64,000 nt of DNA from Phaeosaccion multiseriatum. Lineage: Eukaryota > Protista > Ochrophyta, other classes. The translations under genes and the position numbers were made by a program. The notes beneath the pieces are model-generated. The model was not told where the DNA came from, searched no databases, and saw nothing but the letters and a program-made list of their open reading frames with translations. The stretch is taken from positions 186,001-250,000 of the forward strand of contig OZ218962.1 of the NCBI GenBank assembly GCA_965112735.1, written 5' to 3'. The first letter of the stretch is position 1, and every line of letters begins with the position of its first letter. Shown here piece after piece: positions 1-64,000 of this stretch.

Positions 1-1462
1 TGGCCTTGGGGTAGGACGCGCTAGCCAGCAGCTGAATCACAGCCTGCACGTTGTCCCTCGACGCCTGCAGCTTGTCCCGCACAAAAGCATGTTCGGCGTC
101 GGGGAACACCTCTAGCACCTTGAGCAGCGGCGACACCTTCTCTGACTTATGCTCGCCGGCCACTTGCACCTCGTCGTCATCGACGTCCTCCGCAAACAGA
201 GCGGCGAGGGCGGCCCCACCTTCGTCCTCGTCGGGCACCACTGTGGCCCTGCTCGCTGCGGGTGCCCCTCGTGCTGCTCCTGCTGCCGCCCCTCTTCCCC
301 CTCCTCCTCCTACTGCTACTCCACCACCACCACCACCCCCTGCCACTGGCGCTCCTGCAGCTCCTGCAGCTCCTGCAGCTCTGGCTGCACCTCGTCCTTC
401 TTCTCTTGCTGCTGCTACCCTGCTACCAGCCTTGGCGACGACGTGCATTGCCCTCTGCCTCGGATGCAGTCCCTCACCCGTCCTCCCTCCCTCCCGCACG
501 GCCACAGGCCCCACCGCCCCACGCCCACCCCCTCCACCCCTTCTAAGCCCGCCCCCAACCCCTTCCGCATCATCAGGTGCCGAGGCGAGAATGTTCGAAG
601 CCTTGCCCACCACCTCTGTCACAAGCGCGTCCTTGGTAGCCACCCATCCGGGAGGCAGAGCGTCGCCAGATCCCGTACCACCAATACCGCCACCACCATC
701 GCCAGTCAAGAGCCTCGATAGGTCGGGTCCTCTGCGCCTGAGAGCGTGCTTGCAGAGCCGGGTGAGGCGCAGGACGTTCACATTCCGTAGTGTCCTGGAC
801 GCCTTCTTCACAACTGCCATCTCCAACCTGTCCATCAGCTGCTGCGGTATCACCAACTGCTGCTGCTGCTGCTGCTGCTGCATCTCCGCGCCTGCGGCCC
901 CTCCCGCCGCCGCTGCTCCACCACCAGCACCCGCACCAGCAATACTACTTGGCCTCGCCCCCCCGCGGTCCTCTGCCGGGGGTGCCCTACGCTTCGGGGT
1001 GGAGGGAGGCCTGTCCAAGCAGCCCCCCTCTTGGCCTTCGCCGCCCTCGGCCGCTGAGCGCCTCCGCTTCCTGCCCGACGGGGAAGCACCGACACCGCCT
1101 GCCCTCGATCTGGCACGGCTCGCAGCAGAAGGCTTTTCGCCTGGGACGCGCCGCACTTTGTCCACGGACGAGACCTTCAGAGCCTTCTTCATCGGGCGTT
1201 CCACCTCCTTCAAGTCCTCGTCCTCCTCCCCTCCTCCTTTTCCTCGCCCTCCTCCTGTTACTGCTGCTGCTGCCGCTGCTGGTGGTGATGATGCTGCTGC
1301 TGCTGCTGGTGGTGATGCTGGGGCGTTAGGTGGTGCAGCGTCGCTGGCATCGGAGAAGTCGTCGCAGAGGTCCACCACGCTCTCCTGGCTCTCGGCCTCG
1401 CCCAAGTCTTCGTGGACGTTCTGCATGTCCGCCATACCCCTCATGACTTGCACAGCGGCCAT
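1..1462 (-). CDS. 5' part of a gene running off the left edge: low-complexity N-terminus then a CUE/UBA-like module, resembling the N-terminal part of RNF216/TRIAD3-type RBR E3 ligases
   Basis: Open minus-strand frame from ATG at 1462 (in-frame TAG just upstream) to the window edge; it is absent from the ORF track because it has no stop. It ends ...LLKVLEVFPDAEHAFVRDKLQASRDNVQAVIQLLASASYPKA, a CUE-like 'FPD' helix bundle followed by YPK. The + strand 490-aa ORF is its antisense shadow. The RING domains are not in the window, so the E3 assignment is tentative. Confidence 0.55.
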   Translation of the reverse strand, partial: MAAVQVMRGMADMQNVHEDLGEAESQESVVDLCDDFSDASDAAPPNAPASPPAAAAASSPPAAAAAAVTGGGRGKGGGEEDEDLKEVERPMKKALKVSSVDKVRRVPGEKPSAASRARSRAGGVGASPSGRKRRRSAAEGGEGQEGGCLDRPPSTPKRRAPPAEDRGGARPSSIAGAGAGGGAAAAGGAAGAEMQQQQQQQQLVIPQQLMDRLEMAVVKKASRTLRNVNVLRLTRLCKHALRRRGPDLSRLLTGDGGGGIGGTGSGDALPPGWVATKDALVTEVVGKASNILASAPDDAEGVGGGLRRGGGGGRGAVGPVAVREGGRTGEGLHPRQRAMHVVAKAGSRVAAAREEGRGAARAAGAAGAAGAPVAGGGGGGGVAVGGGGGRGAAAGAARGAPAASRATVVPDEDEGGAALAALFAEDVDDDEVQVAGEHKSEKVSPLLKVLEVFPDAEHAFVRDKLQASRDNVQAVIQLLASASYPKA

Positions 1463-2239
1463 GCTTCCTTGCTCGTGCTGCTGTTGCTGTTGCTCTTGCT
1501 GTCGCTACCAAGCCTTGTCATGATGAGTGTGTCCCACTTGTACAAGTTCGAGCAATGTGTGCGAGTGGGGGATGAGATCCGATGCAAGAGTACACGGGAG
1601 GAGACAAGGCGGCAGACAAGCGCACACGTCAATGGGGAGGACAATGGGAAGGAGGGGTCGGGCGGGGGAAGAAAAGGAGGGAAAGAAGAAGATAGTGGAG
1701 AGAGCGATGGATGTGACAAGAGCCAGTCCTTGTGCTGAACGACAGGTATACGTGATAGAGAGAGCCATGCAGGAGGATACAAAGCGGTAGAGCCATACAG
1801 GAGGAAACAAGTGGGCGCTTCGCTCCCCGCTAGTGTAAAGCAGCTCAAAAGGGGGGGAGAGAAAAGAGGGAGCATATTGCGAGTGCATAGCTGCATCGCG
1901 ACCATCAACGCCCATCGAAATAAGCGCTTGATCCCTTCGTTCTCCTTTCCCCTCCTTGCCAAGCTTGTTCCCAATCATCCACACATGTAATCCGCAATAG
2001 AGGGGTCGGGACATGTTGGGTTCCGCTCACCTCTTCGTTCTTCGCTGTAGCAGTACACCCCACCCACCCTCGCCAGTACGGCCACTTCAGAGGCTTCCCA
2101 GAGACCAGCAGCTACGGGGTGGCGCCCTTGTCCTTTCATGTGCTCCCTGTGCTTTGCTAATGGTCTGAGGGAAGTCAATGCGGCGAGTTTCGTAAGGTTA
2201 CGTAATGATGGTCAACAGTTGAGGAATTTGCAAGAAAAA

Positions 2240-3558
2240 ATGGAGACGGCGAAGGGGGGCGGAGCTGTAGCATCGCCTACTGTGGCGGCTGCTGCCTCTG
2301 CTGCGGGAAATAGGCTGTACCAGAAGGCGGAGGAGGCTCGAAAGCGGAAGGAGGCCCTGAGGTAAAAGGGAGGAAAGGAAAGGGAGAAAAGGCCAAATAG
2401 CTGGGAGACCCTCCCAAGAGACTGGATATGACCTGAAGTGGTCTTTTCCATGACTGCTGCTGATCCTGGTGTGGCCCGAGACTGCTTCCTCCTCCTGTTG
2501 CACCCCTTTTGCTCGGTGGGGGATCGGGCGACCTTCAGATTCGCTGTGCTCTTGATGCTTGTTTTTTTGTTCCTCTCTCCCCTCTCCCTCTGTATTGTGC
2601 CGTCCTGCCTCCCCAGGAATCAGCCCCCCCCCGGGTGCTCTTTCACCCCTCAGCGGCACAGCAAGGTAAGCTCGAGTAGCCGGGATAGGGAGAACGTACC
2701 CAAGAGGTATCATACCTCTGACGCTCGGCACAAAGCCTCTGTTCCTATGCAGACTCCACTCCCTTCCCATCCCCACACACCTCTTTCGATGTGCACTCTC
2801 TTCCGTCCCTCTCCCCGAAGGACAAGCCGCGCCTACAGGGAGAGGGAGATGCACGGGGGCAGGAGCGCTTCGAAGCTCTCTACCGCAACGGAGCGAACAG
2901 GTATTCTTCTTCTCTCTCTCTCTCGGGTCTCACACTCACGTAGCTGCTTAGCCCGGACGCGCCACTACCCGTATGTACTATTCTCACGTGTCTTGTCTCG
3001 TGTGTGTGTGTGTGTGTGTGTGCGGGTTGGTACTCACACTGCTCATGACAGGGCCAAGGCGAAGGAGGCCTCCCAGAGGAGTGCTGAGAACAATCCGGAG
3101 GGATGCACCTTTAGTCCGCAAATCACCAAAAGGAAGGCAGCCAACGGCAGCGGTGGCAAGGGGGAAGGAGAAGGGGAAGGGGCAGGCGGAGTAGGAGGGG
3201 GAAGCTCCCTCTCCAGACACCATGCGCTGTATGCAGATGCCGAGAGGTGCGTGGGTGCGTGCGTGGGTGCGTGCATCTGTGTCTGGACTCACTTCACTTG
3301 AGTACATGCCCGTATGCCTAATACTATCAACTGGTCGCTTCGGCACCATTAATGTGGTGAAGACTCATGCTTGGCTTGCTGCCTCTCGCTCTCGCTGACT
3401 ATGGATATTGATGCGTCTCAGGAGAGAGAAGAGCAAGGAGGAGAGGGCGGCGAGCGCGGCTGCGGAGGAGGAAAAGAGGCTCAGAGCCGGACCCACCATC
3501 ACGGCCAAGGGCAAGAGCAAGGGCAAGGGCAAGGGGGATGAGAAGGAGGACTTGCAGG

Positions 3559-3614
<56 letters not shown>

Positions 3615-6600
3615 GGCGTGCATGCGGGCGTGCATGCGGGCGTGCGTGCATGGCGGGGAGGAGAGGGGGCACATGGAGGGCATTGGCGGCTTAGCGTGGC
3701 ACACCAGGGAGCGGTTGGGGGCTTCCTTCCTTCCTTCCTTCCTTCCTTCCACCTCTCTCAAGTCTCATCCCATCTCCATCGCATCGCTCTGTCGTGCCTC
3801 TTTGTCGACGTGTCGTCACATTCCCCAGACCCGACTGGATGGGCGCGCAAAGGCGTGGGCTGCCCGAGACGCTGCGCTGCTTGCGCTGAAGGAGCAGAGG
3901 GAGTTGGAGGGGTGCACTTTCAAGCCCAAGCCCATGCGCAGCGCATCGGCGCCCAAGTGAGTGCTTAGAGCCTCCTGTGTGGGGGACAGGGGGAGGGGGA
4001 GGGGCAGGGGAGTGCTCCGGAGGGGTGTGCGAATGACGACCTGGGATGCCGAATGGATGTCTGACAGAGGAGGGGGGGGGGGGGGCTGTCACGCTTGCTC
4101 TTGTCATTCAGCGCAGACTTGCACAGTGGATGCGTATGGGGCATTCCCTGTGTCCCTGCCCTGACGTTGGCACCACCTTGCTCTCTCTCACCTGCCCACC
4201 TGCCCACCTGCTCGCTACGTGCGCGCCCATTGCCCTTCATCTCTCCCTCTTCCTCGCTCTCCAGACTGAGGGCCCACCGCTCCAACCTGAGCTTCGACGA
4301 GAGGACACAGCAATACCTGCAGCAGAGAGAGCAGAATATGCGCAAGCTGCAGCAGCAGAAGAAGGAGCAGGAGAAGAAGGAGGCCACATTCAGGCCAGAC
4401 ACCTCCTCCTCCTCCTCCTCCTCCTCCTCCTCATCCCCCGCATCCACCGCCGCCTCCGGCTCCGGCAGTCGGGGCCGGGGCCGAACGCGAGGCAGAGAGG
4501 GAGACCAGCAGGCCGTAGCTCCTACAGAGGGGCAGGACGGCGAAGGGAGCAAGGAAGGAAAGGAAGGCGCCTCTACCTCTACGGAGGACGTGTTCGCTCG
4601 GCTGCAGCAAGGCCTCATCAGCAAGGAGGCGGCGAGGAAGGCCCTGGCGGAAGGGGTGGCCAAGGTGGAGACGGAGCAGTGCACCTTTAAGGTGGGTGGT
4701 TCACAGGCTGGCCTCAGGGGCACGTGTTGGTAGTCTGCTGGGGGGAAGGATAACAAAGCAGCAGCCGAGTGTGTCCGTCGTACGACCGCCTGCCTGGAGA
4801 CCCTTGAAGCACTGCTTCCCATTCCCAGGCTATGAAGAAGGGGGGGCTTTCCACTGCACCCTTCCTGCTTCCTTCCTTCCTTCCTTCCTTCCTTCCTTCA
4901 TTCCTTCCTTCCTTCCTTCCTTCCTTCCTTCCTTCCATCCTTCCTTTCCTTGCCTCCGAGCTCCCCTCACGTCCTCCTCCCTCCCGTCCTCTCCCTTGTG
5001 TAACCCCCGCCTGTCTCCGCGCTGTCGTGCCCTCCTTCCTGCCTCTGCTTGACCTCTCCCCTTCTTGATTTGTTCCTTCCTCTGCTCAGCCCCAACTGTC
5101 TCGGCGCTCTGCCTCTGTGAGCCGCATCCGCCCTACCAAGAGTATCTATGACCATCTCTTCAACAGGGGCGCAGAGGTCTCGGAGAAGGTAAGCCACTCA
5201 CTCACTCACTCACTCACTCACTCACTCACTCACTCACTCACTCACTCACTCACAGAAGTTCGTCAGGTTGTGTGTAGTAATGTTGTGTTGGGAGGCTGTG
5301 GGTGATGAGAACAGCTCCCATGTGGTCATCGATGGCAGCTGATGGCAGCTGATAGGACACACCAGGGGGGGCGTACACAGCAGCCCAAGTGGCTCTATTT
5401 CCAAGGCACTGGCACCGAGCACTAGCACTGAGAACTGGCTCTGAGCACGGGCACTGAGTACTGCGTTGCCCCACCCCTTTAGTCGGGCGGAGTGCCAGGC
5501 ATGACCCAAGCATGACCACCAGGCATGACCCAAACATGGCCACCAACATGACACAACCATGACCACCAGGCATGACCCAAACAGGACCACCAACATGACC
5601 CAAGCCGCCCCATCTTGCCCCCCTTCCCGCCTCTCCCCCCCCCTCTCTCGTCCCTGCCCTTCGTCGCCCTCTTCTCCTCTCCTCTCCTCTCCTCTCCCTC
5701 TTCAGCTCAAGAAGGAGAGGGAGCTGCGAAAGGAGCAGGAGATGGAGGACTGCACATTCAAACCCACACTTCCCAAGACACCCAAGAAGAAGAAGGGCGC
5801 CGCTGCCTCTCCACAGCAAGACCCCCGTGAGTAGTATTGCAGTGTCGAGGTGGAGTGCAGCGGTGCAGAAGGGAGGGAATGGGACTGTCTGTCTGTCTGT
5901 CTGTCTGTCTGTCTGAGGAGCTGAGCCCCTTGCAAAGGGGCAGGGGCAGGTGGGACAGGGCTACGGAGGGAGGCAGACAGCGGGAGAGTTTCTTGCTCTC
6001 TCTCTGTCTCTCTCCCTCTCCCCTGCCCTATCTCTCTCTGCCTCTCGCTCCCTCTCTCCCTCTCTTTCCTCGGTCTCGGTCTCCCCCATTCTGCCCCCCA
6101 TCTCTCTCTCTGTGTGTGTGTGTGTGTTTGCCCCTCTCCCTCTCACATGCCTGGATCCTTGATCCATCCTGTCTGCTTCTCTCTCTGCCGTTTATGCCAT
6201 ATCAAGCAGAAGTGGACCCTCGGCCCCCCTGGGAGAGGCTCCACGAAGACCGCACTGCCAAGGAGAAGCAATGGAAGGCCGCCAAGGTGTGTGTGTGTGC
6301 GTGTGTGTGCGCGCGCATGTGTGTGCATGTATCCGTCCAGTTGGGGATACACACAACATACCAAAAGTGCGCCCGTTCGGAGTAAAGAACTTCACCGTAC
6401 CTGCCTCTCTCGCGCTGCCTTGTCGACTGTCGCTCCAAATGTGTAACGGCTGTAACGGCATGCCCCCCTTTGACCCCGTAAGGTATCGCGTAGTGTCCAG
6501 CCTCATCGGAGTCGAGTCCTGCCTGTTTGCCTCTCTCTATTGTTCGGTATGCGCAGAGCTCTCACATGCCATTGCCCCCTCTCCTCTCGCTCTCTCCCTC

Positions 6601-6650
6601 TGTTGCTCTTCCTCATCTCCCCCTCCCCTCTCTCTCTCTCTCTCTCTCTC

Positions 6651-6685
<35 letters not shown>

Positions 6686-7852
6686 TCGCAGGAAATCAAC
6701 GACCTCCAGGGCTGCAGCTTCTCCCCTCACATCAACAAGCCAAGGGCCAGCGACAAGGAGGCAAGCCCTGAGGCTGCCCTCCCGGCGCATGAGCGGCTGC
6801 TGAGACTGGCGCAGCTTAGCGAAGAGGAGAGGTCAGTCAGACGACCAGAGCAATGGCCAGTGAGGGGCAGTTTCAGTTTATTAGACAGGGAGGGGCTTCG
6901 CTATGGCTACCTACACCCATCGAAACACTCACTCGCTTGCCTTGCTCTTTCTTTGCGGTGGTGTGTCGTGCCCAGGAAACGAAAACTGGCGGAGCGGCAG
7001 CTGGAAGGATGCACCTTCACCCCACGCATCAACACGGAGCCTCTGACCACGGGCTCTCCTGCCGCGAGCAAGACGAGGGCACGGGGGACCCAGGGGAGCG
7101 GCTCGTTCGGAGAGGAGAAGGAGAAGGTGGAGGGGGAGGGGGAGGGGGCAAGGGAGGAAGGGCAAGGGGACGAGGAGGAGGGAGGGGGGAGAGGGGGCAC
7201 ACCCTCGCGGAGCATTTACGAAAGGTTGACGGAAGACTCTGTAGATAGGAGGGGGAGGGAGATGCTGAGGGAGAGGCTCCAGAGCGAGGCGGAGGCGTCT
7301 CGCCACCCCTTCGCGCCGCAGCTGTACAAGAGGCCAGCAAAGGCGGAGGCGGGGGCTCCGAAAGAGGTGGCGAGGAGGGGCAGCACCGCCGGTGGAGAGG
7401 CGAATGGGCCGCGCCCGAGCAGTAACGGCGGCAGCGGCAGCGGCAGCGCGGTCAAGAAGACTGCCAAGAAGGCCAAGGCTGCTTCTGCGCCCCCCGGGAC
7501 AGAAGGCGCCGTTGCAGCCTCCTCGGGGGAGGACAAGGCCAATGGCGCGTCAAGGAAGACAGCAAGTAGGGCAAGTAGGGCACAAAGGCCACAGGGCGGG
7601 GGGGATAGGGAGCGTGAGGAGCGGAGGGGGGCAGCAGCACCAGCGAACGAAGCAGCGAAGGCCAAAGCAGCGAAAACGACGAAGCCAAAGCCGAAGCCGA
7701 GCGTAAGCAGCGTCCAGTCTAGCGTCCAGCAGAATGGACACGCTGCACCCACGGCAGCGGCCGAGCAGCAGCAGGAGCCGGAGGGGGAGGAGCGGTTGGC
7801 GAGTCTCGAGCAGTGGGAGGCAGGCATGCAGGCAGAGCTCGACGCCTTGTGA
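2240..7852 (+). CDS. Multi-exon charged/coiled-coil protein with ~8-9 (E/G)CTFxP repeats; function unknown, possibly cytoskeleton-associated
   Basis: ATG at 2240, stop at 7850-7852, GT-AG introns. Exons carry GCSFTPQ, GCTFSPQ, GCTFKPK, ATFRPD, QCTFK|PQ, DCTFKPT, GCSFSPH, GCTFTPR and HPFAPQ, alternating with a short S-x-(F/Y/W/H)-(E/D)-R-L-like motif. Confidence 0.7.
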
Positions 7853-8281
7853 TACACAACTGCGTCGCCGATCCACCGAGACCCATTTCCTCCTCTTACG
7901 ATTGGCACTAGTACTTCAAAGAAGGAAAGCACGTGTCACGGCACGCTTCCCGAAGAGCATGTGAGAGGAGTCACAGCTAGCTAGCTAGGGCGTGTCATCG
8001 AATCGATGCACAGACCCCAAAACAGCGGGAAAAAGGAAAGAAAAACTAAATTAATAAAGGGGCGCCTTTTTGCCCAAATAGAACGCGCCAAATTCTCCAA
8101 AATTCTGTGTTTCGTTGGCCCGCCCGAAAAAATATCCAGCTGCAGCTGCACTAATAAAAAGCAGTCTTCGTGCCGTGCTGGAGTAGTAGGAAGCTAGCAC
8201 TAGGAGCAATCCGGTAATAGGGAGTAGAGCAGCGGTAGTAGCAGGAGCGCCACCCATCCACCTTCACTGGTTGTGTGACTA

Positions 8282-8727
8282 ATGGCTCCCCTCTACTATG
8301 GTGGTCTTTTGTTGGCCCTCGTCGGTCTTCAAGGGGACCTGAGTGAGGCGGGCAAGGTGCTCAGGTTCTCGGACGAGTTTGGCACCTTTGACAGTTCCAC
8401 ATGGACCCGTGAGGTGCTGCCCTACACAGTGAACCAGGAGCTGCAGACGTACACCACGGATCCCGCCAACTCCAACGTGGCGAATGGAGTCATGTCTGTG
8501 ACTGCTATCGCTCAGAGCGGTGGGGGCTACACGAGTGCAAGGCTCTCCACGCAAGGGAAAATGGTGCTGAACTATGGCACGGTCGAGGTGGAGGCCAGGC
8601 TTCCGTTTGGCCGGGGGACATGGCCAGGCATTTGGATGCTCTCGGATCAGGAGCCCCATGGAAGCTGGCCTCGCAGCGGCGAGATGGATATCATGTAAGG
8701 ATGAGAATTCCTTCCCTTCCCTCTCTA

Positions 8728-8770
<43 letters not shown>

Positions 8771-10210
8771 CTCTCTCGCTCCCTTCTTTATCTGCCCCGC
8801 TCTGTTTTTTTGTGGTTTCCCCCCCCCCTCTCTATTTTCTCTTTTTCTCTGCCCTTCAACCTCCCTCCCCCCCAACCAACCCACAGGGAGCACGTCGGCT
8901 TCAACATGGATGTCGTGAAATCGGGCATTCACTGCGACGAGTCCAACTTTCGCAAGTTTTGGGTAGACCGCGAGGGCGTGGAGCAGAACGGGGACGTTGA
9001 TCTCAGTAACGTGGACACGGAGTATCATACTTACAGGTTGCAGTGGACCCCCGACGGCATTACGTTCAGCGTTGATGACCTCCCTCCTCACATATATTAC
9101 AACAACGATCGGTTGGGTGACAAGGATACTTGGCCTTTCGACGACGGTTAGTGAAGCAATGCCAAGAGTGAACGGACAAAAGAAGCGTGGAATGCTGGAC
9201 GTGCATCTGAACACCTCTCTCTCTCAACGTCCTCTCCTCAGGCAATGACTTCTACCTCATCATGAACCTCGCCATCGGCGGCGGGTGGTGAGTGGTGAAG
9301 ATGGCAGGAAATGTCAACAGGGGCCCTTGGTCATGCCGCCTTCTCATTCCTTCATGCCCGTACCCTCCCTCGCTTCGACACTGCCTGACTGACTCATGAC
9401 TGCTGCAGGGGGGGACTGCAGGGTATCGACGAGAGTGTGTTCCCCTCCACGATGACGGTGCGTTCAGTGCGTGTGTTCGAGCCACCCATCTACAAGCGAG
9501 GTCCCAACCTGCTAGCGAACCCAGACTTCGAGAATGGACTAAGTGGCTGGAACACATACACTGGGCCCGTCAGTGGCGCAAGCTCAATTCGTATGGAGGG
9601 TGATCAGGTCCGCTTCTTTATCAACGTGGCCGGCGAGGGGTGGCACAGCCAGCTGTCACAGCAGCAGGTACGCATCAAGTACACGTATTAGTCGTAAGTC
9701 ATTACGTCTCTGTCCTTCTCAGGGCGATGGCAGTGGAGGGGGAGGGGGGGGGGAAGGAGAGAACAAACAGCAGATCAGTCAAAGGGGCGAGCGGAGCCGC
9801 CGACAATGGAGGCACCAATGGACTGGTGGACTGTATGAGGCAGATCTGCTGGTTTGCGTGAAGCAGATGGATGGTGGTGAACACAACGAGCATGCCACGA
9901 AGGACAGAAAGAGAGGCTCTAACTAGAGCACCCCCCGCTGCCTTACTGCCCACCGCACCCACCCACCCTCCGCCCCCTCTCCACCCCCCTCCATCTACAC
10001 GCCCTTCCTGCCTCCGCCCCCCCCCCAACATCAGTGGGCCAACGAGGGGCAGCAGTTTTGGTTGTCCTTCTGGGTCAAGAAAGTATGGAGTAAGTGGAGT
10101 GTGTGGGCATGGACGAGGCATCTGCCAACCAGGGTTGCCCTACCCCTGTCGATCGGCAAGAGACACCTGCATTTCTGACTGACTTTGCTTAACTAACCTA
10201 TCTCTCGCGC

Positions 10211-10265
<55 letters not shown>

Positions 10266-11433
10266 TGTGCAGATGGCGACCTGCGCACTGCACAGGCATA
10301 CATCCAGCAATCCGGAGGGAGTTGGACCAACTTCGGAAGAAGCACCTGCTCTGTGACGTTCGACAGCTGGTCAAGGTGCTCTGTCTCCGGTAAGTGCACT
10401 CACCCGCACTCTCACTCACTCACTCACTCACTCACTCACTCACTCACTCACTCACGCACTCCGTCACTCATCCACTCACTGACTCACTGCCTCACTCACT
10501 CACGGTTACCCACTCCCTCACTCGCACTGACTATTCACTCACCCCTCCCCTCACCCACTCACTCACCCACCCACTCACCCACTCACCCACCCACTCACCC
10601 ACGCACCATCGCACCCACCCTTCCCGAAGGTGTCATCACCGACGCCAGCAGACCGATCAACTTTGGCATTGCGGCAGGGGCTAATACCGACCACATGCTT
10701 GTGGACTCCGCGCTCCTCGTGACCAACAACCTCCTGGACAACCCCAACTTTGTAAGTGATGAAGCGTAACGTAACGCCTGGGTGGGTGGTCGGATGGGTG
10801 GCTGGGTACATGAAATAGATAAGCCCTCTCCTCTCTCTCTCACTGGCCCTTGCCTTGCTCTCTGTTGCTGACTCACTTTTATTTCCGTGTCACAGAGCGA
10901 GGGCCTGCAGGACTGGAGTACTTACGTGCACTCAGACGTGGGCGCCGTGCTGAGCTCCCCGAACCAACTCAACTTTTTCATTTCGGACCTGGGCGCCGCC
11001 CCTGTGACGTGGAAGGTCGCTGCATATCAAACGCTCTACAACGTGCGGCAGGGAGAGCGCTTCACCTTGTCGGTGGAGCTGTGGACCATTACCTCCGGCT
11101 CCGAGCGGTCGGTTACCCTGTACATCCAGCAGAGCGGCAGCCCTTACATCCCCTTCGGACAGACCGTGTGCACCGTTGTAAACACCCGCTCGCGCTGCAG
11201 TGTCACGGGCACGGTGTGGGACACCTCTCGCCCCGTCAAGTTCGGAGTGAGCGGAGGAGATTCGCTCAGGTGCGTGAGCAGTCCACGGCAGGGGGGAGGC
11301 AGCGGCTTTCTGTCGTCACCAGCTATCACCAGCCCATAATTCAGTTTCTCACCAACCCCCCCTCCCGTTCTGTCTCTTGTCGCTCAGGGACTTCGCCATG
11401 GACAATGCCATTCTGTCCCAGCACTACGAGTAG
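8282..11433 (+). CDS. Secreted GH16 endo-beta-1,3-glucanase (laminarinase-like) with two C-terminal CBM4_9-like modules
   Basis: Signal peptide MAPLYYGGLLLALVGL. GH16 motifs FSDEF, YTSARL, YGTVEVEARLP, GTWPGIWML and WPRSGEMDIM|EHVG (ExDxxE split by intron 8695-8886), then YHTYRLQWTPD, WPFD and FYLIMNLAIGG. CBM4-like starts NLLANPDFENGLSGW and NLLDNPNF|SEGLQDW. Stop TAG at 11431-11433. Confidence 0.9.
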
Positions 11434-12105
11434 TAGGCTACAGGAAGGAGGAGAAAAACGAGCTAGTAGTAGCTTAGCGAGTAGCGAATCGCTTATTAGT
11501 CACACAATTCAACGGTTCTGTCCAAGGCCAGAAGCGATTTTCTGTCCCTTTTTGGTTCTCCGACAACTGTGAATTCCCAGAAATTTGATTCGACGCCGCC
11601 CGAATTGCCGCCAGGCACCAGCCAGGCCCCTTGTTTTATTGGAAAAAAAAAAAAGAATGTGGTGGAGGGTGGGGGGAAGACAGAGAGAGAGATAGAGAGA
11701 GACAGCTAGAGAGAGGCACCTACGAGCGTGGCACAAACATCGAGTCTTCTCATCTGTTGGTGCGTCCCTTTTCTCCACCCTGGCACTGCCTCGCACGCAG
11801 GATATGTTTTGGGTTCAGTATGGCACTGCATGGCACACCCCTGAGGGGGGCGGTCAGGCCTCCCTGGCGTCTCTTGTTCCTTGTGCACCACATCGCAAGA
11901 CTGTGGTTTGTGTTCAGTGATCAGCCAGCCAGCCAGTACCCACCACCCTGGCTGGCTCTGCGTTGGTCATCTTGGTCTGGATCTTGGTCTGGCCTACCCT
12001 GGCGAATCCCTGCTTAAACCATACCTGCCTGTCTCCCTTTCCCTGCTGCTCCCTCCTGTCCCTTGTCAGCGGAAAGACCACCGCTTGCACTTGGCAAGCA
12101 TAACA

Positions 12106-14375
12106 ATGACGAGGATGTTCGCGGGTCTTCTCGCGGTGCTGCTTGTCCAAGCAGGCACAGCCGAGAGGGAGGTGCCACTCCACGGCGGCAGCAGACGGCT
12201 GCAAGGGTTACCCGTGTTCCCTGTGGTGGACCAGGAGACGTACTTCCTGGGCACCAACCAATCGTCCTACTTAGCCGACCTCAACTTTCACAACTTCTTC
12301 ATCCCCGAGGCCATCTCGCGCTCATTCTTGCACAACCTGGTCAGCCCAGACGGCCTCTTGGATGTTCTCATGAGTGTTGGCTACTTCGCCGACGCGGAGT
12401 TCAGGACCAACGGACTGGACTATCTGCTAAACGAGGGCGCGATAACACAGGGAGAGGTGGGTGCCGTTGCTTCTCCAATATAGTGTTTGGTGGTGGCAAA
12501 GAAGTACTTCGTAGTAAGGAGCAGTTCGATTGTTCTGTGGCTCACGCAAGTCACAGTCCGGTTGCTCTGTTGTCTGTGGTCCAGCCAGCCTGCCCCCCTT
12601 CCGCCCCCTCCCTCTCACCCTCCCTTCTTGTCTTTCCGTAAACCCCTCTCTCCCTTCTCTTGCACTACAGTACACCAGAGTCTTGAGGCAGGTGGGCCGG
12701 GGGTCCTTCTCCCTCCGCGCGCGACCAATTGCCATGTTGGGCCTGCTAGCGGACGTTGCCTCTTTCAATGACTACCTGCTGAACTGGCAGATTGTGGTTT
12801 GGAACGAGGGGACGATGCTGGGTAGAGTGAAGGACATCGCACTCGACTATGACCTGAGTGCCCTTCCCGGATACTCTGCAGCCATCTTCTACGCCAGCTT
12901 GGACTCGTTCAAGCTGTCCTGTGGCGGCTGGTACACTCTCGGCCGCGGCGACACCGCTGAGCCGGAGGAGTTCGCCTTGGTGCCGTTCGAGGACCTGTAC
13001 GACCTGGCCGTTGATTACGTCGGTGCAAACCAACCCCTGCCGGACTACAGCCGCTGGGCGTGGGTGACCTGGTAAGCCCGCCTCCTCTGTCAGCTGTTTA
13101 GTCTCCATTCGCGCAAGCTCCTGTCTCGCCGTGATGTTGCTTGCCTACCTGTGCCTCGCCCTCATGTGCCTCTTGCGCTGGCGTCTTGCCTCCCTCGTCG
13201 CTGACGGACTGACTGACTGACAGACTGACAGACGGACTGACTGCCTGATTGACGGACTGACTGACTTTAGCTGACAGACTGACTTACTGACTGATTGCCG
13301 CCCCTCCCTTCTCCCCCTTGGCAGGCCGGCTAAACCCGTCGGTGAGGGCGAGCTCATCCTCAATGGAGAATTCTCCAACGGTTTGTCCGGCTGGTCTACG
13401 TACGTGCTCAACCAGGCAGCCAACTCCGTCACCGCCAGCGCCGGCCAGGCCCAGTTTGACGTGGCCGCCGCCGGCGCCCTGAGCTGGCACATGCAGCTGT
13501 ACCAGACCATTGTGACCCCTGTCGAGGGAGAGATGTTCACCCTGTCGGCGGACATTCAATCGGTTGGTGAGCCCCGGACCGTGGACATGGTTGTGGCCCA
13601 GAACGGAGGATCATGGACGACCTTCGGGGCCTCCTCGTGCGGCGTCGTGCCGGATGCCGTGACCAGGTGCAGTGTGACTGCGACGGTGACAATTGCCGGC
13701 GCTATCAAGCTCGTCATCCAAGGCGGCGACACCGCTGTCAATTTCTTCGTAGACAACGCCTCTGCCAGCCTCACGGAGGGGCCTGAACCGACGCTACCCC
13801 CCATTGGTACCCCCTCGCCCGCCTCGTCCTCGTCAGAGGATTCAGAACCTCCTGCTGCCACCCCCTCGCCCGTGTCGATGCCGCCCCCTACTCTTCCCCC
13901 AACGCTGGCTCCTGGTGCGGCGACGTCGGTGGAATTTGTCAACGGAGACTTTTCGAATGGTCTGGACGGGTGGGAGGCGTACGTCAAGGGCACAGTAGAC
14001 AACGGCGCCATTACAGCCAGCGCCGGAGAGGTCGAGTTCAGCCTCGACTCTGCGGGGGAGCAGGCATGGTGGATGCAGCTGTTCCAGGTGTTGACTCTCC
14101 CCACGGCAGGGCAGACATTCCGAATGTCGGCTGATGTGAGGGGCCTGAGCGAGACTGACCGGCCTGTGCAGATGTACATGCGCCAGATGGTCCGCCCCTG
14201 GACCACCTTTGCCATCGCCCTGGACGAGTGCGTTGCCACATCCGGCGTCACCACCACGTGCAGCATAGAGGCGGTGATTCCCGATGTGTCCATCCCCGTC
14301 AAGTTCTGTGTGCAGGGAGGGCACGCAGCGGGCGGCTTTGCGGTGGACAATTTGACGCTGACTGTGGTGGCTTAA
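12106..14375 (+). CDS. Secreted protein: unassigned ~220-aa N-terminal domain + CBM4_9-like module + Pro/Ser/Thr linker + CBM4_9-like module
   Basis: Signal peptide MTRMFAGLLAVLLVQAGTA followed by RRLQ. Three exons (about 12106-12456, 12671-13071, 13325-14375). CBM4-like motifs LILNGEFSNGLSGW...WHMQLYQ...FFVDNAS and FVNGDFSNGLDGW...WWMQLFQ...FAVDNLTL. Confidence 0.75.
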
Positions 14376-15214
14376 GGAGTGAGTGAGTGAGGGAGGTATG
14401 TAGGTTTACAAAGGGTGACTACAGCAGCGTCGTGTATATATTTTACGAGCGAGAGCTGCTGCTTCCCAGCCAGGCCAGTCATCTCAGGAGGACCGGCGGT
14501 GCTGCTCACCCCTTGCTCCCTGTCGAGAGGGCGGACGGATCCTGCGCCGCGAAGACCAAGGCATGCGTGAATGGCACTGAGAGGTGTCTAGGTCCCTCCT
14601 CGTCGCTGGGGCCGTGGCTGCCAGCAAGCACTCAGGGGGGGGGGGGGGGCGACAGCATGACAGCGCGGACGGTCGCGCAATAGGCGCCGATGGTGGTGCC
14701 ACTACGAAGGAATTAGCAGCCAGCAACGCCGCCCGGCCCGGCAGGCTGGCTGACTGTGCGATACGCATAGCACGCCCGCTGACGCTGCCACAAACATTAT
14801 TAGCACATGGCAGGCACGTCAGGTAGATGGGTCAAGCAAGGATGCAGCCACCCGCAGCCGGCTTTTTAGATTTTGGCCCGACGTGAGCTCGACAAGCAGG
14901 TTGGACCTCCTTGGAAGTCCGGTCAGCACAAAGGGCGTCGCCGCCTTCTTTCTCAGGCCGTAGCCGCCTAATCTTAGTAATCGTACCACGTAATCGCAGT
15001 ACTGCCTGTACCGTTTCAGTTTCAGTTTAGACCGGACCGTCCGCATGGCTTCGTTGAGATAGCAGCCACAGTAGCAGATCAAGGGAGGAGCAACACCCCA
15101 ACCTGTAGGTGTCGAGCACGCGCTGCTGTTGTTTGCCTGTCTCAAGTAAACTGAAACCGAAAATATGGGTTGTCTAATGACTCTATGTACTCATCCGCTC
15201 GTCTCCCCCGCTCA

Positions 15215-15811
15215 CTTACTCACTCACTCACTTACTCACGCACTCACCTCTCTCACCTCACTCATTCGCCTTACTCACCTCACTCAACCGACACGCCTCT
15301 CTGCGGAGTCACTCACTGACTCACTCACGCACTCACTCACTCAAGATCTCAACTCACGTAGTCATATAGTCACTCACTCACTCACTCACTCACTCACTCA
15401 CTCAAGAACTCACTCAAGAACTCAACTCACGTAATCTCTCACTCACTCACGCATTCACACAAGAACTCAACTCACGTAGTCACTCACTCACTCATCGACA
15501 CTCACTCTCACTCACTCACCCACTCACTCACCTACTCACTCACCCACTCACTCACTCACTCACCCACTCACGTAGTCACTCACTCACTCACTCAATTACG
15601 TAGTTACTCACTCACTCACTCACTCACTCACTCACTCACTCACTCACTCACTCACTCACTCACTCACTCACTCACTCACTCACTCACTCACTCACTCACT
15701 CACTCACTCACTCACTCACTCACTCACTCACTCACTCACTCACTCACTCACTCACTCACTCACTCACTCACTCACTCACTCACTCACTCACTCACTCACT
15801 CACTCACTCAC
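15215..15811. repeat. (TCAC)n microsatellite; degenerate 5' part, essentially pure from ~15607
   Basis: Directly visible tetranucleotide array. Confidence 0.95.
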
Positions 15812-16375
15812 TGGTCGACCCCTGACGCACTCTCGCCCACATTCTCGATAGCGCGCCTTTTTTTTTTTTTAATCTCTACCCCACTCCCGAGTCACTGACT
15901 CCACGCACTCAATCTCTACCCCACTCCCTGCCTGCCTCGACGGCCTCGACTCTCGAATCCCTTGCCTTACTACTCCCCTCACGAACCTCACTAAACTCAA
16001 CCATGATACAAGTACACACTATAATAGGGGGTTGAAAGGTGGAAAAAATGATAAGACCTCCCTCTCTGCTGAGTCACTCGCTGACTCATCTCACCCTCAC
16101 CTCTCACCGCCCTCTCTTCTCATGTTAGAACTTACATAAGGAGAAAAGAGGTTACACGCAAAAATATAAAAATACAACGCTTTTGCTGAGTCACCAGGTT
16201 TGGCGGGAATAAGTTAGGGGTATTTCCGGTGGCAGTTGGCCCCATCAGCCCATAAGTCAGCAGCCACCACCTGACTCCCTCTGACACATAAGAGCATTAA
16301 GAGAGAATGAACATAATCAAGGAAAGCGAAAGCATAAGGAAGTGTGTGTATCATCCCAGGAGCCCATAGGAAGAG

Positions 16376-18004
16376 ATGGACATGCGTGGCGCACAGCAGC
16401 GGCGGAAGCAGCAGCAGAGAAAGGGGGAGAGGGGGGCGACGACGAAGCATCTGACGAGGAAGGAGGAGCCTGGTTCCAACGGTGAGCAGCAGGGGCAGAG
16501 AGGAATGGGGAAGTCAAGGAGGAAGGAGCAGAAGCAACAAGGGGTCAAGGATAGCCCTTTGCAGGACCGCGTATCGAGCGACGTGCTGCCACATGTCTTG
16601 TCCTTCCTGGACGTCAAGGCGCTGTCCCGACTGCAGAGCGCCAGCACCTATCTGCTGGCAATGTGCGCTGACGAGGAGCTGTGGTACAGCCTCGCGTCTT
16701 CACTACTAGCGACAGGCCTGGAGACTTTGCAGCAGAGGCTTGGACTGGGCAACAGTAGACAGCTGCTCGAGGCTGTGCTCCGGTGCGGCGTGCCTTGCGG
16801 AGTCACGGGCTGCTGGAGGGCGGCTGGGGCAGCCGTGGTGCCGGCCCGGCCTCCCCGGAAAGGCGCAGGAGGAGAGTCGCTACAGGAGTATATGCAGCGG
16901 ACCGCGACAGAGGAGGCGACGGCGGCGAAGGGAAGGGACAGCTGGGCATTGGCAGTCGCAACCAGGGCTGCAAACACGGGGGACACCTGCAATGGGAATG
17001 GTAACTGGTCCTCGGGCGGGCTCATTCGCATCGTGGCCGTCCGCAGCGGCTTTGTTTGCTCCTCTGTGCTCGCCACGGGGGCGGCGAACCCCCTGTGGAA
17101 ATGCACGTTTCTTCCAAAGCCAGGCACAACAACCTCAGCGATGCTTCTCCGCTGGACCAACTTGAACAAGCTGGACAAACCTTCTGTAGGCCTGCCCGCG
17201 CCGGAGGGTGACGCGCCGGAGGGTGATGTGGTGGTCCGTCGCATCAGCGCAGACAGCTTCAGTGTGCTGCAGGGGTCCTCCATGAGGCGTTTCGTGCGCT
17301 TGCCGCCTGCCCTTGGCGGACATGAGCTTTCCAGTTCCCCGCCCTCCTTGCCGGCAGCCAGGGCCTGTGCGCGCCTCCGTCCGGGTGGACTGTTCTCGGC
17401 GCCCTATGGAACCCACGGGCTGGAGATCATCCAGACGGACCTTGTCACCGTGGAGCAGGCTGAGCAGCAGCAGCAGCACCACCACCAGCAGGAGCAGGTT
17501 GGCGTCGGAGTCGGAGTCGGAGTCGGAGTGGGAGGAAGAGGAGGTGGTAGCAGCAGCAGCAGCAGAAGGAGCAGGGATGAAACTGATGATGGGGCTTCGA
17601 CTCGTTGCCCTCTGCTGGACCACACCAGGGGGCCTCTGATGCACGGGGTCAAGATAACGGGGGACATCAACGTGCCTGCTGGAGCCACCACCTTCTACAT
17701 CGACCTCTCCAGGGAGTGCTGTGCCGCTCAGGCCTTCGGCGTGGGGGCGCTCCAGCACTTGGCCGTCGCCTTCCCCAACGGGCAGGCCTCCGTCACCGAC
17801 CTGGCTGCGCGGGAGAGCCTCATATCGGGCTGGTATAAGGGCATGGGCCAGGTGAACAAGGTGCCTGGCTTGTGGGCCCCCGAGTGGGTGGAGGTGTGGC
17901 TGCTGACTTACTACTCCGGCGCCACCGCGGCTTCATTGGTGTGGAAGGATAAGAGCGGGACTGGCCTGGCGGTGGTGGTGGACTTGCAGGAGCTCAAGCT
18001 GTAG
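16376..18004 (+). CDS. F-box protein with a DUF3506 (cyclin-D1-binding/EXECUTER-type) domain, FBXO31-like architecture
   Basis: Intronless 542-aa ORF. F-box: VSSDVLPHVLSFLDVKALSRLQSAS...DEELW. DUF3506 signature motifs: GLFSAPYGTHGLEII and GVKITGDINVPAGATTF. Confidence 0.8.
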   Translation: MDMRGAQQRRKQQQRKGERGATTKHLTRKEEPGSNGEQQGQRGMGKSRRKEQKQQGVKDSPLQDRVSSDVLPHVLSFLDVKALSRLQSASTYLLAMCADEELWYSLASSLLATGLETLQQRLGLGNSRQLLEAVLRCGVPCGVTGCWRAAGAAVVPARPPRKGAGGESLQEYMQRTATEEATAAKGRDSWALAVATRAANTGDTCNGNGNWSSGGLIRIVAVRSGFVCSSVLATGAANPLWKCTFLPKPGTTTSAMLLRWTNLNKLDKPSVGLPAPEGDAPEGDVVVRRISADSFSVLQGSSMRRFVRLPPALGGHELSSSPPSLPAARACARLRPGGLFSAPYGTHGLEIIQTDLVTVEQAEQQQQHHHQQEQVGVGVGVGVGVGGRGGGSSSSSRRSRDETDDGASTRCPLLDHTRGPLMHGVKITGDINVPAGATTFYIDLSRECCAAQAFGVGALQHLAVAFPNGQASVTDLAARESLISGWYKGMGQVNKVPGLWAPEWVEVWLLTYYSGATAASLVWKDKSGTGLAVVVDLQELKL

Positions 18005-18463
18005 GAGTGCAGCACGTACTGATTTGATTGGAAGTATAAGAGGAGATTTTTTTACCGTTAATATAAGGATTTGCAGAGTCGTCCCACTCCCTGAGCGACA
18101 GCTCGGCAGCACGGCCCGTACCGTGCCCTCACCTCCCCCTCTCCCGCTCTCCAGTGTTCTGCCGGTGCTCAACGGAATGGGCCCAGCGTTGTGCTGGTGC
18201 TGTCGCTCAATCAATCAATCAATCGATCAAGCAATAAATATATAAATAAATACAAGTAGTAAGCAAATGAAAGTATCGAAGGAGCTAGTTCGCTGGCCCT
18301 GGCTGGCTGCTGGTGGCTCTTGGCTCGTTCGTCGTTCGTCCTCGGGCGGCCGGCCGGCCGGGACCGGGCAAAAGAAGGTTTGCTTACAAATGGCGACGTG
18401 GTGCTCCAACATGTGAGCTTTCGTGCATTGGCAATCCCCTTAGATCCCAGTTAGATCCGCCTT

Positions 18464-21242
18464 ATGCGCGGGCTGCTTCTCCTTGTTGTAGTGCACGCCT
18501 GCTGTGCATTTCGCCCTTTGCCGAATCCTGCCGTGGCTGCCCACCTCCGTAAGAATAGCCGCCTCGGGTGTGAGATGAGCAAGGCTGCCGTGATGGCAAT
18601 GTCCAGGAAGGATCTGCAGACGCAGGCCAAAAGACTGGGGCTCAAGGCCATTGGAACCAACGATAGTCTCCGCGAGCGTCTCCTGGCGGTGGACAGAGGA
18701 CAGACAGCGCCATTGGTTGCTGCAGCGGCACCAGCCACGACGACGGGAAAGAGAGAAGGAGGAGCCGTGAAATCCTCTGACGCCAAGGTACGATTGCAGG
18801 GTTTGATTATGGGACGCTTGAGCGTGTGTGGATATACGCACTCCGAGAAAAAACGGAGGGAGGTTTACACGAGGGCTCTCTCACACACGCCCCCCCTTTC
18901 CACGCCCTCTCCTCCCTGAATGACTGGATGGTATTGGATGGCCTCCTCAGTCGTCACGGAAGCGGCCGCGCGCGGTTGCCCCCGCCCTGCCACAGCAGAG
19001 CGTGACCGGCCAGGAGAAAATCTTGCCCACCGTCATATACACATACGGGCCGCTGGTGAAGGGCCGTCTGCTGAGACGATACAAGCGCTTCCTGTGCGAC
19101 ATTGACTTCTCATCCGAGCAGCAGCAGGGGGAGGAGGGGGAGGGGGTGGGGAAGGAGGAAAGAGATGGAGAATGGGTAACGGCACACTGCCCCAACACTG
19201 GGCCTATGGTGGGGATGGGTCTAGATACTACGCCGACGGTGTTCCTCTCCACCAGCGACAACGCCTCACGCAAATACCCAAACACGCTCGAAATCGTGCG
19301 GTACGTGAAAGTTGTCGTGCTTGTTCTTGTCGTTAGATTAGACAAGTGGGGCATCTCTGAGTACTGGAATGTGGAAAGAATGATGATGACATGCCCGTCT
19401 TCAATGCAGGGCCTCCACTCTCATCCCCAGGCTCCTCCCTCCCACTCAACTTCCCCACCCCCTTCGTCCTGCGCTGCCCCCCCCCCCCCTTACCTCCTTC
19501 CTCCCCACCCCTGCCCAGCGTGGACAACACGCATGTGGGGGTGCACTCTGCCCTGGCCAACAAGATGGTCAAAGAGGCGCTGGAGGGGGGTTGTCTCAAA
19601 GACGTCGGGGCCTTCCACAGCCTCAGGACGGAGGTCAAAGTGGGTGAGAATGGGATATATGATATATTTGGCTGTCTGTCTGTCTGCCAGCGTGTCAGAT
19701 TTCTTGCCTGCGTACGTACGTGCGTGGTGCATTGGACTGGGGCCGTGCGACGCTGCATTGGGTATGCCTTTACGCCCCTCACTCGGCTGCTCTACTTTCG
19801 TACTTACTGCGTCGATTGCTCCTCTCCCTCCCTCCCTCCCTCCCTCCCTCCCTCCCTCCCTCCCTCCCTCCCTCTCTCTCCCTCTCTCCTTCCCTCCCTC
19901 CCTCCCTGCCTCAGGCGATTCTCGCTTGGATTTCCTGCTGGAGCGGCCGGGGGGGGGCAAAGTGTATCTTGAGGTCAAGTCCGTGACGCTTGCTGAGAGC
20001 ATTCCAAGGGGGGAGAGGGTGGTCACGTCGAGGTGCGCTAGGAGGAGGAGGAGGAGGAGGAGGAGGAGATGGAGGAGGGGGATAAGAAGGAGGGAGGAGG
20101 GAGGAGGGAGGAGGGAGGAGGAGGAGGAGGAGGAGGAGGAGGAGGAGGAGGAGGAGGAGGAGGAGGAGGAGGAGGAGGAAGAGGAAGAGGAGGAGGAGGA
20201 GGAGGAGGAAGAGGAGGAGGAGGAGGAGGAGGAGGAGGAGCAGGAGGAGGAGGAGGAGGGAGGAGGAGGATGAGGAGGAGGATGAGGAGGAGCCTGACTG
20301 AGCGCAGCACCACACGACGAGTGTTATTGTCAGTCATCATTGAGCAAAACACTGACAATGGATGTCCATCCCTTTCGGCGCCTCCCCCTCTGTCCTGCCT
20401 CGCCGGCAGCACGGCGCGACACATGTTGCCGTCCCAGCTCGGAAACCGCCATGACTTCTCTCCTGTCCCCTCACCCTCCTCCTGCCATCCACTGCCATCT
20501 CCTTGTCCCTTTGCACTCAACCCCTTGACTCTCACCAGTCCGTTCTTCAACAGCGAGCCGGCCCTCGGAGGGGTGGAGCAACAGCCGCAGGAGGAGGAGG
20601 AGAAAAGGGCTCTGTTCCCTGACACCAAGTCCGAGAGAGCGCAGAAACACGTCAAGTTGCTGATGAACCTTGCCAGGCAGGAGGGCACGGAAGCGCTGTT
20701 GCTCTTTCTAGTGCAGAGGGGGGATTGCGGAGAGTTCGCCGCCGCTAAGGAGAAGGATCCCGAGTACGCCAGGCAAGGAGGGGATGGCAGTGGTTGGGAA
20801 GGGCGGCGGGGGGGGGGGAGAAGGGGGGACGAGGAGCACGCCTCCCACCCTCCTCGCGCTCTCTCACACACACTCCCTCCCCCTCTCTGCCTCACACACG
20901 CATACGCAGTTTCCCTTCAGTTTCCTTTCAGTTTCCCTTTCTCCCAGAGAGTCTCCAATAATATTCACACGATCTCCCTCCCTCCCTCTCTCTCGTAACG
21001 CACACACACACGCTCTATACGTGACGCACACACACTCACACTCTCCCTCTGCCTCTCCCTCTCTCTATCCTGCTGATGTGTGTGGCTCTGCCTCTCCCTC
21101 TCTCTATCCTACTGATGTGTGTGGCAGGCTGCTGAGAGAGGCTGACGAGACAGGCGTCAAAATACTGCCCTACGCCTGCAGCCTGACACCAGACAGCGGG
21201 GAGGTGGTGCTACAGAAACTGCTCCCTCTAGTCCATCTGTGA
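18464..21242 (+). CDS. sfsA: Plastid-targeted SfsA-family (PD-(D/E)xK) nuclease-like protein with an N-terminal SAP domain
   Basis: Presequence [21 protein letters not shown]-like [27 protein letters not shown]. SfsA motifs across 6 exons: [56 protein letters not shown] and DPEYAR|[10 protein letters not shown]. Confidence 0.9.
20041..20290. repeat. (GAG)n trinucleotide tract in an SfsA intron
   Basis: Visible array; the poly-E, poly-G and poly-R ORFs here are artefacts of it. Confidence 0.95.
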
Positions 21243-22372
21243 ATCAGACCCCGGGGGGTAGAGGGCCTCCCGGGTGGTCCCGAGGGAAGGGGGGAGGGAA
21301 GGAGGGAATAAAAGAGGGAAATAAAACAGGGACGGAAGCAAGAAATGGCCCCCGCCCCTGCACTGCCATCCTGGAGCCCGAATGAATGACGACTTTTCAA
21401 ATGGGGGCCAAGCGCCATCGGTGGTGGAGCTGAAAACACAAGTATGAGCGATATAGAGATCGATATCCAGTGTCGAACATCGATTTGTCTCAACAGAAGT
21501 ATGAGCGGGTGGTAAAGCGCACAAGCTTCCTTGTCTGCGCGCGTCTTGTACCAAGTGTTCTTTGAATTAATCATATCGTAGTGATGTACTCGTGTGCTTT
21601 TGTGAGTGAAAAGTGAGTGAGTGAGTGAATCAGAGCCTTGAGAGCGCGAACGCATCAGCACGCATGCCCACAGAAAGTGTGCATGAACAGTCTGCCTTGC
21701 ATTGCTGCACCATTAAGCGTGGACCCTCCGCTGGAAGCCTCTCCCTAGAGGGCCCCCCCCGCCTCCTCCCTGACCCTGCAGCAGCTGCCCTCCCTCCTGC
21801 CGCGTCGCTCCTCTCGGCCAAGTGCCCTCGTGGAGTGCCATCCCCTGTGCCCTCCCCCTCCCATCCCCTCCCACCGCCTCCCAACCACTGCGTATATCCA
21901 TCTTCCCTCGTCAAAACAGCGCCGCCGTCATCTACTCCTCCGTCCCAGCGCTTCTAAAACAAATATCACTGTCTTATGTCTTACCACTACCGTATCGCTG
22001 TGCCCCACTGCCCAATCACTGTCGTACCACCAACTGCCCAATCGCTGTCCAAACATACCGCGCAAGAGAGCACAAGAGCCATCCCCTCATGCAGTCAGTC
22101 AGTCAGTCAGTCGGTCAGTCAGTCGGGCCTTCCCCTCTCCAAAAGCTTCACCCAAAAACGAGGCAAGTAGACACGTAGCCGTACAGTGTGTGTAAAAATC
22201 CATACGACTGCCATCCCTCTACCCCACCCCACCCTACCCCACCCTACACCCTTGTCGGTCCTTCGCTACCGAACACCGACAGAGAGCTAATGAAGGCAAA
22301 GGGTGCCTGCGCCAATCCGACGCGACACGCGATTAATACGCCCCACCCATATGCCTCTGTATGACCGCGCGC

Positions 22373-25250
22373 TTATGCAACGCGCGTGTCGATGGATTGG
22401 TATCCGGACTGGGGGGCGGAGGAAGCAGGGCGGGACACGGGCTGAGCGTTGGGGTCTTCGTGGTCGTAGATCTCCTTCGTCACCCTGGGGGAGTTAGAGG
22501 CGTATGGGGAGAAGAGTAGAGAAGGGAAGGGGGAGAGTACAGAGTCAGGCCGGAGGATATAATGGACATCGTAGAGCATGTCTACTCATGTCTACTGTAT
22601 AGAGAGAGCCCATCCATACAGGCCCCGACAACACAGCCAACAACAACAGCCCCTTGGAGGAGGTGAGCAGCGAGGAGGTGAGGTGAGGAGCTAAGAGGGG
22701 AGGGGAGGTGGGCTCTCTCTCTCCAGTTCGTGCCTCCTTGGGCTGTAAGCAGCGCCAAGCAGCGCCTCCCTCCCCCAACTCACGCGCACACCCACGCACG
22801 CGCACACCCACCCACCCACCCACGCTCGCACGCACGCACTCACCTCGGCGCCAGAATGAGGCACCCGATGATGGTGACTGTGCGAAGCGACACAAGTGGC
22901 GTGTAAGGTGAGTGCGATGGGCACAAACGGAAGAGGAGACGGGGGGGAGGGGAGGGGAGGGGAGGGGAGGGGTTGAGAGGAAGGGGGGGGATGCAGGCAT
23001 GGCATGGGCCAAGCCTTGAGCCTTACTGCTACTGAGCAGGAGGGGAGGCTCCAGCGCCTTACGAGCACAGCACTGTCAATGTCAATGTCAATGTCAATGT
23101 CAATGTCAGGCGCTGACAAATCGCACAAATCTCACAGAGAGAAAGAAGCAGCGCTCCTGCTGGCCCGCTCAAAGAGACCGTCTCTCATTTTGCTCTTTCG
23201 GAGAGAGGATACAGCCCACACACACACATACGAACTTACCAACGATGAGGAAGTACCACACGGCGCCCCATCCGTACGCGTCAACAAGGGGCCCCACAAT
23301 CGACATGCCGAGGGCCGCAGTGATGCTCCCCGAGCCGTTGATGATGCCCGTCACAGTGCCCAGGGCCTTGCTGTTTCCGGCGATGGATGGGTGACCGGCA
23401 AGGTCGGCGGACACGGCAGAGGTGATGATGTTGTTGGGACCGCCCACAAGGCAGCCCATGGCCAGCAGCAGGGGCATGAGAACCGTTACGGGCATGACGT
23501 CTGAGTATTCCGCGAAGAACCACAGCAGGGGGCACAGGAACGAGAGGAAAGACACAATGACGCACGCCCTTCGTCCACCGTAGAGGTCAGACACAAACCC
23601 CACGATGATACCACCGGGCATCATGCCCACATCGTAGAGGGTGGAGATGACGTTGGCCTCGCTGGAGGTGAAGAAGCGGTTGAGGAAGAAGGGCAGCCAG
23701 AAGAAGAGCACGTAGTTGACGAGCTTGAAGAAACCGAAGGCAAGCGCGTATCCCGCCACGGAGGGGATCTTGAAGGCCTGTTTGTTTGGTGAGGGGATGA
23801 GGTGGGAGGGGGGCAGGGGTGGGGGAAGAGATGAGTGAATGAAGGGTGTCAGGCCAGACACATAAGACAGCTCATTCACACTTTGGGTTGATTGTAAGGC
23901 ACGGAACTCGGCCCGCGACAGGGGAGAGACAAGAGGGAGGACAGCGAGAGAGAGACAGAAGAGATTGGACAGAAGAAGAAGAAGAAGAAGAAGAAGAAGA
24001 AGAAGAAGAAGAAGAAGAAGAAGAAGAAGAAGAAGAAGAAGAAGAAGAAGAAGAAGAAGAAAACAAAGAGAACACAGGTACCTCAAGGATGGAGATGGGG
24101 GGGGGGTCGTTGGAGCCGGGAGCCTTGATCTTGCGGGGAGCCTTGCCCTCAGGCTCTGGGCAACCCGCCTCCTCAGGAGAGGCAGGCAGCGTCCACAGGC
24201 ACACGAAGCCCCACAACGCGTTGGTGATGGCAGGGACGAGCACGGCCCACTCGTAGCCAATCCCGCTGGACAGGATGTACGAGGCAACGAGGGCGGCCAC
24301 GACGTTACCGGCGTACTGATGGCAAGTCCAGGTGCCGAAGATGAGGCCTCGGTTCTTGGGGCCGAACCAGTTGCCCATCACGGCCGTACCCACGGGGCCG
24401 CCGATCGCCTAGGGTGGGTGTGAGGGGTGGGGAGAAGGGAAAGTGTGAGTCCGGGCATGCTTACGTTTATTGGGCATGACAGTCGGTCGGGCAGGACATG
24501 AGCAGGACATGACTGTAGTGCTGTGCCCGCACGAGCCGAACGCCTTCGATACGATGCACCACACACACACACACGCACACACACACACCCACACACACCC
24601 ACACACAGCGCTTAGAGGCCGACCCTCCCCCCCTTCGCAATGAATCGAGTAAGAGCGAGTGAGTTGTGGGCTCACCTGGAAGACTCCAAAGACAAGCCAA
24701 TTGGCCAGCAGGAAGGCCGTGCCCAGGGGCAGGCTGTAGGCCGTGAGGTTGTTCCATACAGTGGACCAAACCAACGCTACCACGCACACCGCAGAGCCGA
24801 ACAGCCCAATGGCGATGATGGTGGGGGCGTGGTAGCGGTCTCCCAGAGACCCCATGAAGAAGGATCCCACGGCGTAGGCTGCCATAAAGGCTGTGTCCAT
24901 CTGGGACAGCACCACCTTGCTGATGCCGGCGCTCTTCTCCAGGTCCACCTTGACGTTGGTGTAGCACTTGCGGCTGAAGTGGTTCATGGCGTAGGCCATG
25001 AAGGTGCTGAAGTACACGTTCACTTGCTGCTCGCGGAGCTTGGCGCGTCCGTCCTCCTGGGACGACTGGTTGGGGACGGGAGGTAGGTAACGAGCAGCAG
25101 GGAGGCAGAGGAGGGAGGACAGAGTGGTTAGCTGTAAGTAAGTGCTCCTCCTCACGAGACTTCGTCGTGCCCAATAACTGAAGAACCAGAGTCGGCATTA
25201 TAGCTCCTCTGCCTGCCGCCACAGTTTCGAATCTTCTACACTTCGGCCCA
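22373..25250 (-). CDS. MFS organophosphate:Pi antiporter, SLC37A/GlpT-UhpT family (sugar-phosphate exchanger); start codon uncertain (~25198-25251)
   Basis: Spliced exons give HFSRKCY, GSLGDRY, MGNWFGPKNRGLIFGTWTCHQYAGNV, YALAFGFFKLVNYVLFFWLPFFL, GGIIVGFVSD and ALGTVTGIINGSGSI. The last exon ends ...SGYQSIDTRVA* at 22373. Confidence 0.9.
23971..24060. repeat. (GAA)n tract, intronic
   Basis: About 30 perfect GAA units. Confidence 0.95.
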
Positions 25251-25860
25251 TTCTTCGGACGACAGCTACCGAAGAGCTGGGGGTGGCCCCTCGGCTTCCC
25301 GTTCCCTGCTTCTCTACTCGCCCAAGACCTGCTGTCCTGATCCCCATTGCCCAACGCTCCTCTGGTGGGAGCTGCAGATGCCATCGACGCGCCCTACTCA
25401 GTCTTCGGAAAGCCACACACACTTTTCGGGCTGTCCCTGCCTCCCTTTTCTTTCAGCCCTCGGCTCTGCCTGCGAAGCGAATATTCCCGCTGCTCGCCAG
25501 CCCTGGCCACAAGCATGAGCTCTTTGGGGAAGATGTCAACGCCAAATGCTCCCTCCGCTCTCCCTTCTCTCCCTCGGTTCCTTTTCGACTGCTGGTCCCT
25601 CTCTTGCCTCCTCCTCTCCTCTTACCGGCTGTCCCTTCCCGATAAGGGGCCCCGTAAGGGAATCCTGCTCCTGGTAGCTCGCCATGCTGCTTCTGAGTGT
25701 GCTGCAGCGCCTGTCCTGTCCCCCCTTTGCTCCCCTCTCTCTTCCTCGATTGTCTGGCCACCGCTCAAACAAAAAATCAAACCACGCCGTGCCCCGGGGG
25801 GCCCTCCTTGCCCTCAAAGGGGGCTTGTCATCAACTATCAATTTTCCCCTTTTACAAGCG

Positions 25861-26770
25861 ATGGCGTCCTATCTGAGCGGCGGTAGGGCCGGCTACGAGT
25901 CCGTGGATGGCGTGGACACTGCCGACGTCGCAGGTCTGCCGCACAGTGCTGCGAGCAGCGGCAGCAGCGAGGGCAGCGGGTCGCTCTGGAAGAAGCTGGG
26001 TTTGGGGGTGCTCGCTGTGGTGGCCATTGCGGCTACTGTGCGAGCGGCGGGGAGCAGCAACAGCAGCACCAGCGCTCCTCGGGCTGCCGCTCCGGAGTAC
26101 TCTGGTGCGTGGGTGGGGCGGCGGAGAAAAGGAAGAGGGAGGAGGGCGGTAGAAGATTTTGTGAAGGAGGGAAGTGGAAGGCGGGGAAGGGAGGGAACAG
26201 CATTTGAATTTGCATGTCGCCTGCGCTCAGTGCACGCCGCCGCGCTTCACATCTGCCGCGCACTGGGGTCTATCCTCTCGTGTGCGGCTGCTGGGCCAAT
26301 GGTCCAAAGTTTGCAGCCCCATGTATCGTACTCGCTCGCTCTGCCTTTTTGTTGTTTGCCTCGCGAATCTTGGATACTTTCTCCCGAACATGTTCATCTC
26401 GTAGCGACTTGTTGCAATGAGCGGAAGCACTGGACTCTGACTCTCTCCTCCTCTCTTCCGACTTCGATCCCCCTCTTTCCCTCTCCCTTGCTGCCTCCCT
26501 GTGCTCGGCTCCTCTCGCTTCTCCCCTTTCTCTTTTGTGTCTCTCATCCATCAACAGATGCGGCCTCGAAGACCACCTCTCTAAGCCATAAAGTCACCTC
26601 CGTGGAGGACTCCTCCTCCTTGGAGCACTTCGACAAGGTGAGTACACAAACACACACACAGAGAGAGAGAGTGACACTAGCGAGAGAGGGCTGAAAGAAA
26701 AGGGAGAGGGGAGAGGGAACAGGGCAGAGTGGCACACAGGAGATGCGGCCAGCCCAGCCTATCCGCCCAA

Positions 26771-26804
<34 letters not shown>

Positions 26805-27653
26805 CCTTACCCGGCGCTCTCGGTTGCAATGGGCGTGCGTGTACTTCGGTGCCCAAACAGCTGCCCTAACAACCCCCCACCGCTACCCCACCCCACCCCA
26901 CCCCCCTCAGCTTGGCCGCTACGTGATCCCTAACTACGACACGATCAAGCCCTTCGCCTCCTTCCTCCCCGGCCTGGCGGGCAAGTACGGCACCCCCATG
27001 TGGGCCTTCTACGTGAACCGCGGGCAGATCATGGCCGCCTTTGGTATCGAGAACAAGGAGCACCCCCTGCTCGAGTTCGAACCCGCCAACTTGGCCTATC
27101 AGCAGATCCCAAGGACGGGCTTCAGAACCTTCCTGCGCGCACAGAGAAAAGGTGAGAGGGGTGGGAGGCTGAGGGAGTGGGGGGGTGGCAGGAAGGGTCA
27201 GGGTCAAAGAGAGGGTGAGGGGTGAGAGGGTGAGGGGGTTAAGGGGTGAGGGGCGAGAGAGTGAGGGGGCGTGTGAGGGCGACTTCGGCCCCTTGCTTGA
27301 CACTTGCTCGACAAATTGCTTGACACTTGCTTTGACACTTCAGAGGAGGAGACGGAGTTTGTGTTCGAGCCCTTCAAGGTCGGCACGCCCGACGTATCCA
27401 GGTCCATCTTCGTCGGCATGAACGAGGTGGAGATCCAGGAGGAGGACGACAATGTGGGGCTGCAGACCAATGTGCTGTACTACACCGTGCACGAGGAAGA
27501 GTTCCCGGGGCTGGTCAGGCGCACCACCGTCAAGAACACCGGAGACGTACGTGAGGGGGACTGGGTGGGCGTCGGCGTACGGATGAGCGCACGCACACAC
27601 ACACCAGCCTATTGCTCTCGTGTGCCGCTGTATCTCTCACACACTCTCACTCG

Positions 27654-27684
<31 letters not shown>

Positions 27685-27768
27685 TCCCTCCCTGCCTCTC
27701 CCGTCCGACAGACCCCCATCAGCTTCGAGATGCTCGATGGCTTGGCCCGCCTGCAGGTGTGTGTGTGT

Positions 27769-27809
<41 letters not shown>

Positions 27810-30800
27810 GGTGTGTGTTTTGTTTGTTTCGTGTAGAGCAGTGCGCTAGGCCCAGCCCCAAGGAGTAGGGCTCTTGTAACTGCCGTCTACCTGCACACGC
27901 TCTCCTCTCTCTCCTGACCCCTCCGCTTCTGATCCCTCTTCCGAGGCTTCTCCCTTCTCAATATCAATACTCCCTTCCCAACCAACCTCCCTCCCCCCTG
28001 TCATCCCCTCACCGTTCCCCTCCCCGCCCTGTACCACCAACAGCCCTACGGCGTGTTCGACTACTACATTAAGTCAATGGACCGCACCGTGGAGGCCTGG
28101 ATGACGGCGTACAACATGAACGATATGGGGCATGGCACCCTTCCTTACTACAAGCTTTCCGCCTCCATCGTGGACAGCGAGGTGGTGACCATGATCATCC
28201 CTGGCAACTACGCGCTGGGCTACCTGGAGGACGACAAGACTGGCAAGGACAGCAGCCACGGACTGCTGCCTATGATCGTCGACCCCTCCATCGTGTTCGG
28301 ACAGGTGAGGTGGATAGAGGGAGTGAGGTGTGTGGTGGTGAGGTGGATAGGGGGAGTGAGGTGTGTGGTGGTGAGGTGGATAGAGGGAGTGAGGTGTGTG
28401 GTGGTGAGGTGATGAGGTACTTAAGTGGTGAGGGGGGTGTTTGGGGGTGGGGGTGGAAGATTGTATTGTCTTGTCTTGTCTTGCCTCACGTGTTGGTGCT
28501 CTGCTCCGCTCAGCGGCACTCACTCCCTCCTCCATCCACTGCCATCTCCCTTCCCCTCAGGACACCACCTTCACCAACCCCTTGGGCCTGGAGGCCGTGC
28601 CTCTCTCGGAGCTGCTCAAGAGGAAGCACACCACCACAGGTCAGTCCCTCACTCACTCAGTCAGTCAGGCAGGCAGTCAGTTAGTCAGTCCGTCAGTCAG
28701 TGAATCCGTCAGTCAGTCAGTCGGTCAGTCAGGCAGGCAGTCAGGCAGGCAGGCAGGCAGTCAGCAAGGCAGTCAGTCAATAAGGCAGTCAGTCACTCAG
28801 TCAAGGAGTCAGTCACTCAGTCAGTGAGGTCAGTGCAGTCAGTCAGTCTGGCAGGCAGACAGGCAGGCAGTCACTCAGTCAAGGAGTCACTCAGTCAGTC
28901 AGTCGAGCAGTCAGTCAGTCAGTCAGGTAGGCAGGCAGTCACTCAGTCAAGCAGCCAGTCAGGCAGGCAGGCAGGCAGGCAGTCACTCAGTCAAGGAGCC
29001 AGTCAGTCAAGTAGTCACTCACTCACTCAGTCAGTCAGTCAGTCAGTCAGTCAGCAGGTGGGGCACTGGCGTAAGCAGAAGTGGGACCGAGGCGGCGTCG
29101 TGCAGGAGAGGCCTCGGCTCGGGCTTGCTGTTGCTGTTGCTGTTGCTGTTGCCGTTGCTGCTGTGTGTGCCTGTCCACCCCTTTTGTCCCAGAAGCGGAC
29201 ACGTGTGTAGTGTGTATGGATGGGCTGTCAAGCCGCTCTGGGGGGGGGGGAGGGGGGGGTCAGAGAGCTGAGCTCTATTTATCTTTTGTCAGGGAGGGGG
29301 GGGGGGCTGAGGAGGCGTTGAAGTGAAGCAACACGGGGAGGGGCGACACCGATGGCATGACACGTTGCCGTTACGCTTAAGGAACAGAAGCTGTCAAGCA
29401 AGTCACGCACTTACGTAAGTACTGTTTCTCCTCCCCCCGTCCACTGCCATCCCTCCTCCCTCCCCCCTCCCCCAGGCCGCACGCCCTGCGGATTCGCCGC
29501 CACGCCCATGCTGACACTCAAGCCCGGTGAGAGCACGACACTGACCTCCATCTGGGGCAAGGCCAACACCATGGGAGAGCTCAAACACCTCATCGCTCCG
29601 ACAGTCACCTCCATCGGATTCCTCAGGTACAGGGAGGAGGGGCAGGGGGGAGGGGGGAGGGCAGGTGGGAGGGCATGCCCTGCTGGGGGGAGCTTACAGT
29701 TACAGGAAGTACTTCCTAAGCTTTGTGCTGCGCTGAGGCTCAAGGCGCGTTGGTTTGCCCTTAACGGCTCTTAACGGCTCTTAACGGCTCTGCTCTGCTC
29801 CGAAATTTCACTCTACGTACTCCTCTTACTTTGTTCTCTCTCTGTCCCTCTCTGTCTGTCTGTGTCTCCCTCCCTCTCTCTCTCTCTTGTGTGTTCTCTC
29901 TCTGTGCTCTGCTCACAACAGCGCCAAGCGCACGGAGGCCCAGCAGCTCATTGAGGAGCTCACCAGACACGTCAAGACAGACTCAGGTGAACACAGAAGG
30001 CCAGAGTAGGGCAGAGTAGGGCAGAGTAGAGGCATGCGGGCGGGCAGAGTAGAGTAGCGTAGAGGCGTACAGCCAGCCAGCGGGGACGGACTTGCACAAG
30101 AGACACCCGACACCCGACACCAGGCAGTACCCGCGCTCTCCTGCCTGCCCGCCCTCAAACAAGTGTCCGTATACCCATACGCCTGCCGCTCCCTCCCTCC
30201 CTGCCTGTGTGACTGCCTATGAGTGCAGCTTCCCAACTGTTCGACGGTTACGTGCAGTACAACTTCATGGACAACATGCTCCGCGGAGGGTACCCCGTGC
30301 TGCTCGGAGACCCCAAGAGCCCCAAGGTACGTGACAGATGCGGTTACAGGCGTTTCAGGCGTTACAGGGGGCAGGGTAGTATAAGATAAGGGCAGCATAT
30401 TCATTGACAGCGGTAGACAGAGACAGACACATAGGTTGCTCATTCTGTAACGCCATTATGTAACTGCCTTCCTCCCTCCTCAGATCTACCACACCTTCTC
30501 TCGCATCCACGGCGACTTGGAGCGCGACTACAACTACTTCGTCATTGCGCCCACCTACTACTCGCAAGGCCCCGGCAACTACAGAGACGTGAACCAGGTT
30601 GGTACGGGGGTGGGGCATTCACTCCACTCGCGCATTCACACACTCACTCCCTCACCCCCTCCCTTACTTGCTCACTCACTCCCTGACTCAATCTCACCCC
30701 CGCACCCACCCACTCACTCACTACATCCCTCACTCTCTCCCTCACTCACCGACTCTCCCCTCTCCTCCTCCCCTCCCCTCCTCCCCTGCTCTGCTGCTTG

Positions 30801-33003
30801 CCCTCCAACAGAACCGCCGCAGTGACGTGGCGTGGCAGCCCCTGGTGGGCGATTACAACATCCAAACCTTCATGAGTCTGCTGCAGGCCGACGGTTACAA
30901 CCCCATGACTGTGCAGAGTGTCGTGTTCAACATCACCGACCAGGACAGAGGTGAGGGGTGGGGGAGGGAGGGAGGGAGGATGGCAGTGGAAGGAAGGGTA
31001 AAGTAAGTAGGGAAGAAGAAAAGGTAATTGGAACTGAAACTAACCTTTCGTTGTGTGTGCGTGTGTGCGTACTTGTGGCAGTGTACGACATCGCCTCGAA
31101 GGTGGTGCCGGAGGAGAATGTAACCGCCCTCGCTGGCCTCATTCAGGTGAGGCAGTCAAAGGCCGGGATGGATAGATGGAAGGAGAAATGCGAGGGAGGA
31201 AGGGAGAAGGAAGGAAGGGAGGGAGGGAGGGAGGGAGGGAGGGAGGGAGGGAGGGAGGGAGGGAGGGAGGGAGGGAGGCGAGGGGTTGGAGGGGGGATCG
31301 GGGCTCTTGAGCTTAGCAGGGAGGGCTGAGGTCAGCCCTTGCACCGGGGGGGGGGGGGGGCTTCGTTTACCCCCCCCCTTCAATGCAGCTCCTTCTAGGC
31401 TCCTCCATCTGACTTGCTCTGTGCTCTTTCCTCCCCCCCCCCCACCCCTCAGCCCCCCTTCCGCCCCGGCACGCTGTTCATGGAGATGAAGGACGCAGGC
31501 CTGCTGCAGGAGCTCAGCGTGAGCAAGGAGACATTCCTCAACCTCATCACCGAGGCTGCCGTGCAGATCCCGCAGGTAGGGGGGGGGGTGTCAGGACAGG
31601 GACAGATTGGACGAGTATGGAGTGGTTTCCAGGACTGCTTGCGTTCCTTGCATGCGTTTCATCCCCTCCTGTGCCCTCTGTACCCGCACATGCAATCAAT
31701 CGGCCAATCATTCAGAGCCTACTGCAGCTACTAACTCCTCTTCCTCCCCATACACCTCTACTCTTCCTCCCCATACCCCTCTACTCTTCCTCCCCATACC
31801 CCTCTACTCTTCCTCCCATACACCTCTACTCTTCCTCCCACACACCTCTACTCTTCCTCCCCATACGCCTCTACTCTTCCTCCCCATACACCTCTACTCT
31901 TCCTCCCCATACACCTCTACTCTTCCTCCCCATACACCTCTACTCTTCCTCCCCATACACCTCTACTCTTCCTCCCCATACACCTCTACTCTTCCTCCCC
32001 ATACGCCTCTACTCTTCCTCCCCATACGCCTCTACTCTTCCTCCCCATACCCCTCTACTCTTCCTCCCCATACGCCTCTACTCTTCCTCCCCATACGCCT
32101 CTACTCTTCCTCCCCATACACCTCTACTCTTCCTCCCCATACACCTCTACTCTACACCTCTACTCTTTCCTCCCCATACGCCTCTACTCTTCGTCCCCAT
32201 ACGCCTCTATTAGGCGGACTTCTCGCAGGGTTTCTGGTGCGACCACTGGACGTACACGCAGGACTTGTTCGAGTCGTACCTGTCCATCTTCCCCGAGAAG
32301 CTCGAATACCTCCTGTTTGACTCCAGCCCCGTGCCCACTTACCTCAGCCCCAACAAGGTCAGTCAGTACCTGGTGTCAGTCAGTTAGTCAGTCAGTTAGT
32401 CAGTCAGTCAGTCAGTCAGCCAGTCAGTCAGTCAGTCAGTCAGTCAGTCAGCCAGTGAGTCAGTCAGTCAGTCAATCTGTCAATCTGTCAAGTCTGTCAG
32501 TCAGTCAATCTGTCAATCTGTCAAGTCTGTCAGTTTACTCGGGTGGGTCGCTGGGTAATTCAGTGAGGGTATGAAGGAGTGAATATGTGCGACCTCGTAG
32601 ATACCCCCCCCCTTCCCACATGCTTCTTACAAACCACCCCTCCCCATACGCCTCCACCCAACGCCCCACTCCTCCCTCAGGTGGTGCGCCGAAAAGAGAA
32701 ATACGTGTTGGTCGACGCCGGCTCCGGTAAGGTGCGACAGCTCGGTATGAACGTTGCCGACGGCGACAAGACGAGGCAGCTCGCCATGAACGCCAACGAC
32801 CCCAACGGCGTGTGGATGTGCGTGGAGGGCACGCAGGAGGGGGGCACGGACGCGCCTGGCTCGGATCCTTTCAGCAGCCTCGGTGTGCCGACGGGGATGG
32901 GCAAGTGCGACGTGTTCTATCAGGTGAGGGCAGGGGGAGGGGAGGGGGGATTTATTGACTTACCTGAATCAACCTAAGAATTACGTGAATCAATCGAAGA
33001 ACT

Positions 33004-33041
<38 letters not shown>

Positions 33042-36000
33042 TGAGGCGTGAGGGGGTGCTTAGAGCGGTGAGGAAGGAGCGTAGGGGCTCATGTTTGCTT
33101 GCGGGCTTTCCTGCTCCCCTCTCTTGCTACTGCCCCTCCAACCCTCCTCCCTCTTCCGTCTTCGTACCCCCCTCCCATACATATCCCTATACCCTATACC
33201 CCCATATGCCTATGCATACCCTTTGCCCTATACCATCATACCCCATACCCCCATACCCTTTATCCCCATATGCCTATGCATACCCTTTACCCTACACCCT
33301 CATACCCTATACCCCTATATGCCTGTGCATACCCTCATATCCCCATATGCCTATGCATACCCTCATACCCTATACCCCTATATGCCTGTGCATACCCTCA
33401 TACCCTATACCCTCACACCCCGTACCCCATGTCTTCAGTCGGTGGCCTCCAAGTACACGATGCTTGTGGCAGTGAAGTTCGCCCTTCTTGACCCCCTGGG
33501 CATGGCCATCGAGATGGAGGGCGGCAAGCCGGGATGGCTCGACGCCCTCAACGGCCTGCCCGCCCTTTTCGGCAGCTCCATGCCGGAGATGTACGAGCTC
33601 CACCGTTACACCACCTTCATCCGCACCAGCATCGACAAGCTCGGCAGGTGAGGCATGAGGCAGCAAACAGGCAGCGCAGGGAAGCGCAGAGAAGCGGCGT
33701 ATGGGCGTAGAGTGAATTGGTGTAGCCTACCCTTCTCCCCCACCGCCTTGTCTCAACGCTAACTCTGGCGGCCAAGCTGCCCTCAACTCACCCACGTACT
33801 CACCCACCCATTCTCAACCTCTTTTCGTCCCCCTTCCACCCATTCCTTCCTCATCGACTGCCATCCCCTCCCCTTCTCTCCCTTCCCTCCCCATGGACTG
33901 CCATCCCGTTCTGATGCAACAGGGACGTGGATGTGTTCGAGGAGCTTGACGGGCTGCTCACAGGACTCGGGGACTGTCTGGACACCTACTCAGAGGACGC
34001 AGACGACTTCGCCTACTGGAACTGCTCCGCCACCGCCAGGGAGAACTACAGAGATGTGAGTGGTTAGAGGCATACGATGAGACAGGTTGGAGGCATACGA
34101 GGAGACAGATTAGAGGCATACGAGGAGACAGATTAGAGGCATACGAGGAGACAGATTAGAGGCATACGAGGAGACAGATTAGAGGCATACGAGGAGACAG
34201 ATTAGAGGCATACGAGGAGACAGATTAGAGGCATACGATGAGACAGATTAGAAGCATACGAGGAGACAGATTAGAGGCATACGAGGAGACAGATTAGAGG
34301 CATACGAGGAGACAGATTAGAGGCATACGAGGAGACAGATTAGAGGCATACGAGGAGACAGGTTAGAGGCATACGATGAGACGGGGAGGACTGCAGAGAT
34401 GTGAGTGGTGGTTAGAGGCATACGCACTCACCTCTCAGCTGCTTAGAGTGTTTGTTTGTTCGAGGGGGGGCACTGACTTAAGTGACTTGGGGGGCACTGA
34501 CTTAAGTGACTTGGTGGGCACTGACTTAAGTGACTTGGGGGGCACTGACTTAAGTGACTTGGGGGGCACTGACTTAAGTGACTTGGGGGGCACTGACTTA
34601 AGTGACTTGGTGGGCACTGACTTAAGTGACTTGGGGGGCACTGACTTAAGTGACTTGGGGGGCACTGACTTAAGTGACTTGGGGGGCACTGACTTAAGTG
34701 ACTTGGGGGGCACTGACTTAAGTGACTTGGTGGGCACTGACTTAAGTGACTTGGGGGGCACTGACTTAAGTGACTTGGGGGGCACTGACTTAAGTGACTT
34801 GGTGGGCACTGACTTAAGTGACTTGGGGGGCACTGACTTAAGTGACTTGGGGGGCACTGACTTGAGTGACTTGGGGGGCACTGACTTAAGTGACTTGGGG
34901 GGCACTGACTTAAGTGACTTGGGGGGCACTGACTTAAGTGACTTGGGGGGCACTGACTTAAGTGACTTGGGGCACACACACACACACACACACACCGCAG
35001 TCACTGCAGACCACGCGCACACGCTCCCTTTCCCTCTCTCTCTCCCCTGCCCATATGCCTGCCCATATGCCTGCCCATATGCCTGCCTGCCTGCCCGTAC
35101 GCCTCTAACCCTCCCCCCTCCTGCCTCTGCCTCTTCCAGCTGACGAGGCTGACCCTAACGGGCAAGACGGTGTCGTGGAGCGCGAGTGACCTTGTGGACC
35201 TGCTGGACCGTATGCTCGAGAAGATCAATCAGGGCATCAAGAGGGCCTCCGAAGCCAACGATGGGTACCCTCCCTCCTACTTCAGGTACAGAAGTCAATG
35301 AATGGTACATAAGTCAATGGTACACAAGTCAATGGTACACAAGTCAATGCGTGTGTGTGTTTGTTTGTTTTGGGTGTGTGTGTATGTGCGTGCGTGTGTG
35401 TGCGTGCGTGTGTGTTTTCGCGTGGTTGAGTGTGCGGGCACTACAAGTAGACAATGAGAGGCGCAGATCCCCAACCATACCCAATACCTCACACCTGTGA
35501 CGACTAACACCCCTTACTCCTGTGATCGCCATGCTGTATCGAAAACCTCTTACTCCTGTGATCGCCATGCTGTATCGGAAACCTCTTACTCCCGCCAGGT
35601 GGGAGGTGACTGAGTACGAGCTCACAGGCACAGAGGACGCCCAGCTGAGGCCCTACGTCATCGCCAAGGTCAGGCATATGGGCAGAGATGGAGGCACATG
35701 GGCATACACATTGAAAGGCCTTGCTTGTGGTTGGGCCTTGGCTTGCGGTGGGGGGGGGGGGGGCTCCTGTGATGATTATCTTTGTTGGAATTACCGTCTG
35801 ACTTCTCGAGTGAGGAAAATCACAGCTGGCTGCTACTTCTGAGGACCTACCCACCCACCCGTCCAACCACAGCCCAACCACACGCAAGGCACACACTCTC
35901 GCCAGTCTCTCCTCGCACACACGCACACACGCACGCACTCACCCCACTGCCCCCCTTCCCACCTTGGCTCTCCCTCTCTCTGTTGCTGTGCTGTGGTCTG

Positions 36001-37914
36001 CTGTGGTCTGCTGGCCTCTCTTTGCCCTGCTTGGCCTTCCACAGGGCTTCGAGCCTTTCGTGCTGCCCCTCTTCCTCGAGGGCTCTGTGCGCAACATGAA
36101 GGTACGTGAGGGGAAGGGGTCGAGAATGTCGAGAATGTCAAGAATGTCGAGAATGTCGAGAATGGCAGCATATGGCACGATGAGAATTCATTCGATCTCT
36201 GACATGACGTGTCGATGGAGGCCTTTCCCTCCTCCCTTCCTCCCCCCCTCCCTTTCTCCCTCGCTCTCTCTCCCCCTCCTCCCTTCCTCCCTCGCTCTCT
36301 CTCCCCCTCCTCCCTTGCTCCCTCGCTCTCTCTCCCTCTCCCTCCCTTGCTCCCTCGCTCTCTCTCCCTCCCCCTCCCTCTTGCTGTGCTGAAGTGCGCC
36401 TCCTTCCTCGCTCTTGCGAGTCATTCCATTCTTGTTCCTTACGCGTAATGCCTCGGCCCTTTCTGTAACCACCATACCACCAACGCCTGTACGTGCCTCA
36501 CGACAGGTGCTGGACACCATCGACGAGAAGCGCGAGCTGTTCGAGACCACCAAGGCGGGCCCCCTGTACGACAAGATCCTGGCCATGTACAAGATTAGCG
36601 AGAACTTGGGGGAGACGACCTTCGAGATTGGCCGAGTGCAGGGCTTCTCGCCGGGCTGGCTGGAGAACGAGTCGAGTGAGTAGAGGGGGGTGATGCGGAG
36701 AGGAGAGGAGGGGAGGGGAGGGGAGGGCAGGCAGGGGAGGAGCGGTGGGGGAGGGGAGGGGAGGGGAGGGGAGGGGAGATAAATTCATGTGGGGCATTTA
36801 TGTTGACTGACGGCACGCTCCTCCTCCTCCCCCTCCTCCTCCTCCTCCTCCTCCTCCTCCTCCTCCTCCTCCTCCCTCCTCCCTCCCTCCCCCCCCCCTT
36901 CCCTTCCCTGCCTCCTCCCCCCCCCTTCTAGTCTGGCTGCACATGTCCTACAAGTGGTACTTGGAGATTCTCAAGGCAGGTCTCTTTGAGGAGTTCTGGA
37001 ACGAGGTGTCCACAGGCGTCGTGGTCTTCATGAACCCCGAGATCTACGGCCGCTCGCCTCTTGAGTGCTCCAGCTTCCTCGCCTCCAGCAGGTTAGTATG
37101 TGAGCGAGGTTGGGTCACGAGGTTGGGTCTCACCCTCCCTCGCTCCCTCCCTCCCTCCTTCCCACTCACGCACTCCCTCCCCTCCCCTCCCCTCCCCTGC
37201 CCTGCCCATCCACTGCCATCGCCCTCCCGAACTGCAGATACATGGACTCCTCCCTGTGGGGCGGCGGTTTCGTGTCCCGCCTGTCCGGCTCCACTTCGGA
37301 GTTCATGAGCATGTACAACTTGATGATGTACGGCCCCACCCCCTTCACCACCAACGCCAAGGGACAGCTCCAGCTCCAGCTGGTGCCGGCCCTGCCCGGT
37401 TGGTTGTTCAAGGAGGACGGCACGCTGACCTTTACCTTCCTGGGCATGGTCAATGTCACATACCACAACCCAAGCGGGGTAAGTTGGGCTGGCTGCTGCT
37501 GTATCACCAACTGCTGCTGCTGCTGAGGATGGGGCTGGGGAGGGGAATGGATGGAAGGAGAGGGGGAGGAGGGGAGAGCAGAGCAGAGCAGAGCGGAACG
37601 TCTTCCTGTTTTTCTGTCCTTTGATTTGCAGCCAATCCAATCAGTCCATCCACGGGAAGGGCTGAAACGGAATTCCCTCCCTCTCCTTTTGGTTGTACAT
37701 ACTTAACCTCGCCATCTTATCTCTCCACTGCCATTCCCATCCACTGCCATCCCCCCCTTCTCAGAGGGACACGTGGGAGGACTCAATGGAAGTGCTGCGC
37801 ATCTCTATGGACGACGAAGAGGAGGTCAGGGGATGGGAGCACGTCACTCACGACGCCGCTCAGAGGATTCGAGAGGGGCTCATCAGGAACCTCGACGTCT
37901 TCTACAGGGCCTAA
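25861..37914 (+). CDS. GH161-family beta-1,3-glucan phosphorylase with an N-terminal membrane anchor (~25 exons)
   Basis: Spliced motifs [25 protein letters not shown]...FG...EFEPANLAY...[50 protein letters not shown]|[50 protein letters not shown]|[20 protein letters not shown] and [13 protein letters not shown] match my recollection of GH161 (GH94/GH149-related) phosphorylases. Hydrophobic segment [15 protein letters not shown] at ~25996-26040. Confidence 0.88.
31735..32210. repeat. 23-bp minisatellite (TACACCTCTACTCTTCCTCCCCA)n, intronic
   Basis: About 20 slightly variant units running up to the splice acceptor at ~32212. Confidence 0.9.
34063..34385. repeat. 23-bp minisatellite (TTAGAGGCATACGAGGAGACAGA)n, intronic
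   Basis: About 14 units directly after a splice donor. Confidence 0.9.
34465..34972. repeat. 24-bp minisatellite (GGGGGGCACTGACTTAAGTGACTT)n, intronic
   Basis: About 21 near-identical contiguous units with no spacers. Confidence 0.95.
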
Positions 37915-38647
37915 GCAGTTGGTGATACAGGGCCCAAGCAGGGCCCAAGAGCCGTTTAGTGCCTCGGCGGGGGGGAGGGAAGGAAGGAGGGAGAACACAA
38001 GAGGCCGGGCCTCTCCCTTCTCCTTCCCGTCCTCCTTCCTTCCACCGACCATCCCTCCTTGATGCATGACCCAAGCGGTCATTGAGTGCAGTGCCGTGCC
38101 GTGCCGTGGCGTGCAGTGCAGCACTGCCTTGGGACTGACGTGAAGTTGTAGTGAGGGGAGGGAGGGGCGAAGAAGCGACTTTTGGAACTGTCTCGTTTTC
38201 GTGTGTCCTTGGACGAGCGAGGGCAGGGGGGAGGGGAGAGAAGAAAAGACTACCACACACCACACACACACCACACACACATTACGACCACAGTACGACA
38301 CAGTACGAGTGCCAGCTTGATCACAGGCATATGGGCAGGCGTACATGTGTGGGCAGAAGTAAGCACAGTTTTGCATCGATTTTAAAGTTTAATCCGAAGA
38401 GTGGATCACGTGTATCATGTCTTGCTTCAAGTTGATGGCCATTGCTTCAAGTTGATCAAGTTGAGTGGTCATTGGTCCGATCCTTTTGCTCGGACTCTTG
38501 AGCTGATGGTTCAGGGGGAGATTAGGGGAGGGGAGGAGGGTTGGGTCACAGGGAGGCGAGCAGCCCCTCTTTGAGCTCTGCTGTATCACCAACTCCTACT
38601 CCAGCTGCTGCTGCTGTTGCTGCTGCTGCTGCTACTGCTGCTACTCC

Positions 38648-38684
<37 letters not shown>

Positions 38685-38704
38685 ACTCCTGCTGCTGCTA
38701 CTCC

Positions 38705-38735
<31 letters not shown>

Positions 38736-39149
38736 ACTCCTGCTGCTGCTGTTGCTGGCGCTTGTCTCTGTCTCTCTGCTCGGTGGCCCCTTGCTCTCCA
38801 AGCCTTCAAGCCGTGTATCGGTGTTGACTGGATTGTGCGGCATGATTGTAGCCTCGATAGATACACCACACCGCTCACTGCCTTGCACACCGCACACCGG
38901 GATGCTCTACCACAGGCAGCGTTGGTCCCGTCTCGTGCACTGCTGCTGCTGTCCTGGTTATCCTCTTGCTGACCCTGTGCTGACCTTGTGCTGACCTTGT
39001 CCTTTCGATTCGTCGCATCGGCTGCTGTTGCTCTTACTGTTGCTGTTGCTGTTGCTGGCGTGACAAGCACCGCCAGCAGGCAAGCAGCAGACAGCGTGCG
39101 TCGCCGCATGGCCGAGTCATTGGCAGTCGCAGACATGGACCGCAGGCCA

Positions 39150-39195
<46 letters not shown>

Positions 39196-39504
39196 CAGGA
39201 CTTGCACCGCATGGCCGATGGCAGCAGACAGCAGCAGGGAGGGCCTTTGCCTCCTTGTGTGCTGTGGCGCTCCTTCCTTGCAAAGGGCTCCCCTCCCTGC
39301 AAAGGGCTCCCCTCCCTGGGGCCCTTTGGGCTCCCCCACGCGCCGCACTCTGAGCGAGTGACCCCTCCCACTCGCCACACACACACACACGGCGGGGCGG
39401 AGGGGCGGAGGGGAGGGGCTGCTGCTGGGGGAGGGGATAAAAGGCGGCAAGGCGCTAAGCTTAGCTGGCCCAAGGCCGAGGGCTCAAGGCCGAGGGCCGA
39501 GGGC

Positions 39505-39632
39505 TCAACAAGACTGGAGGCTGAACAAGGCTGGAGGCTCAACAAGACTGGAGGCTCAACAAGGCTGGAGGCTGAACAAGGCTGGAGGCTGAACAAGGCT
39601 GGAGGCTGAACAAGGCTGGAGGCTGAACAAGG
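39505..39632. repeat. 17-bp tandem repeat (GGCTGGAGGCTGAACAA)n
   Basis: About 7 units with CTC/CTG variants. Confidence 0.85.
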
Positions 39633-40067
39633 CCGGAGCTCGGTGCGTCGCGGTCCGCGGGGAGAGCTTGTCCCTCGATATTCACTCCAGAGTACTCAGT
39701 TCGAAGGCCCCCACCGTCCACTGAGGGACAGAGAGAGAGAGAGAGAAAGCAGATGCACTCCACGCCCCTCCGTCACATATGGCAGCAACGAGCGCTCTCT
39801 GTCGTGATGAACGACTCCAAGCGGCAGGGCAAGGGGCAGCAAACAGAGCACTGCCCTCTGATGGCAGCAGATGCCAGGCCCTCCTCCTGCTCCTCCTCCT
39901 GCTCCTCCTCCTCCTCCTCCTCCTCCTCCTCCTCCTCCTCCTCCTCCTCCTCCTCCTCCTCCTCCTCCTCCTCCTTCTCGTGCTGCCCGCTCCTCCCCCG
40001 CCCCCTTGGACCCCCTCCCACGACAGCTCCTTCCACCCCTCCTTCCCTCCTTCCCTCCATCCACCCT

Positions 40068-43000
40068 CTACCTCCTCACTAAGGGCTGCATGCTGGGGTT
40101 GTGGTTCACGGCCCTCCTCCCCCCCACTACTGTGGCTGGGGGCTTGGCCGCGAAGCACCAATCCCATGGTCCCTCTTGACTGACTCTCTGCACCTCCTCC
40201 TCCGTGAACTCGAGTACGGTGGCGATGACGCGTATGAGGTGTCTCCTCTCGCTGCAGCCCGAGGCCAAACTCATGTACTTTACCATCTGGGGCGGGAAGC
40301 AATTTCATTCCAGTCCAGTCCATCAGAGAGGGTGAGAGAGAAAGGGGGGAGGGGCGAACGAACGAGCGAGAGAGAGAGAGAGAGGGGGAGAGAGAAAGAG
40401 CGGGACGCCGAACGAGGTAGGGAGGGGAGGAGGCAATCATGAGTCATGGATGTGAGGGCGAGGAAACGAAGGAGGTGCGAGTGATTCTGACTTGTTTCAG
40501 TTGTAGTACAGTATCCCCCTCTCTTGATGCCCCTTGACGTCACTTGACGTCACTTACGAACGAAGGCAACCCATCAACTCACCACGTTCTTGAGGTATTC
40601 CATGTTGACTCCTTCGCGGCGCTGAATGCTCCCCAGCTCGCCAAGCTGCTCCATCATGCTGGCCTGGAGAGGCGAGAGCAGAGCAAGCAAGGGGACAGCA
40701 GGAGGGAGTGGGCGAGGGATTGAGGGGGGGTGACTGCTGACTGCTTCCGGAGTATTCCTTACCTTCTCCCTTGCTTGCTCTTCAAGCTCCTGCCTGAGCT
40801 CGAGTAGCGTCTGTTGAGCACTTCGGAGCTCTTCCTCCCTGAGCGATAAGCGACAGATACGTCAATTTGAAGCGGCGACAAGCGATAAGTCAATGAAATG
40901 AAGAGGCCATCGTCATGTGTTTGGGCAATCGTCAATCACACGCACGGAGCCACCATAAGGGAGAGGGAAGGGGAAGGGGAGGGGGAAGGGGAGGGGGAAG
41001 GGGAAGGGGAGAGGGAAGGGGAAGGGGAAGGGGAAGGGGAAGGGGAAGGGGAAGGGGGAGGGGAAGGGGAAGGGGAAGGGGAAGGGGAAGGGGAAGGGGA
41101 AGGGGAAGGGGGAGGGGAAGGGGAAGGGAAGGGGAAGGGGAATTGGGTGACCTCGAGTTACAAGGGAGAGGCAGGGGGGGGGGGGGGGGGGATGGTTGGC
41201 CTCATACAGCAATATCCCCCACGCCTCAGGACTAAAGGTGGGTTTAGTATCACTTCCTCTGCCCCCCCCCCCTTCCTCCTTCTCCTCCTCTGCCAAGGCC
41301 CCCTCCTCCTCCTACTAATACTACTGCTGTATCACCAACCGGCCAATGACGTACCTCATTTCTGACAGCTGCTGCAGGCCCGCCCCCCTCTGCGCCTGAG
41401 CGGCGGCGAGCTCCATGATCTTGCGGTCAGAGTGCCCCCCTGATGCCACCTGAGAGGGAGAGGGAGAGGGAGAAGGAGAGGGAGAGGGAGAGGGAGGAAG
41501 GGGGAGGGGAAGAAAGATGGAGGGACAGAGGTGAGACAGGGCAGGCGCAAGAAAGACAGATGGGGAGAGAGGACGAGAGAGAAAGGGAGATGAGGAGAGA
41601 AGGGAGGGGGGAGAGAGAGAGAGGTGGAGAGAGGGGGAGACATAGGTACGGTGCAAGAGAGGAACGGTGAGAGATGGAGAAAGAGAGGGTGGGGGGGGGG
41701 AGAGAGAGGGAGAGAGAAGGGAGGGGGGCAGAGAGAGGGAGGGAGGGAGAGAGGGAGGGAGGGAGAGATGAAGCACCCACCTCTGCCTCCAGCACGTTAA
41801 GTTTGGCGGTGAGGGCCCCGACTTGCTTCTCCCTCTCGTCCAGCATGCGCCTCGCCAGGGAAGCTTTCTTGGAGCTTTCCTTGGTGACCTCCGACAAGCG
41901 CTGCTCGTGCTCACTGATGGGATGAGGGGGGGAGGGAGGGAGAGAGAAAGGGCGAAGAAGACATACGGAAATGCAGAGAGAGAGAAGGGGGGGGGGGGGG
42001 GGGGGGGGAGAGGAGTGAGAGAGACACAGGTGGAGAGAGACGGAGGAAGGGAAAGGGGGAGAGTGGGAAAGGGGCAAGGGGGAGAGAGGGAGAGATGCAG
42101 AGGCGAAGGGATGCAGACACAGACAGAGAGAGGCAGAGAGACAAGAGAGAGAGGCAGAGAGGGAGACAGAGAGAGAGGCAGAGAGGGAGACAGAGAGAGG
42201 TAGAGAGGGAGAGAGAGAGAGAGAGAGAGGTGGAGAGGGAGACAGAGAGGGAGACAGAGAGAGGGGTGGAGAGGGAGGCAGAGAGGGAGACAGAGAGGCA
42301 GAGAGGGAGACAGAGAGAGAGGCAGAGAGGGAGACAGAGAGGGAGACAGAGAGAGAGGCAGAGAGGGAGACAGAGAGAGAGGCAGAGAGGGAGACAGAGA
42401 GGCAGAGAGGGAGACAGAGAGAGACGCAGAGAGGGAGACAGAGAGGGAGACAGAGAGGGAGACAGAGAGAGAGGCAGAGAGGGAGACAGAGAGAGAGGCA
42501 GAGAGAGGGAGACAGAGAGAGAGGCAGAGAGGGAGACAGAGAGAGAGGCAGAGAGGGAGACAGAGAGGCAGAGAGAGGGAGACAGAGAGAGAGGCAGAGA
42601 GGGAGACAGAGAGGGAGACAGAGAGAGAGGCAGAGAGGAAGACAGAGGGAGACAGAGAGAGGTAGAGAGGGAGACAGAGAGAGACAGAGAGGGAGGTAGA
42701 GAGAGGGAGACAGAGAGGGAGACAGACAAGAGGCACAGAGACAGAGAGTGCACGGGTGGCGGTGGATGGACCGCTTCGTTCGTTCTCTGGCGCCCTCCTT
42801 GCACGCACACGTGTGAAGCGCTTAAAGCGTACCTCTTACGTAAGCGTACCTCTTTAAGCGCTGCACCTCCTCCCTTCGTGCCTTGCCCTCCTCGGCCCTT
42901 CCCCTCTCTGCCTCCTCTTGTATGGCCAGCTGCCGCTGCTGCTGCTCCTTCTGCTGCTTGCTGAGCTCCTGCTGCCTCGCGGAGAGGGCCGTGGCCTCTG

Positions 43001-46000
43001 CCCTGAGGCCCTTGTTGAGGCTCTGAAGCTCCTCAACCTTGGGGGGTGGGTAGGGGGTGGGGGGGAGGGTGCGAGCCTTTGGAGGCAGACCCATACACCT
43101 CTAAAAGGAGCAGAGAAACAAAAGCCCACTCACCCACTGACTTAACCACATCCGCCCAACCATCCACGCACCCACACACACATACACACGCACACACACA
43201 CGCACACACACACACACACACACACACGCACGCACACACGCACACACACACACACACACACAGACACACACACACACACACACACTTTCATTGACATACA
43301 CACACACACCTTGTCCTCCAGAGAGGCGATGAGGGCAACTCTGTCTCCGTACTGCTGAGCAGCGTCAAGCTTCTCCGCCTAAGTCATTAAGCGGGTGGGG
43401 AGAGGCGTTGTCATGAGGGGGGAAGGGGTTCTATTGAAATATAGGAAAGAACGTAAGAAAAGAGGAGGAGGGGGGGGGGGAGTGGGCGAATAAGGAAGCA
43501 CCGAGCTTGTTGCTGACATATGGAGAGCTTTTGCTGACATATGGAGAGCTTTTGCTGACATATCGACCGACAGACCTTGAGGCGCGTCTCGTTCCCGTCC
43601 TTCTCCACGAGCAGGCTCCTGAGCTCCTCCGCCTGAGTCAAGGGAGGTTACGTAGCATTACATAAGATTAGAGAAGAATGCGTGTGCGCGTGTGCACACC
43701 TACCATCCACTGAGTCAACATCACAAAGCACCCACCCCCCCCCCAGAAGCACATGACCACAAATGGCGCAAGAGCAGCGAAGTGCCAAGTGCGGTACATG
43801 TACGTACGTAACAACGTAAGTACGGTACATACGCCATCGTACCTGCTTGCGGTAGTCGTCTGCCCTGTTGGCCGTATCCGCGAGACCGGCCTGCGCAGTC
43901 GTCACCTCTTTCTCTAAGGCCTCGCACCGTGCCGCCTGGGGGGGGGGGGGGATGGCAATTGATGTACGTCACATGGGCACGACCTCCAGGGAAAGTGAAG
44001 CACCAGAATCACACGCACACACACACGCGCACACGCACACACACAAGCGCACACGCACACACACACATGCATGCTTACACACACGCGCACACACACGTGC
44101 ACACCCACACACACGACCGCCCGCGCTCCCCTCCTCTCCCTCCCTCCCCTGTGCCCACCTTGGGCCTGAGCGTAGCGACCTCCCCCCTCAGTCCCTGCAG
44201 CTCCTCGTGCTCCTCCCTCTGCTGTACCACCAACTGCTGCAGCTTGGTCTCCGCCCTCCCCGCCCTCTGCTTAAAATCCTCCCTCTGCCCGAGGGCGGTG
44301 TCGAGCTGCTGCTTCATTTCCTCTGCCGCCGCCGCCACAAGCTTGGCATCTTGCGCCTCCTGTTTGGGGGGGGTGGGACACCCAATCACACACACATCAC
44401 GTATCACACACGTCATACGGAGGCAAGGGGCAAGGGGAAGGTGTTAGAGGCGTATGTGAAGCAAGTGAGCACGTATATATGTGTGTGTGCGTGCGTGCGT
44501 GCGTCAGTACCGCTAGTCATACGTACCACGTACGTAATGACATGAAGCGCACATCACATCACATGACATTTGATGAAAGCAATCCGCCACATGGTATGGC
44601 TTGGCCTCTTTCTCCACTCTCGCCTCTGCGCTGTCTCCTCTCTCTCTCCCCTCGCTGTCTCCCCCCTCTTCCCCCTCCCCCCCACCCCCCTCCTCCCTCG
44701 TCTCTCATGTCTCACCTTTGTCCGCAGGGTGATTTCCGCTTTGGCATTCTCCTCGGCCTTGACAGCGTTGCGCACCTGAGGGGCTCAAGTATCGACCTCG
44801 ACATTGTAAGTGGATGTCGATTCTTTTGCTCGATCGACCTCACATTGTCCTCTCCAACACACGCCCCCCCACACCCCTCCCTACACACACACACATACAC
44901 ACACGCACACACGCACACACACACACACACACACACATACACACACGCACACACGCACACACGCACACACACACGCACACACACACATACGCACACACAC
45001 GCACACACACGCACACGCACACACACCCACACACACACATACACACGCACACACACACATACACCCACCTGCATCTGCATGGCAATGAGTTGATCCTCTC
45101 CTCTCGAGGCCAAAGCCTTGCTCTCCTCACGCAGCTCTTCCGCCTGCCAGGCCCAGGGGGCACAGGGGTCCCCAGGGGGGCACAGGGGTCCCCAGGGTGG
45201 CGTGCGGCGGACGGAAAGAAAGCAACGAGGCACCAGCGGGGCGGGGGGGCAACTTAAGTTCTTGTCACTCCTCTCTCTCTCTCCCTCCCTGGAAGGCCAA
45301 GCGAGCGCTCTGAAGGACTTCCTCTCACAGCCCCCCCACTGCCCCACTACCCCCTCGCCCCATCCACTGCCATCCCCACCTCCCCATCCACTGCCATCCC
45401 CCCCTCCCACCTCCCACCTACCTGTGCAGCGGCCTGCGCGAGGTCCTCCTGCGCTGCCTCCAGCCTGTCTCTCAGGGCAAGAGTCGCCTTTGCCTCAGCC
45501 TTGGCCTTGGCAGAGGAGAGGGACAGCTCCTGCTGGGACAGGTCAGCGGCGCGGAGCATGCGTCTGGCCGGCCCGTGCGTACGGTGGGGGGAGTGGGGGA
45601 GGGGAGGGGAGGGGAGGGGAGGGGAGGGGGTGATATGAGGCTGTGCAGAGAAGGGTCGGACAACGGACAAGCAATGGGAGTGTGTGTGTGTGCGTGAGTG
45701 CGCATAGCTGTGTTGTGCTGTGCTGTGCTGTGGGTAGCACCAACTGCTGAACTGTACTGTCTTACCCTCGCTCGCTCTGGAGACCTTCGATGTCCTTCTC
45801 CAATTTGACAACCTGTGAGGTGTAAGGATGATAGTGTATGGGAGGGAGGGAGGGAGGGAGGGAGAGAGGGAGGAAGGTGCTAAGAGAGCGGTTGAAGAGA
45901 GAGCGAAGGAAGTGAGGAGGATGGCGAGAGAGCGGGATGAAGAGAGAGAGAGAGAGATGAAGAGAGGGGCTTGAGGCCGAGGTGGATGAAGAGGAGGGTT

Positions 46001-46438
46001 CTTTGAGCCGTGATCCAATACCGTGCCGTGCTAACCTCCTTCCTAAGGCCCGCAACAAGCGCCTTGTCCTCTGACGAGCCGCCAAGGGTGCCTGAAGCCG
46101 CTCGGTCAAGAGTTGGCGGCTGTATCGCCAACTGCTGTGGTTGCTTCTGCTGGTCACTGTGAGCGGGGCTCTCCCTCTCACTGCTGCTCTCCTGCTCTAG
46201 TGGCGGTGCCGCTGGTGGCTGTATCACCAACTGTTCCTCCTGTCCCTCTGTTGGCGGCGACTGCTGCTGGCCGACGGCCTCTCGACTGGCCTGCCGCTCT
46301 TGCTGCTCCTGGTGCCGCAATTGCTGAGCGCCAAGCGAAGACAAGGTCACCAGGCACCACCAGGCACCACCCACAGGGTGCAGCACAGAGGGAGGGAAGG
46401 GGAGGGGAATGAGCGGCAGAGCGGGGCAGGTGCGCAGC

Positions 46439-46481
<43 letters not shown>

Positions 46482-47817
46482 CGTAAGGCCCTCACCTGCT
46501 CCGCCTCGAGCTTGGCTTGAAGCTCTCGAACCTCCCTCCGCCAGCGGCTCTCCACCTTATGCACCTACAAATCGTACGTAAGGGTCACCATAAGGGTCCA
46601 CATAAGGGTCTAGATTGGGCCCGGCCACTTTTGGCTCGAAACACCGGGAGCGGGGGCCGGATGCATACGGCAGCACACAGGCACAAAGGCAGGGAAGGGA
46701 AGGGCCCTGCACTCGCTCACGCACGCACGCACGCACGAACGCACTCACTCACGCACGCACTCACCCACTTTCTTACCTCAGCGTCCTTTGCCCTGACGGC
46801 CTCCTGGTAGCTCTGCTGCAGCTCGCGGATCAGGCTGTTGCGCTCGGCGTCCTTCTTGCGCCACGACGAGCGCAATTGGCTCACATCCTCTGGGCCTGGG
46901 CCTGCAGCTCCCACGCCTGCTCCTCCTTCTCCTCCTACTGCTGCTGCTGCTGCTGCTGTATCACCAGCTGCTTCTGCTGCTGCGTGCTGCCCATCGGGGT
47001 GAGCTTCAAACTGGAGCCCCATGTCCACGGAAACCTCATTGGCGAACTCCAGCAGCGCCTTCTTCTCCAGGAGGACCTGGGAGGGGGGGGGGGTGGCAGT
47101 GGAAGGAGGGGGGATAGCAGTGGATACAAGGCCGCGGCCGGAGAGAGGCGCACACACATACGTGCGTCAATGGCAGGGCCAAAAACCGCCCGCACCGAAT
47201 GCGTTGGAGCATACTGTACACAGAGGTTGCAAGGTGCTTCTGACTCAATGCTTCCTTCTTGGAGCACTGCCATGATCATGACACGAGCATTCACCAGCAG
47301 CAAAATAACGTCTCCCCATTCCTCCTCCTCCTCCTCCTCCTCCTCCCCCCAACCTTCTTGTGCACTGCGGCAAGCTGCGTGCTCCTGGCCTCGAGGGCTT
47401 TGAGCCTCTTGCTGCTCTTCATCACCAGCCCGAGCAGGTCCTCCCGACTGATGTCCTCGTGGCTCTTGCCAGCCAAGACCGGCCCGCTGCCCAGCCCCTC
47501 GGAGATGGCACCCGAGCCCCCACGAACTGAGCCGGAGCCCCCCCCTCCTCCTCCTGCTGCTGCTGCTCCTCCTGCTGCTGCTCCTCCTCCTGCTCCAGCA
47601 GCCGCAGCCGTCGCAGCTTCTCGGCTACAGGGAGAAGGAGAGGGGTAAGGGACGGGGGGGCGGTGGGTGCCAGGGCATGGGTTGGTCAAATGGGGGAACG
47701 CCCCTAAATCACTCACCCTTGCTGCACCTTCTGCACGAGGTTGCCGATGTCTGACCCCATCCTCGACAGGCCCATGTTGGCTCGCTGGAGGATGTCTTCC
47801 TTCTTGAAGGGGTTCAT
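40068..47817 (-). CDS. GRIP-domain golgin (trans-Golgi coiled-coil tether, GCC88/golgin-97-like), multi-exon
   Basis: Starts [17 protein letters not shown] at 47817, with many coiled-coil exons. C-terminal GRIP: [12 protein letters not shown]|[34 protein letters not shown]. The 3' end is approximate. Confidence 0.8.
40960..41140. repeat. (GAAGGG)n hexanucleotide tract, intronic
   Basis: Visible array. Confidence 0.9.
41940..42745. repeat. ~800-bp polypurine (AG-rich; GAGAGGCA/GAGGGAGACA units) tract in a golgin intron
   Basis: Visible; it produces the spurious SLSL and ERER ORFs. Confidence 0.9.
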
Positions 47818-48421
47818 GGCTGCCGCTCGCTGTTGCTGGTGCCTTCCCTCCTCCCTCCCAGGGCTTTCCCTTTCTATGCCTTGTGATACCTGCGGTGCTT
47901 GTCGCCTGTCCCCAAGGGGATTTCAGGACCTCAGTAGGCACCCGTGTCCGTCCTCGTTGCCCTACCCCTTACGAGTGCCGGCAGAGGCATCTTTCTGTCC
48001 TTGTCCTTCTGATTATTTCCTCTTTCCCCCTCCCTCTTTATCCTTGGCCCAGCGCCGCCACACCTGCTGCAGCAACAAACCCTTTCGCCGCCGCGCTTTC
48101 CCCTTCGGCAACCACAACGTTGTGTTGCTTTTGCAGCCTGCTCCTCTTCTGTGTGTAAACAAATCTCCTCAGCAGCACGAAGGACGTGAGGAGACATTAA
48201 GTGCCATCTGTTGCTTTGAACTCTGCTATGAAAAATTGGGTAATAAACACAATTCACAAATTCACAAGAGACAGGAGAGATTATACACACATACAGGTGG
48301 ATGTATCGTCAAACCCCAGTCCCCTATCTTGCTGTCTTGCTTTCTTGCTGTCTTGATTGAATGCCATCGCTCTGCGATTAGGTTCGGGGCAGGGGGGGGG
48401 GCTTTTAATTGAGGAGGGGCA

Positions 48422-49829
48422 ATGAAGAAGAGGGAACACAGCGGCGGCAGCAGCTGCTGGAGCAGTAGCCTTGAGGGAAAGGGGAGGCAGCCGAAGCAGC
48501 AAAGGGGGGTTGACGGGAGGGACCCACGAAAGCAGAAAGGGAAGGAGGAGGAAGATGAAGAGGCGGAGGAAAGCGACGACGACGAAGATGACGGCCCTCG
48601 CCGGTTGCTGTCGGGCTTCAACACGCTCGAGCAGCTCGTGGCAACCCTGAGGAAGGCGCGTAAGGTGGTGGTGGTGACCGGGGCGGGCATTAGCGTCTCC
48701 TGCGGCATACCCGACTTTCGCTCGCAAAACGGCCTGTACAACACCATCGGGAAGCTGGACCTGGTGAGTACTGGACTTGATTAAAGACAGGACGAGATGT
48801 GTTTCTATTGTAGTGAATCACATAGCGTCTTACCCCGGTCACGCCATGTCCTCTTCCGCCGCGTCTCTCAGGGCCTGGACTCCCCCGAGGACCTGTTCCA
48901 CCTCGACTTCTTCAAGGACAACCCTTTGCCCTTCTACAAGTTCGCCAAGGCGCTCTACCCAGGTGTGTAAGGGTGTGTCGTCGCTGTCCGTCTGCAGTCT
49001 TGGCCTCTCTTGAGACAGTGAGGCCCTGCTCTGCTCTGAACTTATCGTCTCCGGCCTACTCGCTTTAAGCCACCCTCCCTCTACTACTCTCCACGTGCCT
49101 ATCTACTCACCTTGGTGTGTGTGTGTGTGTGCCGCGGTGGGCCGTCGTGTTGCATGCGGCAGGGCTATACACGCCGAGCACAACGCACCGCTTCATTCGC
49201 CGCCTCGAGGACGAGGGAAAGCTGCTCAGGAACTACACGCAGAACATAGACGGGCTCGAGGTCATCGCAGGTGAGAAGGGAGGGAGGGAGGGAGGGAGGG
49301 AGGGAGAGAGGGGAAGGGGCTGGGTCGATGGTGAGAGGGGGGCTGCCGCTACTGGCTGCTACTGGCTTCTCCTACTTCTTGCCCTTCTACTACCTGCTAC
49401 TGCTGTATCACCAACTGCTGGTGCTGCTACCACTGTGCCTGCTCCGCCCTCGTCCCTCTGCAGGCATCAAGAGGCACACCCCGTGTCACGGCAGCTTCAC
49501 GCACGCGCACTGCCTCAAGTGCAAAAGGAGGGTGCATGCTGAGGTGAGCAGGCATATGGGCAGGCATATGGGCAGGCAGGCAGACAGGCAGGCCGACAGG
49601 CAGGCCGACAGGCAGGCAGGCACGTGGGCAGGCAGACAGGACCATGCTGCAGCTCGTGGCTCACCCCCGAAGTGGCAGGCGTCTCTTGGCTTGCCGTCTG
49701 TCGGCCTTCCTGCTGCACACACATGCCGTACCGTAGCCCCTCCTTCCTTCCCCTTCGTACGCATCCCGCCGCGGCCAAACATGCCCTTCCCCCATCTTGC
49801 AGAGCAGAGTGGCTCTCTCTCTCTTTCTT

Positions 49830-49863
<34 letters not shown>

Positions 49864-51092
49864 TTGCGCACACATATACACGCACGCACACACCCACACA
49901 CACGTGTCGGCAGGCCATTCGCGAGGAGGTAATGTCGGGGCGTGTGGCGTATTGCTCTTTTGGGAGAGAGGGGGAGCCCTCCTGCAGGGGGCTCGTCAAG
50001 CCTGCTATCACCTTCTTCGGGGAGAAGATACCCGGGGGGGTGGCACGCAGCCTCGAGGCGGACCGACGCAAAGCGGACCTCCTGCTCGTCGTGGGCACCT
50101 CACTTAAGGTCAGTGGGCACCTCACTGAAGGTCAGGAGGGGACAGGGTCGCGCCTTGTCTGACGCGGGCTGTTGGGGCATTGCTCTGAAGGAAGGGCCTT
50201 TGATCTTTGCAGGCCTTTACATTAATTCAATTACTCTGACTGCAGGCGCATGGTTTTCTCATCCTGGGTCTCTGACGTTTGTGTGTGTGTAGGTTTCTTT
50301 CATGTAGGTGCACCACTCACCCCCTCTGACTGTCTCACTCACTCACCCACTCAGTCACGCACTCACTCACTCTCTCTCTCTGTCACTCACCCACTCAATC
50401 ACTCCCTTACTCGCCCTCCCTCACCCACTGTCACTGACTCACAGGTGGCTCCGGTGTCCCACATCCTGCGATACATGGCTAGGGATGTGCCCCAGGTGCT
50501 CATCAACCGCGAGAGGGTGAGGCCCCAGGCCAGCGTAAGCGAGGGCTTCGATCTCGTGCTGCTCGGGGAGTGCGACGTTGTTGTGCGGTGGTTAGCGCAG
50601 CAGCTTGACTGGGGGGCAGACCAGGAAGGAGAGGGAGGAGGAGGAGGCCGAGGAGGGGGAGGAGAAGCTACTGGGCAGTCGTCATCGCCGCCTGCTGCAG
50701 CAGCAGGTGCAGCGGAACCGCTGGTGAGCATTAGCAGCAAGGGCTCCAATGTGTTTATATTTCGAAGCGGGCAAGATGCAACCGATGGTGCTACAAAGGA
50801 GGAGGAGGAGGAGAAGGAGGAGGAGGAGGAGAAGGAGGACGAGGACGAGGAGGAGGAGGGCGGGCTGGGGCAGGGGGGCGAGCCACGGGAGGTGGTGCAC
50901 TGCGACGGGTGTAATCACGTCATCACGGGGGTCGACGCCGCCATTTGGAGCTGCCGGGAGTGCTTTGACTACGACCTGTGCGCCAAGTGCTACTCACGGG
51001 GCCGCAACACGCACTCCGAGAGTTTCCAGCCAAAGCCGCATAAGTTCCGCCGGACAGACGCCGCGTACCGCCGCAGCAGCGACTGCGGGTGA
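48422..51092 (+). CDS. SIR2: Class I sirtuin (Sir2/SIRT1-like NAD-dependent deacetylase) with a C-terminal ZZ zinc finger
   Basis: [30 protein letters not shown]...[24 protein letters not shown]|VAPV and [10 protein letters not shown]: VHCDGC...[16 protein letters not shown]...H...H. Confidence 0.92.
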
Positions 51093-52179
51093 GGGTGCGG
51101 AGGTAAAGGGATTTGAGGAGGTGAGGAGGTGAGGGTCAAGGCCGCCTGCAGCGCTGCAGCGTGTGAGGTAGAGAGGACAGGCGGTGGAAAGCCCAGGCCT
51201 CCCCTCACGCCCCTGCCCATAGAATTGGACCTCCCCTCGAGATGATGTGAGCATCGGACTTATGTTGTCACTACGCTGGGATCCTGCGGCCTTCCCGAGG
51301 GGGTGCGCAGTGGGCCGGTCCTGACACTTGGTACAGCCTCAATTACAGGCTCAGCGGGTACGCGTACGAGGGGTTGGGATGGCTTGCCCCGCGAAGAGAC
51401 AAGAGGGCCGGGAAGGAGGGGAGGCACCACTCAGATAATGAAGTGCAGGGGCACTCAGACAGGTCGGCATCAGGCAGACAGTCAGGCATCAGACAGTCAG
51501 CCAGGCATCAGGGGGCAGTGCGTCAGGCACCAGACCGTCAGCCAGCCATCAGGCAGTGAGTGGCCTGCAGCAGCAGCTCCGTGCCTTCGAATGGGCTGTC
51601 TCTGCGGCATGCCTATATGCCCCTGCCCGCCGAGGGGAGCGAAATCCTCATTCCACGCGTCTTTGTGATGCGATGTGTAGAGCCACCGATGACTACTGCT
51701 GACTGTCCCAAGAAAGGGAAGGGAACCATGCAGGACCATCAGGGGAATGAGAATGAGTGCACTTCCAAAATTTGGCAAGAGGGAGGGAGGCTCATCGGAT
51801 CATTAGCAGCATGTATAGAAAGCCTCTCGCAGCAGTATGTATGGAAAGCAAGGGCACTTAAAGAAAGCTTCGGAGCCTTACATGCGAAGTTTGAGTTTAT
51901 TAGATATCGATCACTCGCTAATTGGTTTACGTGCCGTAGCTAATCTGCTCTGGTCTAAAAGAGGAAGGAGCTCCGAAACGCCATGTGGAAGCGTGCCGGC
52001 CATCGAACTTATATTGATATTTGCCCGAAAATTGTTAAAAGTGCCACCACGTATGCACCGACCACCGACTTACTCAAAAGGCAACAGCAGCAGCAGCAGG
52101 CCAGGCATTAGTCACACTTTACAACAGGAGCAGCAGACAATACCACTTTACACTTTTATATCAGCAACAGCGGAGCAGG

Positions 52180-52800
52180 ATGAAGATGGCTTGTATTTTT
52201 GTTTGCTTGGCGGTGGTGATGAGCGCAGCGTCTGCGTTCATGGTAGCTCCGGCCGCGAGGGCCATTCCCTCCTCATCAGCGCGAAGTGCCTCTGCCTGTG
52301 GAGTGATGCCTACCAGTGGACAGCTTCGATCAGGAGGGTACGTAAGGCGAGGGAGTGCACTAATCCCACGTCAAGAGAGAGGATAGAATGGCCTTCGAGG
52401 CGGAGGGAGGTGCAGTGTTGATGGAATGGTGGACAAGATGGAAGATGGAATGTTGGACACGTCAATCGCCTAAAAAAAAGTACATGGACTGACCAAACAC
52501 TCTCTCCTCCACTGCCTCGGTTGACAAAACTCTCCTCTATTACCTGCCCCCCTCCTCAGGCTCCGAGACATGCACATGGGTGGCAAGAAGTCCAAGTTCG
52601 GCATTTTCTCCCCCGCAGTCATCGCGGCCAAGGTGGTGTTGGGAGAATCTCGCCTCAACAAAATTAGGGGCAAGGGTATTACGCTGCACAGTCAGGCCAT
52701 CACGCAGTACTGCACCTTTATCGGAGCCAGCCAAAAGGCACGCGGTCTTCTCATCCGAAAGGCAAAGGTCAACGGCGACACCCTGGGCTTTCTTTGGTAG
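52180..52800 (+). CDS. PGR5: Proton gradient regulation 5, plastid-targeted (2 exons, intron 52338-52559)
   Basis: Presequence ...MSAASA-FMV. Core GIFSPAVIAAKVVLGESRLNKIRGKGITLHSQAITQYC...LIRKAKVNGDTLGFL matches PGR5. Confidence 0.93.
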
Positions 52801-53127
52801 TGCTCGTAGAGGAGGTGGTGGTCGGATTGGTGTTGGGATGACGTAAAGGCGCGTGACTGTTGTTTAAGCCTCTGATGTACGTGCTCGTACATGATACTGT
52901 AGTGGTCTCTTGAAGATCAACCTTGTAAATACCCAATTTATTATCTTCGCAACAATTTTCGGGCAACATCTGCGAGGCGAGATGGAATTGCCTACTCCGC
53001 ACTCCGCCCTCTATCTATCTATCCCCCCCTCTTTCTCCTTCGGTGGTCGTTTCACTTGTGTGTCGGTAGAAGGAGCGCTTCGTCCCATAACCGCCCTCCG
53101 TGGCTCCCTGCCTCGCTCCCTCCCTGC

Positions 53128-54262
53128 TCAGATCTTCATGATGTCCACCTCCTTCTCCTTGATGACCTTGTCAATGTCCTTGGTGTACTTGTCCGTCAGC
53201 TTCTGGAGTGTGTCCTGCACGTCGAGGCTCTGGTCCTCCCCCAGCTCCTTGGCCTTTGCCGCCTTCTTGACCGAGTCCACAAAGTCTCTCCGGATGTTGC
53301 GGATTGCCACCTTGCCGTCCTCACCGAAGGCCTTGGCTTCCTTCACCAGCTCCTTCCTGCGGTCCTCCGTGATGGCGGGAAGGTTGAGCCGGATCACGCT
53401 GCCGTCGTTTTGGGGGCTGAGGCCCAAGCCCGCCATCTGAAGGGCCTGGTCGATGGCCTCCAGAGTAGTCTTGTCGTACGGATCCACCACCAGCTGAGTG
53501 GCCTGGGAAGTCTTGATGGCCGCTACCTGGTTGAGGGGCGTGTCTGCTCCGTAGTAGTCCACCATGACTCGGTCGAGAATGGCGGGGTTGGCCCTGCCGG
53601 TGCGCACCGAGTTGAGCTTCTCCTGCATGGACTCAACACTCTTGCCCATCTTCTCCTCGGCATCCTTGGCCAAAGACTTTGTGTCATAATTGCCGTCCGC
53701 ATCAACGCCCCCGCCTCCCTTTCCCTTGCCACCCCCGCCTCCCTTCTTCCCCTTGCCCATCTGGAGCACCACCCCTCCCCTCTGCCGGCGTGCTTGCTGA
53801 TGCTGCTTCCATGCTGACACGGAAGGCCCTGCGGCTCTGCTACACGCGCTCACACCGCTATTGCTGCTGCTACTCCTTCTGCATTCTGCTGCTGCGCTTC
53901 CCTGCTGCGGATCCCATGCAAAGGGGGAGAGAGAGCGAGGGCAGGAGAGGGCCGGGGGTGGGGGGAGTTCACGGGATTTAGAAAGAGAAGACGGAGGGCA
54001 AGACCAGGAGGATATCACACGGCATACACAGGCCAGATGCAACCTAAGCACTGAAGCCCAGCGAGGCCAGCACAACCTAAAAATCTGCCACAGAGTAGTT
54101 GAGCTACCAAATGCGCAACTTCAGTGAGCATGTTCTTCCATGTATACCTTCCATCACCCTCTCACTTACCACACTTCCCGACACACAGGACGGCACAAAC
54201 GCGCTCCCCTGTTGCACCAGGTTCGCGGCCAAGAGAACTACTCCACAGCACGCTGTCTTCAT
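53128..54262 (-). CDS. frr: Ribosome recycling factor, plastid-targeted (2 exons)
   Basis: Exon 1 MKTACCGVVLLAANLVQQGSA-FVPS, GT donor at 54169. Core VRTGRANPAILDRVMVDYYG, PQNDGSVIRLNLP, TEDRRKELVK, KVAIRNIRRD and QKLTDKY. Confidence 0.93.
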
Positions 54263-54364
54263 CGTTTTCCCTGCCTCGCTCTCTCACGAGGGAAGGAAAG
54301 GGGCTAATGAGCTGAAAGTTCTCACGTCAGGGCTGCCCTTTTCCCTTTTTGGGCACCCTTGATC

Positions 54365-54444
54365 CCGTCTGATACACTATCCGCTATCGGCCGCGGCCGA
54401 TAGCGCGCTATGGAGAATGTGGGCGATAGTGTATCAGGGGTTGA
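54365..54444. mobile_element. Tiny MITE-like element: 13-bp perfect inverted repeats around a 24-bp perfect palindrome
   Basis: CTGATACACTATC (54369-54381) / GATAGTGTATCAG (54425-54437), with CGCTATCGGCCGCGGCCGATAGCG (54382-54405) inside. The right arm has a diverged inverted copy at 15815-15856. Confidence 0.5.
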
Positions 54445-54694
54445 ACTTGACTATCTCACGAAGGTTATCTCACGAAGGTTGTTATTTTTTAAGAAGTACA
54501 TTCGTAAATAAACAAAAATAGAGCAGTGCCTCAGCCGTCAGCCCGTCCAACAGGCCAACGAAGATATATATACACGGAGCGCTTTCTCTTTCTCTCACTC
54601 TCTGTCTCTGCCCTCTCTCGCGCGCGCTCTCCCTCACTGTCTCTCTTGGTAGTCAAGCCAGCCCGAGTGCCCAAGGGCCCACAGACACAGGTCA

Positions 54695-54730
<36 letters not shown>

Positions 54731-54756
54731 TACACACACGAGGCATTGCTCTCTTC

Positions 54757-56115
54757 TCACGCCCTCAAGGCCGGCCCCTCCCCCTCGAGACCGTTGATGA
54801 GCAGCAAGAGGACCATGGAAAGACACGCACACGTCACGAGCGTCGGGGCCGGCCGCAGTCGGCGCAGCGGGTGGTCCTCCAGCAAAGTGGATGCGGACAC
54901 AGCTGGCTTGGGGGCCCGAGAGTTGGCGTATACGTAGGTGAGAATACCCGTCAGACACAGCAGCACGCCCACCACCTTTTGCGGCGTGACCTCAAAGTGG
55001 AAGATCATGCCCACCATGACTACCGTGATGACTCGGCTCAGGAACTTGACCACTCCGTGCGACACGGCGTCGAGGCGCTTGAGTACGAAGAAAGAGAAGG
55101 AGCTGTAGCACACGTGCATGACGCTGGCGATGAGGTTGGCGCGGTCGAAGAAGGCAGCCAATGACGCACGCGAGTACAGCATGGGCATGAAGGAAAAGGC
55201 CGCCCCGTAGAGGCAGAGAGTGTGGTACGCCACGCCCTCGCCGTGCATCACCCCTACGGCCTTGGACAGTACGGTGCGTGAGGCCATGAGCACGTTGCTG
55301 CAGAGGCAGAGGCACACTCCGAGCAGCGCCGTGGCCGAAGTGTCGGTGCCCTGCGACACCCCCCCGCCGGAGCCAGAGGAGGCGGTGGCAGTGGCCGTGA
55401 GCATCCCTATACACATGACCAAGATGCCGGCCTTCTCCCCCGTGGAGAGGGCGTGCCTTGTCCTCATGAAGACGGAAATCATGGCCACAAACACTGGCTC
55501 TGCGGCGCGCACCGTGTGGGTCAGGGCCGGCGCCACAAAGTCGGTTGACCACATGGTCAGGCAGTGGCCGCTTGCGTTCATCAGTGCCGCCGCGAGGATG
55601 ATGGCCCTCCTGTTGCTCGAGCCCTCCTCTCTCTTGCCGCCGCCGCCCGCTGCCCCTGCCCCGTCCCGCAGCCTCGCGTTCAGCCACGTTAGGCCTTGCC
55701 AACCGAGCCCCACCAGCGCGCCCGTGACCATCTGAGAGAAGACCAGGCTGGCCGCGGGCAGGCCGTTGTTGAGGGGCACCTTGTTGTAGACCTGTGTCAC
55801 CGCGCTGGACAACCACCATGTCAGCGTCGCCGCCACCAGCACGAGGCCGCTCCCAACAGGGGGCCGGGGGAGGGGCGCTCCTTCGCCGTGGCTTGCTGGC
55901 TGGTAGTGAGACCCCCCAACGGCGTCCGAGCTTTTACCCACTCCCCCCGAATACGGCGCGTGGCCTGCCCCTGCCCCCTCCTCCAACTCCTTTATCCCAC
56001 CTCCTTGACTCATTCGGCGGTGGTTGAGGAGACCCTCCCCTTCGCCTCCCCTGCTCTCGTCCTGCGGCAGCCCCTGCTCCACCAGCTCTACCTCTACACC
56101 CCCTTCGCCTGCCAT
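54757..56115 (-). CDS. TPT/SLC35E-family (DMT superfamily) phosphometabolite or nucleotide-sugar transporter with no plastid presequence
   Basis: Intronless 452-aa ORF with ~10 hydrophobic segments. Motifs VYNK, THTVRAAEPVF, SNVLMASRTVLSK, YSSFSFFVL and SHGV...SRVITV. Confidence 0.85.
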   Translation of the reverse strand: MAGEGGVEVELVEQGLPQDESRGGEGEGLLNHRRMSQGGGIKELEEGAGAGHAPYSGGVGKSSDAVGGSHYQPASHGEGAPLPRPPVGSGLVLVAATLTWWLSSAVTQVYNKVPLNNGLPAASLVFSQMVTGALVGLGWQGLTWLNARLRDGAGAAGGGGKREEGSSNRRAIILAAALMNASGHCLTMWSTDFVAPALTHTVRAAEPVFVAMISVFMRTRHALSTGEKAGILVMCIGMLTATATASSGSGGGVSQGTDTSATALLGVCLCLCSNVLMASRTVLSKAVGVMHGEGVAYHTLCLYGAAFSFMPMLYSRASLAAFFDRANLIASVMHVCYSSFSFFVLKRLDAVSHGVVKFLSRVITVVMVGMIFHFEVTPQKVVGVLLCLTGILTYVYANSRAPKPAVSASTLLEDHPLRRLRPAPTLVTCACLSMVLLLLINGLEGEGPALRA

Positions 56116-56770
56116 TCTCTCCAGCTGTTCTCCCGCGAGGGCTCGCTCAACGGCTGTTTCCTCTTACTGACGAGAGGTGCTGTAGAATACGAGCAACGGC
56201 CACATAAATGGAGGGCCCACCGCCTCGAGACAGCGCAGCAGCTTGGGGGGTCTCACGCACCCTTAGTGGTCTGGTTTCTCTTCTCCAGCGAGCTGCACAG
56301 CCTCAAGAGCAGAAACTATGCCAATTTCTCAGGTCTCTTAAGACAAAAAACGTACGGCGCTATTGTTCGGTGCGTGTCAGCTCGTATCTACGGCCCGGTG
56401 CAACTCACAGTCGCTTCCAGCACTCCCTGACGCTACTGACTACACTTTCTCTCCCCAAGCTCCTTCTTTCTCTCCTTATTGCAGGAAAATAGGGAGGGGA
56501 AAGGAAGGGAAGGAAAGTTTTGGCTCATATACCTCCAAATCTCTCTCTTTCTGCTACTTTTTTCTCTTTGGCGCCAACCGGGCAGCCTGATTACTGATTC
56601 TGACCGGCGCACACTGTAACCTTGTCCAGCCCCGACTATCTGCGTACCATACGTTGTAGTTTTGTCATTTATGTACAAAAAAAACCTCCCTCTCTATCCG
56701 GCAAAATTGGGCCGCAGGCACCTCCACCCACCCTGACACCATACAACCAGCCAATCAACCAATCCATCTA

Positions 56771-59668
56771 TCACATAATCATGGAGCAGAAGACACAAAA
56801 GTCGTTCAGGGTGTGGTAGCGCGCGGTGTGCGGCTCGCTCTTCTCTCCGCTGCTTACGGCCCCTCTCTCCTTGTCGGTCAACCGCACTCCAAGCACGCTG
56901 CTCGAGGCCAGGCCAGCGCGGAACTCCTCCTGCGTCTGCTTGGGTCCAGTAGGCACATCGAGGAGGCCCACTACCTGGTTGGACACCCAAGGACACCCCG
57001 CACCTCCTCCCCCTCCCCCTCCTTCCCGGAGATCAGGAGCGGCCGTTGTTTCGCACTTCATCTCCCCAAGTGCGCGCGAGAGCCCTTCCCTCCCATCCTT
57101 CTCCAGCTGCAAGGAGGCCGCAACCGACGCAAACTTCTTCTCTTCCGAGGCCCTGAACAGCAGCAACTCGCCCTTCCCCTCGGCCTCAGTCGTCACAACA
57201 AGGGAGCCGTAGCCTCCAAGGTAGGCCGAGAGAAGCACTCCCTCACCCACGAAGGTGCCTCCAATCGAGCTCAATGCCCACAGGGGGAGCAGCTCCAAAG
57301 CCACTGTGCGGCCCAAGTCCGCGTCTACATGGACCACAGAGGAGACACTGCCTCTCAGGCCCTTGTGCCAGTCCTTGGCGGGGCGGGTGGGGTGGTGGCG
57401 AACGAGCTCAACGTCGTAACCGCACTCCCAAAAGATGTGCATGGCCGACTCAGGCAGGGAGGTGGAGTGCACAAGCACCGTGGCCTCGGGGTGGTGATAT
57501 AGAATGCTCTCCACGCTGCGCCGGCTCAGGGGGTCCATCTCCGGACCCTGTCCTTCGCTCATGACATGGAAGAACTCCCCGTAGCCAGAGCGGGGCTGCC
57601 CTGAGTTGCGCTCCACGAAAGGCACAATGCCGAGCTTGAGTCCAGCGCTTCTGACGCTCTCTTGCATCCTAATTCGGGCCCAAAACGAAGCGCGAAACCT
57701 ATCCCGCAAAAAGTTCTGTGGGTTGGGCGGCGGCGTGTTGCCGTTGAGGCCCCAGATGGGGTCGTCGTGCCCTTGGTAAGGGGCGCGCGTCTCGTCCATC
57801 CAGTTCCAGGTCCCGTCCTCGGCCTTCCTCAGTGTGTGGAACAGCGGCAGCAAACCGGACAGTCGCCCCGGGGCGTTGATGTTGCCCGGGTCGACAAACA
57901 TGATGGGTGTACCCATCGCCACGCAGGGTAGCGCCACGTGTATTCGCGTGGTGATGACGAGGCGGGCCCTCCCGCGCTCCTGCAGCAGTTGGTGCACCAT
58001 ATGCCATTGATCGTGCGGTGTGAACCGAGGCATGTTTGGCAGCCACTGCTTCATGTACTCGGCCGTGTCCATAATCTCCTTGGGTAACAGCTCTTCCTGC
58101 TCGGCCTTGCTCATCATCTTGAGCAAATCGACGTTGTATACATTGTTGGTCCTCTCCGCGCCGCGGGGTAGCGCGCGCCTGAAAGTGAGTGTCATACACG
58201 CGCTCATGTAGGCCTGCACCCCCAGCCCTTCGAGGAAGTCACGCGTGTCCGTATCTCTGGCTCCTACGGGCCCATACCCCTTGTTGTACTGCTTCAAGTA
58301 CGACACCATGTCTGCCTTGGCGAAGGTCGAGTCTGCGGCGCCGTGGCTGTGCATGGCCAGGAGAAGCGGGTGGGTGAAGCGCGGGCTGGGGGGGAACTCC
58401 TGCTCGGTGCTTGCCCACCATGCGTTCATGAACATGGTCACGTTGGTGAGATCCTCTCGCCCGGCGATGGGCGATCTCCCGACGTGGTCTCTGAAGATAA
58501 AGTCGTCAACGTACCTGCACAGCGAGAAGCAAGGAGATGTTGCTCAATCAATCAATGGACATGTATTTGTGCGTGATCATCGGAGGAGGAGGAGACAGGG
58601 GGTTGGTTGTTCCCTCTCGGACTATACAAGAGAGAGGGGAGAGGCGGCTATTAGCTCAAGACAAACCAAACACAGAGAGACAGATGTACCAAGATGGCAG
58701 CAAGCGTCACGCGACTTGCTTGACTTACGGGAGGAACTGGGTGGATGCCATCGACTGCGTAGGATCTCCCAGGTTGGTCAAAGGCATGTAATCCATCACG
58801 CAAAACTGCTCTCCTCCCACCCCCCCGGTGGCCGGCTTGGGGGCGGAGAACGACCCGGAGATTTGGGCCTCCACGTTGCCCACTTTGTTGCCGGGGGAAG
58901 ACGCCCCCCACTTCTTTGCCACGGCGCGCAGATCAACCTCCAAGAGCTTCTTCCCGAGTTTCTCAGTATCCTTCTGGAAGAAGAAGAAGGCGTCCGAAAA
59001 CGCGTGCATCAGCCCGGCCAGCGCTTCGCTATCCTTCTTAAGGCACACAGTGTCAAGGGGCTTGCGAACGCCGCGTCGTCCAGAGACGCCCAGTCCGCCC
59101 CGCCCAGCGCAAGCCCAACATCAATCCGCTTGGTAGGAACGAGCGAAGGATCCACCGCCACCCCGCCGAAGCGCAGCAGCAAGCACATTACTACGGCATG
59201 CTGAATGTGTTCCTCAAACGCCGGCCCCGTGCGAAGCTTGTGCAAGAGGTTGTTGTGCATCCACGATTCGAGGGGGGTGTCCTCTGCCACTTCATGCACA
59301 CGGAGAGGAGCCACGGTCACCCCGGAGATACTCCCGGCACGCTCTTCGCAGCCAATGGTCCCACAGAACACGATAATGGGCGATGCCCGATTCAGCCTCA
59401 CCAGTGCCTCTACGTTGCTCGCCTCCCTCTCTCCGAAGCCACGCTCCTGCGAGCTCACCACCACTATCTTGTCAGGGGAGCTCAGGATCCCGCTTATGTG
59501 ATCACGCTGAAGCACTGGAGGCGGTGGTGCTCCAGGGTACGCCGCAACCGTCAACCGCCCTGTATCAACGCCAATATCCTCCGAGCTGCTGCCCGTGCGT
59601 GTAGCAAAGTAAAACGCGAGCATCAGCATGCAACCCACCACGCCTCTCATCACGTATATGGGTCTCAT
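56771..59668 (-). CDS. Type II membrane polysaccharide pyruvyltransferase-family protein flanked by two degenerate GT32-like modules; apparent 2-nt frameshift at ~59044-59049
   Basis: Signal anchor GVVGCMLMLAFYF. Motifs NLGDPTQSMA, MFMNAWW, PVGARDTDT, SACMTLT and ARLVITTRIHVALPCVAMGTP. Intron ~58515-58728. GT32-like EDTPL...LLRFGGVAVD and RRSVESILYHHP...IGGTFV. Confidence 0.8.
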
Positions 59669-60049
59669 GATGTAAGCCAGCTGCAGCAGCAGCAGCAGCA
59701 GCACGCACGCAAACACCTTCCCTGGGTTCTCTCACAACCTTGTATTTAGAGGTACTAGATATATACGCCATTTGTGGAGCCGTCTCTACCCCTTCCGAAA
59801 TAGCTACTAATAAAATAAAGGGTGTAAAAATGCCAAAATACAAAAATATATGTAGCATATAGGAAAGCGAGGGTGATAGCACTGGCTGGGCGGCACCACG
59901 CACGCGCCCACGGTCACTGGGAGGTTGCCTAGAGGCGGGCTAGAGGCCGCCTACATTGTAGGCCTGAAAAGTGAGCGGCCTAGAGCAAAACCGCTAAGCT
60001 TCTTTTTTTTTTTTAAATAATCAGTTCTCTGTAGTCCGTATGTCTAATA

Positions 60050-62938
60050 GTACCGTGATGTGGGGCACCTGCCCCACGAAATTATGGTTTTGGATATTTT
60101 ATGGGCCACAAATGCTCGTTTTTCAAGTTTTTTATCCAATATTTTTTGGTTGTGGGGCATTCTCCCCCCCCTCCCCACATGGATTTTTATTCATTCACAG
60201 CATCAGCATATTTGCACAGGGCAGCTATGTAAGAGGAGCAGCGGCTGCGCGGACGATACCCGGCTGTAACAGCTGATGCCAGTGGTGGGAGGGGCATCTC
60301 CCACGTGAATTTGCAGGAGAACAGAGCATACCATGGCTGACGTCGCTGTTGCTACGGTTCCGGAAGCACCAGCAGCAGAGGGGGAAGAAGCACCGCTTAC
60401 TGCAGAGCAGCAGCAGATTCAGAACCTCCGAAACAACACCATCGCCCCACGCTCGAGAAGTGGATATGCATGCGCCTCCACCATGCTGATCCGATACCTC
60501 TTCCGCAAGCACCCGGAGCTTCTGGACCCTGACTTCAGGACAGCATTTGCTCCACCGGAAGGGGAAGAGGAGGAAGACGGGGAAGATGGGGAAGAGGAGG
60601 AAGCACAGAGGAGAGCAGCAGCAGCCGCAGCAGCCGCCGCACCTGGCGGAGCGGGTGGTGCCACTGCAGCGGCACAGCAGACGCCGGCTGAGGTGTCGAG
60701 AGCAGCGAAAGCCCAAGCAAAGGCCAAGAAGAAGGCTGAGGCGCAGTGGACGAAGCGGGTGAAGGCACACTTGATCCAAGCACCTCGGGCGCCGCACCCT
60801 TTGCTGTTCCATCTGCTGACAGCCGACGCGTTCTTCGGGTGGCTGCTTGAAGTCAAGAAGGGGCCGAAGGGCTTATCCAAGGCCGGTGCACAGTCGAAAC
60901 GCTCTGCACTCTTCAATCTGTACAGAGACTACCATCAGGAGGAACAGCACCGCAAATTGCAAAGCGACCTTGCGACGCTCACCAAGGGGCTGAAGAGGAC
61001 GATCGCAGGAGAGAAGCAGGAGGGAAATGTCGAAGTCAGAGAAGGGAAGGCTCCCATGCCGTTCGCTCTCTACCGCGCTCTTGCCAAAGGTAAATTCCCA
61101 GCTGTGTGGAGTCAGTGGACAGTGGAAACTAGTGGAGTGGGTGGAGACAAGTGGCTGATGCATTGAATGCCCCCCACTCACTTCCTAGCCCTGACGCCGT
61201 CTTTGGTTGCCACTGTTTCCTTCGCTTGTGTACATCGCAGCAATGCTGAGCTCGGCAGTCTGTGAGAACGGGCACAGACAGGGCGCCTTTGGCCACCCCT
61301 TCCTCGTTCTCTCCTGGAATCTGATGTGCCGCGCCACCAACTGTGTGGAGATTTGTCTCGATCATCTCGAGTGGAAGGGGGACGCGCTCTGCGTCTATTT
61401 TGGGAAGCAAAAGGGCGATCAGCTGGGAGAGAAGGCCCGACATCCTCGCCACGTCTACGCGAATCCAATCATGCCGGAGATCTGCCCCGTCCTCGCGCTT
61501 GGTGTTTACCTCCTGAGCTTTGGTTTTGAGAAGAACGCGCTGTTCGCTGGCAACAATCAGTACGATAGGTATTGCGGCTTCCTCAGACGTACGGCGGCGG
61601 CGAACTCGTCCATTTTGGAAGGCATGGGGCTGACTCCAGAGGACCTCGGCACTCATTCTGGGCGCAAGGGCGCTGCCTCGCACGTCACAAGCGGCTCGTC
61701 CGCTGCTCCCAACCCAATTGCTGTGCAACTTATGGGATGGTCTCTTCCCGGCGTGCAGGGCATCTACTTCAACCCCATCAATGCAGCAGATCAGTATGTG
61801 GGCCGGGCTGCCTCCGGCGCGAACATCTCAGCGAAGGAGTTTGCATTGCTTCCTCCCTTTTTTCAGCGCCTCAAGGTGGACGGCACAGCGAAGGAGGGCA
61901 TTGAAGACGTGCTCGCGGGAGCCATTGTGAGCTGCTTCAGGGACGTGCCGCTGAGATTGAGGAAGGTGGCTGAATTCTGTCTTGCCAGTGTGGTGTACCA
62001 CGCCGGCTTTCTGCGCAGCACTCTTCAGGAGAATCACCCTCTTTTCACGACACAGCTCTTCCGAGATCAAAGGTTGCTGGCGGACCTTTCAGAGCATGTC
62101 GTGCTGAAGTATCCGGACGAGACGGACGAGATTTCTGCAACCGGGATTCCTCCCCACGTCGTGCAGCTGAGGCAATTCCAAGTCGTGGCGGACAGCGTGG
62201 CCTCTCTAGGCGGCAAGCTTGAGGTGTTGGGCCAGACGATCAAGGTCGACTTGGAGACGCTGATCCGTGACGTTCTGGAGGAGAATGCACAGGCCTCTGG
62301 CACTGTCACCAGTCTGGGTGTGAGCAGGGCCCTGCAGACGACCCTCGACGCAGCCTTTTCTAAGAGTGGGCTCAGCGACCTTCTCGCGGCTCACCAGGCA
62401 GGCACTCTGGGCCTTGGTGAGGGTTCGAGCAGCGCCCCGCCCTCTTCTTCTTCTTGTGCAGGTGCAGATCAGCCACCTCTGTATCTCTACAACGGCCGGT
62501 GGCATACCCTTCCCGAGCACTTTGAGGTCCCTAGCTTCACTGTGCGCGCTGCTTGGGAATTCACGACAGCAGACGTGCAGGGGAGGGCGGAGAAGCGAAG
62601 GATGTCAAAATTTTGCTGTTTGATGGGTGCGATTGAATCCGCGGCGAAAGAAAAGGGGCTCTGGAAGGACAAGCCGACGCTTGAAGAAGCGCGAAGCATG
62701 TTTGACGCAGTCAAAGACGCCTTTGACATCAAGTCTCGTTCTGATTCTCACAAGCGCCGCTTCAATCAGCTGGTGTGGACCACCGTGTATAATTTATGGA
62801 GCGCGCAGCAGGCGGACGCGAAAAAACGGGCGAAGCGGGCGAGGGCGAAGGAAAGTGGCACTGGTGCAGACGAGTCGAAGGAGGGGGATGGAGGTGATAG
62901 CGGTGCAGAGGACGACGAGGAGGGAGGTGGCAGCAGCA

Positions 62939-62972
<34 letters not shown>

Positions 62973-63600
62973 AACAGGAGGAGGCGGAGCCGGAGGAGGA
63001 CGAGGAGGAAGGGGTGGGGGAAGGGGGGCCCAAAAAAAACAGCGTACTGGTACTGGTACTGCTTCTGATGCTGCTTCTGCTGCTGCCTCTGATGCGGCCG
63101 CTGCGGCCGCTACTGCCGCTGCTGCCGCGTCAGCAGCGCCGTCGTTGGGCGGCTTGAGAGAGGGAGACATGGCCTTCACATGCTCGTATGGCTGTACTAA
63201 GCCCTCGCAAGTCAAGCTGTTCCTCTGCCCATCCGAAAGAGCGTGTGGAAACCTCGTGCACCACATGTGCACCGTCGAGTTTTGCGACAGCAAGGGTTTT
63301 GCGGAAGGCGATTTTGACTACTACTGTAAGCCATGCATGATTGAGGACGGACACTAAGTGTGTCTGTAAATATGAATACCATTGTTATCGTGGTAATACC
63401 ATTAAATCGTCATATCATAGCGTAGTATATTTTGGAGGAGGAGGGGAGAGATACACACACAAAAAAGGAGGGGGGGGGGGAGGGGCGCTACTGGTCCATA
63501 TTGGGTACTGTACTAAAAATACCCACTTTTAAAAAAATTGGGTACTAAAAATACCCACTTTCACCGAGTGGGGCATCTCGCCCCACCAAAACCGGTCATC
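60050..63600 (+). mobile_element. Crypton DNA transposon (boundaries approximate)
   Basis: Tyrosine recombinase gene with a spliceosomal intron and no RT, AT-rich flanks, and GTGGGGC-n-GCCCCAC palindromes on both sides (60060-60077 and 63568-63586). Confidence 0.72.
60333..63357 (+). CDS. Crypton-type tyrosine recombinase with a C-terminal PHD-like finger (2 exons, intron 61090-61240)
   Basis: RSALFNLY, EGKAPMPFALY, LSWNLMCR, KQKGDQ, RHVYANP...CPVLAL, GTHSGRKG, GWS...GIY and ADQYVGR give the R-K-HxxR-W-Y catalytic set. C-terminal CSYGC...C....C...HHMC...YCKPC. Confidence 0.88.
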
Positions 63601-64000
63601 AATAGATAAACTTGTCCAAGGGGAAGAAAAGAAAAGCCAATGAGCCTGGAGCCTGGAGGAGGGAGAGTTCGAGTTAGCCGTGCGTGCGGTCAAGAGGTCC
63701 GTCAAGCAAGAGGTGGCTGTGCTTGGCTGATGTTGAGGCGGCGGGTGGCTGAGGCGCGGCAGCAAGTCCGAAGAGGCAGCCAGTGAAGCCAGGACGTTGC
63801 ATTCGATATATATTCGCTTCTTGCATTGATTCATCCCTTGCTTGTACTTCATCTGATTGCTTGTACTTCTTCTAATTCATCCCTTGCTTGTACTTCATCA
63901 GTACAAGGCGAGATAGTAAGAAGAAAAAAATCGCTCAAGCTGCTGCTCTGCTCAGGGGGGGGGGGGGGCTGCGTTCGCTCCAAGCGCCGCCAAGAGTTAC

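Follow-up and report, generated by a model that had tools for sequence, protein, structure and literature searches.

In a 64,000-nucleotide stretch of the Phaeosaccion multiseriatum genome (contig OZ218962.1; hereafter the window), a carrier gene of the SLC37A1/2 type and a gene for a GH161 beta-1,3-glucan phosphorylase lie head to head. With a probability of roughly 40%, we propose that this pair is a co-transcribed, evolutionarily retained module that mobilises beta-1,3-glucan of the vacuole (laminarin or chrysolaminarin) by phosphorolysis. A previous sequence-only reading had suggested a lumen-facing vacuolar phosphorylase combined with a Pi/glucose-1-phosphate (Glc1P) antiporter; this model is coherent and gains support from our sequence analysis, and its interpretation is, overall, partly supported. 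If it is true, the pair would give stored sugar a way out of the vacuole, a candidate route that can be tested. The sequence-only reading knew of no description of the pairing, and our literature search likewise found no paper on a GH161-SLC37 gene pairing.

The gene pair and its shared promoter

The features of the pair are as follows.

22373..25637, minus strand: SLC37A1/2-like carrier gene (OPA family, MFS), 5 exons
24676-25637, minus strand: carrier leader and first coding exon
24082-24408, minus strand: carrier exon 2
23240-23777, minus strand: carrier exon 3
22844-22877, minus strand: carrier exon 4
22373-22484, minus strand: carrier exon 5, stop included
22391..22405, minus strand: carrier C-terminal G-Y-Q-S-I (GYxxPhi, lysosome/vacuole-type tyrosine sorting signal), from the gene model
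25638..25830, no strand: shared divergent promoter region, the gap left by the outermost 5' ends of the two X5 contigs
25831..37914, plus strand: GH161 beta-1,3-glucan phosphorylase gene, 25 exons, CDS 25861-37914, 1209 aa
25861-26104, 26558-26635, 26909-27151, 27344-27546, 27712-27756, plus strand: GH161 exons 1-5
28044-28304, 28561-28639, 29476-29626, 29922-29986, 30229-30326, plus strand: GH161 exons 6-10
30484-30597, 30812-30950, 31082-31146, 31453-31575, 32214-32357, plus strand: GH161 exons 11-15
32681-32923, 33439-33647, 33923-34055, 35140-35285, 35599-35668, plus strand: GH161 exons 16-20
36045-36101, 36507-36675, 36932-37091, 37238-37478, 37765-37914, plus strand: GH161 exons 21-25
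25861..26104, plus strand: GH161 exon 1, predicted cytosolic N-terminal tail and signal-anchor (hydrophobicity, flank charge)
25891-25905, plus strand: GH161 tail G-Y-E-S-V, then two lysines
about 25996-26040, plus strand: hydrophobic core of the GH161 signal-anchor
33535..33543, plus strand: GH161 catalytic loop W798-L799-D800, within [12 protein letters not shown]

Both genes are real and intact in the interval named by the sequence-only reading, which starts at 22373, the final base of the carrier stop codon. The divergent arrangement that it described, with the carrier on the minus and GH161 on the plus strand, was confirmed, as were both family names (Pfam MFS_1, OPA NCBIfam models and GH161 structure matches). 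Because contigs from two DNA runs, X1 and X2, each cover 24613-26761 unbroken, the adjacency is not an assembly artefact.

The expression evidence comes from the contig depths of one public transcript-like run (X5), which contains both mRNAs. A spliced X5 contig (record 26) carries the carrier mRNA up to 25637, and another (record 27) starts the GH161 mRNA at 25831; the contigs of the pair have depths of 440 and 241. The coding starts are ~0.66-0.76 kb apart, the exact figure varying with the carrier start codon, in agreement with the previous estimate of ~0.6 kb between the 5' ends, but the mRNA ends are closer, at most 193 bp apart on opposite strands.

The predicted carrier is ~470-480 aa long, depending on the choice of start codon, and X5 contigs contain its splice joints across intron 24409-24675 and from the exon end at 23240 to 22877. 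Three of its exon pieces match Pfam MFS_1 (E 5.6e-16, 5.4e-12 and 7e-11), its best NCBIfam matches are OPA models, and algal proteins annotated as 'sugar phosphate permease / OPA SLC37A1_2' share 60-75% identity with it. A carrier ortholog, P0312, matched human SLC37A2 at 5e-54 and SLC37A4 at 6e-10, and its best match of solved structure was rice Os08g0156600 (G3Pp-type, 1e-55). By sequence, the carrier is thus an OPA-family member of the SLC37A1/2 / plant G3Pp type.

The GH161 frame runs from the ATG at 25861 without an internal stop to 37914, the last base of the stop codon, and is colinear in tblastn with the full-length homologues P0001, P0002, P0011 and P0038. In an X5 contig, 26104 is joined to 26558 and the following joint leads to 26909; introns 1-5 agree with X5 transcript joints, and the other junctions are GT-AG and were placed by homology. 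The protein keeps 106 of the 109 near-invariant family columns, including the catalytic W-x-D loop, which aligns to G-W-Y-D-A-L-N-G of PDB 9qqk (GH161A) and 9h8v; the catalytic exon alone matches GH161 structures at E 4.7e-20. W798-L799-D800 corresponds to W623-N624-D625 of THA_1941, in which mutation of D625 inactivates the enzyme (bioRxiv 2025.04.05.647330). Judged by its sequence, the enzyme is an active-looking GH161. A GH149 identity was rejected (homologue P0001 matched the PDB GH161A at 3e-228 and GH149 at 3e-11), as was a GH94 identity, family comparison giving GH161.

Predicted topology and sorting signals

A hydrophobic N-terminal segment was found in 28 GH161 sequences, all inside a 43-member eukaryotic clade, and in 0 of 117 bacterial-type GH161 sequences; the apparent confinement of anchored GH161 to the eukaryotic clade is new here. 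This eukaryote-specific extension, with its YxxPhi tail, basic residues and one hydrophobic segment, has the make-up expected of a type II membrane protein, for which the tail is predicted to be in the cytosol and the whole catalytic body in the lumen. Across the clade, the anchor flanks carry net charges of +2.2 on the N-side and +0.07 on the C-side, and YxxPhi occurs in 20 of 27 anchored tails (expected from shuffles, 5.0; maximum, 12). Because the flanks in the window protein are balanced (+1/+1), it is the clade and not this protein that speaks for the orientation; the lumen-facing phosphorylase of the sequence-only reading is thus favoured by the clade-wide type II anchor, its positive-inside flanks and its YxxPhi tails but not by the window flanks. 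The Chrysoparadoxa and Ectocarpus tails contain Y-Q but lack the canonical Phi at +3. From Ochromonas, by contrast, GH161 activity was purified in soluble form (cited in PMC6484121), and the anchored model would need proteolytic release to accommodate it.

The carrier motif G-Y-Q-S-I sits 11 residues from the C-terminus. Of the algal homologues, 35 have a tail of 15 aa or longer; YxxPhi occurs 8-14 residues from the end in 27 of them (shuffled tails: mean 5.4, maximum 12) and is preceded by G in 22. That algal SLC37 homologues often carry GYxxPhi about 10 residues before the C-terminus is likewise new here. In LAMP1, GYxxPhi likewise lies near the C-terminus. The carrier motif resembles it in position, and the putative GH161 architecture of a short cytosolic N-tail motif, single signal-anchor and lumenal body is that of yeast alkaline phosphatase Pho8-like type II enzymes; the algal motifs are known from sequence only. 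Because mouse Slc37a2 resides on the secretory lysosomes of osteoclasts, a lysosome-related organelle (PMC9945426), and VPE proteins of rice, members of the G3P-transporter family, are tonoplast proteins (PMC11933872), an endolysosomal or tonoplast residence of the carrier has precedent in its family.

Linkage across genomes

The head-to-head pair is also present in Chrysoparadoxa australica (337-bp gap) and Ectocarpus sp. (482-bp gap), two other class-level lineages. Both occurrences are new here, as is GH161 itself in Ectocarpus, where the gene was previously reported missing. Only the pair is colinear between the window and these loci, the flanking genes being different, and the proteins share about 35-65% identity with those of the window. 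Because the same divergent pair recurs without shared flanks, the linkage is more than chance. By contrast, the genes are unlinked in Tribonema (both loci examined), Heterosigma, the pelagophytes Pelagophyceae sp. CCMP2097 and Chrysophaeum, two further genomes and 11 metagenome loci. The lack of conserved linkage that the sequence-only reading had named as refuting it is not what we observe, but the linkage is lineage-restricted and not a general ochrophyte feature, and any coupling between carrier and GH161 does not need adjacency. A comparison of the three spacers revealed no common sequence motif beyond chance.

Proposed cycle, related systems and competing readings

In the proposed module, the tyrosine motifs would sort both proteins to the storage-vacuole membrane, lumenal GH161 would use Pi to release Glc1P from the glucan, and the carrier would exchange Glc1P from the lumen against Pi from the cytosol, one for one. 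The Pi imported would replace exactly the Pi used by GH161, giving a closed 1:1 cycle that would supply the cytosol with phosphorylated hexose with no ATP spent. Vacuolar chrysolaminarin has already been proposed as a GH161 target, without topology or exporter (PMC6484121, PMC7965971); given the relatives, laminarin is equally likely as the glucan.

The nearest mechanistic analogue of the proposed cycle is the SLC37A4 and glucose-6-phosphatase pair of the ER, in which an SLC37 antiporter serves a lumen-facing enzyme by 1:1 sugar phosphate/Pi exchange. That system is reversed, however, with Glc6P in and Pi out, its enzyme is a hydrolase, its genes are unlinked, and SLC37A4 is only distantly related to the algal carrier. 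The closest animal homologues, SLC37A1/A2, differ from the proposed carrier in their described substrate, Glc6P, which they exchange for Pi; we know of no partner phosphorylase for them and of no Glc1P transport by them or elsewhere in the carrier family. Bacterial GH161 enzymes (PapP of Paenibacillus polymyxa, THA_1941 of Thermosipho africanus; PDB 9qqk/9sr2 'GH161A') have the same catalytic apparatus but are soluble, cytoplasmic and anchorless. Their genes likewise have transport genes of ABC systems and GH94 as neighbours (PMC6484121; locus L006), but these transporters import the oligosaccharide substrate, not Pi or product, whereas the alga pairs its enzyme with an organophosphate:Pi exchanger under a eukaryotic bidirectional promoter.

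Equally close homologues are the plant VPE / G3Pp proteins (OsVPE1/2, GmVPE1), which are located at the tonoplast, respond to P status and reportedly bring about a net efflux of Pi from the vacuole, not sugar-phosphate exchange; to our knowledge, plants have neither GH161 nor vacuolar beta-glucan stores. Because these closest characterised plant homologues are described as Pi exporters, a sugar-phosphate substrate is not assured. A serious rival, although on balance improbable, is therefore that the carrier sets lumenal Pi without carrying Glc1P, which would exit in some other way or lose its phosphate inside the lumen, with glucan phosphorolysis tied to phosphate homeostasis. The best structural match of P0312, Os08g0156600, is presumably OsVPE2, and the sorting motifs equally suit a tonoplast protein. 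That rice locus, LOC_Os08g06010, is an MFS gene that responds to phosphate starvation (PMC5253468), and OsVPE1/2 are described as tonoplast Pi efflux proteins in PMC11933872, which cites Xu 2019. The algal carrier is, however, equally similar to the Glc6P/Pi exchanger SLC37A2, Pi export from a Pi-consuming compartment offers no obvious reason for one promoter in three lineages, and, with no exporter for the sugar phosphate, a phosphorylase in the lumen would lose its energetic point.

It is likewise doubtful that the genes are functionally uncoupled, the carrier being a general Glc6P/G3P:Pi exchanger of the ER, Golgi or plasma membrane and the pair being kept only because splitting a bidirectional promoter is costly. 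Head-to-head pairs do tend to persist for structural reasons, and the carrier family is widespread in GH161-free organisms such as animals and plants. The absence of linkage from most GH161-bearing genomes examined and of a conserved spacer motif also fits this reading, as do published predictions of a cell-membrane or ER location for the SLC37A1/2-like proteins of Phaeocystis (PMC11697108). Yet the pair outlived the replacement of both flanks in three lineages despite its protein divergence, both partners bear tyrosine sorting motifs of the same kind, and a lumenal, Pi-consuming sugar-phosphate producer beside a Pi/sugar-phosphate exchanger is a specific biochemical fit. Very improbable is the reverse direction, which the sequence-only reading had also allowed, with the carrier importing Glc1P and lumenal GH161 elongating beta-1,3-glucan in a UDP-glucose-independent synthesis or priming. 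The high Pi content that is general in algal vacuoles favours phosphorolysis. GH161 is reversible and makes beta-1,3-glucan from Glc1P in vitro (PMC6484121, bioRxiv 2025.04.05.647330), but it is GT48 synthases of the tonoplast that are credited with storage-glucan synthesis in stramenopiles (PMC7965971).

Identity and transcription of the divergent genes

The region of interest is eukaryotic DNA that is rich in introns, with a G+C content of about 58-60% in the window, and it carries two genes arranged head-to-head:

22373-25637, minus strand: gene for an SLC37A1/2-like carrier
25831-37914, plus strand: gene for a GH161 beta-1,3-glucan phosphorylase

The phosphorylase gene is split into about two dozen short plus-strand exons (25861-37914) that are colinear with proteins of 1050-1220 aa, and our model of 25 exons yields an open frame of 1209 aa. 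Junctions beyond those covered by the sequencing run X5 are GT-AG sites picked by homology. Because the family is without a Pfam model, the GH161 assignment was made through homologues and solved structures; Pfam searches with ten exon pieces gave no match. A homologue search with one 78-aa exon as query returned 583 representatives at E-values up to 1e-3. The nearest homologue, P0001 from Chrysoparadoxa australica, is 52% identical to the window protein and matches the PDB structure 9qqk, 'GH161A', at 3.3e-228, versus only 2.8e-11 for the GH149 structure 6hq6, where the N-terminal domain alone is matched. The catalytic exon of the window (33448-33648), compared on its own with solved structures, matches only the GH161 structures 9qqk and 9h8v (4.7e-20). 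The NCBIfam GH149 model reached 84.8 bits against a cut-off of 1150, and membership of GH149 or GH94 was ruled out by this score and the structure matches.

Of 109 columns with at least 97% conservation across 159 homologues, the window protein keeps 106, including the motif G-W-L-D-A-L-N-G, and its three deviations are conservative (L>M, L>M and G>A). Its W-x-D catalytic loop is W798-L799-D800; G-W-L-D-A-L-N-G is the counterpart, matched by motif with THA_1941 outside the alignment, of the W-N-D catalytic loop of THA_1941, the characterised bacterial GH161 of Thermosipho africanus. Residue roles were taken from the mutagenesis of THA_1941, in which mutation of D625 abolishes activity (bioRxiv 2025.04.05.647330). 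By sequence grouping and intact catalytic residues the enzyme is a GH161, predicted to phosphorolyse beta-1,3-gluco-oligosaccharides to glucose-1-phosphate (Glc1P). End-to-end colinearity with homologues of about 1050 aa points to the four-domain GH-Q architecture of an N-terminal beta-sandwich, a linker, an (alpha/alpha)6 barrel plus, at the C-terminus, a jelly roll. No eukaryotic GH161 has been expressed successfully, and an attempt with OcP1 failed (PMC6484121).

Within 22373-25200, stop-free pieces of the minus strand code for an MFS carrier, and three of them match Pfam MFS_1 (E-values of 5.6e-16, 5.4e-12 and 7e-11). The largest exon as query recovered hundreds of algal proteins at 60-72% identity, which are named in their sources 'sugar phosphate permease' or, by JGI, 'OPA family glycerol-3-phosphate transporter-like MFS transporter 1/2'. 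For P0312, the full-length Chrysoparadoxa ortholog, the best matches among solved structures were the rice G3Pp-type protein Os08g0156600, which we take to be OsVPE2 (1e-55), and human SLC37A2 (5e-54), and the matches to GlpT (5e-11) and SLC37A4 (6e-10) were far weaker. The top NCBIfam models are all OPA models (PgtP subfamily, UhpT, GlpT and UhpC), with scores far under the bacterial cut-offs. The carrier belongs to the SLC37/OPA family (TC 2.A.1.4), in the SLC37A1-3/plant G3Pp branch, and is predicted to perform sugar-phosphate:Pi counter-exchange. Its TM1 motif H-F-S-R-K aligns to H-M-T-R-K of the rice protein, the GlpT match being too weak to show an alignment, and the lysine of the TM7 motif F-F-K-L-V-N-Y is invariant in 13 algal homologues; these basic residues may be the equivalents of R45 and R269 of GlpT. 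Both genes are ordinary members of known families, and the GH161 and SLC37 assignments made in the sequence-only reading hold.

Among the public sequencing runs whose contigs were mapped to the window, X1, X2 and X4 yielded unspliced DNA. Run X5 had been classed as 'DNA?' by a tool guess, yet it provided spliced contigs over window positions 23000-28500. Because introns are removed from them at GT-AG, the X5 contigs behave as transcripts, and this run is in effect the sole RNA evidence for this genome region. It confirms the carrier intron 24409-24675 and the joint from 23240 to a 34-nt exon (22844-22877), together with the GH161 introns after 26104, 26635, 27151 and 27546 and a 45-nt micro-exon (27712-27756). 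The notion that the first, anchor-bearing GH161 exon is part of another gene was discarded, as an X5 contig splices it to the catalytic exons.

The spliced carrier transcript extends to 25637 and the spliced GH161 transcript starts from 25831 on the opposite strand. At most 193 bp lie between the divergent mRNAs, and the pair has a bidirectional promoter in the strict sense, the term being used for two head-to-head genes whose transcription starts are separated by under 1 kb. Some 0.7 kb separates the coding starts, in line with the earlier estimate of about 0.6 kb between the 5' ends, and the mRNA ends are closer. Both mRNAs occur in the same X5 sample at contig depths of 440 and 241, which are of the same order by what is a weak measure.

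The carrier model has five exons, the first of which (24676-25637, minus strand, RNA-supported) contains no in-frame ATG from the upstream stop codon at 25198-25200 to TM1. The five ATGs of the leader (starting at 25516, 25384, 25347, 25251 and 25198) are out-of-frame or terminated. An enumeration of GT/GC-AG introns that could supply a start returned weak candidates only, such as ATG 25196-25198 with a GTTCTT donor, a joint absent from X5. The lack of an in-frame ATG in this exon and the ATGs of its leader suggest a non-AUG start, an undetected minor splice form or uORF-type translational control.

Long in-frame-looking tandem repeats lie at 28640-29200, 31600-32210 and 34376-35000 within GH161 introns, and a (GAG/CTC)n run is found at 23965-24073 within a carrier intron. 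The repeats also include hexanucleotide-type 'SQSV' runs, a unit of about 66 nt and a 24-nt unit. Because of these intronic tandem repeats, large spurious ORFs occur on both strands.

Linkage of the pair across genomes

The sequence-only reading had proposed that synteny of the pair be checked across stramenopile genomes, and conserved linkage was found in two of them. At locus L001 of Chrysoparadoxa, the gene upstream of GH161, 337 bp away and divergently oriented, encodes a 505-aa MFS_1 protein; tblastn identifies it as the ortholog of the window carrier, 55-83% identical exon by exon and with introns at other positions. Locus L009 of Ectocarpus sp. CCAP 1310/34 (contig CACKRE030000180.1) pairs the carrier ortholog P0340, across a gap of 482 bp, with a divergent gene of 1218 aa that is without a Pfam match. 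This annotated gene (1-9518 of the locus, minus strand) is a GH161 homologue: inside the flank that was fetched it is colinear with residues 80-694 of the window protein (best HSP 5.6e-26), and it has the same N-terminal anchor. At 35-55% identity per exon to the window protein, it is far more divergent than the Chrysoparadoxa enzyme. One published survey came up without a GH161 in E. siliculosus (PMC7965971); the L009 locus shows that the enzyme is present in a brown alga. Colinearity of the window with either locus is limited to the pair, and the flanking genes differ in both. Among the three intergenic spacers (window, Chrysoparadoxa and Ectocarpus), shared 7-10-mers occur only at chance level.

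The two genes are unlinked in Tribonema minus, where GH161 (L002) and the carrier (L010) reside on different contigs, each with other neighbours, as well as in Heterosigma akashiwo, Pelagophyceae sp. CCMP2097, Chrysophaeum taylorii and two further assemblies. A metagenome scan with the algal SLC37 alignment gave 80 loci, mostly transcripts of 1.5-2 kb, and GH161 was near the carrier in none of the 11 longer loci; one locus, L091, has just 217 bp of sequence upstream of its carrier gene and says nothing about linkage. Another recurring neighbour of GH161 is a GH116 (glucosylceramidase-type) gene: in two highly fragmented assemblies (GCA_024449835.1 and GCA_024449895.1; locus L008 and the P0240 contig), it has an anchored GH161 gene without introns about 6-9 kb upstream.

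A FastTree phylogeny built from 160 GH161 sequences makes the window protein the sister of that of Chrysoparadoxa, both inside a fully supported eukaryotic clade of 43 members. Another homologue, P0233, turned out to be bacterial. The carrier tree places the window protein near the set from Ectocarpus, Tribonema, Vaucheria and Chrysoparadoxa. On the simplest reading of these sequences, the pair would have arisen no later than in the common ancestor of the brown-alga-line classes, been kept in at least three lineages and been broken in Tribonema. The sequence-only reading knew of no description of the pairing, and a full-text literature search agrees, returning no paper on it, on a membrane-anchored eukaryotic GH161 or on a vacuolar Glc1P exporter. 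New are the conserved two-gene arrangement, the topology proposed for the enzyme and the occurrence of GH161 in a brown alga.

Membrane anchor, putative sorting motifs and a candidate vacuolar module

A single N-proximal hydrophobic segment (Kyte-Doolittle mean of at least 1.9), hereafter the anchor, was detected in 28 GH161s, all in the eukaryotic clade, and in 0 of 117 bacterial-type sequences. Clade members without it mostly begin inside or just after its position and therefore look like truncated models. Among the eukaryotic GH161s, the flanks of the anchor carry mean charges of +2.2 (N-side) and +0.07 (C-side), with tails of 18-63 aa; in the window protein the flanks are equal (+1/+1). 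The pattern is that of a type II (signal-anchor) membrane protein, which predicts that the tail is cytosolic and the enzyme lumenal. The founding paper of the family did not recognise the anchor, and the word 'transmembrane' is absent from it (PMC6484121); a stramenopile survey, in which the anchor was likewise unrecognised, reported few transmembrane domains and drew no conclusion on GH161 location (PMC7965971).

The tyrosine motif YxxPhi, a putative endolysosomal sorting signal, is found in 20 of 27 GH161 tails, usually within the first 17 residues (shuffled tails: mean 5.0, never more than 12). Among 35 algal carrier homologues whose tail beyond TM12 has 15 residues or more, 27 have it at a distance of 8-14 residues from the C-terminus, and 22 of these have a G directly before it (shuffles: mean 5.4, maximum 12). 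The window motifs are G-Y-E-S-V in GH161 and G-Y-Q-S-I in the C-terminal tail of the carrier. Both the presence and the position of YxxPhi are conserved in the two families.

Few carbohydrate pools in the ocean are as large as those of laminarin and chrysolaminarin. To our knowledge, no route of glucose retrieval from the algal vacuole has been settled, and we know of no exporter named for the GH161 product. Published work treats GH161 as a possible phosphorylase whose compartment could not be assigned (PMC6484121, PMC7965971). Our evidence turns this into testable statements, namely that the enzyme is type II and lumenal, that it has a specific candidate partner carrier and that one promoter is common to both. 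A GH161 facing the lumen of the glucan-storing vacuole would use up lumenal Pi and make Glc1P there, and an OPA-type antiporter in the same membrane would move Glc1P out and Pi in, balancing the reaction 1:1 and keeping the energy of the glycosidic bond. The proposed module, which is the one put forward in the sequence-only reading, would be the mirror image of the SLC37A4/glucose-6-phosphatase system of the ER. We put the full module, a GH161 coupled to a Glc1P/Pi antiporter at the storage vacuole, at a probability of roughly 0.4. What the sequences show is the identity of both genes, the integrity of the catalytic residues, a shared promoter, linkage that has been retained, the polarity of the anchor and the conservation of the motifs; where the proteins reside, how they are oriented in this species, what is transported and which way the flux runs are what we infer. 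That the arrangement is a conserved eukaryotic two-gene module, whose tonoplast SLC37-type carrier is the first Glc1P:phosphate antiporter and dedicated to a lumen-facing, membrane-anchored GH161, is a bolder proposition that we consider doubtful.

The equally similar plant homologues of the carrier, the VPE proteins, are described as tonoplast Pi exporters (PMC11933872), so Pi may be all that the carrier handles. Os08g0156600 corresponds to LOC_Os08g06010, an MFS gene responsive to P starvation (PMC5253468), which also speaks for such a Pi-only transporter; we judge it unlikely. To the same degree improbable is an absence of any coupling, the difficulty of splitting a bidirectional promoter being the sole reason why the pair persists; the majority of the GH161-bearing genomes examined do without the linkage, and at least three lineages appear to have kept it. 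Operation in the reverse direction, towards synthesis, is possible and very unlikely. If the bolder proposition of a dedicated Glc1P:phosphate antiporter holds, ochrophytes of the brown-alga line would break vacuolar laminarin down by phosphorolysis within the vacuole, and the product would leave as a sugar phosphate, in a vacuolar counterpart of the plastid triose-phosphate/Pi shuttle. A carrier that moves Glc1P would add a new substrate class for SLC37/OPA carriers and offer a handle for engineering algal storage-glucan turnover.

Other genes in the window

Three further genes were recognised by their domains:

10872-11336 and 13275-14372, plus strand: Pfam CBM_4_9 matches (E-values of 7e-4 and 9e-14) in one gene
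18924-20270, plus strand: open frame bearing SfsA_N and SfsA domains (sugar fermentation stimulation protein)
53131-54120, minus strand: Pfam RRF (ribosome recycling factor; 1.4e-61)

CBM4 modules can bind beta-1,3-glucan. The CBM_4_9 gene lies about 8 kb past the 3' end of the carrier gene, is not syntenic in the Chrysoparadoxa or Ectocarpus locus, and no evidence ties it to the pair. SfsA is a mostly bacterial family. The RRF protein has about 165 residues ahead of its domain and, judged from its sequence, is probably an organelle-targeted RRF.

Follow-up and report, generated by a model that had tools for sequence, protein, structure and literature searches.

A GH161 glucan phosphorylase with a predicted membrane anchor and a neighbouring SLC37-like transporter carry conserved tyrosine motifs in their tails in Phaeosaccion multiseriatum

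Two divergent genes and their predicted products

The window, by which we mean the whole 64,000-nucleotide stretch of DNA analysed, is GC-rich eukaryotic DNA (~59% GC) in which numerous small exons alternate with introns full of repeats, and contains two genes arranged head to head with ~700 bp between them (Table 1). By similarity, the plus-strand gene encodes a GH161 glycoside phosphorylase, clearly above GH149. Of its exons, the one at 33439-33648 aligns at E 4e-20 with two solved GH161 chains, 9qqk and 9h8v, with a conserved 15-residue block and a 25-residue stretch that is almost identical to those chains; a relative, P0002, matches the same two chains at E 3e-228 and the GH149 structure at 3e-11, and the NCBIfam GH149 model scored 85 bits in this identity test against a cut-off of 1150. 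Pfam gave no match in the GH161 exons of the window and has no precomputed entry for any of the relatives. The minus-strand gene encodes an MFS protein of the SLC37/organophosphate:phosphate antiporter type: its exons match Pfam MFS_1, its orthologue P0319 matches the TIGR00881, UhpT, GlpT and PgtP-type antiporter models (below their equivalog cut-offs), and its relatives are named 'sugar phosphate permease' in the source records. The transported substrate, which we infer, would be a sugar phosphate.

Table 1. Features of the paired GH161 and SLC37-like genes, in window coordinates
Feature	Position	Strand	Remarks
Final transporter exon	22373..22484	-	cytosolic C-tail VTKEIYDHEDPNAQPVSRPASSAPQSGYQSIDTRVA and stop codon
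GYQSI	22391..22405	-	Tyr 9 residues from C-terminus
Transporter micro-exon, 34 nt	22844..22877	-	completes transmembrane helix 12 (VTIIGCLILAPR); links core exon (end 23240, before GTAAGT) to tail exon
SLC37-like (organophosphate:Pi antiporter family) MFS core exons	23240..25080	-	5' end beyond model
Divergent upstream region common to both genes	25156..25860		in-frame ATG at 25684; composition non-coding-like
GH161 exon 1	25861..26104	+	start codon, predicted cytosolic tail (aa 1-45), predicted anchor (aa 46-60), beginning of Ser/Thr/Ala-rich stalk
GYESV, YxxPhi-type	25891..25905	+	aa 11-15; 33 residues ahead of anchor
Uncharged hydrophobic core, 15 residues (aa 46-60), predicted signal anchor	25996..26040	+	flanked by KK (25990-25995) and R61
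GH161 exon 1 donor, G/GTGCGT	26105	+	one codon base left over
GH161 exon 2 (stalk, 27 residues)	26558..26637	+	acceptor cag 26555-26557, donor GTGAGT 26638
GH161 exon 3, first conserved block of the catalytic protein	26911..27151	+	preceded by long pyrimidine tract and cag
Other GH161 exons, many small	27344..37914	+	introns repeat-rich; includes 33439-33648

That exon 1 is spliced to the GH161 exons is a well-supported inference from the gene model, in which canonical GT-AG sites keep the reading frame across exons 1, 2 and 3. The small exon 2, absent from the first-pass annotation, supplies the two missing codon bases at its start and closes in phase 0, and its joint with exon 3 (...SSLEHFDK/LGRYV) rebuilds a family motif, since relatives have FDxxGR[YF][VI] at exactly this position (FDELGRYI, FDKLGRFI, FDQLGRYV). 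GC content at third codon positions agrees with the model: it is coding-like in exon 1 (0.77) and exon 2 (0.85), next to 0.85-0.92 in the GH161 core exons, and unlike that of the stop-free, in-frame intron 1 (0.53) or the 59 in-frame codons that run from 25684 to the exon 1 ATG (0.59). Direct splicing of exon 1 to 26861, likewise in frame, was rejected as it would turn the pyrimidine tract into coding sequence and lose the FD motif. A search of sequencing runs for RNA from this locus returned four data sets, all DNA and of one sample, whose contigs continue across the introns. The upstream ATG at 25684 is an unlikely start, to judge by composition and by how relatives begin: MASYLSGG in the window resembles MSSYQQGG in Chrysoparadoxa, MDSSYQRGG in Stephanopyxis and MGYQQGSGG in P0059. 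Among relatives, MMETSP transcripts included, tail, anchor and catalytic domain share one ORF and, because several of the anchored proteins come from MMETSP transcriptomes, one mRNA.

Translation of exon 1 (25861-26103) gives 81 residues, comprising a 45-residue hydrophilic tail with GYESV, a KK pair, a hydrophobic core and a Ser/Thr/Ala-rich linker; the layout that had been read from the letters proved accurate to the base. Acidic residues (D16, D19, D22) come after GYESV, and the Kyte-Doolittle 19-residue maximum over the core is 1.95. Only two of 164 ATG-started, stop-free 81-codon stretches in the six frames of the window combine YxxPhi within the first 30 residues with an equally hydrophobic segment, so that the pattern in this protein by itself is uncommon, though not decisive; that it is non-random follows from the family-wide motif enrichment described below.

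At the other gene, the minus-strand ORF that ends at 22373 reads ...KEIYDHEDPNAQPVSRPASSAPQSGYQSIDTRVA up to its stop codon, with SGYQSIDTRVA at the terminus, and the GYQSI previously reported for the transporter C-tail is found where it had been placed. When core exon, micro-exon and last exon are joined they give WYFLIVVTIIGCLILAPRVTKEIYDHED, which matches WYFLIVCTVVGCALLYPKVKKEIFDHDE of the Chrysoparadoxa protein (P0319) residue for residue, and because of this match the GYQSI tail can be assigned to the transporter. An alternative reading that takes GKFVCVCVGCILSPK as coding was rejected; this stretch is intronic, lying behind a G/GTAAGT donor, and the 34-nt micro-exon provides the real end of the helix. 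GYQSI lies ~29 residues past helix 12 and is followed by 5 more residues.

Conservation of the module and of the tail motifs

Relatives of the enzyme were collected by a profile-free HMMER search of 1.8 billion representatives with exon 3 as query (599 hits) and by a word-based search with P0002, which added Chrysoparadoxa, Tribonema, two pelagophytes, Heterosigma and Stephanopyxis, and bacteria that were mostly Anaerolineae. Among the 266 relatives collected, 190 begin no more than 40 residues from the conserved core, and 64 have an extension of at least 40 residues with a strongly hydrophobic segment before it. The 34 tail-plus-anchor relatives placed in a tree of 80 sequences all group in a single eukaryotic clade (SH-like support 100), indicating that the module was added once, after gene transfer from bacteria; the five unanchored members of this clade are mostly gene models that begin inside or just past the anchor. 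Because the anchor has a single origin, the counts across relatives are not counts of independent events. In the same tree the window protein groups as sister with the enzyme of Chrysoparadoxa (54% identity).

The tails themselves were compared by motif, as BLAST does not align them: BLASTP of exon 1 against P0059, whose tail looks most alike, found nothing beyond a spurious match in low-complexity sequence (E 0.095), and tblastn with P0387 gave a weak match over the anchor (E 0.62). With the tails otherwise unalignable, it is these short motifs that selection retains. For 55 Met-started GH161 tails the expectation was taken from 2000 shuffles of each tail. YxxPhi occurs in 35 of them, compared with 12.0 +/- 2.9 expected, and none of the 2000 shuffles reached 35. 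The tyrosine motif lies within the first 22 residues in 32 tails; Ile and Val predominate at its Phi position, and it is often followed by acidic residues. The motif [DE]xxPL is present in 16/55 (1.0 expected), and 45/55 tails contain at least one of YxxPhi, [DE]xxPL and [DE]xxxL[LIVM]. In the post-anchor stalk, used as a control, YxxPhi occurs in 4/55 (3.8 expected). Chrysoparadoxa, the nearest relative, and Stephanopyxis have Y-x-x-G at the extreme N-terminus instead of YxxPhi. In the window protein this degenerate form comes first, as SYLSG, and GYESV is present as the canonical one.

A similar pattern is seen in the transporter. A recognisable helix 12 is present in 116 relatives, and in 67 of them the C-tail is 18 residues or longer. 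Within these long tails YxxPhi occurs in 56 (8.1 expected; no shuffle reaches the observed value), G-Y-x-x-Phi, with Phi as [IV], in 44 (0.8 expected) and [DE]xxP[LI] in 17 (1.0 expected); the tyrosine is mostly 10-11 residues from the C-terminus, and in the alignment the window tail is matched by RGYQSIN and ASYQAID in relatives. The other 49 transporter relatives stop right after helix 12 and seem to form another paralogue class, one that lacks these signals. From the statistics of both families, the N-tails of the enzyme and the C-tails of the transporter have the same two motif types. In the window itself neither tail contains [DE]xxxL[LI] or [DE]xxPL.

The first-pass annotation had taken GYESV and GYQSI for adaptor-binding signals of the lysosomal/vacuolar type and had looked to their conservation in orthologues for support. 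That support is strong for both, as YxxPhi in the GH161 N-tails and GYxxPhi in the SLC37 C-tails, and putative sorting motifs stand on both tails (YxxPhi in 35/55 and 56/67); their spacing is not of the LAMP type. The GYxxPhi signals of LAMP1, LAMP2 and CD63 sit at the extreme C-terminal end, with 6-9 residues between them and the membrane. They share with the algal motifs the Gly before the Tyr, and some algal transporter tails read GYQTI. Unlike them, the GH161 motif is near the N-terminus of what would be a type II protein, and both window motifs are ~30 residues from the membrane, so neither has the LAMP position.

The head-to-head order recurs in Chrysoparadoxa australica (L001), where an MFS gene at 6005-9663 (minus strand) faces a GH161 gene that starts at 10001 (plus strand). 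No transporter was found within 10 kb of GH161 in 7 of 8 other genomes (Tribonema, two pelagophytes, Heterosigma and three metagenomic picoeukaryote contigs). Because the window enzyme is sister to that of Chrysoparadoxa, the pair may be the arrangement of one lineage, kept over a deep divergence.

Predicted topology of the enzyme and proposed destination of the pair

Around the anchor of the window protein the Lys and Arg residues are balanced, two (KK) before the core and two after it (R directly after, and one more). Among the 64 anchored relatives the 15 residues before the segment hold on average 3.48 Lys+Arg and the 15 after it 1.34, with the N-flank the more basic in 55/64. This asymmetry favours insertion with the N-terminus in the cytosol and the catalytic domain in the lumen. 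The anchor proposed for the window protein thus gains from the placement of its hydrophobic segment after a hydrophilic tail and from the basic N-flank of the family, and loses from the shortness of its own core (15 residues) and the charge count of 2 vs 2.

A second line of evidence comes from potential glycosylation sites. The observed/expected ratio for N-x-S/T in catalytic regions is 0.58 in 30 anchored proteins vs 1.18 in 120 unanchored ones, while the control patterns S/T-x-N (0.74 vs 0.70), N-x-A/G (1.16 vs 1.10) and D-x-S/T (0.86 vs 0.81) are alike in the two groups. A purge of sequons would be expected for a bacterial fold that meets oligosaccharyltransferase and unexpected for a cytosolic domain. 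This depletion must be read as suggestive only, since the anchored proteins form one clade in which a few ancestral changes may explain part of it. The C-tail of MFS transporters is, in their usual topology, cytosolic. Taken from sequence, a lumen-facing catalytic domain, with the tail signals of both proteins in the cytosol, is a prediction with good, if indirect, support. Golgi-type type II glycosyltransferases have the same layout of short cytosolic tail, signal anchor, flexible stem and lumenal catalytic domain; their enzyme class and tail signals are different.

In this respect the algal enzymes depart from the bacterial GH161 proteins (PapP of Paenibacillus polymyxa, THA_1941 of Thermosipho, 9qqk, 9h8v), which belong to the same catalytic family as the window exons (E ~1e-20) and begin ~10 residues ahead of the conserved core, with neither tail, anchor nor stalk. 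The bacterial enzymes are soluble and cytoplasmic, and the family was founded on one of them, PapP, together with OcP1 of Ochromonas, whose expression in E. coli did not succeed (PMC6484121). OcP1 and its heterokont orthologues (Kuhaudomlarp 2019, Chabi 2021) share with the window protein a eukaryotic clade of bacterial origin, and a role in chrysolaminarin breakdown has been proposed for them. Chabi et al. applied TMHMM to 11 GH161 models from stramenopiles, obtained one helix in the two Phaeodactylum proteins only, called the result inconclusive and left the location of the heterokont enzymes open (PMC7965971, Suppl. Table 2). We found no description of tail motifs, of a topology argument or of a transporter partner for GH161 in the open-access papers covered. 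For the transporter the closest parallel is isoform 2 of mouse SLC37A2, which has YxxPhi at its extreme C-terminus and resides on lysosome-related organelles (PMC9945426). Like the window transporter it is an SLC37 antiporter with a C-terminal YxxPhi; unlike it, it comes from an animal and has no glucan phosphorylase as a partner. For the [DE]xxPL-type motifs the comparison is with a signal of the Phaeodactylum vacuolar membrane, EGTPLL (EASPLL in TPCL), reported as experimentally validated in the passage of PMC11085791 that cites Schreiber 2017. Set against the signal as quoted there, relatives of both proteins have E-x-x-P-L in the same tails (16/55 and 17/67), a few with the full PLL; in most the Leu is followed by Thr, Lys or Ala, and the two tails of the window do not have the motif.

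From these observations we put together the following explanation, to which we give about an even chance as a whole: a lumenal, membrane-anchored GH161 enzyme and an SLC37-type antiporter are sorted together by tyrosine signals, plausibly to the storage vacuole. A beta-1,3-glucan phosphorylase of bacterial ancestry would have gained an N-terminal module in the ancestor of the algal clade, consisting of a ~45-residue cytosolic tail with YxxPhi (GYESV), a basic border (WKK) with a single signal-anchor helix, and a flexible Ser/Thr-rich stalk. The module would insert as type II, N-terminus in, and turn the catalytic domain toward the endomembrane lumen. Adaptor complexes that read both tails (GYESV and GYQSI) would bring the two proteins to one shared post-Golgi membrane, for which the vacuole that stores chrysolaminarin is the most plausible candidate. 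In this compartment the enzyme would convert glucan and phosphate to glucose-1-phosphate, and the antiporter would pass sugar phosphate out and cytosolic phosphate in; phosphorolysis in a closed compartment would need just such a one-for-one exchange of phosphate and sugar phosphate as an SLC37-type antiporter carries out. Given the shared signal, both proteins probably work on one internal membrane, and by analogy with the systems above the storage vacuole is its most likely identity. The vacuole is favoured because chrysolaminarin is stored there, because of the EGTPLL-type motifs, because SLC37A2 resides on lysosome-related organelles and because of the need for phosphate/sugar-phosphate exchange. 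Against the explanation stands the fact that phosphatases of a vacuole, whether storage or lytic, could destroy glucose-1-phosphate.

Other readings of the same data have to be weighed. If exon 1 lay outside the mature GH161 mRNA, or if translation began at 25684, then tail and anchor would be an artefact of the gene model. The frame that opens at 25684 does stay open through intron 1 as far as 26694, and GC-rich DNA easily gives ORFs rich in Ala, Gly, Val and Leu (17 of the 164 ATG-started stretches in the window are equally hydrophobic). We nevertheless consider an artefact very improbable, given the drop in third-position GC on either side of exon 1, the compatible splice phases and the motif rebuilt at the exon 2/3 joint, the absence of a start codon from exons 2 and 3, the likeness of MASYLSGG to the N-termini of relatives, and the presence of the module in nearly all full-length members of the clade. 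The tether might, on the other hand, be real and be inserted the opposite way or be merely peripheral, in which case the catalytic domain would lie against a membrane on its cytosolic side and the tyrosine motif would serve other ends, such as regulation or phosphorylation. The balanced flank charges and short core of the window protein would fit such an arrangement, as would the Gly at the Phi position in its nearest relatives and the cytoplasmic location of all characterised glycoside phosphorylases (PMC6484121, and general knowledge). It is made quite unlikely by the N-in charge asymmetry of the family, by a depletion specific to sequons in the anchored cores that is hard to square with a cytosolic domain, by the same motif types in a transporter tail that MFS topology places in the cytosol, and by the storage of the substrate within the vacuole (PMC6484121).

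The address is less firmly fixed than the topology. With the same anchor and orientation, the motifs could serve endocytosis or recycling, or lead to endosomes, food vacuoles or the Golgi, and the enzyme would then meet beta-glucan outside the storage vacuole, for example prey glucan in a mixotroph, or wall or secreted glucan. Several adaptor complexes read YxxPhi signals, and the ~30-residue distance between motif and membrane is not that of the lysosomal LAMP type. GH161 was, moreover, first found in the phagotroph Ochromonas (PMC6484121), and most SLC37-like proteins of Phaeocystis are predicted in silico at the cell membrane or ER (PMC11697108). Such a destination remains an unlikely one in our estimate, though one to be reckoned with: because a phosphorylase needs millimolar phosphate and recovery of the sugar phosphate, a closed compartment with an antiporter suits it better than the cell surface, [DE]xxPL in the tails of relatives comes near the validated diatom vacuolar signal as quoted in PMC11085791, and the clade takes in algae that are not phagotrophic, such as Tribonema and diatoms.

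Implications for chrysolaminarin use

Under the preferred reading, that of a lumenal enzyme sorted together with its antiporter, the window GH161 is probably membrane-anchored and lumenal, in a family whose known members are all soluble and cytoplasmic. Its module may account for the failed production of the algal enzyme in E. coli, and presents what appears to be a bacterial cytoplasmic enzyme refitted for the eukaryotic secretory pathway. The tail-anchor module, the signal shared with the antiporter and the gene pairing in two lineages combine into a concrete, testable model, one that places the enzyme, gives its product an exit route and provides for the resupply of phosphate.

Chrysolaminarin is among the largest carbohydrate pools of the ocean. 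It builds up in the vacuole (PMC6484121), and current schemes for its breakdown contain hydrolases (glucanases) only (PMC8811913). More tentatively, and with less confidence than in the explanation for this locus, we suggest that the ochrophyte storage vacuole could possess a self-contained phosphorolytic route, made up of an anchored GH161 enzyme and a co-sorted antiporter, co-regulated with it in some lineages, which would export the product by one-for-one exchange. If this is true, the enzyme would be the first glycoside phosphorylase to work inside the lumen of the endomembrane system, and textbook accounts in which chrysolaminarin is used by hydrolysis alone would need revision.

Gene models in the window

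The first intron of the GH161 gene (a plus-strand gene for a putative beta-1,3-glucan phosphorylase) contains no in-frame stop codon, and its retention would add 151 residues and leave the rest of the protein intact; a GC3 of 0.53 speaks against this intron being coding sequence. An in-frame ATG precedes the proposed start at 25861, and the intervening segment has weak signal-peptide likeness and a non-coding base composition. At the 3' end of the head-to-head neighbor, an SLC37-like transporter gene, a micro-exon is predicted from the sequence to complete helix 12. A GT-repeat stretch directly past 23240 (minus strand) looks coding (GKFVCVCVGC) and was rejected: it sits behind a G|GTAAGT donor and is therefore taken as intronic.

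Features of the GH161 and transporter genes (window positions)
Feature	Position	Strand	Remark
GH161 intron 1	26105-26557	+	453 nt, divisible by 3
Segment from upstream in-frame ATG	25684-25860	+	59 codons 5' of proposed GH161 start; translation begins MLLLSVLQRLSCPP...
Transporter micro-exon	22844-22877	-	34 nt

Repeats around both genes

GH161 introns carry long tandem repeats at 31.7-32.2 kb, 34.4-35.0 kb and 28.6-29.1 kb. In more than one frame these read through without stops as extended ORFs (PLLFLPI..., GGTDLSDL..., SQSVSQ...), which could mislead gene callers. Long GAG/CTC-type trinucleotide runs at 19.9-20.3 kb and 23.9-24.1 kb, both near and within the transporter gene region, translate as poly-Glu or poly-Leu.

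Tails and cores of the relatives

Chrysoparadoxa australica has the same head-to-head transporter/GH161 pair (locus L001, 6005-19208). The motif E-x-[TV]-P-L-[TKA] recurs in relatives' GH161 N-tails and transporter C-tails, at times in several copies per tail (e.g. protein P0054), and resembles the diatom vacuolar signal EGTPLL, although the second Leu is usually missing. In the cores of eukaryotic GH161 proteins with an N-tail and hydrophobic anchor, N-x-S/T sequons are two-fold rarer than in bacterial (unanchored) cores; control tripeptides do not change between the two. Approximately 49 of the 116 SLC37-like relatives (P0267-P0386) end a few residues past helix 12 (...KELTxHxK), with neither tail motif (YxxPhi or [DE]xxPL), which suggests, from these sequences, a second paralogue class with a different address.

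Follow-up and report, generated by a model that had tools for sequence, protein, structure and literature searches.

A pyruvyltransferase gene beside a phosphate-translocator-like transporter gene in Phaeosaccion multiseriatum, and a candidate class of eukaryotic transporter–pyruvyltransferase fusions

INTRODUCTION

In Schizosaccharomyces pombe the pyruvyltransferase Pvg1p, whose catalytic residues are D106, R217 and R337, depends on the Golgi phosphoenolpyruvate (PEP) transporters Pet1p and Pet2p; the literature confirms this precedent as an earlier note on the DNA studied here had claimed it. Ketal pyruvyl transfer is a reaction that frees phosphate (PMC8615578). For the plastidic phosphate translocators, the GsTPT2 structure paper (5y78/5y79) reports strict 1 : 1 exchange with Pi, and residue Phe263 is there said to clash with PEP.

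We describe a gene pair within a 64 000 nt stretch of the genome of the ochrophyte Phaeosaccion multiseriatum (GCA_965112735.1, contig OZ218962.1, positions 186 001–250 000; hereafter the window, in whose numbering all coordinates are given). The pair resembles Pvg1p with Pet1p/Pet2p in that a membrane-anchored, predicted lumenal PS_pyruv_trans enzyme accompanies a TPT-family carrier, which in yeast supplies PEP; the genes are separate in yeast, whereas they are adjacent in the window and form one polypeptide in many other eukaryotes. Relative to Pvg1p, the window enzyme carries two additional GT32-like modules, and the likeness of the carrier to Pet1p/Pet2p is one of genomic association with a pyruvyltransferase (adjacency and recurrent fusion). 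The transporter shares with the plastidic translocators (TPT, PPT, GPT, XPT; GsTPT2) the ten-helix DMT fold and the equivalents of His185, Tyr339 and Arg363, but differs from them in having an 11th transmembrane (TM) helix and no plastid-targeting extension. Golgi nucleotide-sugar transporters (Vrg4, the CMP-sialic acid transporter, SLC35) have the same fold, but the window transporter has no sequence-level PDB match to them, and its pocket has the phosphate-translocator Arg, which nucleotide-sugar-type TPT homologues reportedly lack.

METHODS

Relatives were sought by an exhaustive HMMER search of 1.84 billion representatives, with the transporter core as query. Pocket positions were mapped onto GsTPT2 through the 5y78 alignment, and the columns were compared across relatives.

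RESULTS

The gene pair and the fold of the transporter

The enzyme gene (56771–59668, minus strand) encodes a PS_pyruv_trans domain, and 655 bp downstream lies the transporter ORF, also on the minus strand, in agreement with the co-oriented neighbours about 650 bp apart seen earlier. The spacer includes a short dispersed repeat at about 56586–56635, where read contigs break. A Crypton element and a gene for ribosome recycling factor flank the pair and are unrelated to it, and the sequence runs containing this DNA are genomic only.

54757..56115, minus strand, transporter of the TPT/DMT family, pyruvyltransferase-associated clade; a single 452-aa ORF (Pfam, HMMER, tree, AlphaFold)
56116..56770, spacer between the co-oriented genes, 655 bp from the enzyme stop codon to the transporter ATG
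55855..56115, minus strand, hydrophilic Gly/Glu-rich N-terminal region, residues 1–87, no signal peptide (translation, hydropathy)
56026–56043, minus strand, EGEGLL, residues 25–30 (translation)
54934..55839, minus strand, ten-helix TPT domain, residues 93–394 (Pfam, 5y78 alignment)
54787..54843, minus strand, 11th TM helix, residues 425–443, after a basic loop, with nine residues left before the stop (hydropathy)

The transporter matches Pfam TPT PF03151 (E 6.7e-19; 68.8 bits, gathering score 30) over profile positions 3–290 of 291 and residues 93–394, and it also matches EamA. Homology to relatives starts at about residue 88; translation and hydropathy revealed neither a plastid-targeting extension nor a signal peptide in the first 87 residues, which are hydrophilic and have no hydrophobic segment, so that the absence of a plastid presequence, noted earlier, is upheld. 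EGEGLL, put forward as an acidic di-leucine motif, does fit the [DE]xxxL[LI] consensus but, being short, is a weak pointer to Golgi residence.

The AlphaFold model (pLDDT 79, pTM 0.79) has the ten-helix DMT fold. Foldseek placed 5y78 first (E 3e-9) and nucleotide-sugar transporters next (about 1e-6), with probability 1.00; identity in the structural alignments was 20 % for 5y78 against 13–15 % for the nucleotide-sugar transporters, which by TM-score are nearly as close as 5y78. By sequence, the PDB yielded one match, again the phosphate translocator 5y78. Nucleotide-sugar transporters have cytosolic termini, and the same topology is expected of the window transporter.

An altered phosphate-translocator pocket

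The pocket is like that of the plastid phosphate translocators but modified, at the following positions (all from the 5y78 mapping).

55555–55569, minus strand, His185 equivalent, motif GHCLT
55495–55521, minus strand, Arg at the Lys204 position, THTVRAAEP
55276–55296, minus strand, Met at the Phe263 position
55099–55116, minus strand, Tyr339 equivalent
55033–55047, minus strand, K-x-x-S-R in place of N-x-x-K-R

His185, Tyr339 and Arg363 are kept, and Lys204 is replaced by Arg, Asn359 by Lys and Lys362 by Ser, the new Lys sitting three residues (one turn) before the Lys362 position. Among the phosphate-binding residues Lys204, Lys362, Arg363 and Tyr339, strictly conserved in the plastidic translocators, only Arg363 and Tyr339 are thus present; with Arg for Lys204 and Ser for Lys362, only one of the three phosphate-binding cations is unaltered, and the substrate could therefore differ from that of the plastid translocators. 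The three replacements are common to the whole transporter clade, in which H113, R116, Y250, K270 and S273 (numbering of clade alignment A2) are invariant and all retained in the window transporter. The Phe263 position is Met, Leu, Ile or Val in most of the clade, P0134 and P0009 aligning unclearly there.

Fusions among the relatives

The search returned 122 relatives of the transporter core. The best match, P0006 (43 % identity, E 1.4e-46), is a TPT–pyruvyltransferase fusion, and at least 14 others, all on eukaryotic contigs, are likewise single-ORF fusions, some with the transporter first and some with the enzyme first. PF03151 and PF04230 occur together in P0006, P0010, P0011/P0134, P0013, P0022, P0063 and P0086, and further in P0052, P0077, P0106, P0118, P0122, P0172 and P0177; these include proteins of the brown alga Pylaiella littoralis (P0172, 941 aa) and the sanchytrid fungus Amoeboradix gromovi (P0118, 688 aa). 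Since the fusions are single uninterrupted ORFs, gene-calling artefacts are unlikely. At L004–L006 the transporter and enzyme ORFs share a frame with one TAA between them. Recurrence of the linkage, whose absence the earlier note had set beforehand as evidence against its proposal, is therefore found: the closest transporter relatives are fused to, or lie directly 5' of, pyruvyltransferase domains.

In the transporter tree, an 11-row clade (SH-aLRT 99) takes in the window sequence, and for most of its members the enzyme is either fused on or encoded next door. By their enzyme domains P0006, P0013/P0177 and P0022 cluster together (support 100), and this suggests that the fusion is old. The window enzyme groups with P0063 and P0002 (97), and it matches P0063 colinearly over everything that follows the transporter (residues 372–959, 35 % identical). 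A clade-A transporter thus stands beside a P0063-type enzyme, representing different fusion lineages, so the pair is not simply a split fusion. Compared with the fusion proteins P0006/P0128, P0013/P0177, P0063, P0118 and P0172, the window transporter has P0006's pocket motifs and the 11th helix, but the parts in the window are separate genes, enzyme then transporter, from different lineages. In clade-A fusions Asn aligns with the Asp of N-x-G-D, and their catalytic competence is consequently not assured.

The 11th helix

The extra C-terminal hydrophobic segment noticed previously is real. AlphaFold renders residues 425–443 as a helix (pLDDT about 55–63), and phmmer alignments to P0128 and P0009 extend into the segment. 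By hydropathy of the window transporter and 17 relatives, a single extra membrane helix joins the two domains in all TPT–pyruvyltransferase fusions, in either order, and this segment is its counterpart. The earlier suggestion of a fusion relic fits, the segment corresponding to the connecting TM helix of every transporter-to-enzyme fusion; as the helix is kept and the ORF ends nine residues later, a relic is the best reading, and the transporter would most likely descend from a fused transporter–enzyme gene that lost its enzyme part. P0009, which shares 83 % identity with the fused P0134, has this helix too, although it is unfused. Additionally, residues 310 onward of P0063 match the free enzyme P0002, which puts the 11th helix of P0063 (319–337) at the N-terminal end of the match, apparently where type II enzymes have their signal anchor.

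The enzyme gene and its frame change

The enzyme gene comprises three coding segments, with its ATG at 59668 and its stop at 56771–56773.

59050..59668, minus strand, first coding segment, frame A (ORF list; tblastn to P0063 residues 372–486 and P0002 residues 84–161)
59603–59644, minus strand, signal anchor, residues 9–22 (translation)
~59075–59419, minus strand, GT32-like module A, DxD replaced by D-P-S (blastp to the PF04488 region of P0106; motif alignment)
59009..59075, minus strand, frame-change zone (three-frame translation against P0063)
58729..59048, minus strand, second coding segment, frame B, with the last part of the GT32-like module and the first part of the pyruvyltransferase domain (homologue alignment)
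58764–58775, minus strand, N-L-G-D motif (homologue alignment)
58515–58728, minus strand, intron, 214 nt, GTAAGT...TGCAG; the joined ...QFLP/YVDDF... aligns gap-free to homologues
56771..58514, minus strand, last exon, remaining pyruvyltransferase domain, GT32-like module B and C-terminal tail (Pfam PF04230; tblastn; 5ax7 profile)
58253–58273, minus strand, GPVGARD (last exon)
57923–57952, minus strand, TTRIH (last exon)
~57230–57520, minus strand, GT32-like module B, DxD replaced by G-E-G (similarity to the PF04488 region of P0063; motif alignment)

The short signal anchor agrees with the type II anchor described before. The last exon alone (ORF 56771–58441) matches PS_pyruv_trans PF04230 (E 3.5e-8; 34.1 bits, gathering score 25.3), the N-terminal part of the domain sitting in the preceding exon, and the exon matches P0063 residues 596–959 (tblastn E 2e-54). 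To Pvg1p (5ax7) the match is at profile level only (E 1.3e-5); in that alignment the equivalents of D106 (N-L-G-D) and R337 (T-T-R-I-H) are kept, and the Arg of G-P-V-G-A-R-D, which lies outside it, is probably the R217 equivalent.

Frame A stops at 59009–59011, while homology to P0063 runs on gap-free in frame B from about 59045, which places a one-base frame change at about 59040–59060. No convincing GT–AG intron accounts for it: each of the 55 frame-restoring GT/GC–AG candidates has a poor donor or costs conserved residues. Contigs of four read sets match the window in this zone, with no indel. The enzyme gene may therefore be broken in this genome, as a recent pseudogene. Beyond the shift the reading remains open for about 105 and 580 codons, with N-L-G-D, G-P-V-G-A-R-D and T-T-R-I-H intact.

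The two modules flanking the pyruvyltransferase domain are degenerate. At the DxD position P0106 has D-A-D and P0063 D-T-D, and both window modules lack the motif; neither gives a Pfam PF04488 (Gly_transf_sug) match even at E 10, so that their assignment as GT32-like is one of BLAST similarity only.

DISCUSSION

We consider it probable that the two genes are a working pair that pyruvylates glycans in a compartment of the secretory pathway, with the Golgi as the likeliest site. The fusion of carrier and enzyme in many other eukaryotes suggests that the carrier delivers PEP to the enzyme inside the secretory pathway. We infer that PEP is the substrate and Pi the counter-substrate, that the compartment is the Golgi, that the acceptors are glycans which become pyruvylated, and that the two genes are unbroken and expressed. 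In such a mechanism the transporter, a phosphate-translocator-like antiporter with both termini cytosolic, would move PEP into the lumen, probably swapping it for the phosphate that the enzyme releases, and the type II-anchored pyruvyltransferase would transfer pyruvate from PEP onto lumenal glycans as ketals. In each fusion the connecting helix puts the enzyme across the membrane from the transporter's termini, and 1 : 1 exchange would exactly balance the Pi freed by the enzyme.

The integrity of the locus gives ground for hesitation. The gap-free continuation of homology across the frame A stop, the 55 inadequate intron candidates, the reproduction of the sequence by independent read contigs, the loss of DxD from both GT32-like modules and the transporter stop nine residues past the 11th helix would all follow if the module were decaying, the transporter being a truncated fusion remnant, the enzyme a recent one-base-frameshift pseudogene and the pair pyruvylating nothing today. 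Such a reading bears only on what the pair does now and does not conflict with ancestral coupling; we regard it as rather unlikely, given the long open frames with intact catalytic motifs downstream of the frame change, a complete transporter ORF with every clade-invariant residue, and the natural unfused P0009, which has the same helix. That the two genes are chance neighbours with unrelated functions seems very improbable: in its favour, the adjacency is seen once in this genome, the genes on either side are unrelated, and no TPT gene lies within 10 kb of the free enzyme homologue P0002, but the two domain families have been fused independently at least three to four times, in both orders, and among matches with E ≤1e-10 and longer than 300 aa, 7 of 11 are fused or adjacent to the enzyme.

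It is also conceivable, if improbable, that the transporter works for the pair with a cargo other than PEP, such as a nucleotide sugar used by the GT32-like modules, a different anionic or phosphorylated compound, or Pi for export only. P0063 and P0106 do unite TPT, canonical GT32 (DxD present) and pyruvyltransferase, the Lys204, Asn359 and Lys362 positions depart from the plastid translocators, and the TM-scores of nucleotide-sugar transporters come close to that of 5y78. The pyruvyltransferase is nevertheless the constant partner across the fusions, most of which have no GT32, and the window modules lack DxD; moreover, the His185, Tyr339 and Arg363 equivalents and the sole PDB sequence match point to a phosphate translocator.

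Finally, returning to PEP-driven pyruvylation as the preferred reading, we tentatively suggest, at somewhat less than an even chance, that the fusions constitute a widespread and apparently undescribed bifunctional class, in which a PEP/Pi antiporter, an extra helix and a lumenal ketal-pyruvyltransferase form a self-balancing import-and-transfer device. Fusion may have occurred on several occasions, among stramenopiles (brown algae included), in a sanchytrid fungus and in many protists; it would mark out a clade of transporters whose cation triad is rearranged (Arg / Lys-x-x-Ser-Arg), and the window would hold a split form of the class. If this is true, pyruvylation of glycans in eukaryotes would be far commoner than the few known cases indicate.

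A recurrent fusion of carrier and enzyme

Since word-based protein searches with the whole window transporter and with its core gave no match, probably because low-complexity words crowded the candidate list, an exhaustive HMMER search was run with the core against 1.84 billion representatives, yielding 122 matches at E≤0.001 and 17 at E≤1e-10. The best match, P0006 (1387 aa, 43 % identity, E 1.4e-46), is a fusion with TPT at its N terminus and PS_pyruv_trans at its C terminus. This order is found also in P0010, P0011/P0134, P0013, P0022, P0063, P0086, P0106, P0118, P0122 and P0177, and the reverse, enzyme then transporter, in P0052, P0077 and P0172. Two fusions come from named sources, the brown alga Pylaiella littoralis (P0172, 941 aa) and the sanchytrid fungus Amoeboradix gromovi (P0118, 688 aa). 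Altogether, 7 of the 11 matches with E≤1e-10 and more than 300 aa are fused to, or adjoin, a pyruvyltransferase.

Gene-model artefacts do not account for the fusions. The ORFs of P0128 (4.4 kb) and P0063 (3.4 kb) are uninterrupted, and their contig neighbours are typically eukaryotic (DHHC, GST, kinases, Kelch and a 7tm_3 receptor); a kinesin gene adjoins P0133, and in P0052 a single ORF spans the end of the enzyme domain and the transporter. The second-best match, P0007, ends at a single TAA followed by a same-frame 380-aa pyruvyltransferase ORF in three independent assemblies:

L004 11270-11291 (also L005 and L006): single in-frame TAA between the transporter ORF and the pyruvyltransferase ORF

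This TAA could be read through, belong to a tiny intron or mark a true split. The recurring linkage that the earlier note had named as a test is thus found, as fusions in both domain orders and as the P0007 adjacency, and this independent evidence from relatives supports its proposal of a linked transporter–pyruvyltransferase module. A limited literature search found no published description of such a fusion.

Several family members show further variation. P0006/P0128 (L001 9886-14310) has two tandem pyruvyltransferase domains past the transporter (P0006 residues 490–860 and 1011–1376), and the 849-aa fusion of the P0013 cluster appears on other contigs as ORFs of 323 and 516 aa. P0018/P0184 (703 aa; ENA contigs of at most 41 kb) belongs to the clade of the window transporter and has a degenerate pocket motif and the 11th helix, with a weak Methyltransf_24-like domain in place of the pyruvyltransferase. 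P0008 (647 aa) ends in a 280-aa domain of no recognised family, and in P0068 (708 aa), a different transporter–enzyme fusion, an alpha/beta-hydrolase domain comes after a typical TPT domain (213 bits). A feature search of the ESM Atlas brought up only generic clusters (DMT and nucleotide-sugar), and a metagenome scan for further loci of the window transporter's clade gave only three, all of the P0009/P0134 group.

The gene pair in the window

54757-56115, minus strand: transporter gene, single ORF of 452 aa, downstream member of the co-oriented pair
59668 (ATG), minus strand: start of the enzyme gene, upstream member of the pair, with a short signal anchor at residues 9–22
58515-58728, minus strand: enzyme intron of 214 nt (GTAAGT...TGCAG), fixed exactly by homologues

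The spacer from enzyme stop to transporter start is 655 bp. The transporter matches the whole Pfam TPT profile (PF03151, E 6.7e-19, residues 93–394), and EamA also. Residues 1–87 are hydrophilic, Gly/Glu-rich and without a signal-like segment, and include EGEGLL (residues 25–30); past the tenth helix a basic loop leads to strongly hydrophobic residues 425–443, after which only nine residues are left. The AlphaFold model has the ten helices of the DMT fold, the extra helix being added with lower confidence. ORFs, Pfam and translation accordingly bear out the earlier description of two co-oriented genes, an anchored enzyme, and a transporter without presequence but with EGEGLL and an extra C-terminal hydrophobic segment.

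The long last enzyme ORF (56771-58441) scores 34.1 bits against PS_pyruv_trans (PF04230; cut-off 25.3), and across the intron the joined reading ...QFLP/YVDDF... is gapless against relatives at the start of the pyruvyltransferase domain, whose motifs are intact. Queried as a single sequence, the enzyme did not retrieve Pvg1p, the pyruvyltransferase of Schizosaccharomyces pombe, from the PDB; a profile of 14 enzyme homologues matched it (5ax7, E 1.3e-5), aligning the Asp of N-L-G-D with Pvg1p D106 and the Arg of T-T-R-I-H with R337, both proposed as catalytic in the Pvg1p structure paper. The domain lies between two modules resembling the Gly_transf_sug (GT32) regions of P0106 and P0063. Both modules have lost the DxD, reading D-P-S and G-E-G as against D-A-D in P0106 and D-T-D in P0063, and Pfam searches with the first segment, the second segment and the C-terminal part singly assigned no family at E values up to 10.

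The frame opened at 59668 ends at a stop at 59009, and similarity to P0063 runs on seamlessly in another frame from about 59045. None of 55 frame-restoring GT/GC-AG pairs was convincing as an intron explaining this change. The locus turned up in no RNA run; contigs from the four read sets, all genomic and from one sample, match the window and contain no indel at the site and no splice joints. The frame change may be a recent one-base frameshift or an unusual short intron, and it leaves a real possibility that the pair is no longer functional in this genome, a reading that we consider rather unlikely.

At 54403-54444, downstream of the transporter, there is a short dispersed repeat (about 42 bp), with a second copy at 15815-15856; contigs break there in all four read runs and summed depth reaches thousands. 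In the inter-gene spacer, contigs break in all four runs at 56586-56635 and depth is elevated over 56424-56791, which points to a further short dispersed repeat; within the window the 56586-56635 sequence was found only once. In read set X4, minority contigs (about 10–13 % of depth) lack 2 nt at 55359 and 1 nt at 55866 of the transporter gene and could represent a minor haplotype, a diverged copy or error. A (GT)n microsatellite (54700-54745) immediately follows the transporter stop codon, and beyond lies a ribosome recycling factor gene (53128-54075, minus strand; Pfam RRF E 1e-61), whose product has an N-terminal extension of about 150 aa and is probably organelle-targeted.

Connecting helix and topology

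Fusions of the order transporter then enzyme all have a single additional hydrophobic helix, 10–45 residues past the tenth, and in the reverse-order fusions one helix separates enzyme and transporter. Nucleotide-sugar transporters of this fold have cytosolic termini; if this is true here, the enzyme would therefore be lumenal in both fusion orders. From its residue 310 on, the fusion P0063 matches the free enzyme P0002, and therefore its 11th helix (319–337) lies at the N-terminal end of the match. As judged from this alignment on the P0002 side, the helix would occupy the position at which type II enzymes have their signal anchor; on that reading, a transporter gene and a downstream type II enzyme gene would fuse without any new helix. 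The window transporter retains the 11th helix and stops right behind it. The earlier suggestion that this segment is a relic of fusion is strengthened by the equivalent helix in every fusion of that order.

Origin of the fusions and of the window pair

A tree of 34 near-full-length TPT domains places the window transporter in an 11-row clade (SH-aLRT 99) with P0006, P0134/P0009, P0008, P0018, P0012, P0007, P0010, P0013 and P0014, the last being a short form of the fused P0177. P0006 and P0013/P0177 lie in opposite halves of this clade, and their enzyme domains, with that of P0022, form one clade (support 100). Because the enzyme domains of both halves group together, the trees argue that the fusion is older than the transporter clade and that the unfused window gene would have lost its enzyme part. 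A parallel is P0009 (408 aa), which stops after the 11th helix and is 83 % identical to the fused P0134; enzyme sequence is absent from the 600–800 bases past P0009. A pyruvyltransferase-domain remnant was looked for 3' of the window transporter stop codon and not found.

The window enzyme falls in one group with P0063 and the unfused P0002 (support 97), and P0063 residues 372–959 match it colinearly; the P0063 transporter is of another TPT type than that of the window. A simple split of a P0063-type or Pylaiella-type fusion was rejected as the origin of the pair, since the window transporter is in a different TPT clade. With an enzyme of P0063 type and a transporter of a different clade, the pair combines parts from two fusion lineages and, given these two lineages and the reverse-order fusions, the association arose at least three to four times.

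Binding pocket and substrate

The sole PDB sequence match of the window transporter (E 5e-5), and also its best fold match (E 3e-9, 20 % identity; nucleotide-sugar transporters about 1e-6, 13–15 %), is 5y78, the red-algal triose-phosphate/phosphate translocator GsTPT2. With pocket residues numbered after its structure paper and mapped through sequence alignments, His185, Tyr339 and Arg363 are retained, Lys204 is replaced by Arg and Lys362 by Ser, and Asn359, one helical turn before Lys362, is Lys. Three cationic side chains are, by virtue of these retained and shifted residues, still available. Met stands in place of Phe263, which according to the structure paper clashes with the PEP methylene group. 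With its three cations, the predicted pocket would suit PEP or a similar small phosphorylated acid. The pattern R / K-x-x-S-R(K) is common to the whole 11-row clade and P0022, excepting P0018 and P0012 at the second motif, and the plastid-type K / N-x-x-K-R occurs in all other matches, including the fusions P0063, P0086, P0118, P0122, P0106 and that of Pylaiella. A classification into KR as against KT/KD/KV was reportedly made by Knappe in 2003.

Ketal pyruvyl transfer frees one phosphate per PEP (PMC8615578), and exchange by phosphate translocators is strictly 1:1 against phosphate (GsTPT2 structure paper). Owing to this stoichiometry, a PEP/Pi antiporter beside the enzyme would be self-balancing, PEP entering and the enzyme-freed phosphate leaving.

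Significance

The biosynthesis of ketal pyruvylation in eukaryotes is known mainly from fission yeast, and transporters fused to a lumenal enzyme are, to our knowledge, rare in the secretory pathway. A review describes information on eukaryotic pyruvylation as scarce. In fission yeast, Golgi Pvg1p relies on the TPT-like PEP transporters Pet1p and Pet2p. In contrast to that system, the two functions are here physically linked, adjacent in the window and fused elsewhere, and the transporters form a clade distinct from known systems in its 11th helix and rearranged pocket. What is new is this physical linkage of carrier and enzyme, together with the distinct transporter clade; we infer that PEP is the substrate and the Golgi the compartment, that there is an acceptor glycan and that both genes are expressed.

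The main interest lies in the fusion family reached from the window pair. The fusions are natural single-chain constructs for testing the coupling of donor supply to transfer, and the substitutions of the altered pocket (Arg / Lys-x-x-Ser-Arg) are a set ready to use in studying substrate selection by phosphate translocators. The recurrent fusion can serve to mark candidate Golgi PEP transporters by sequence across eukaryotes, and from it pyruvylated glycans are predicted on the surface of ochrophytes, brown algae and early fungi.
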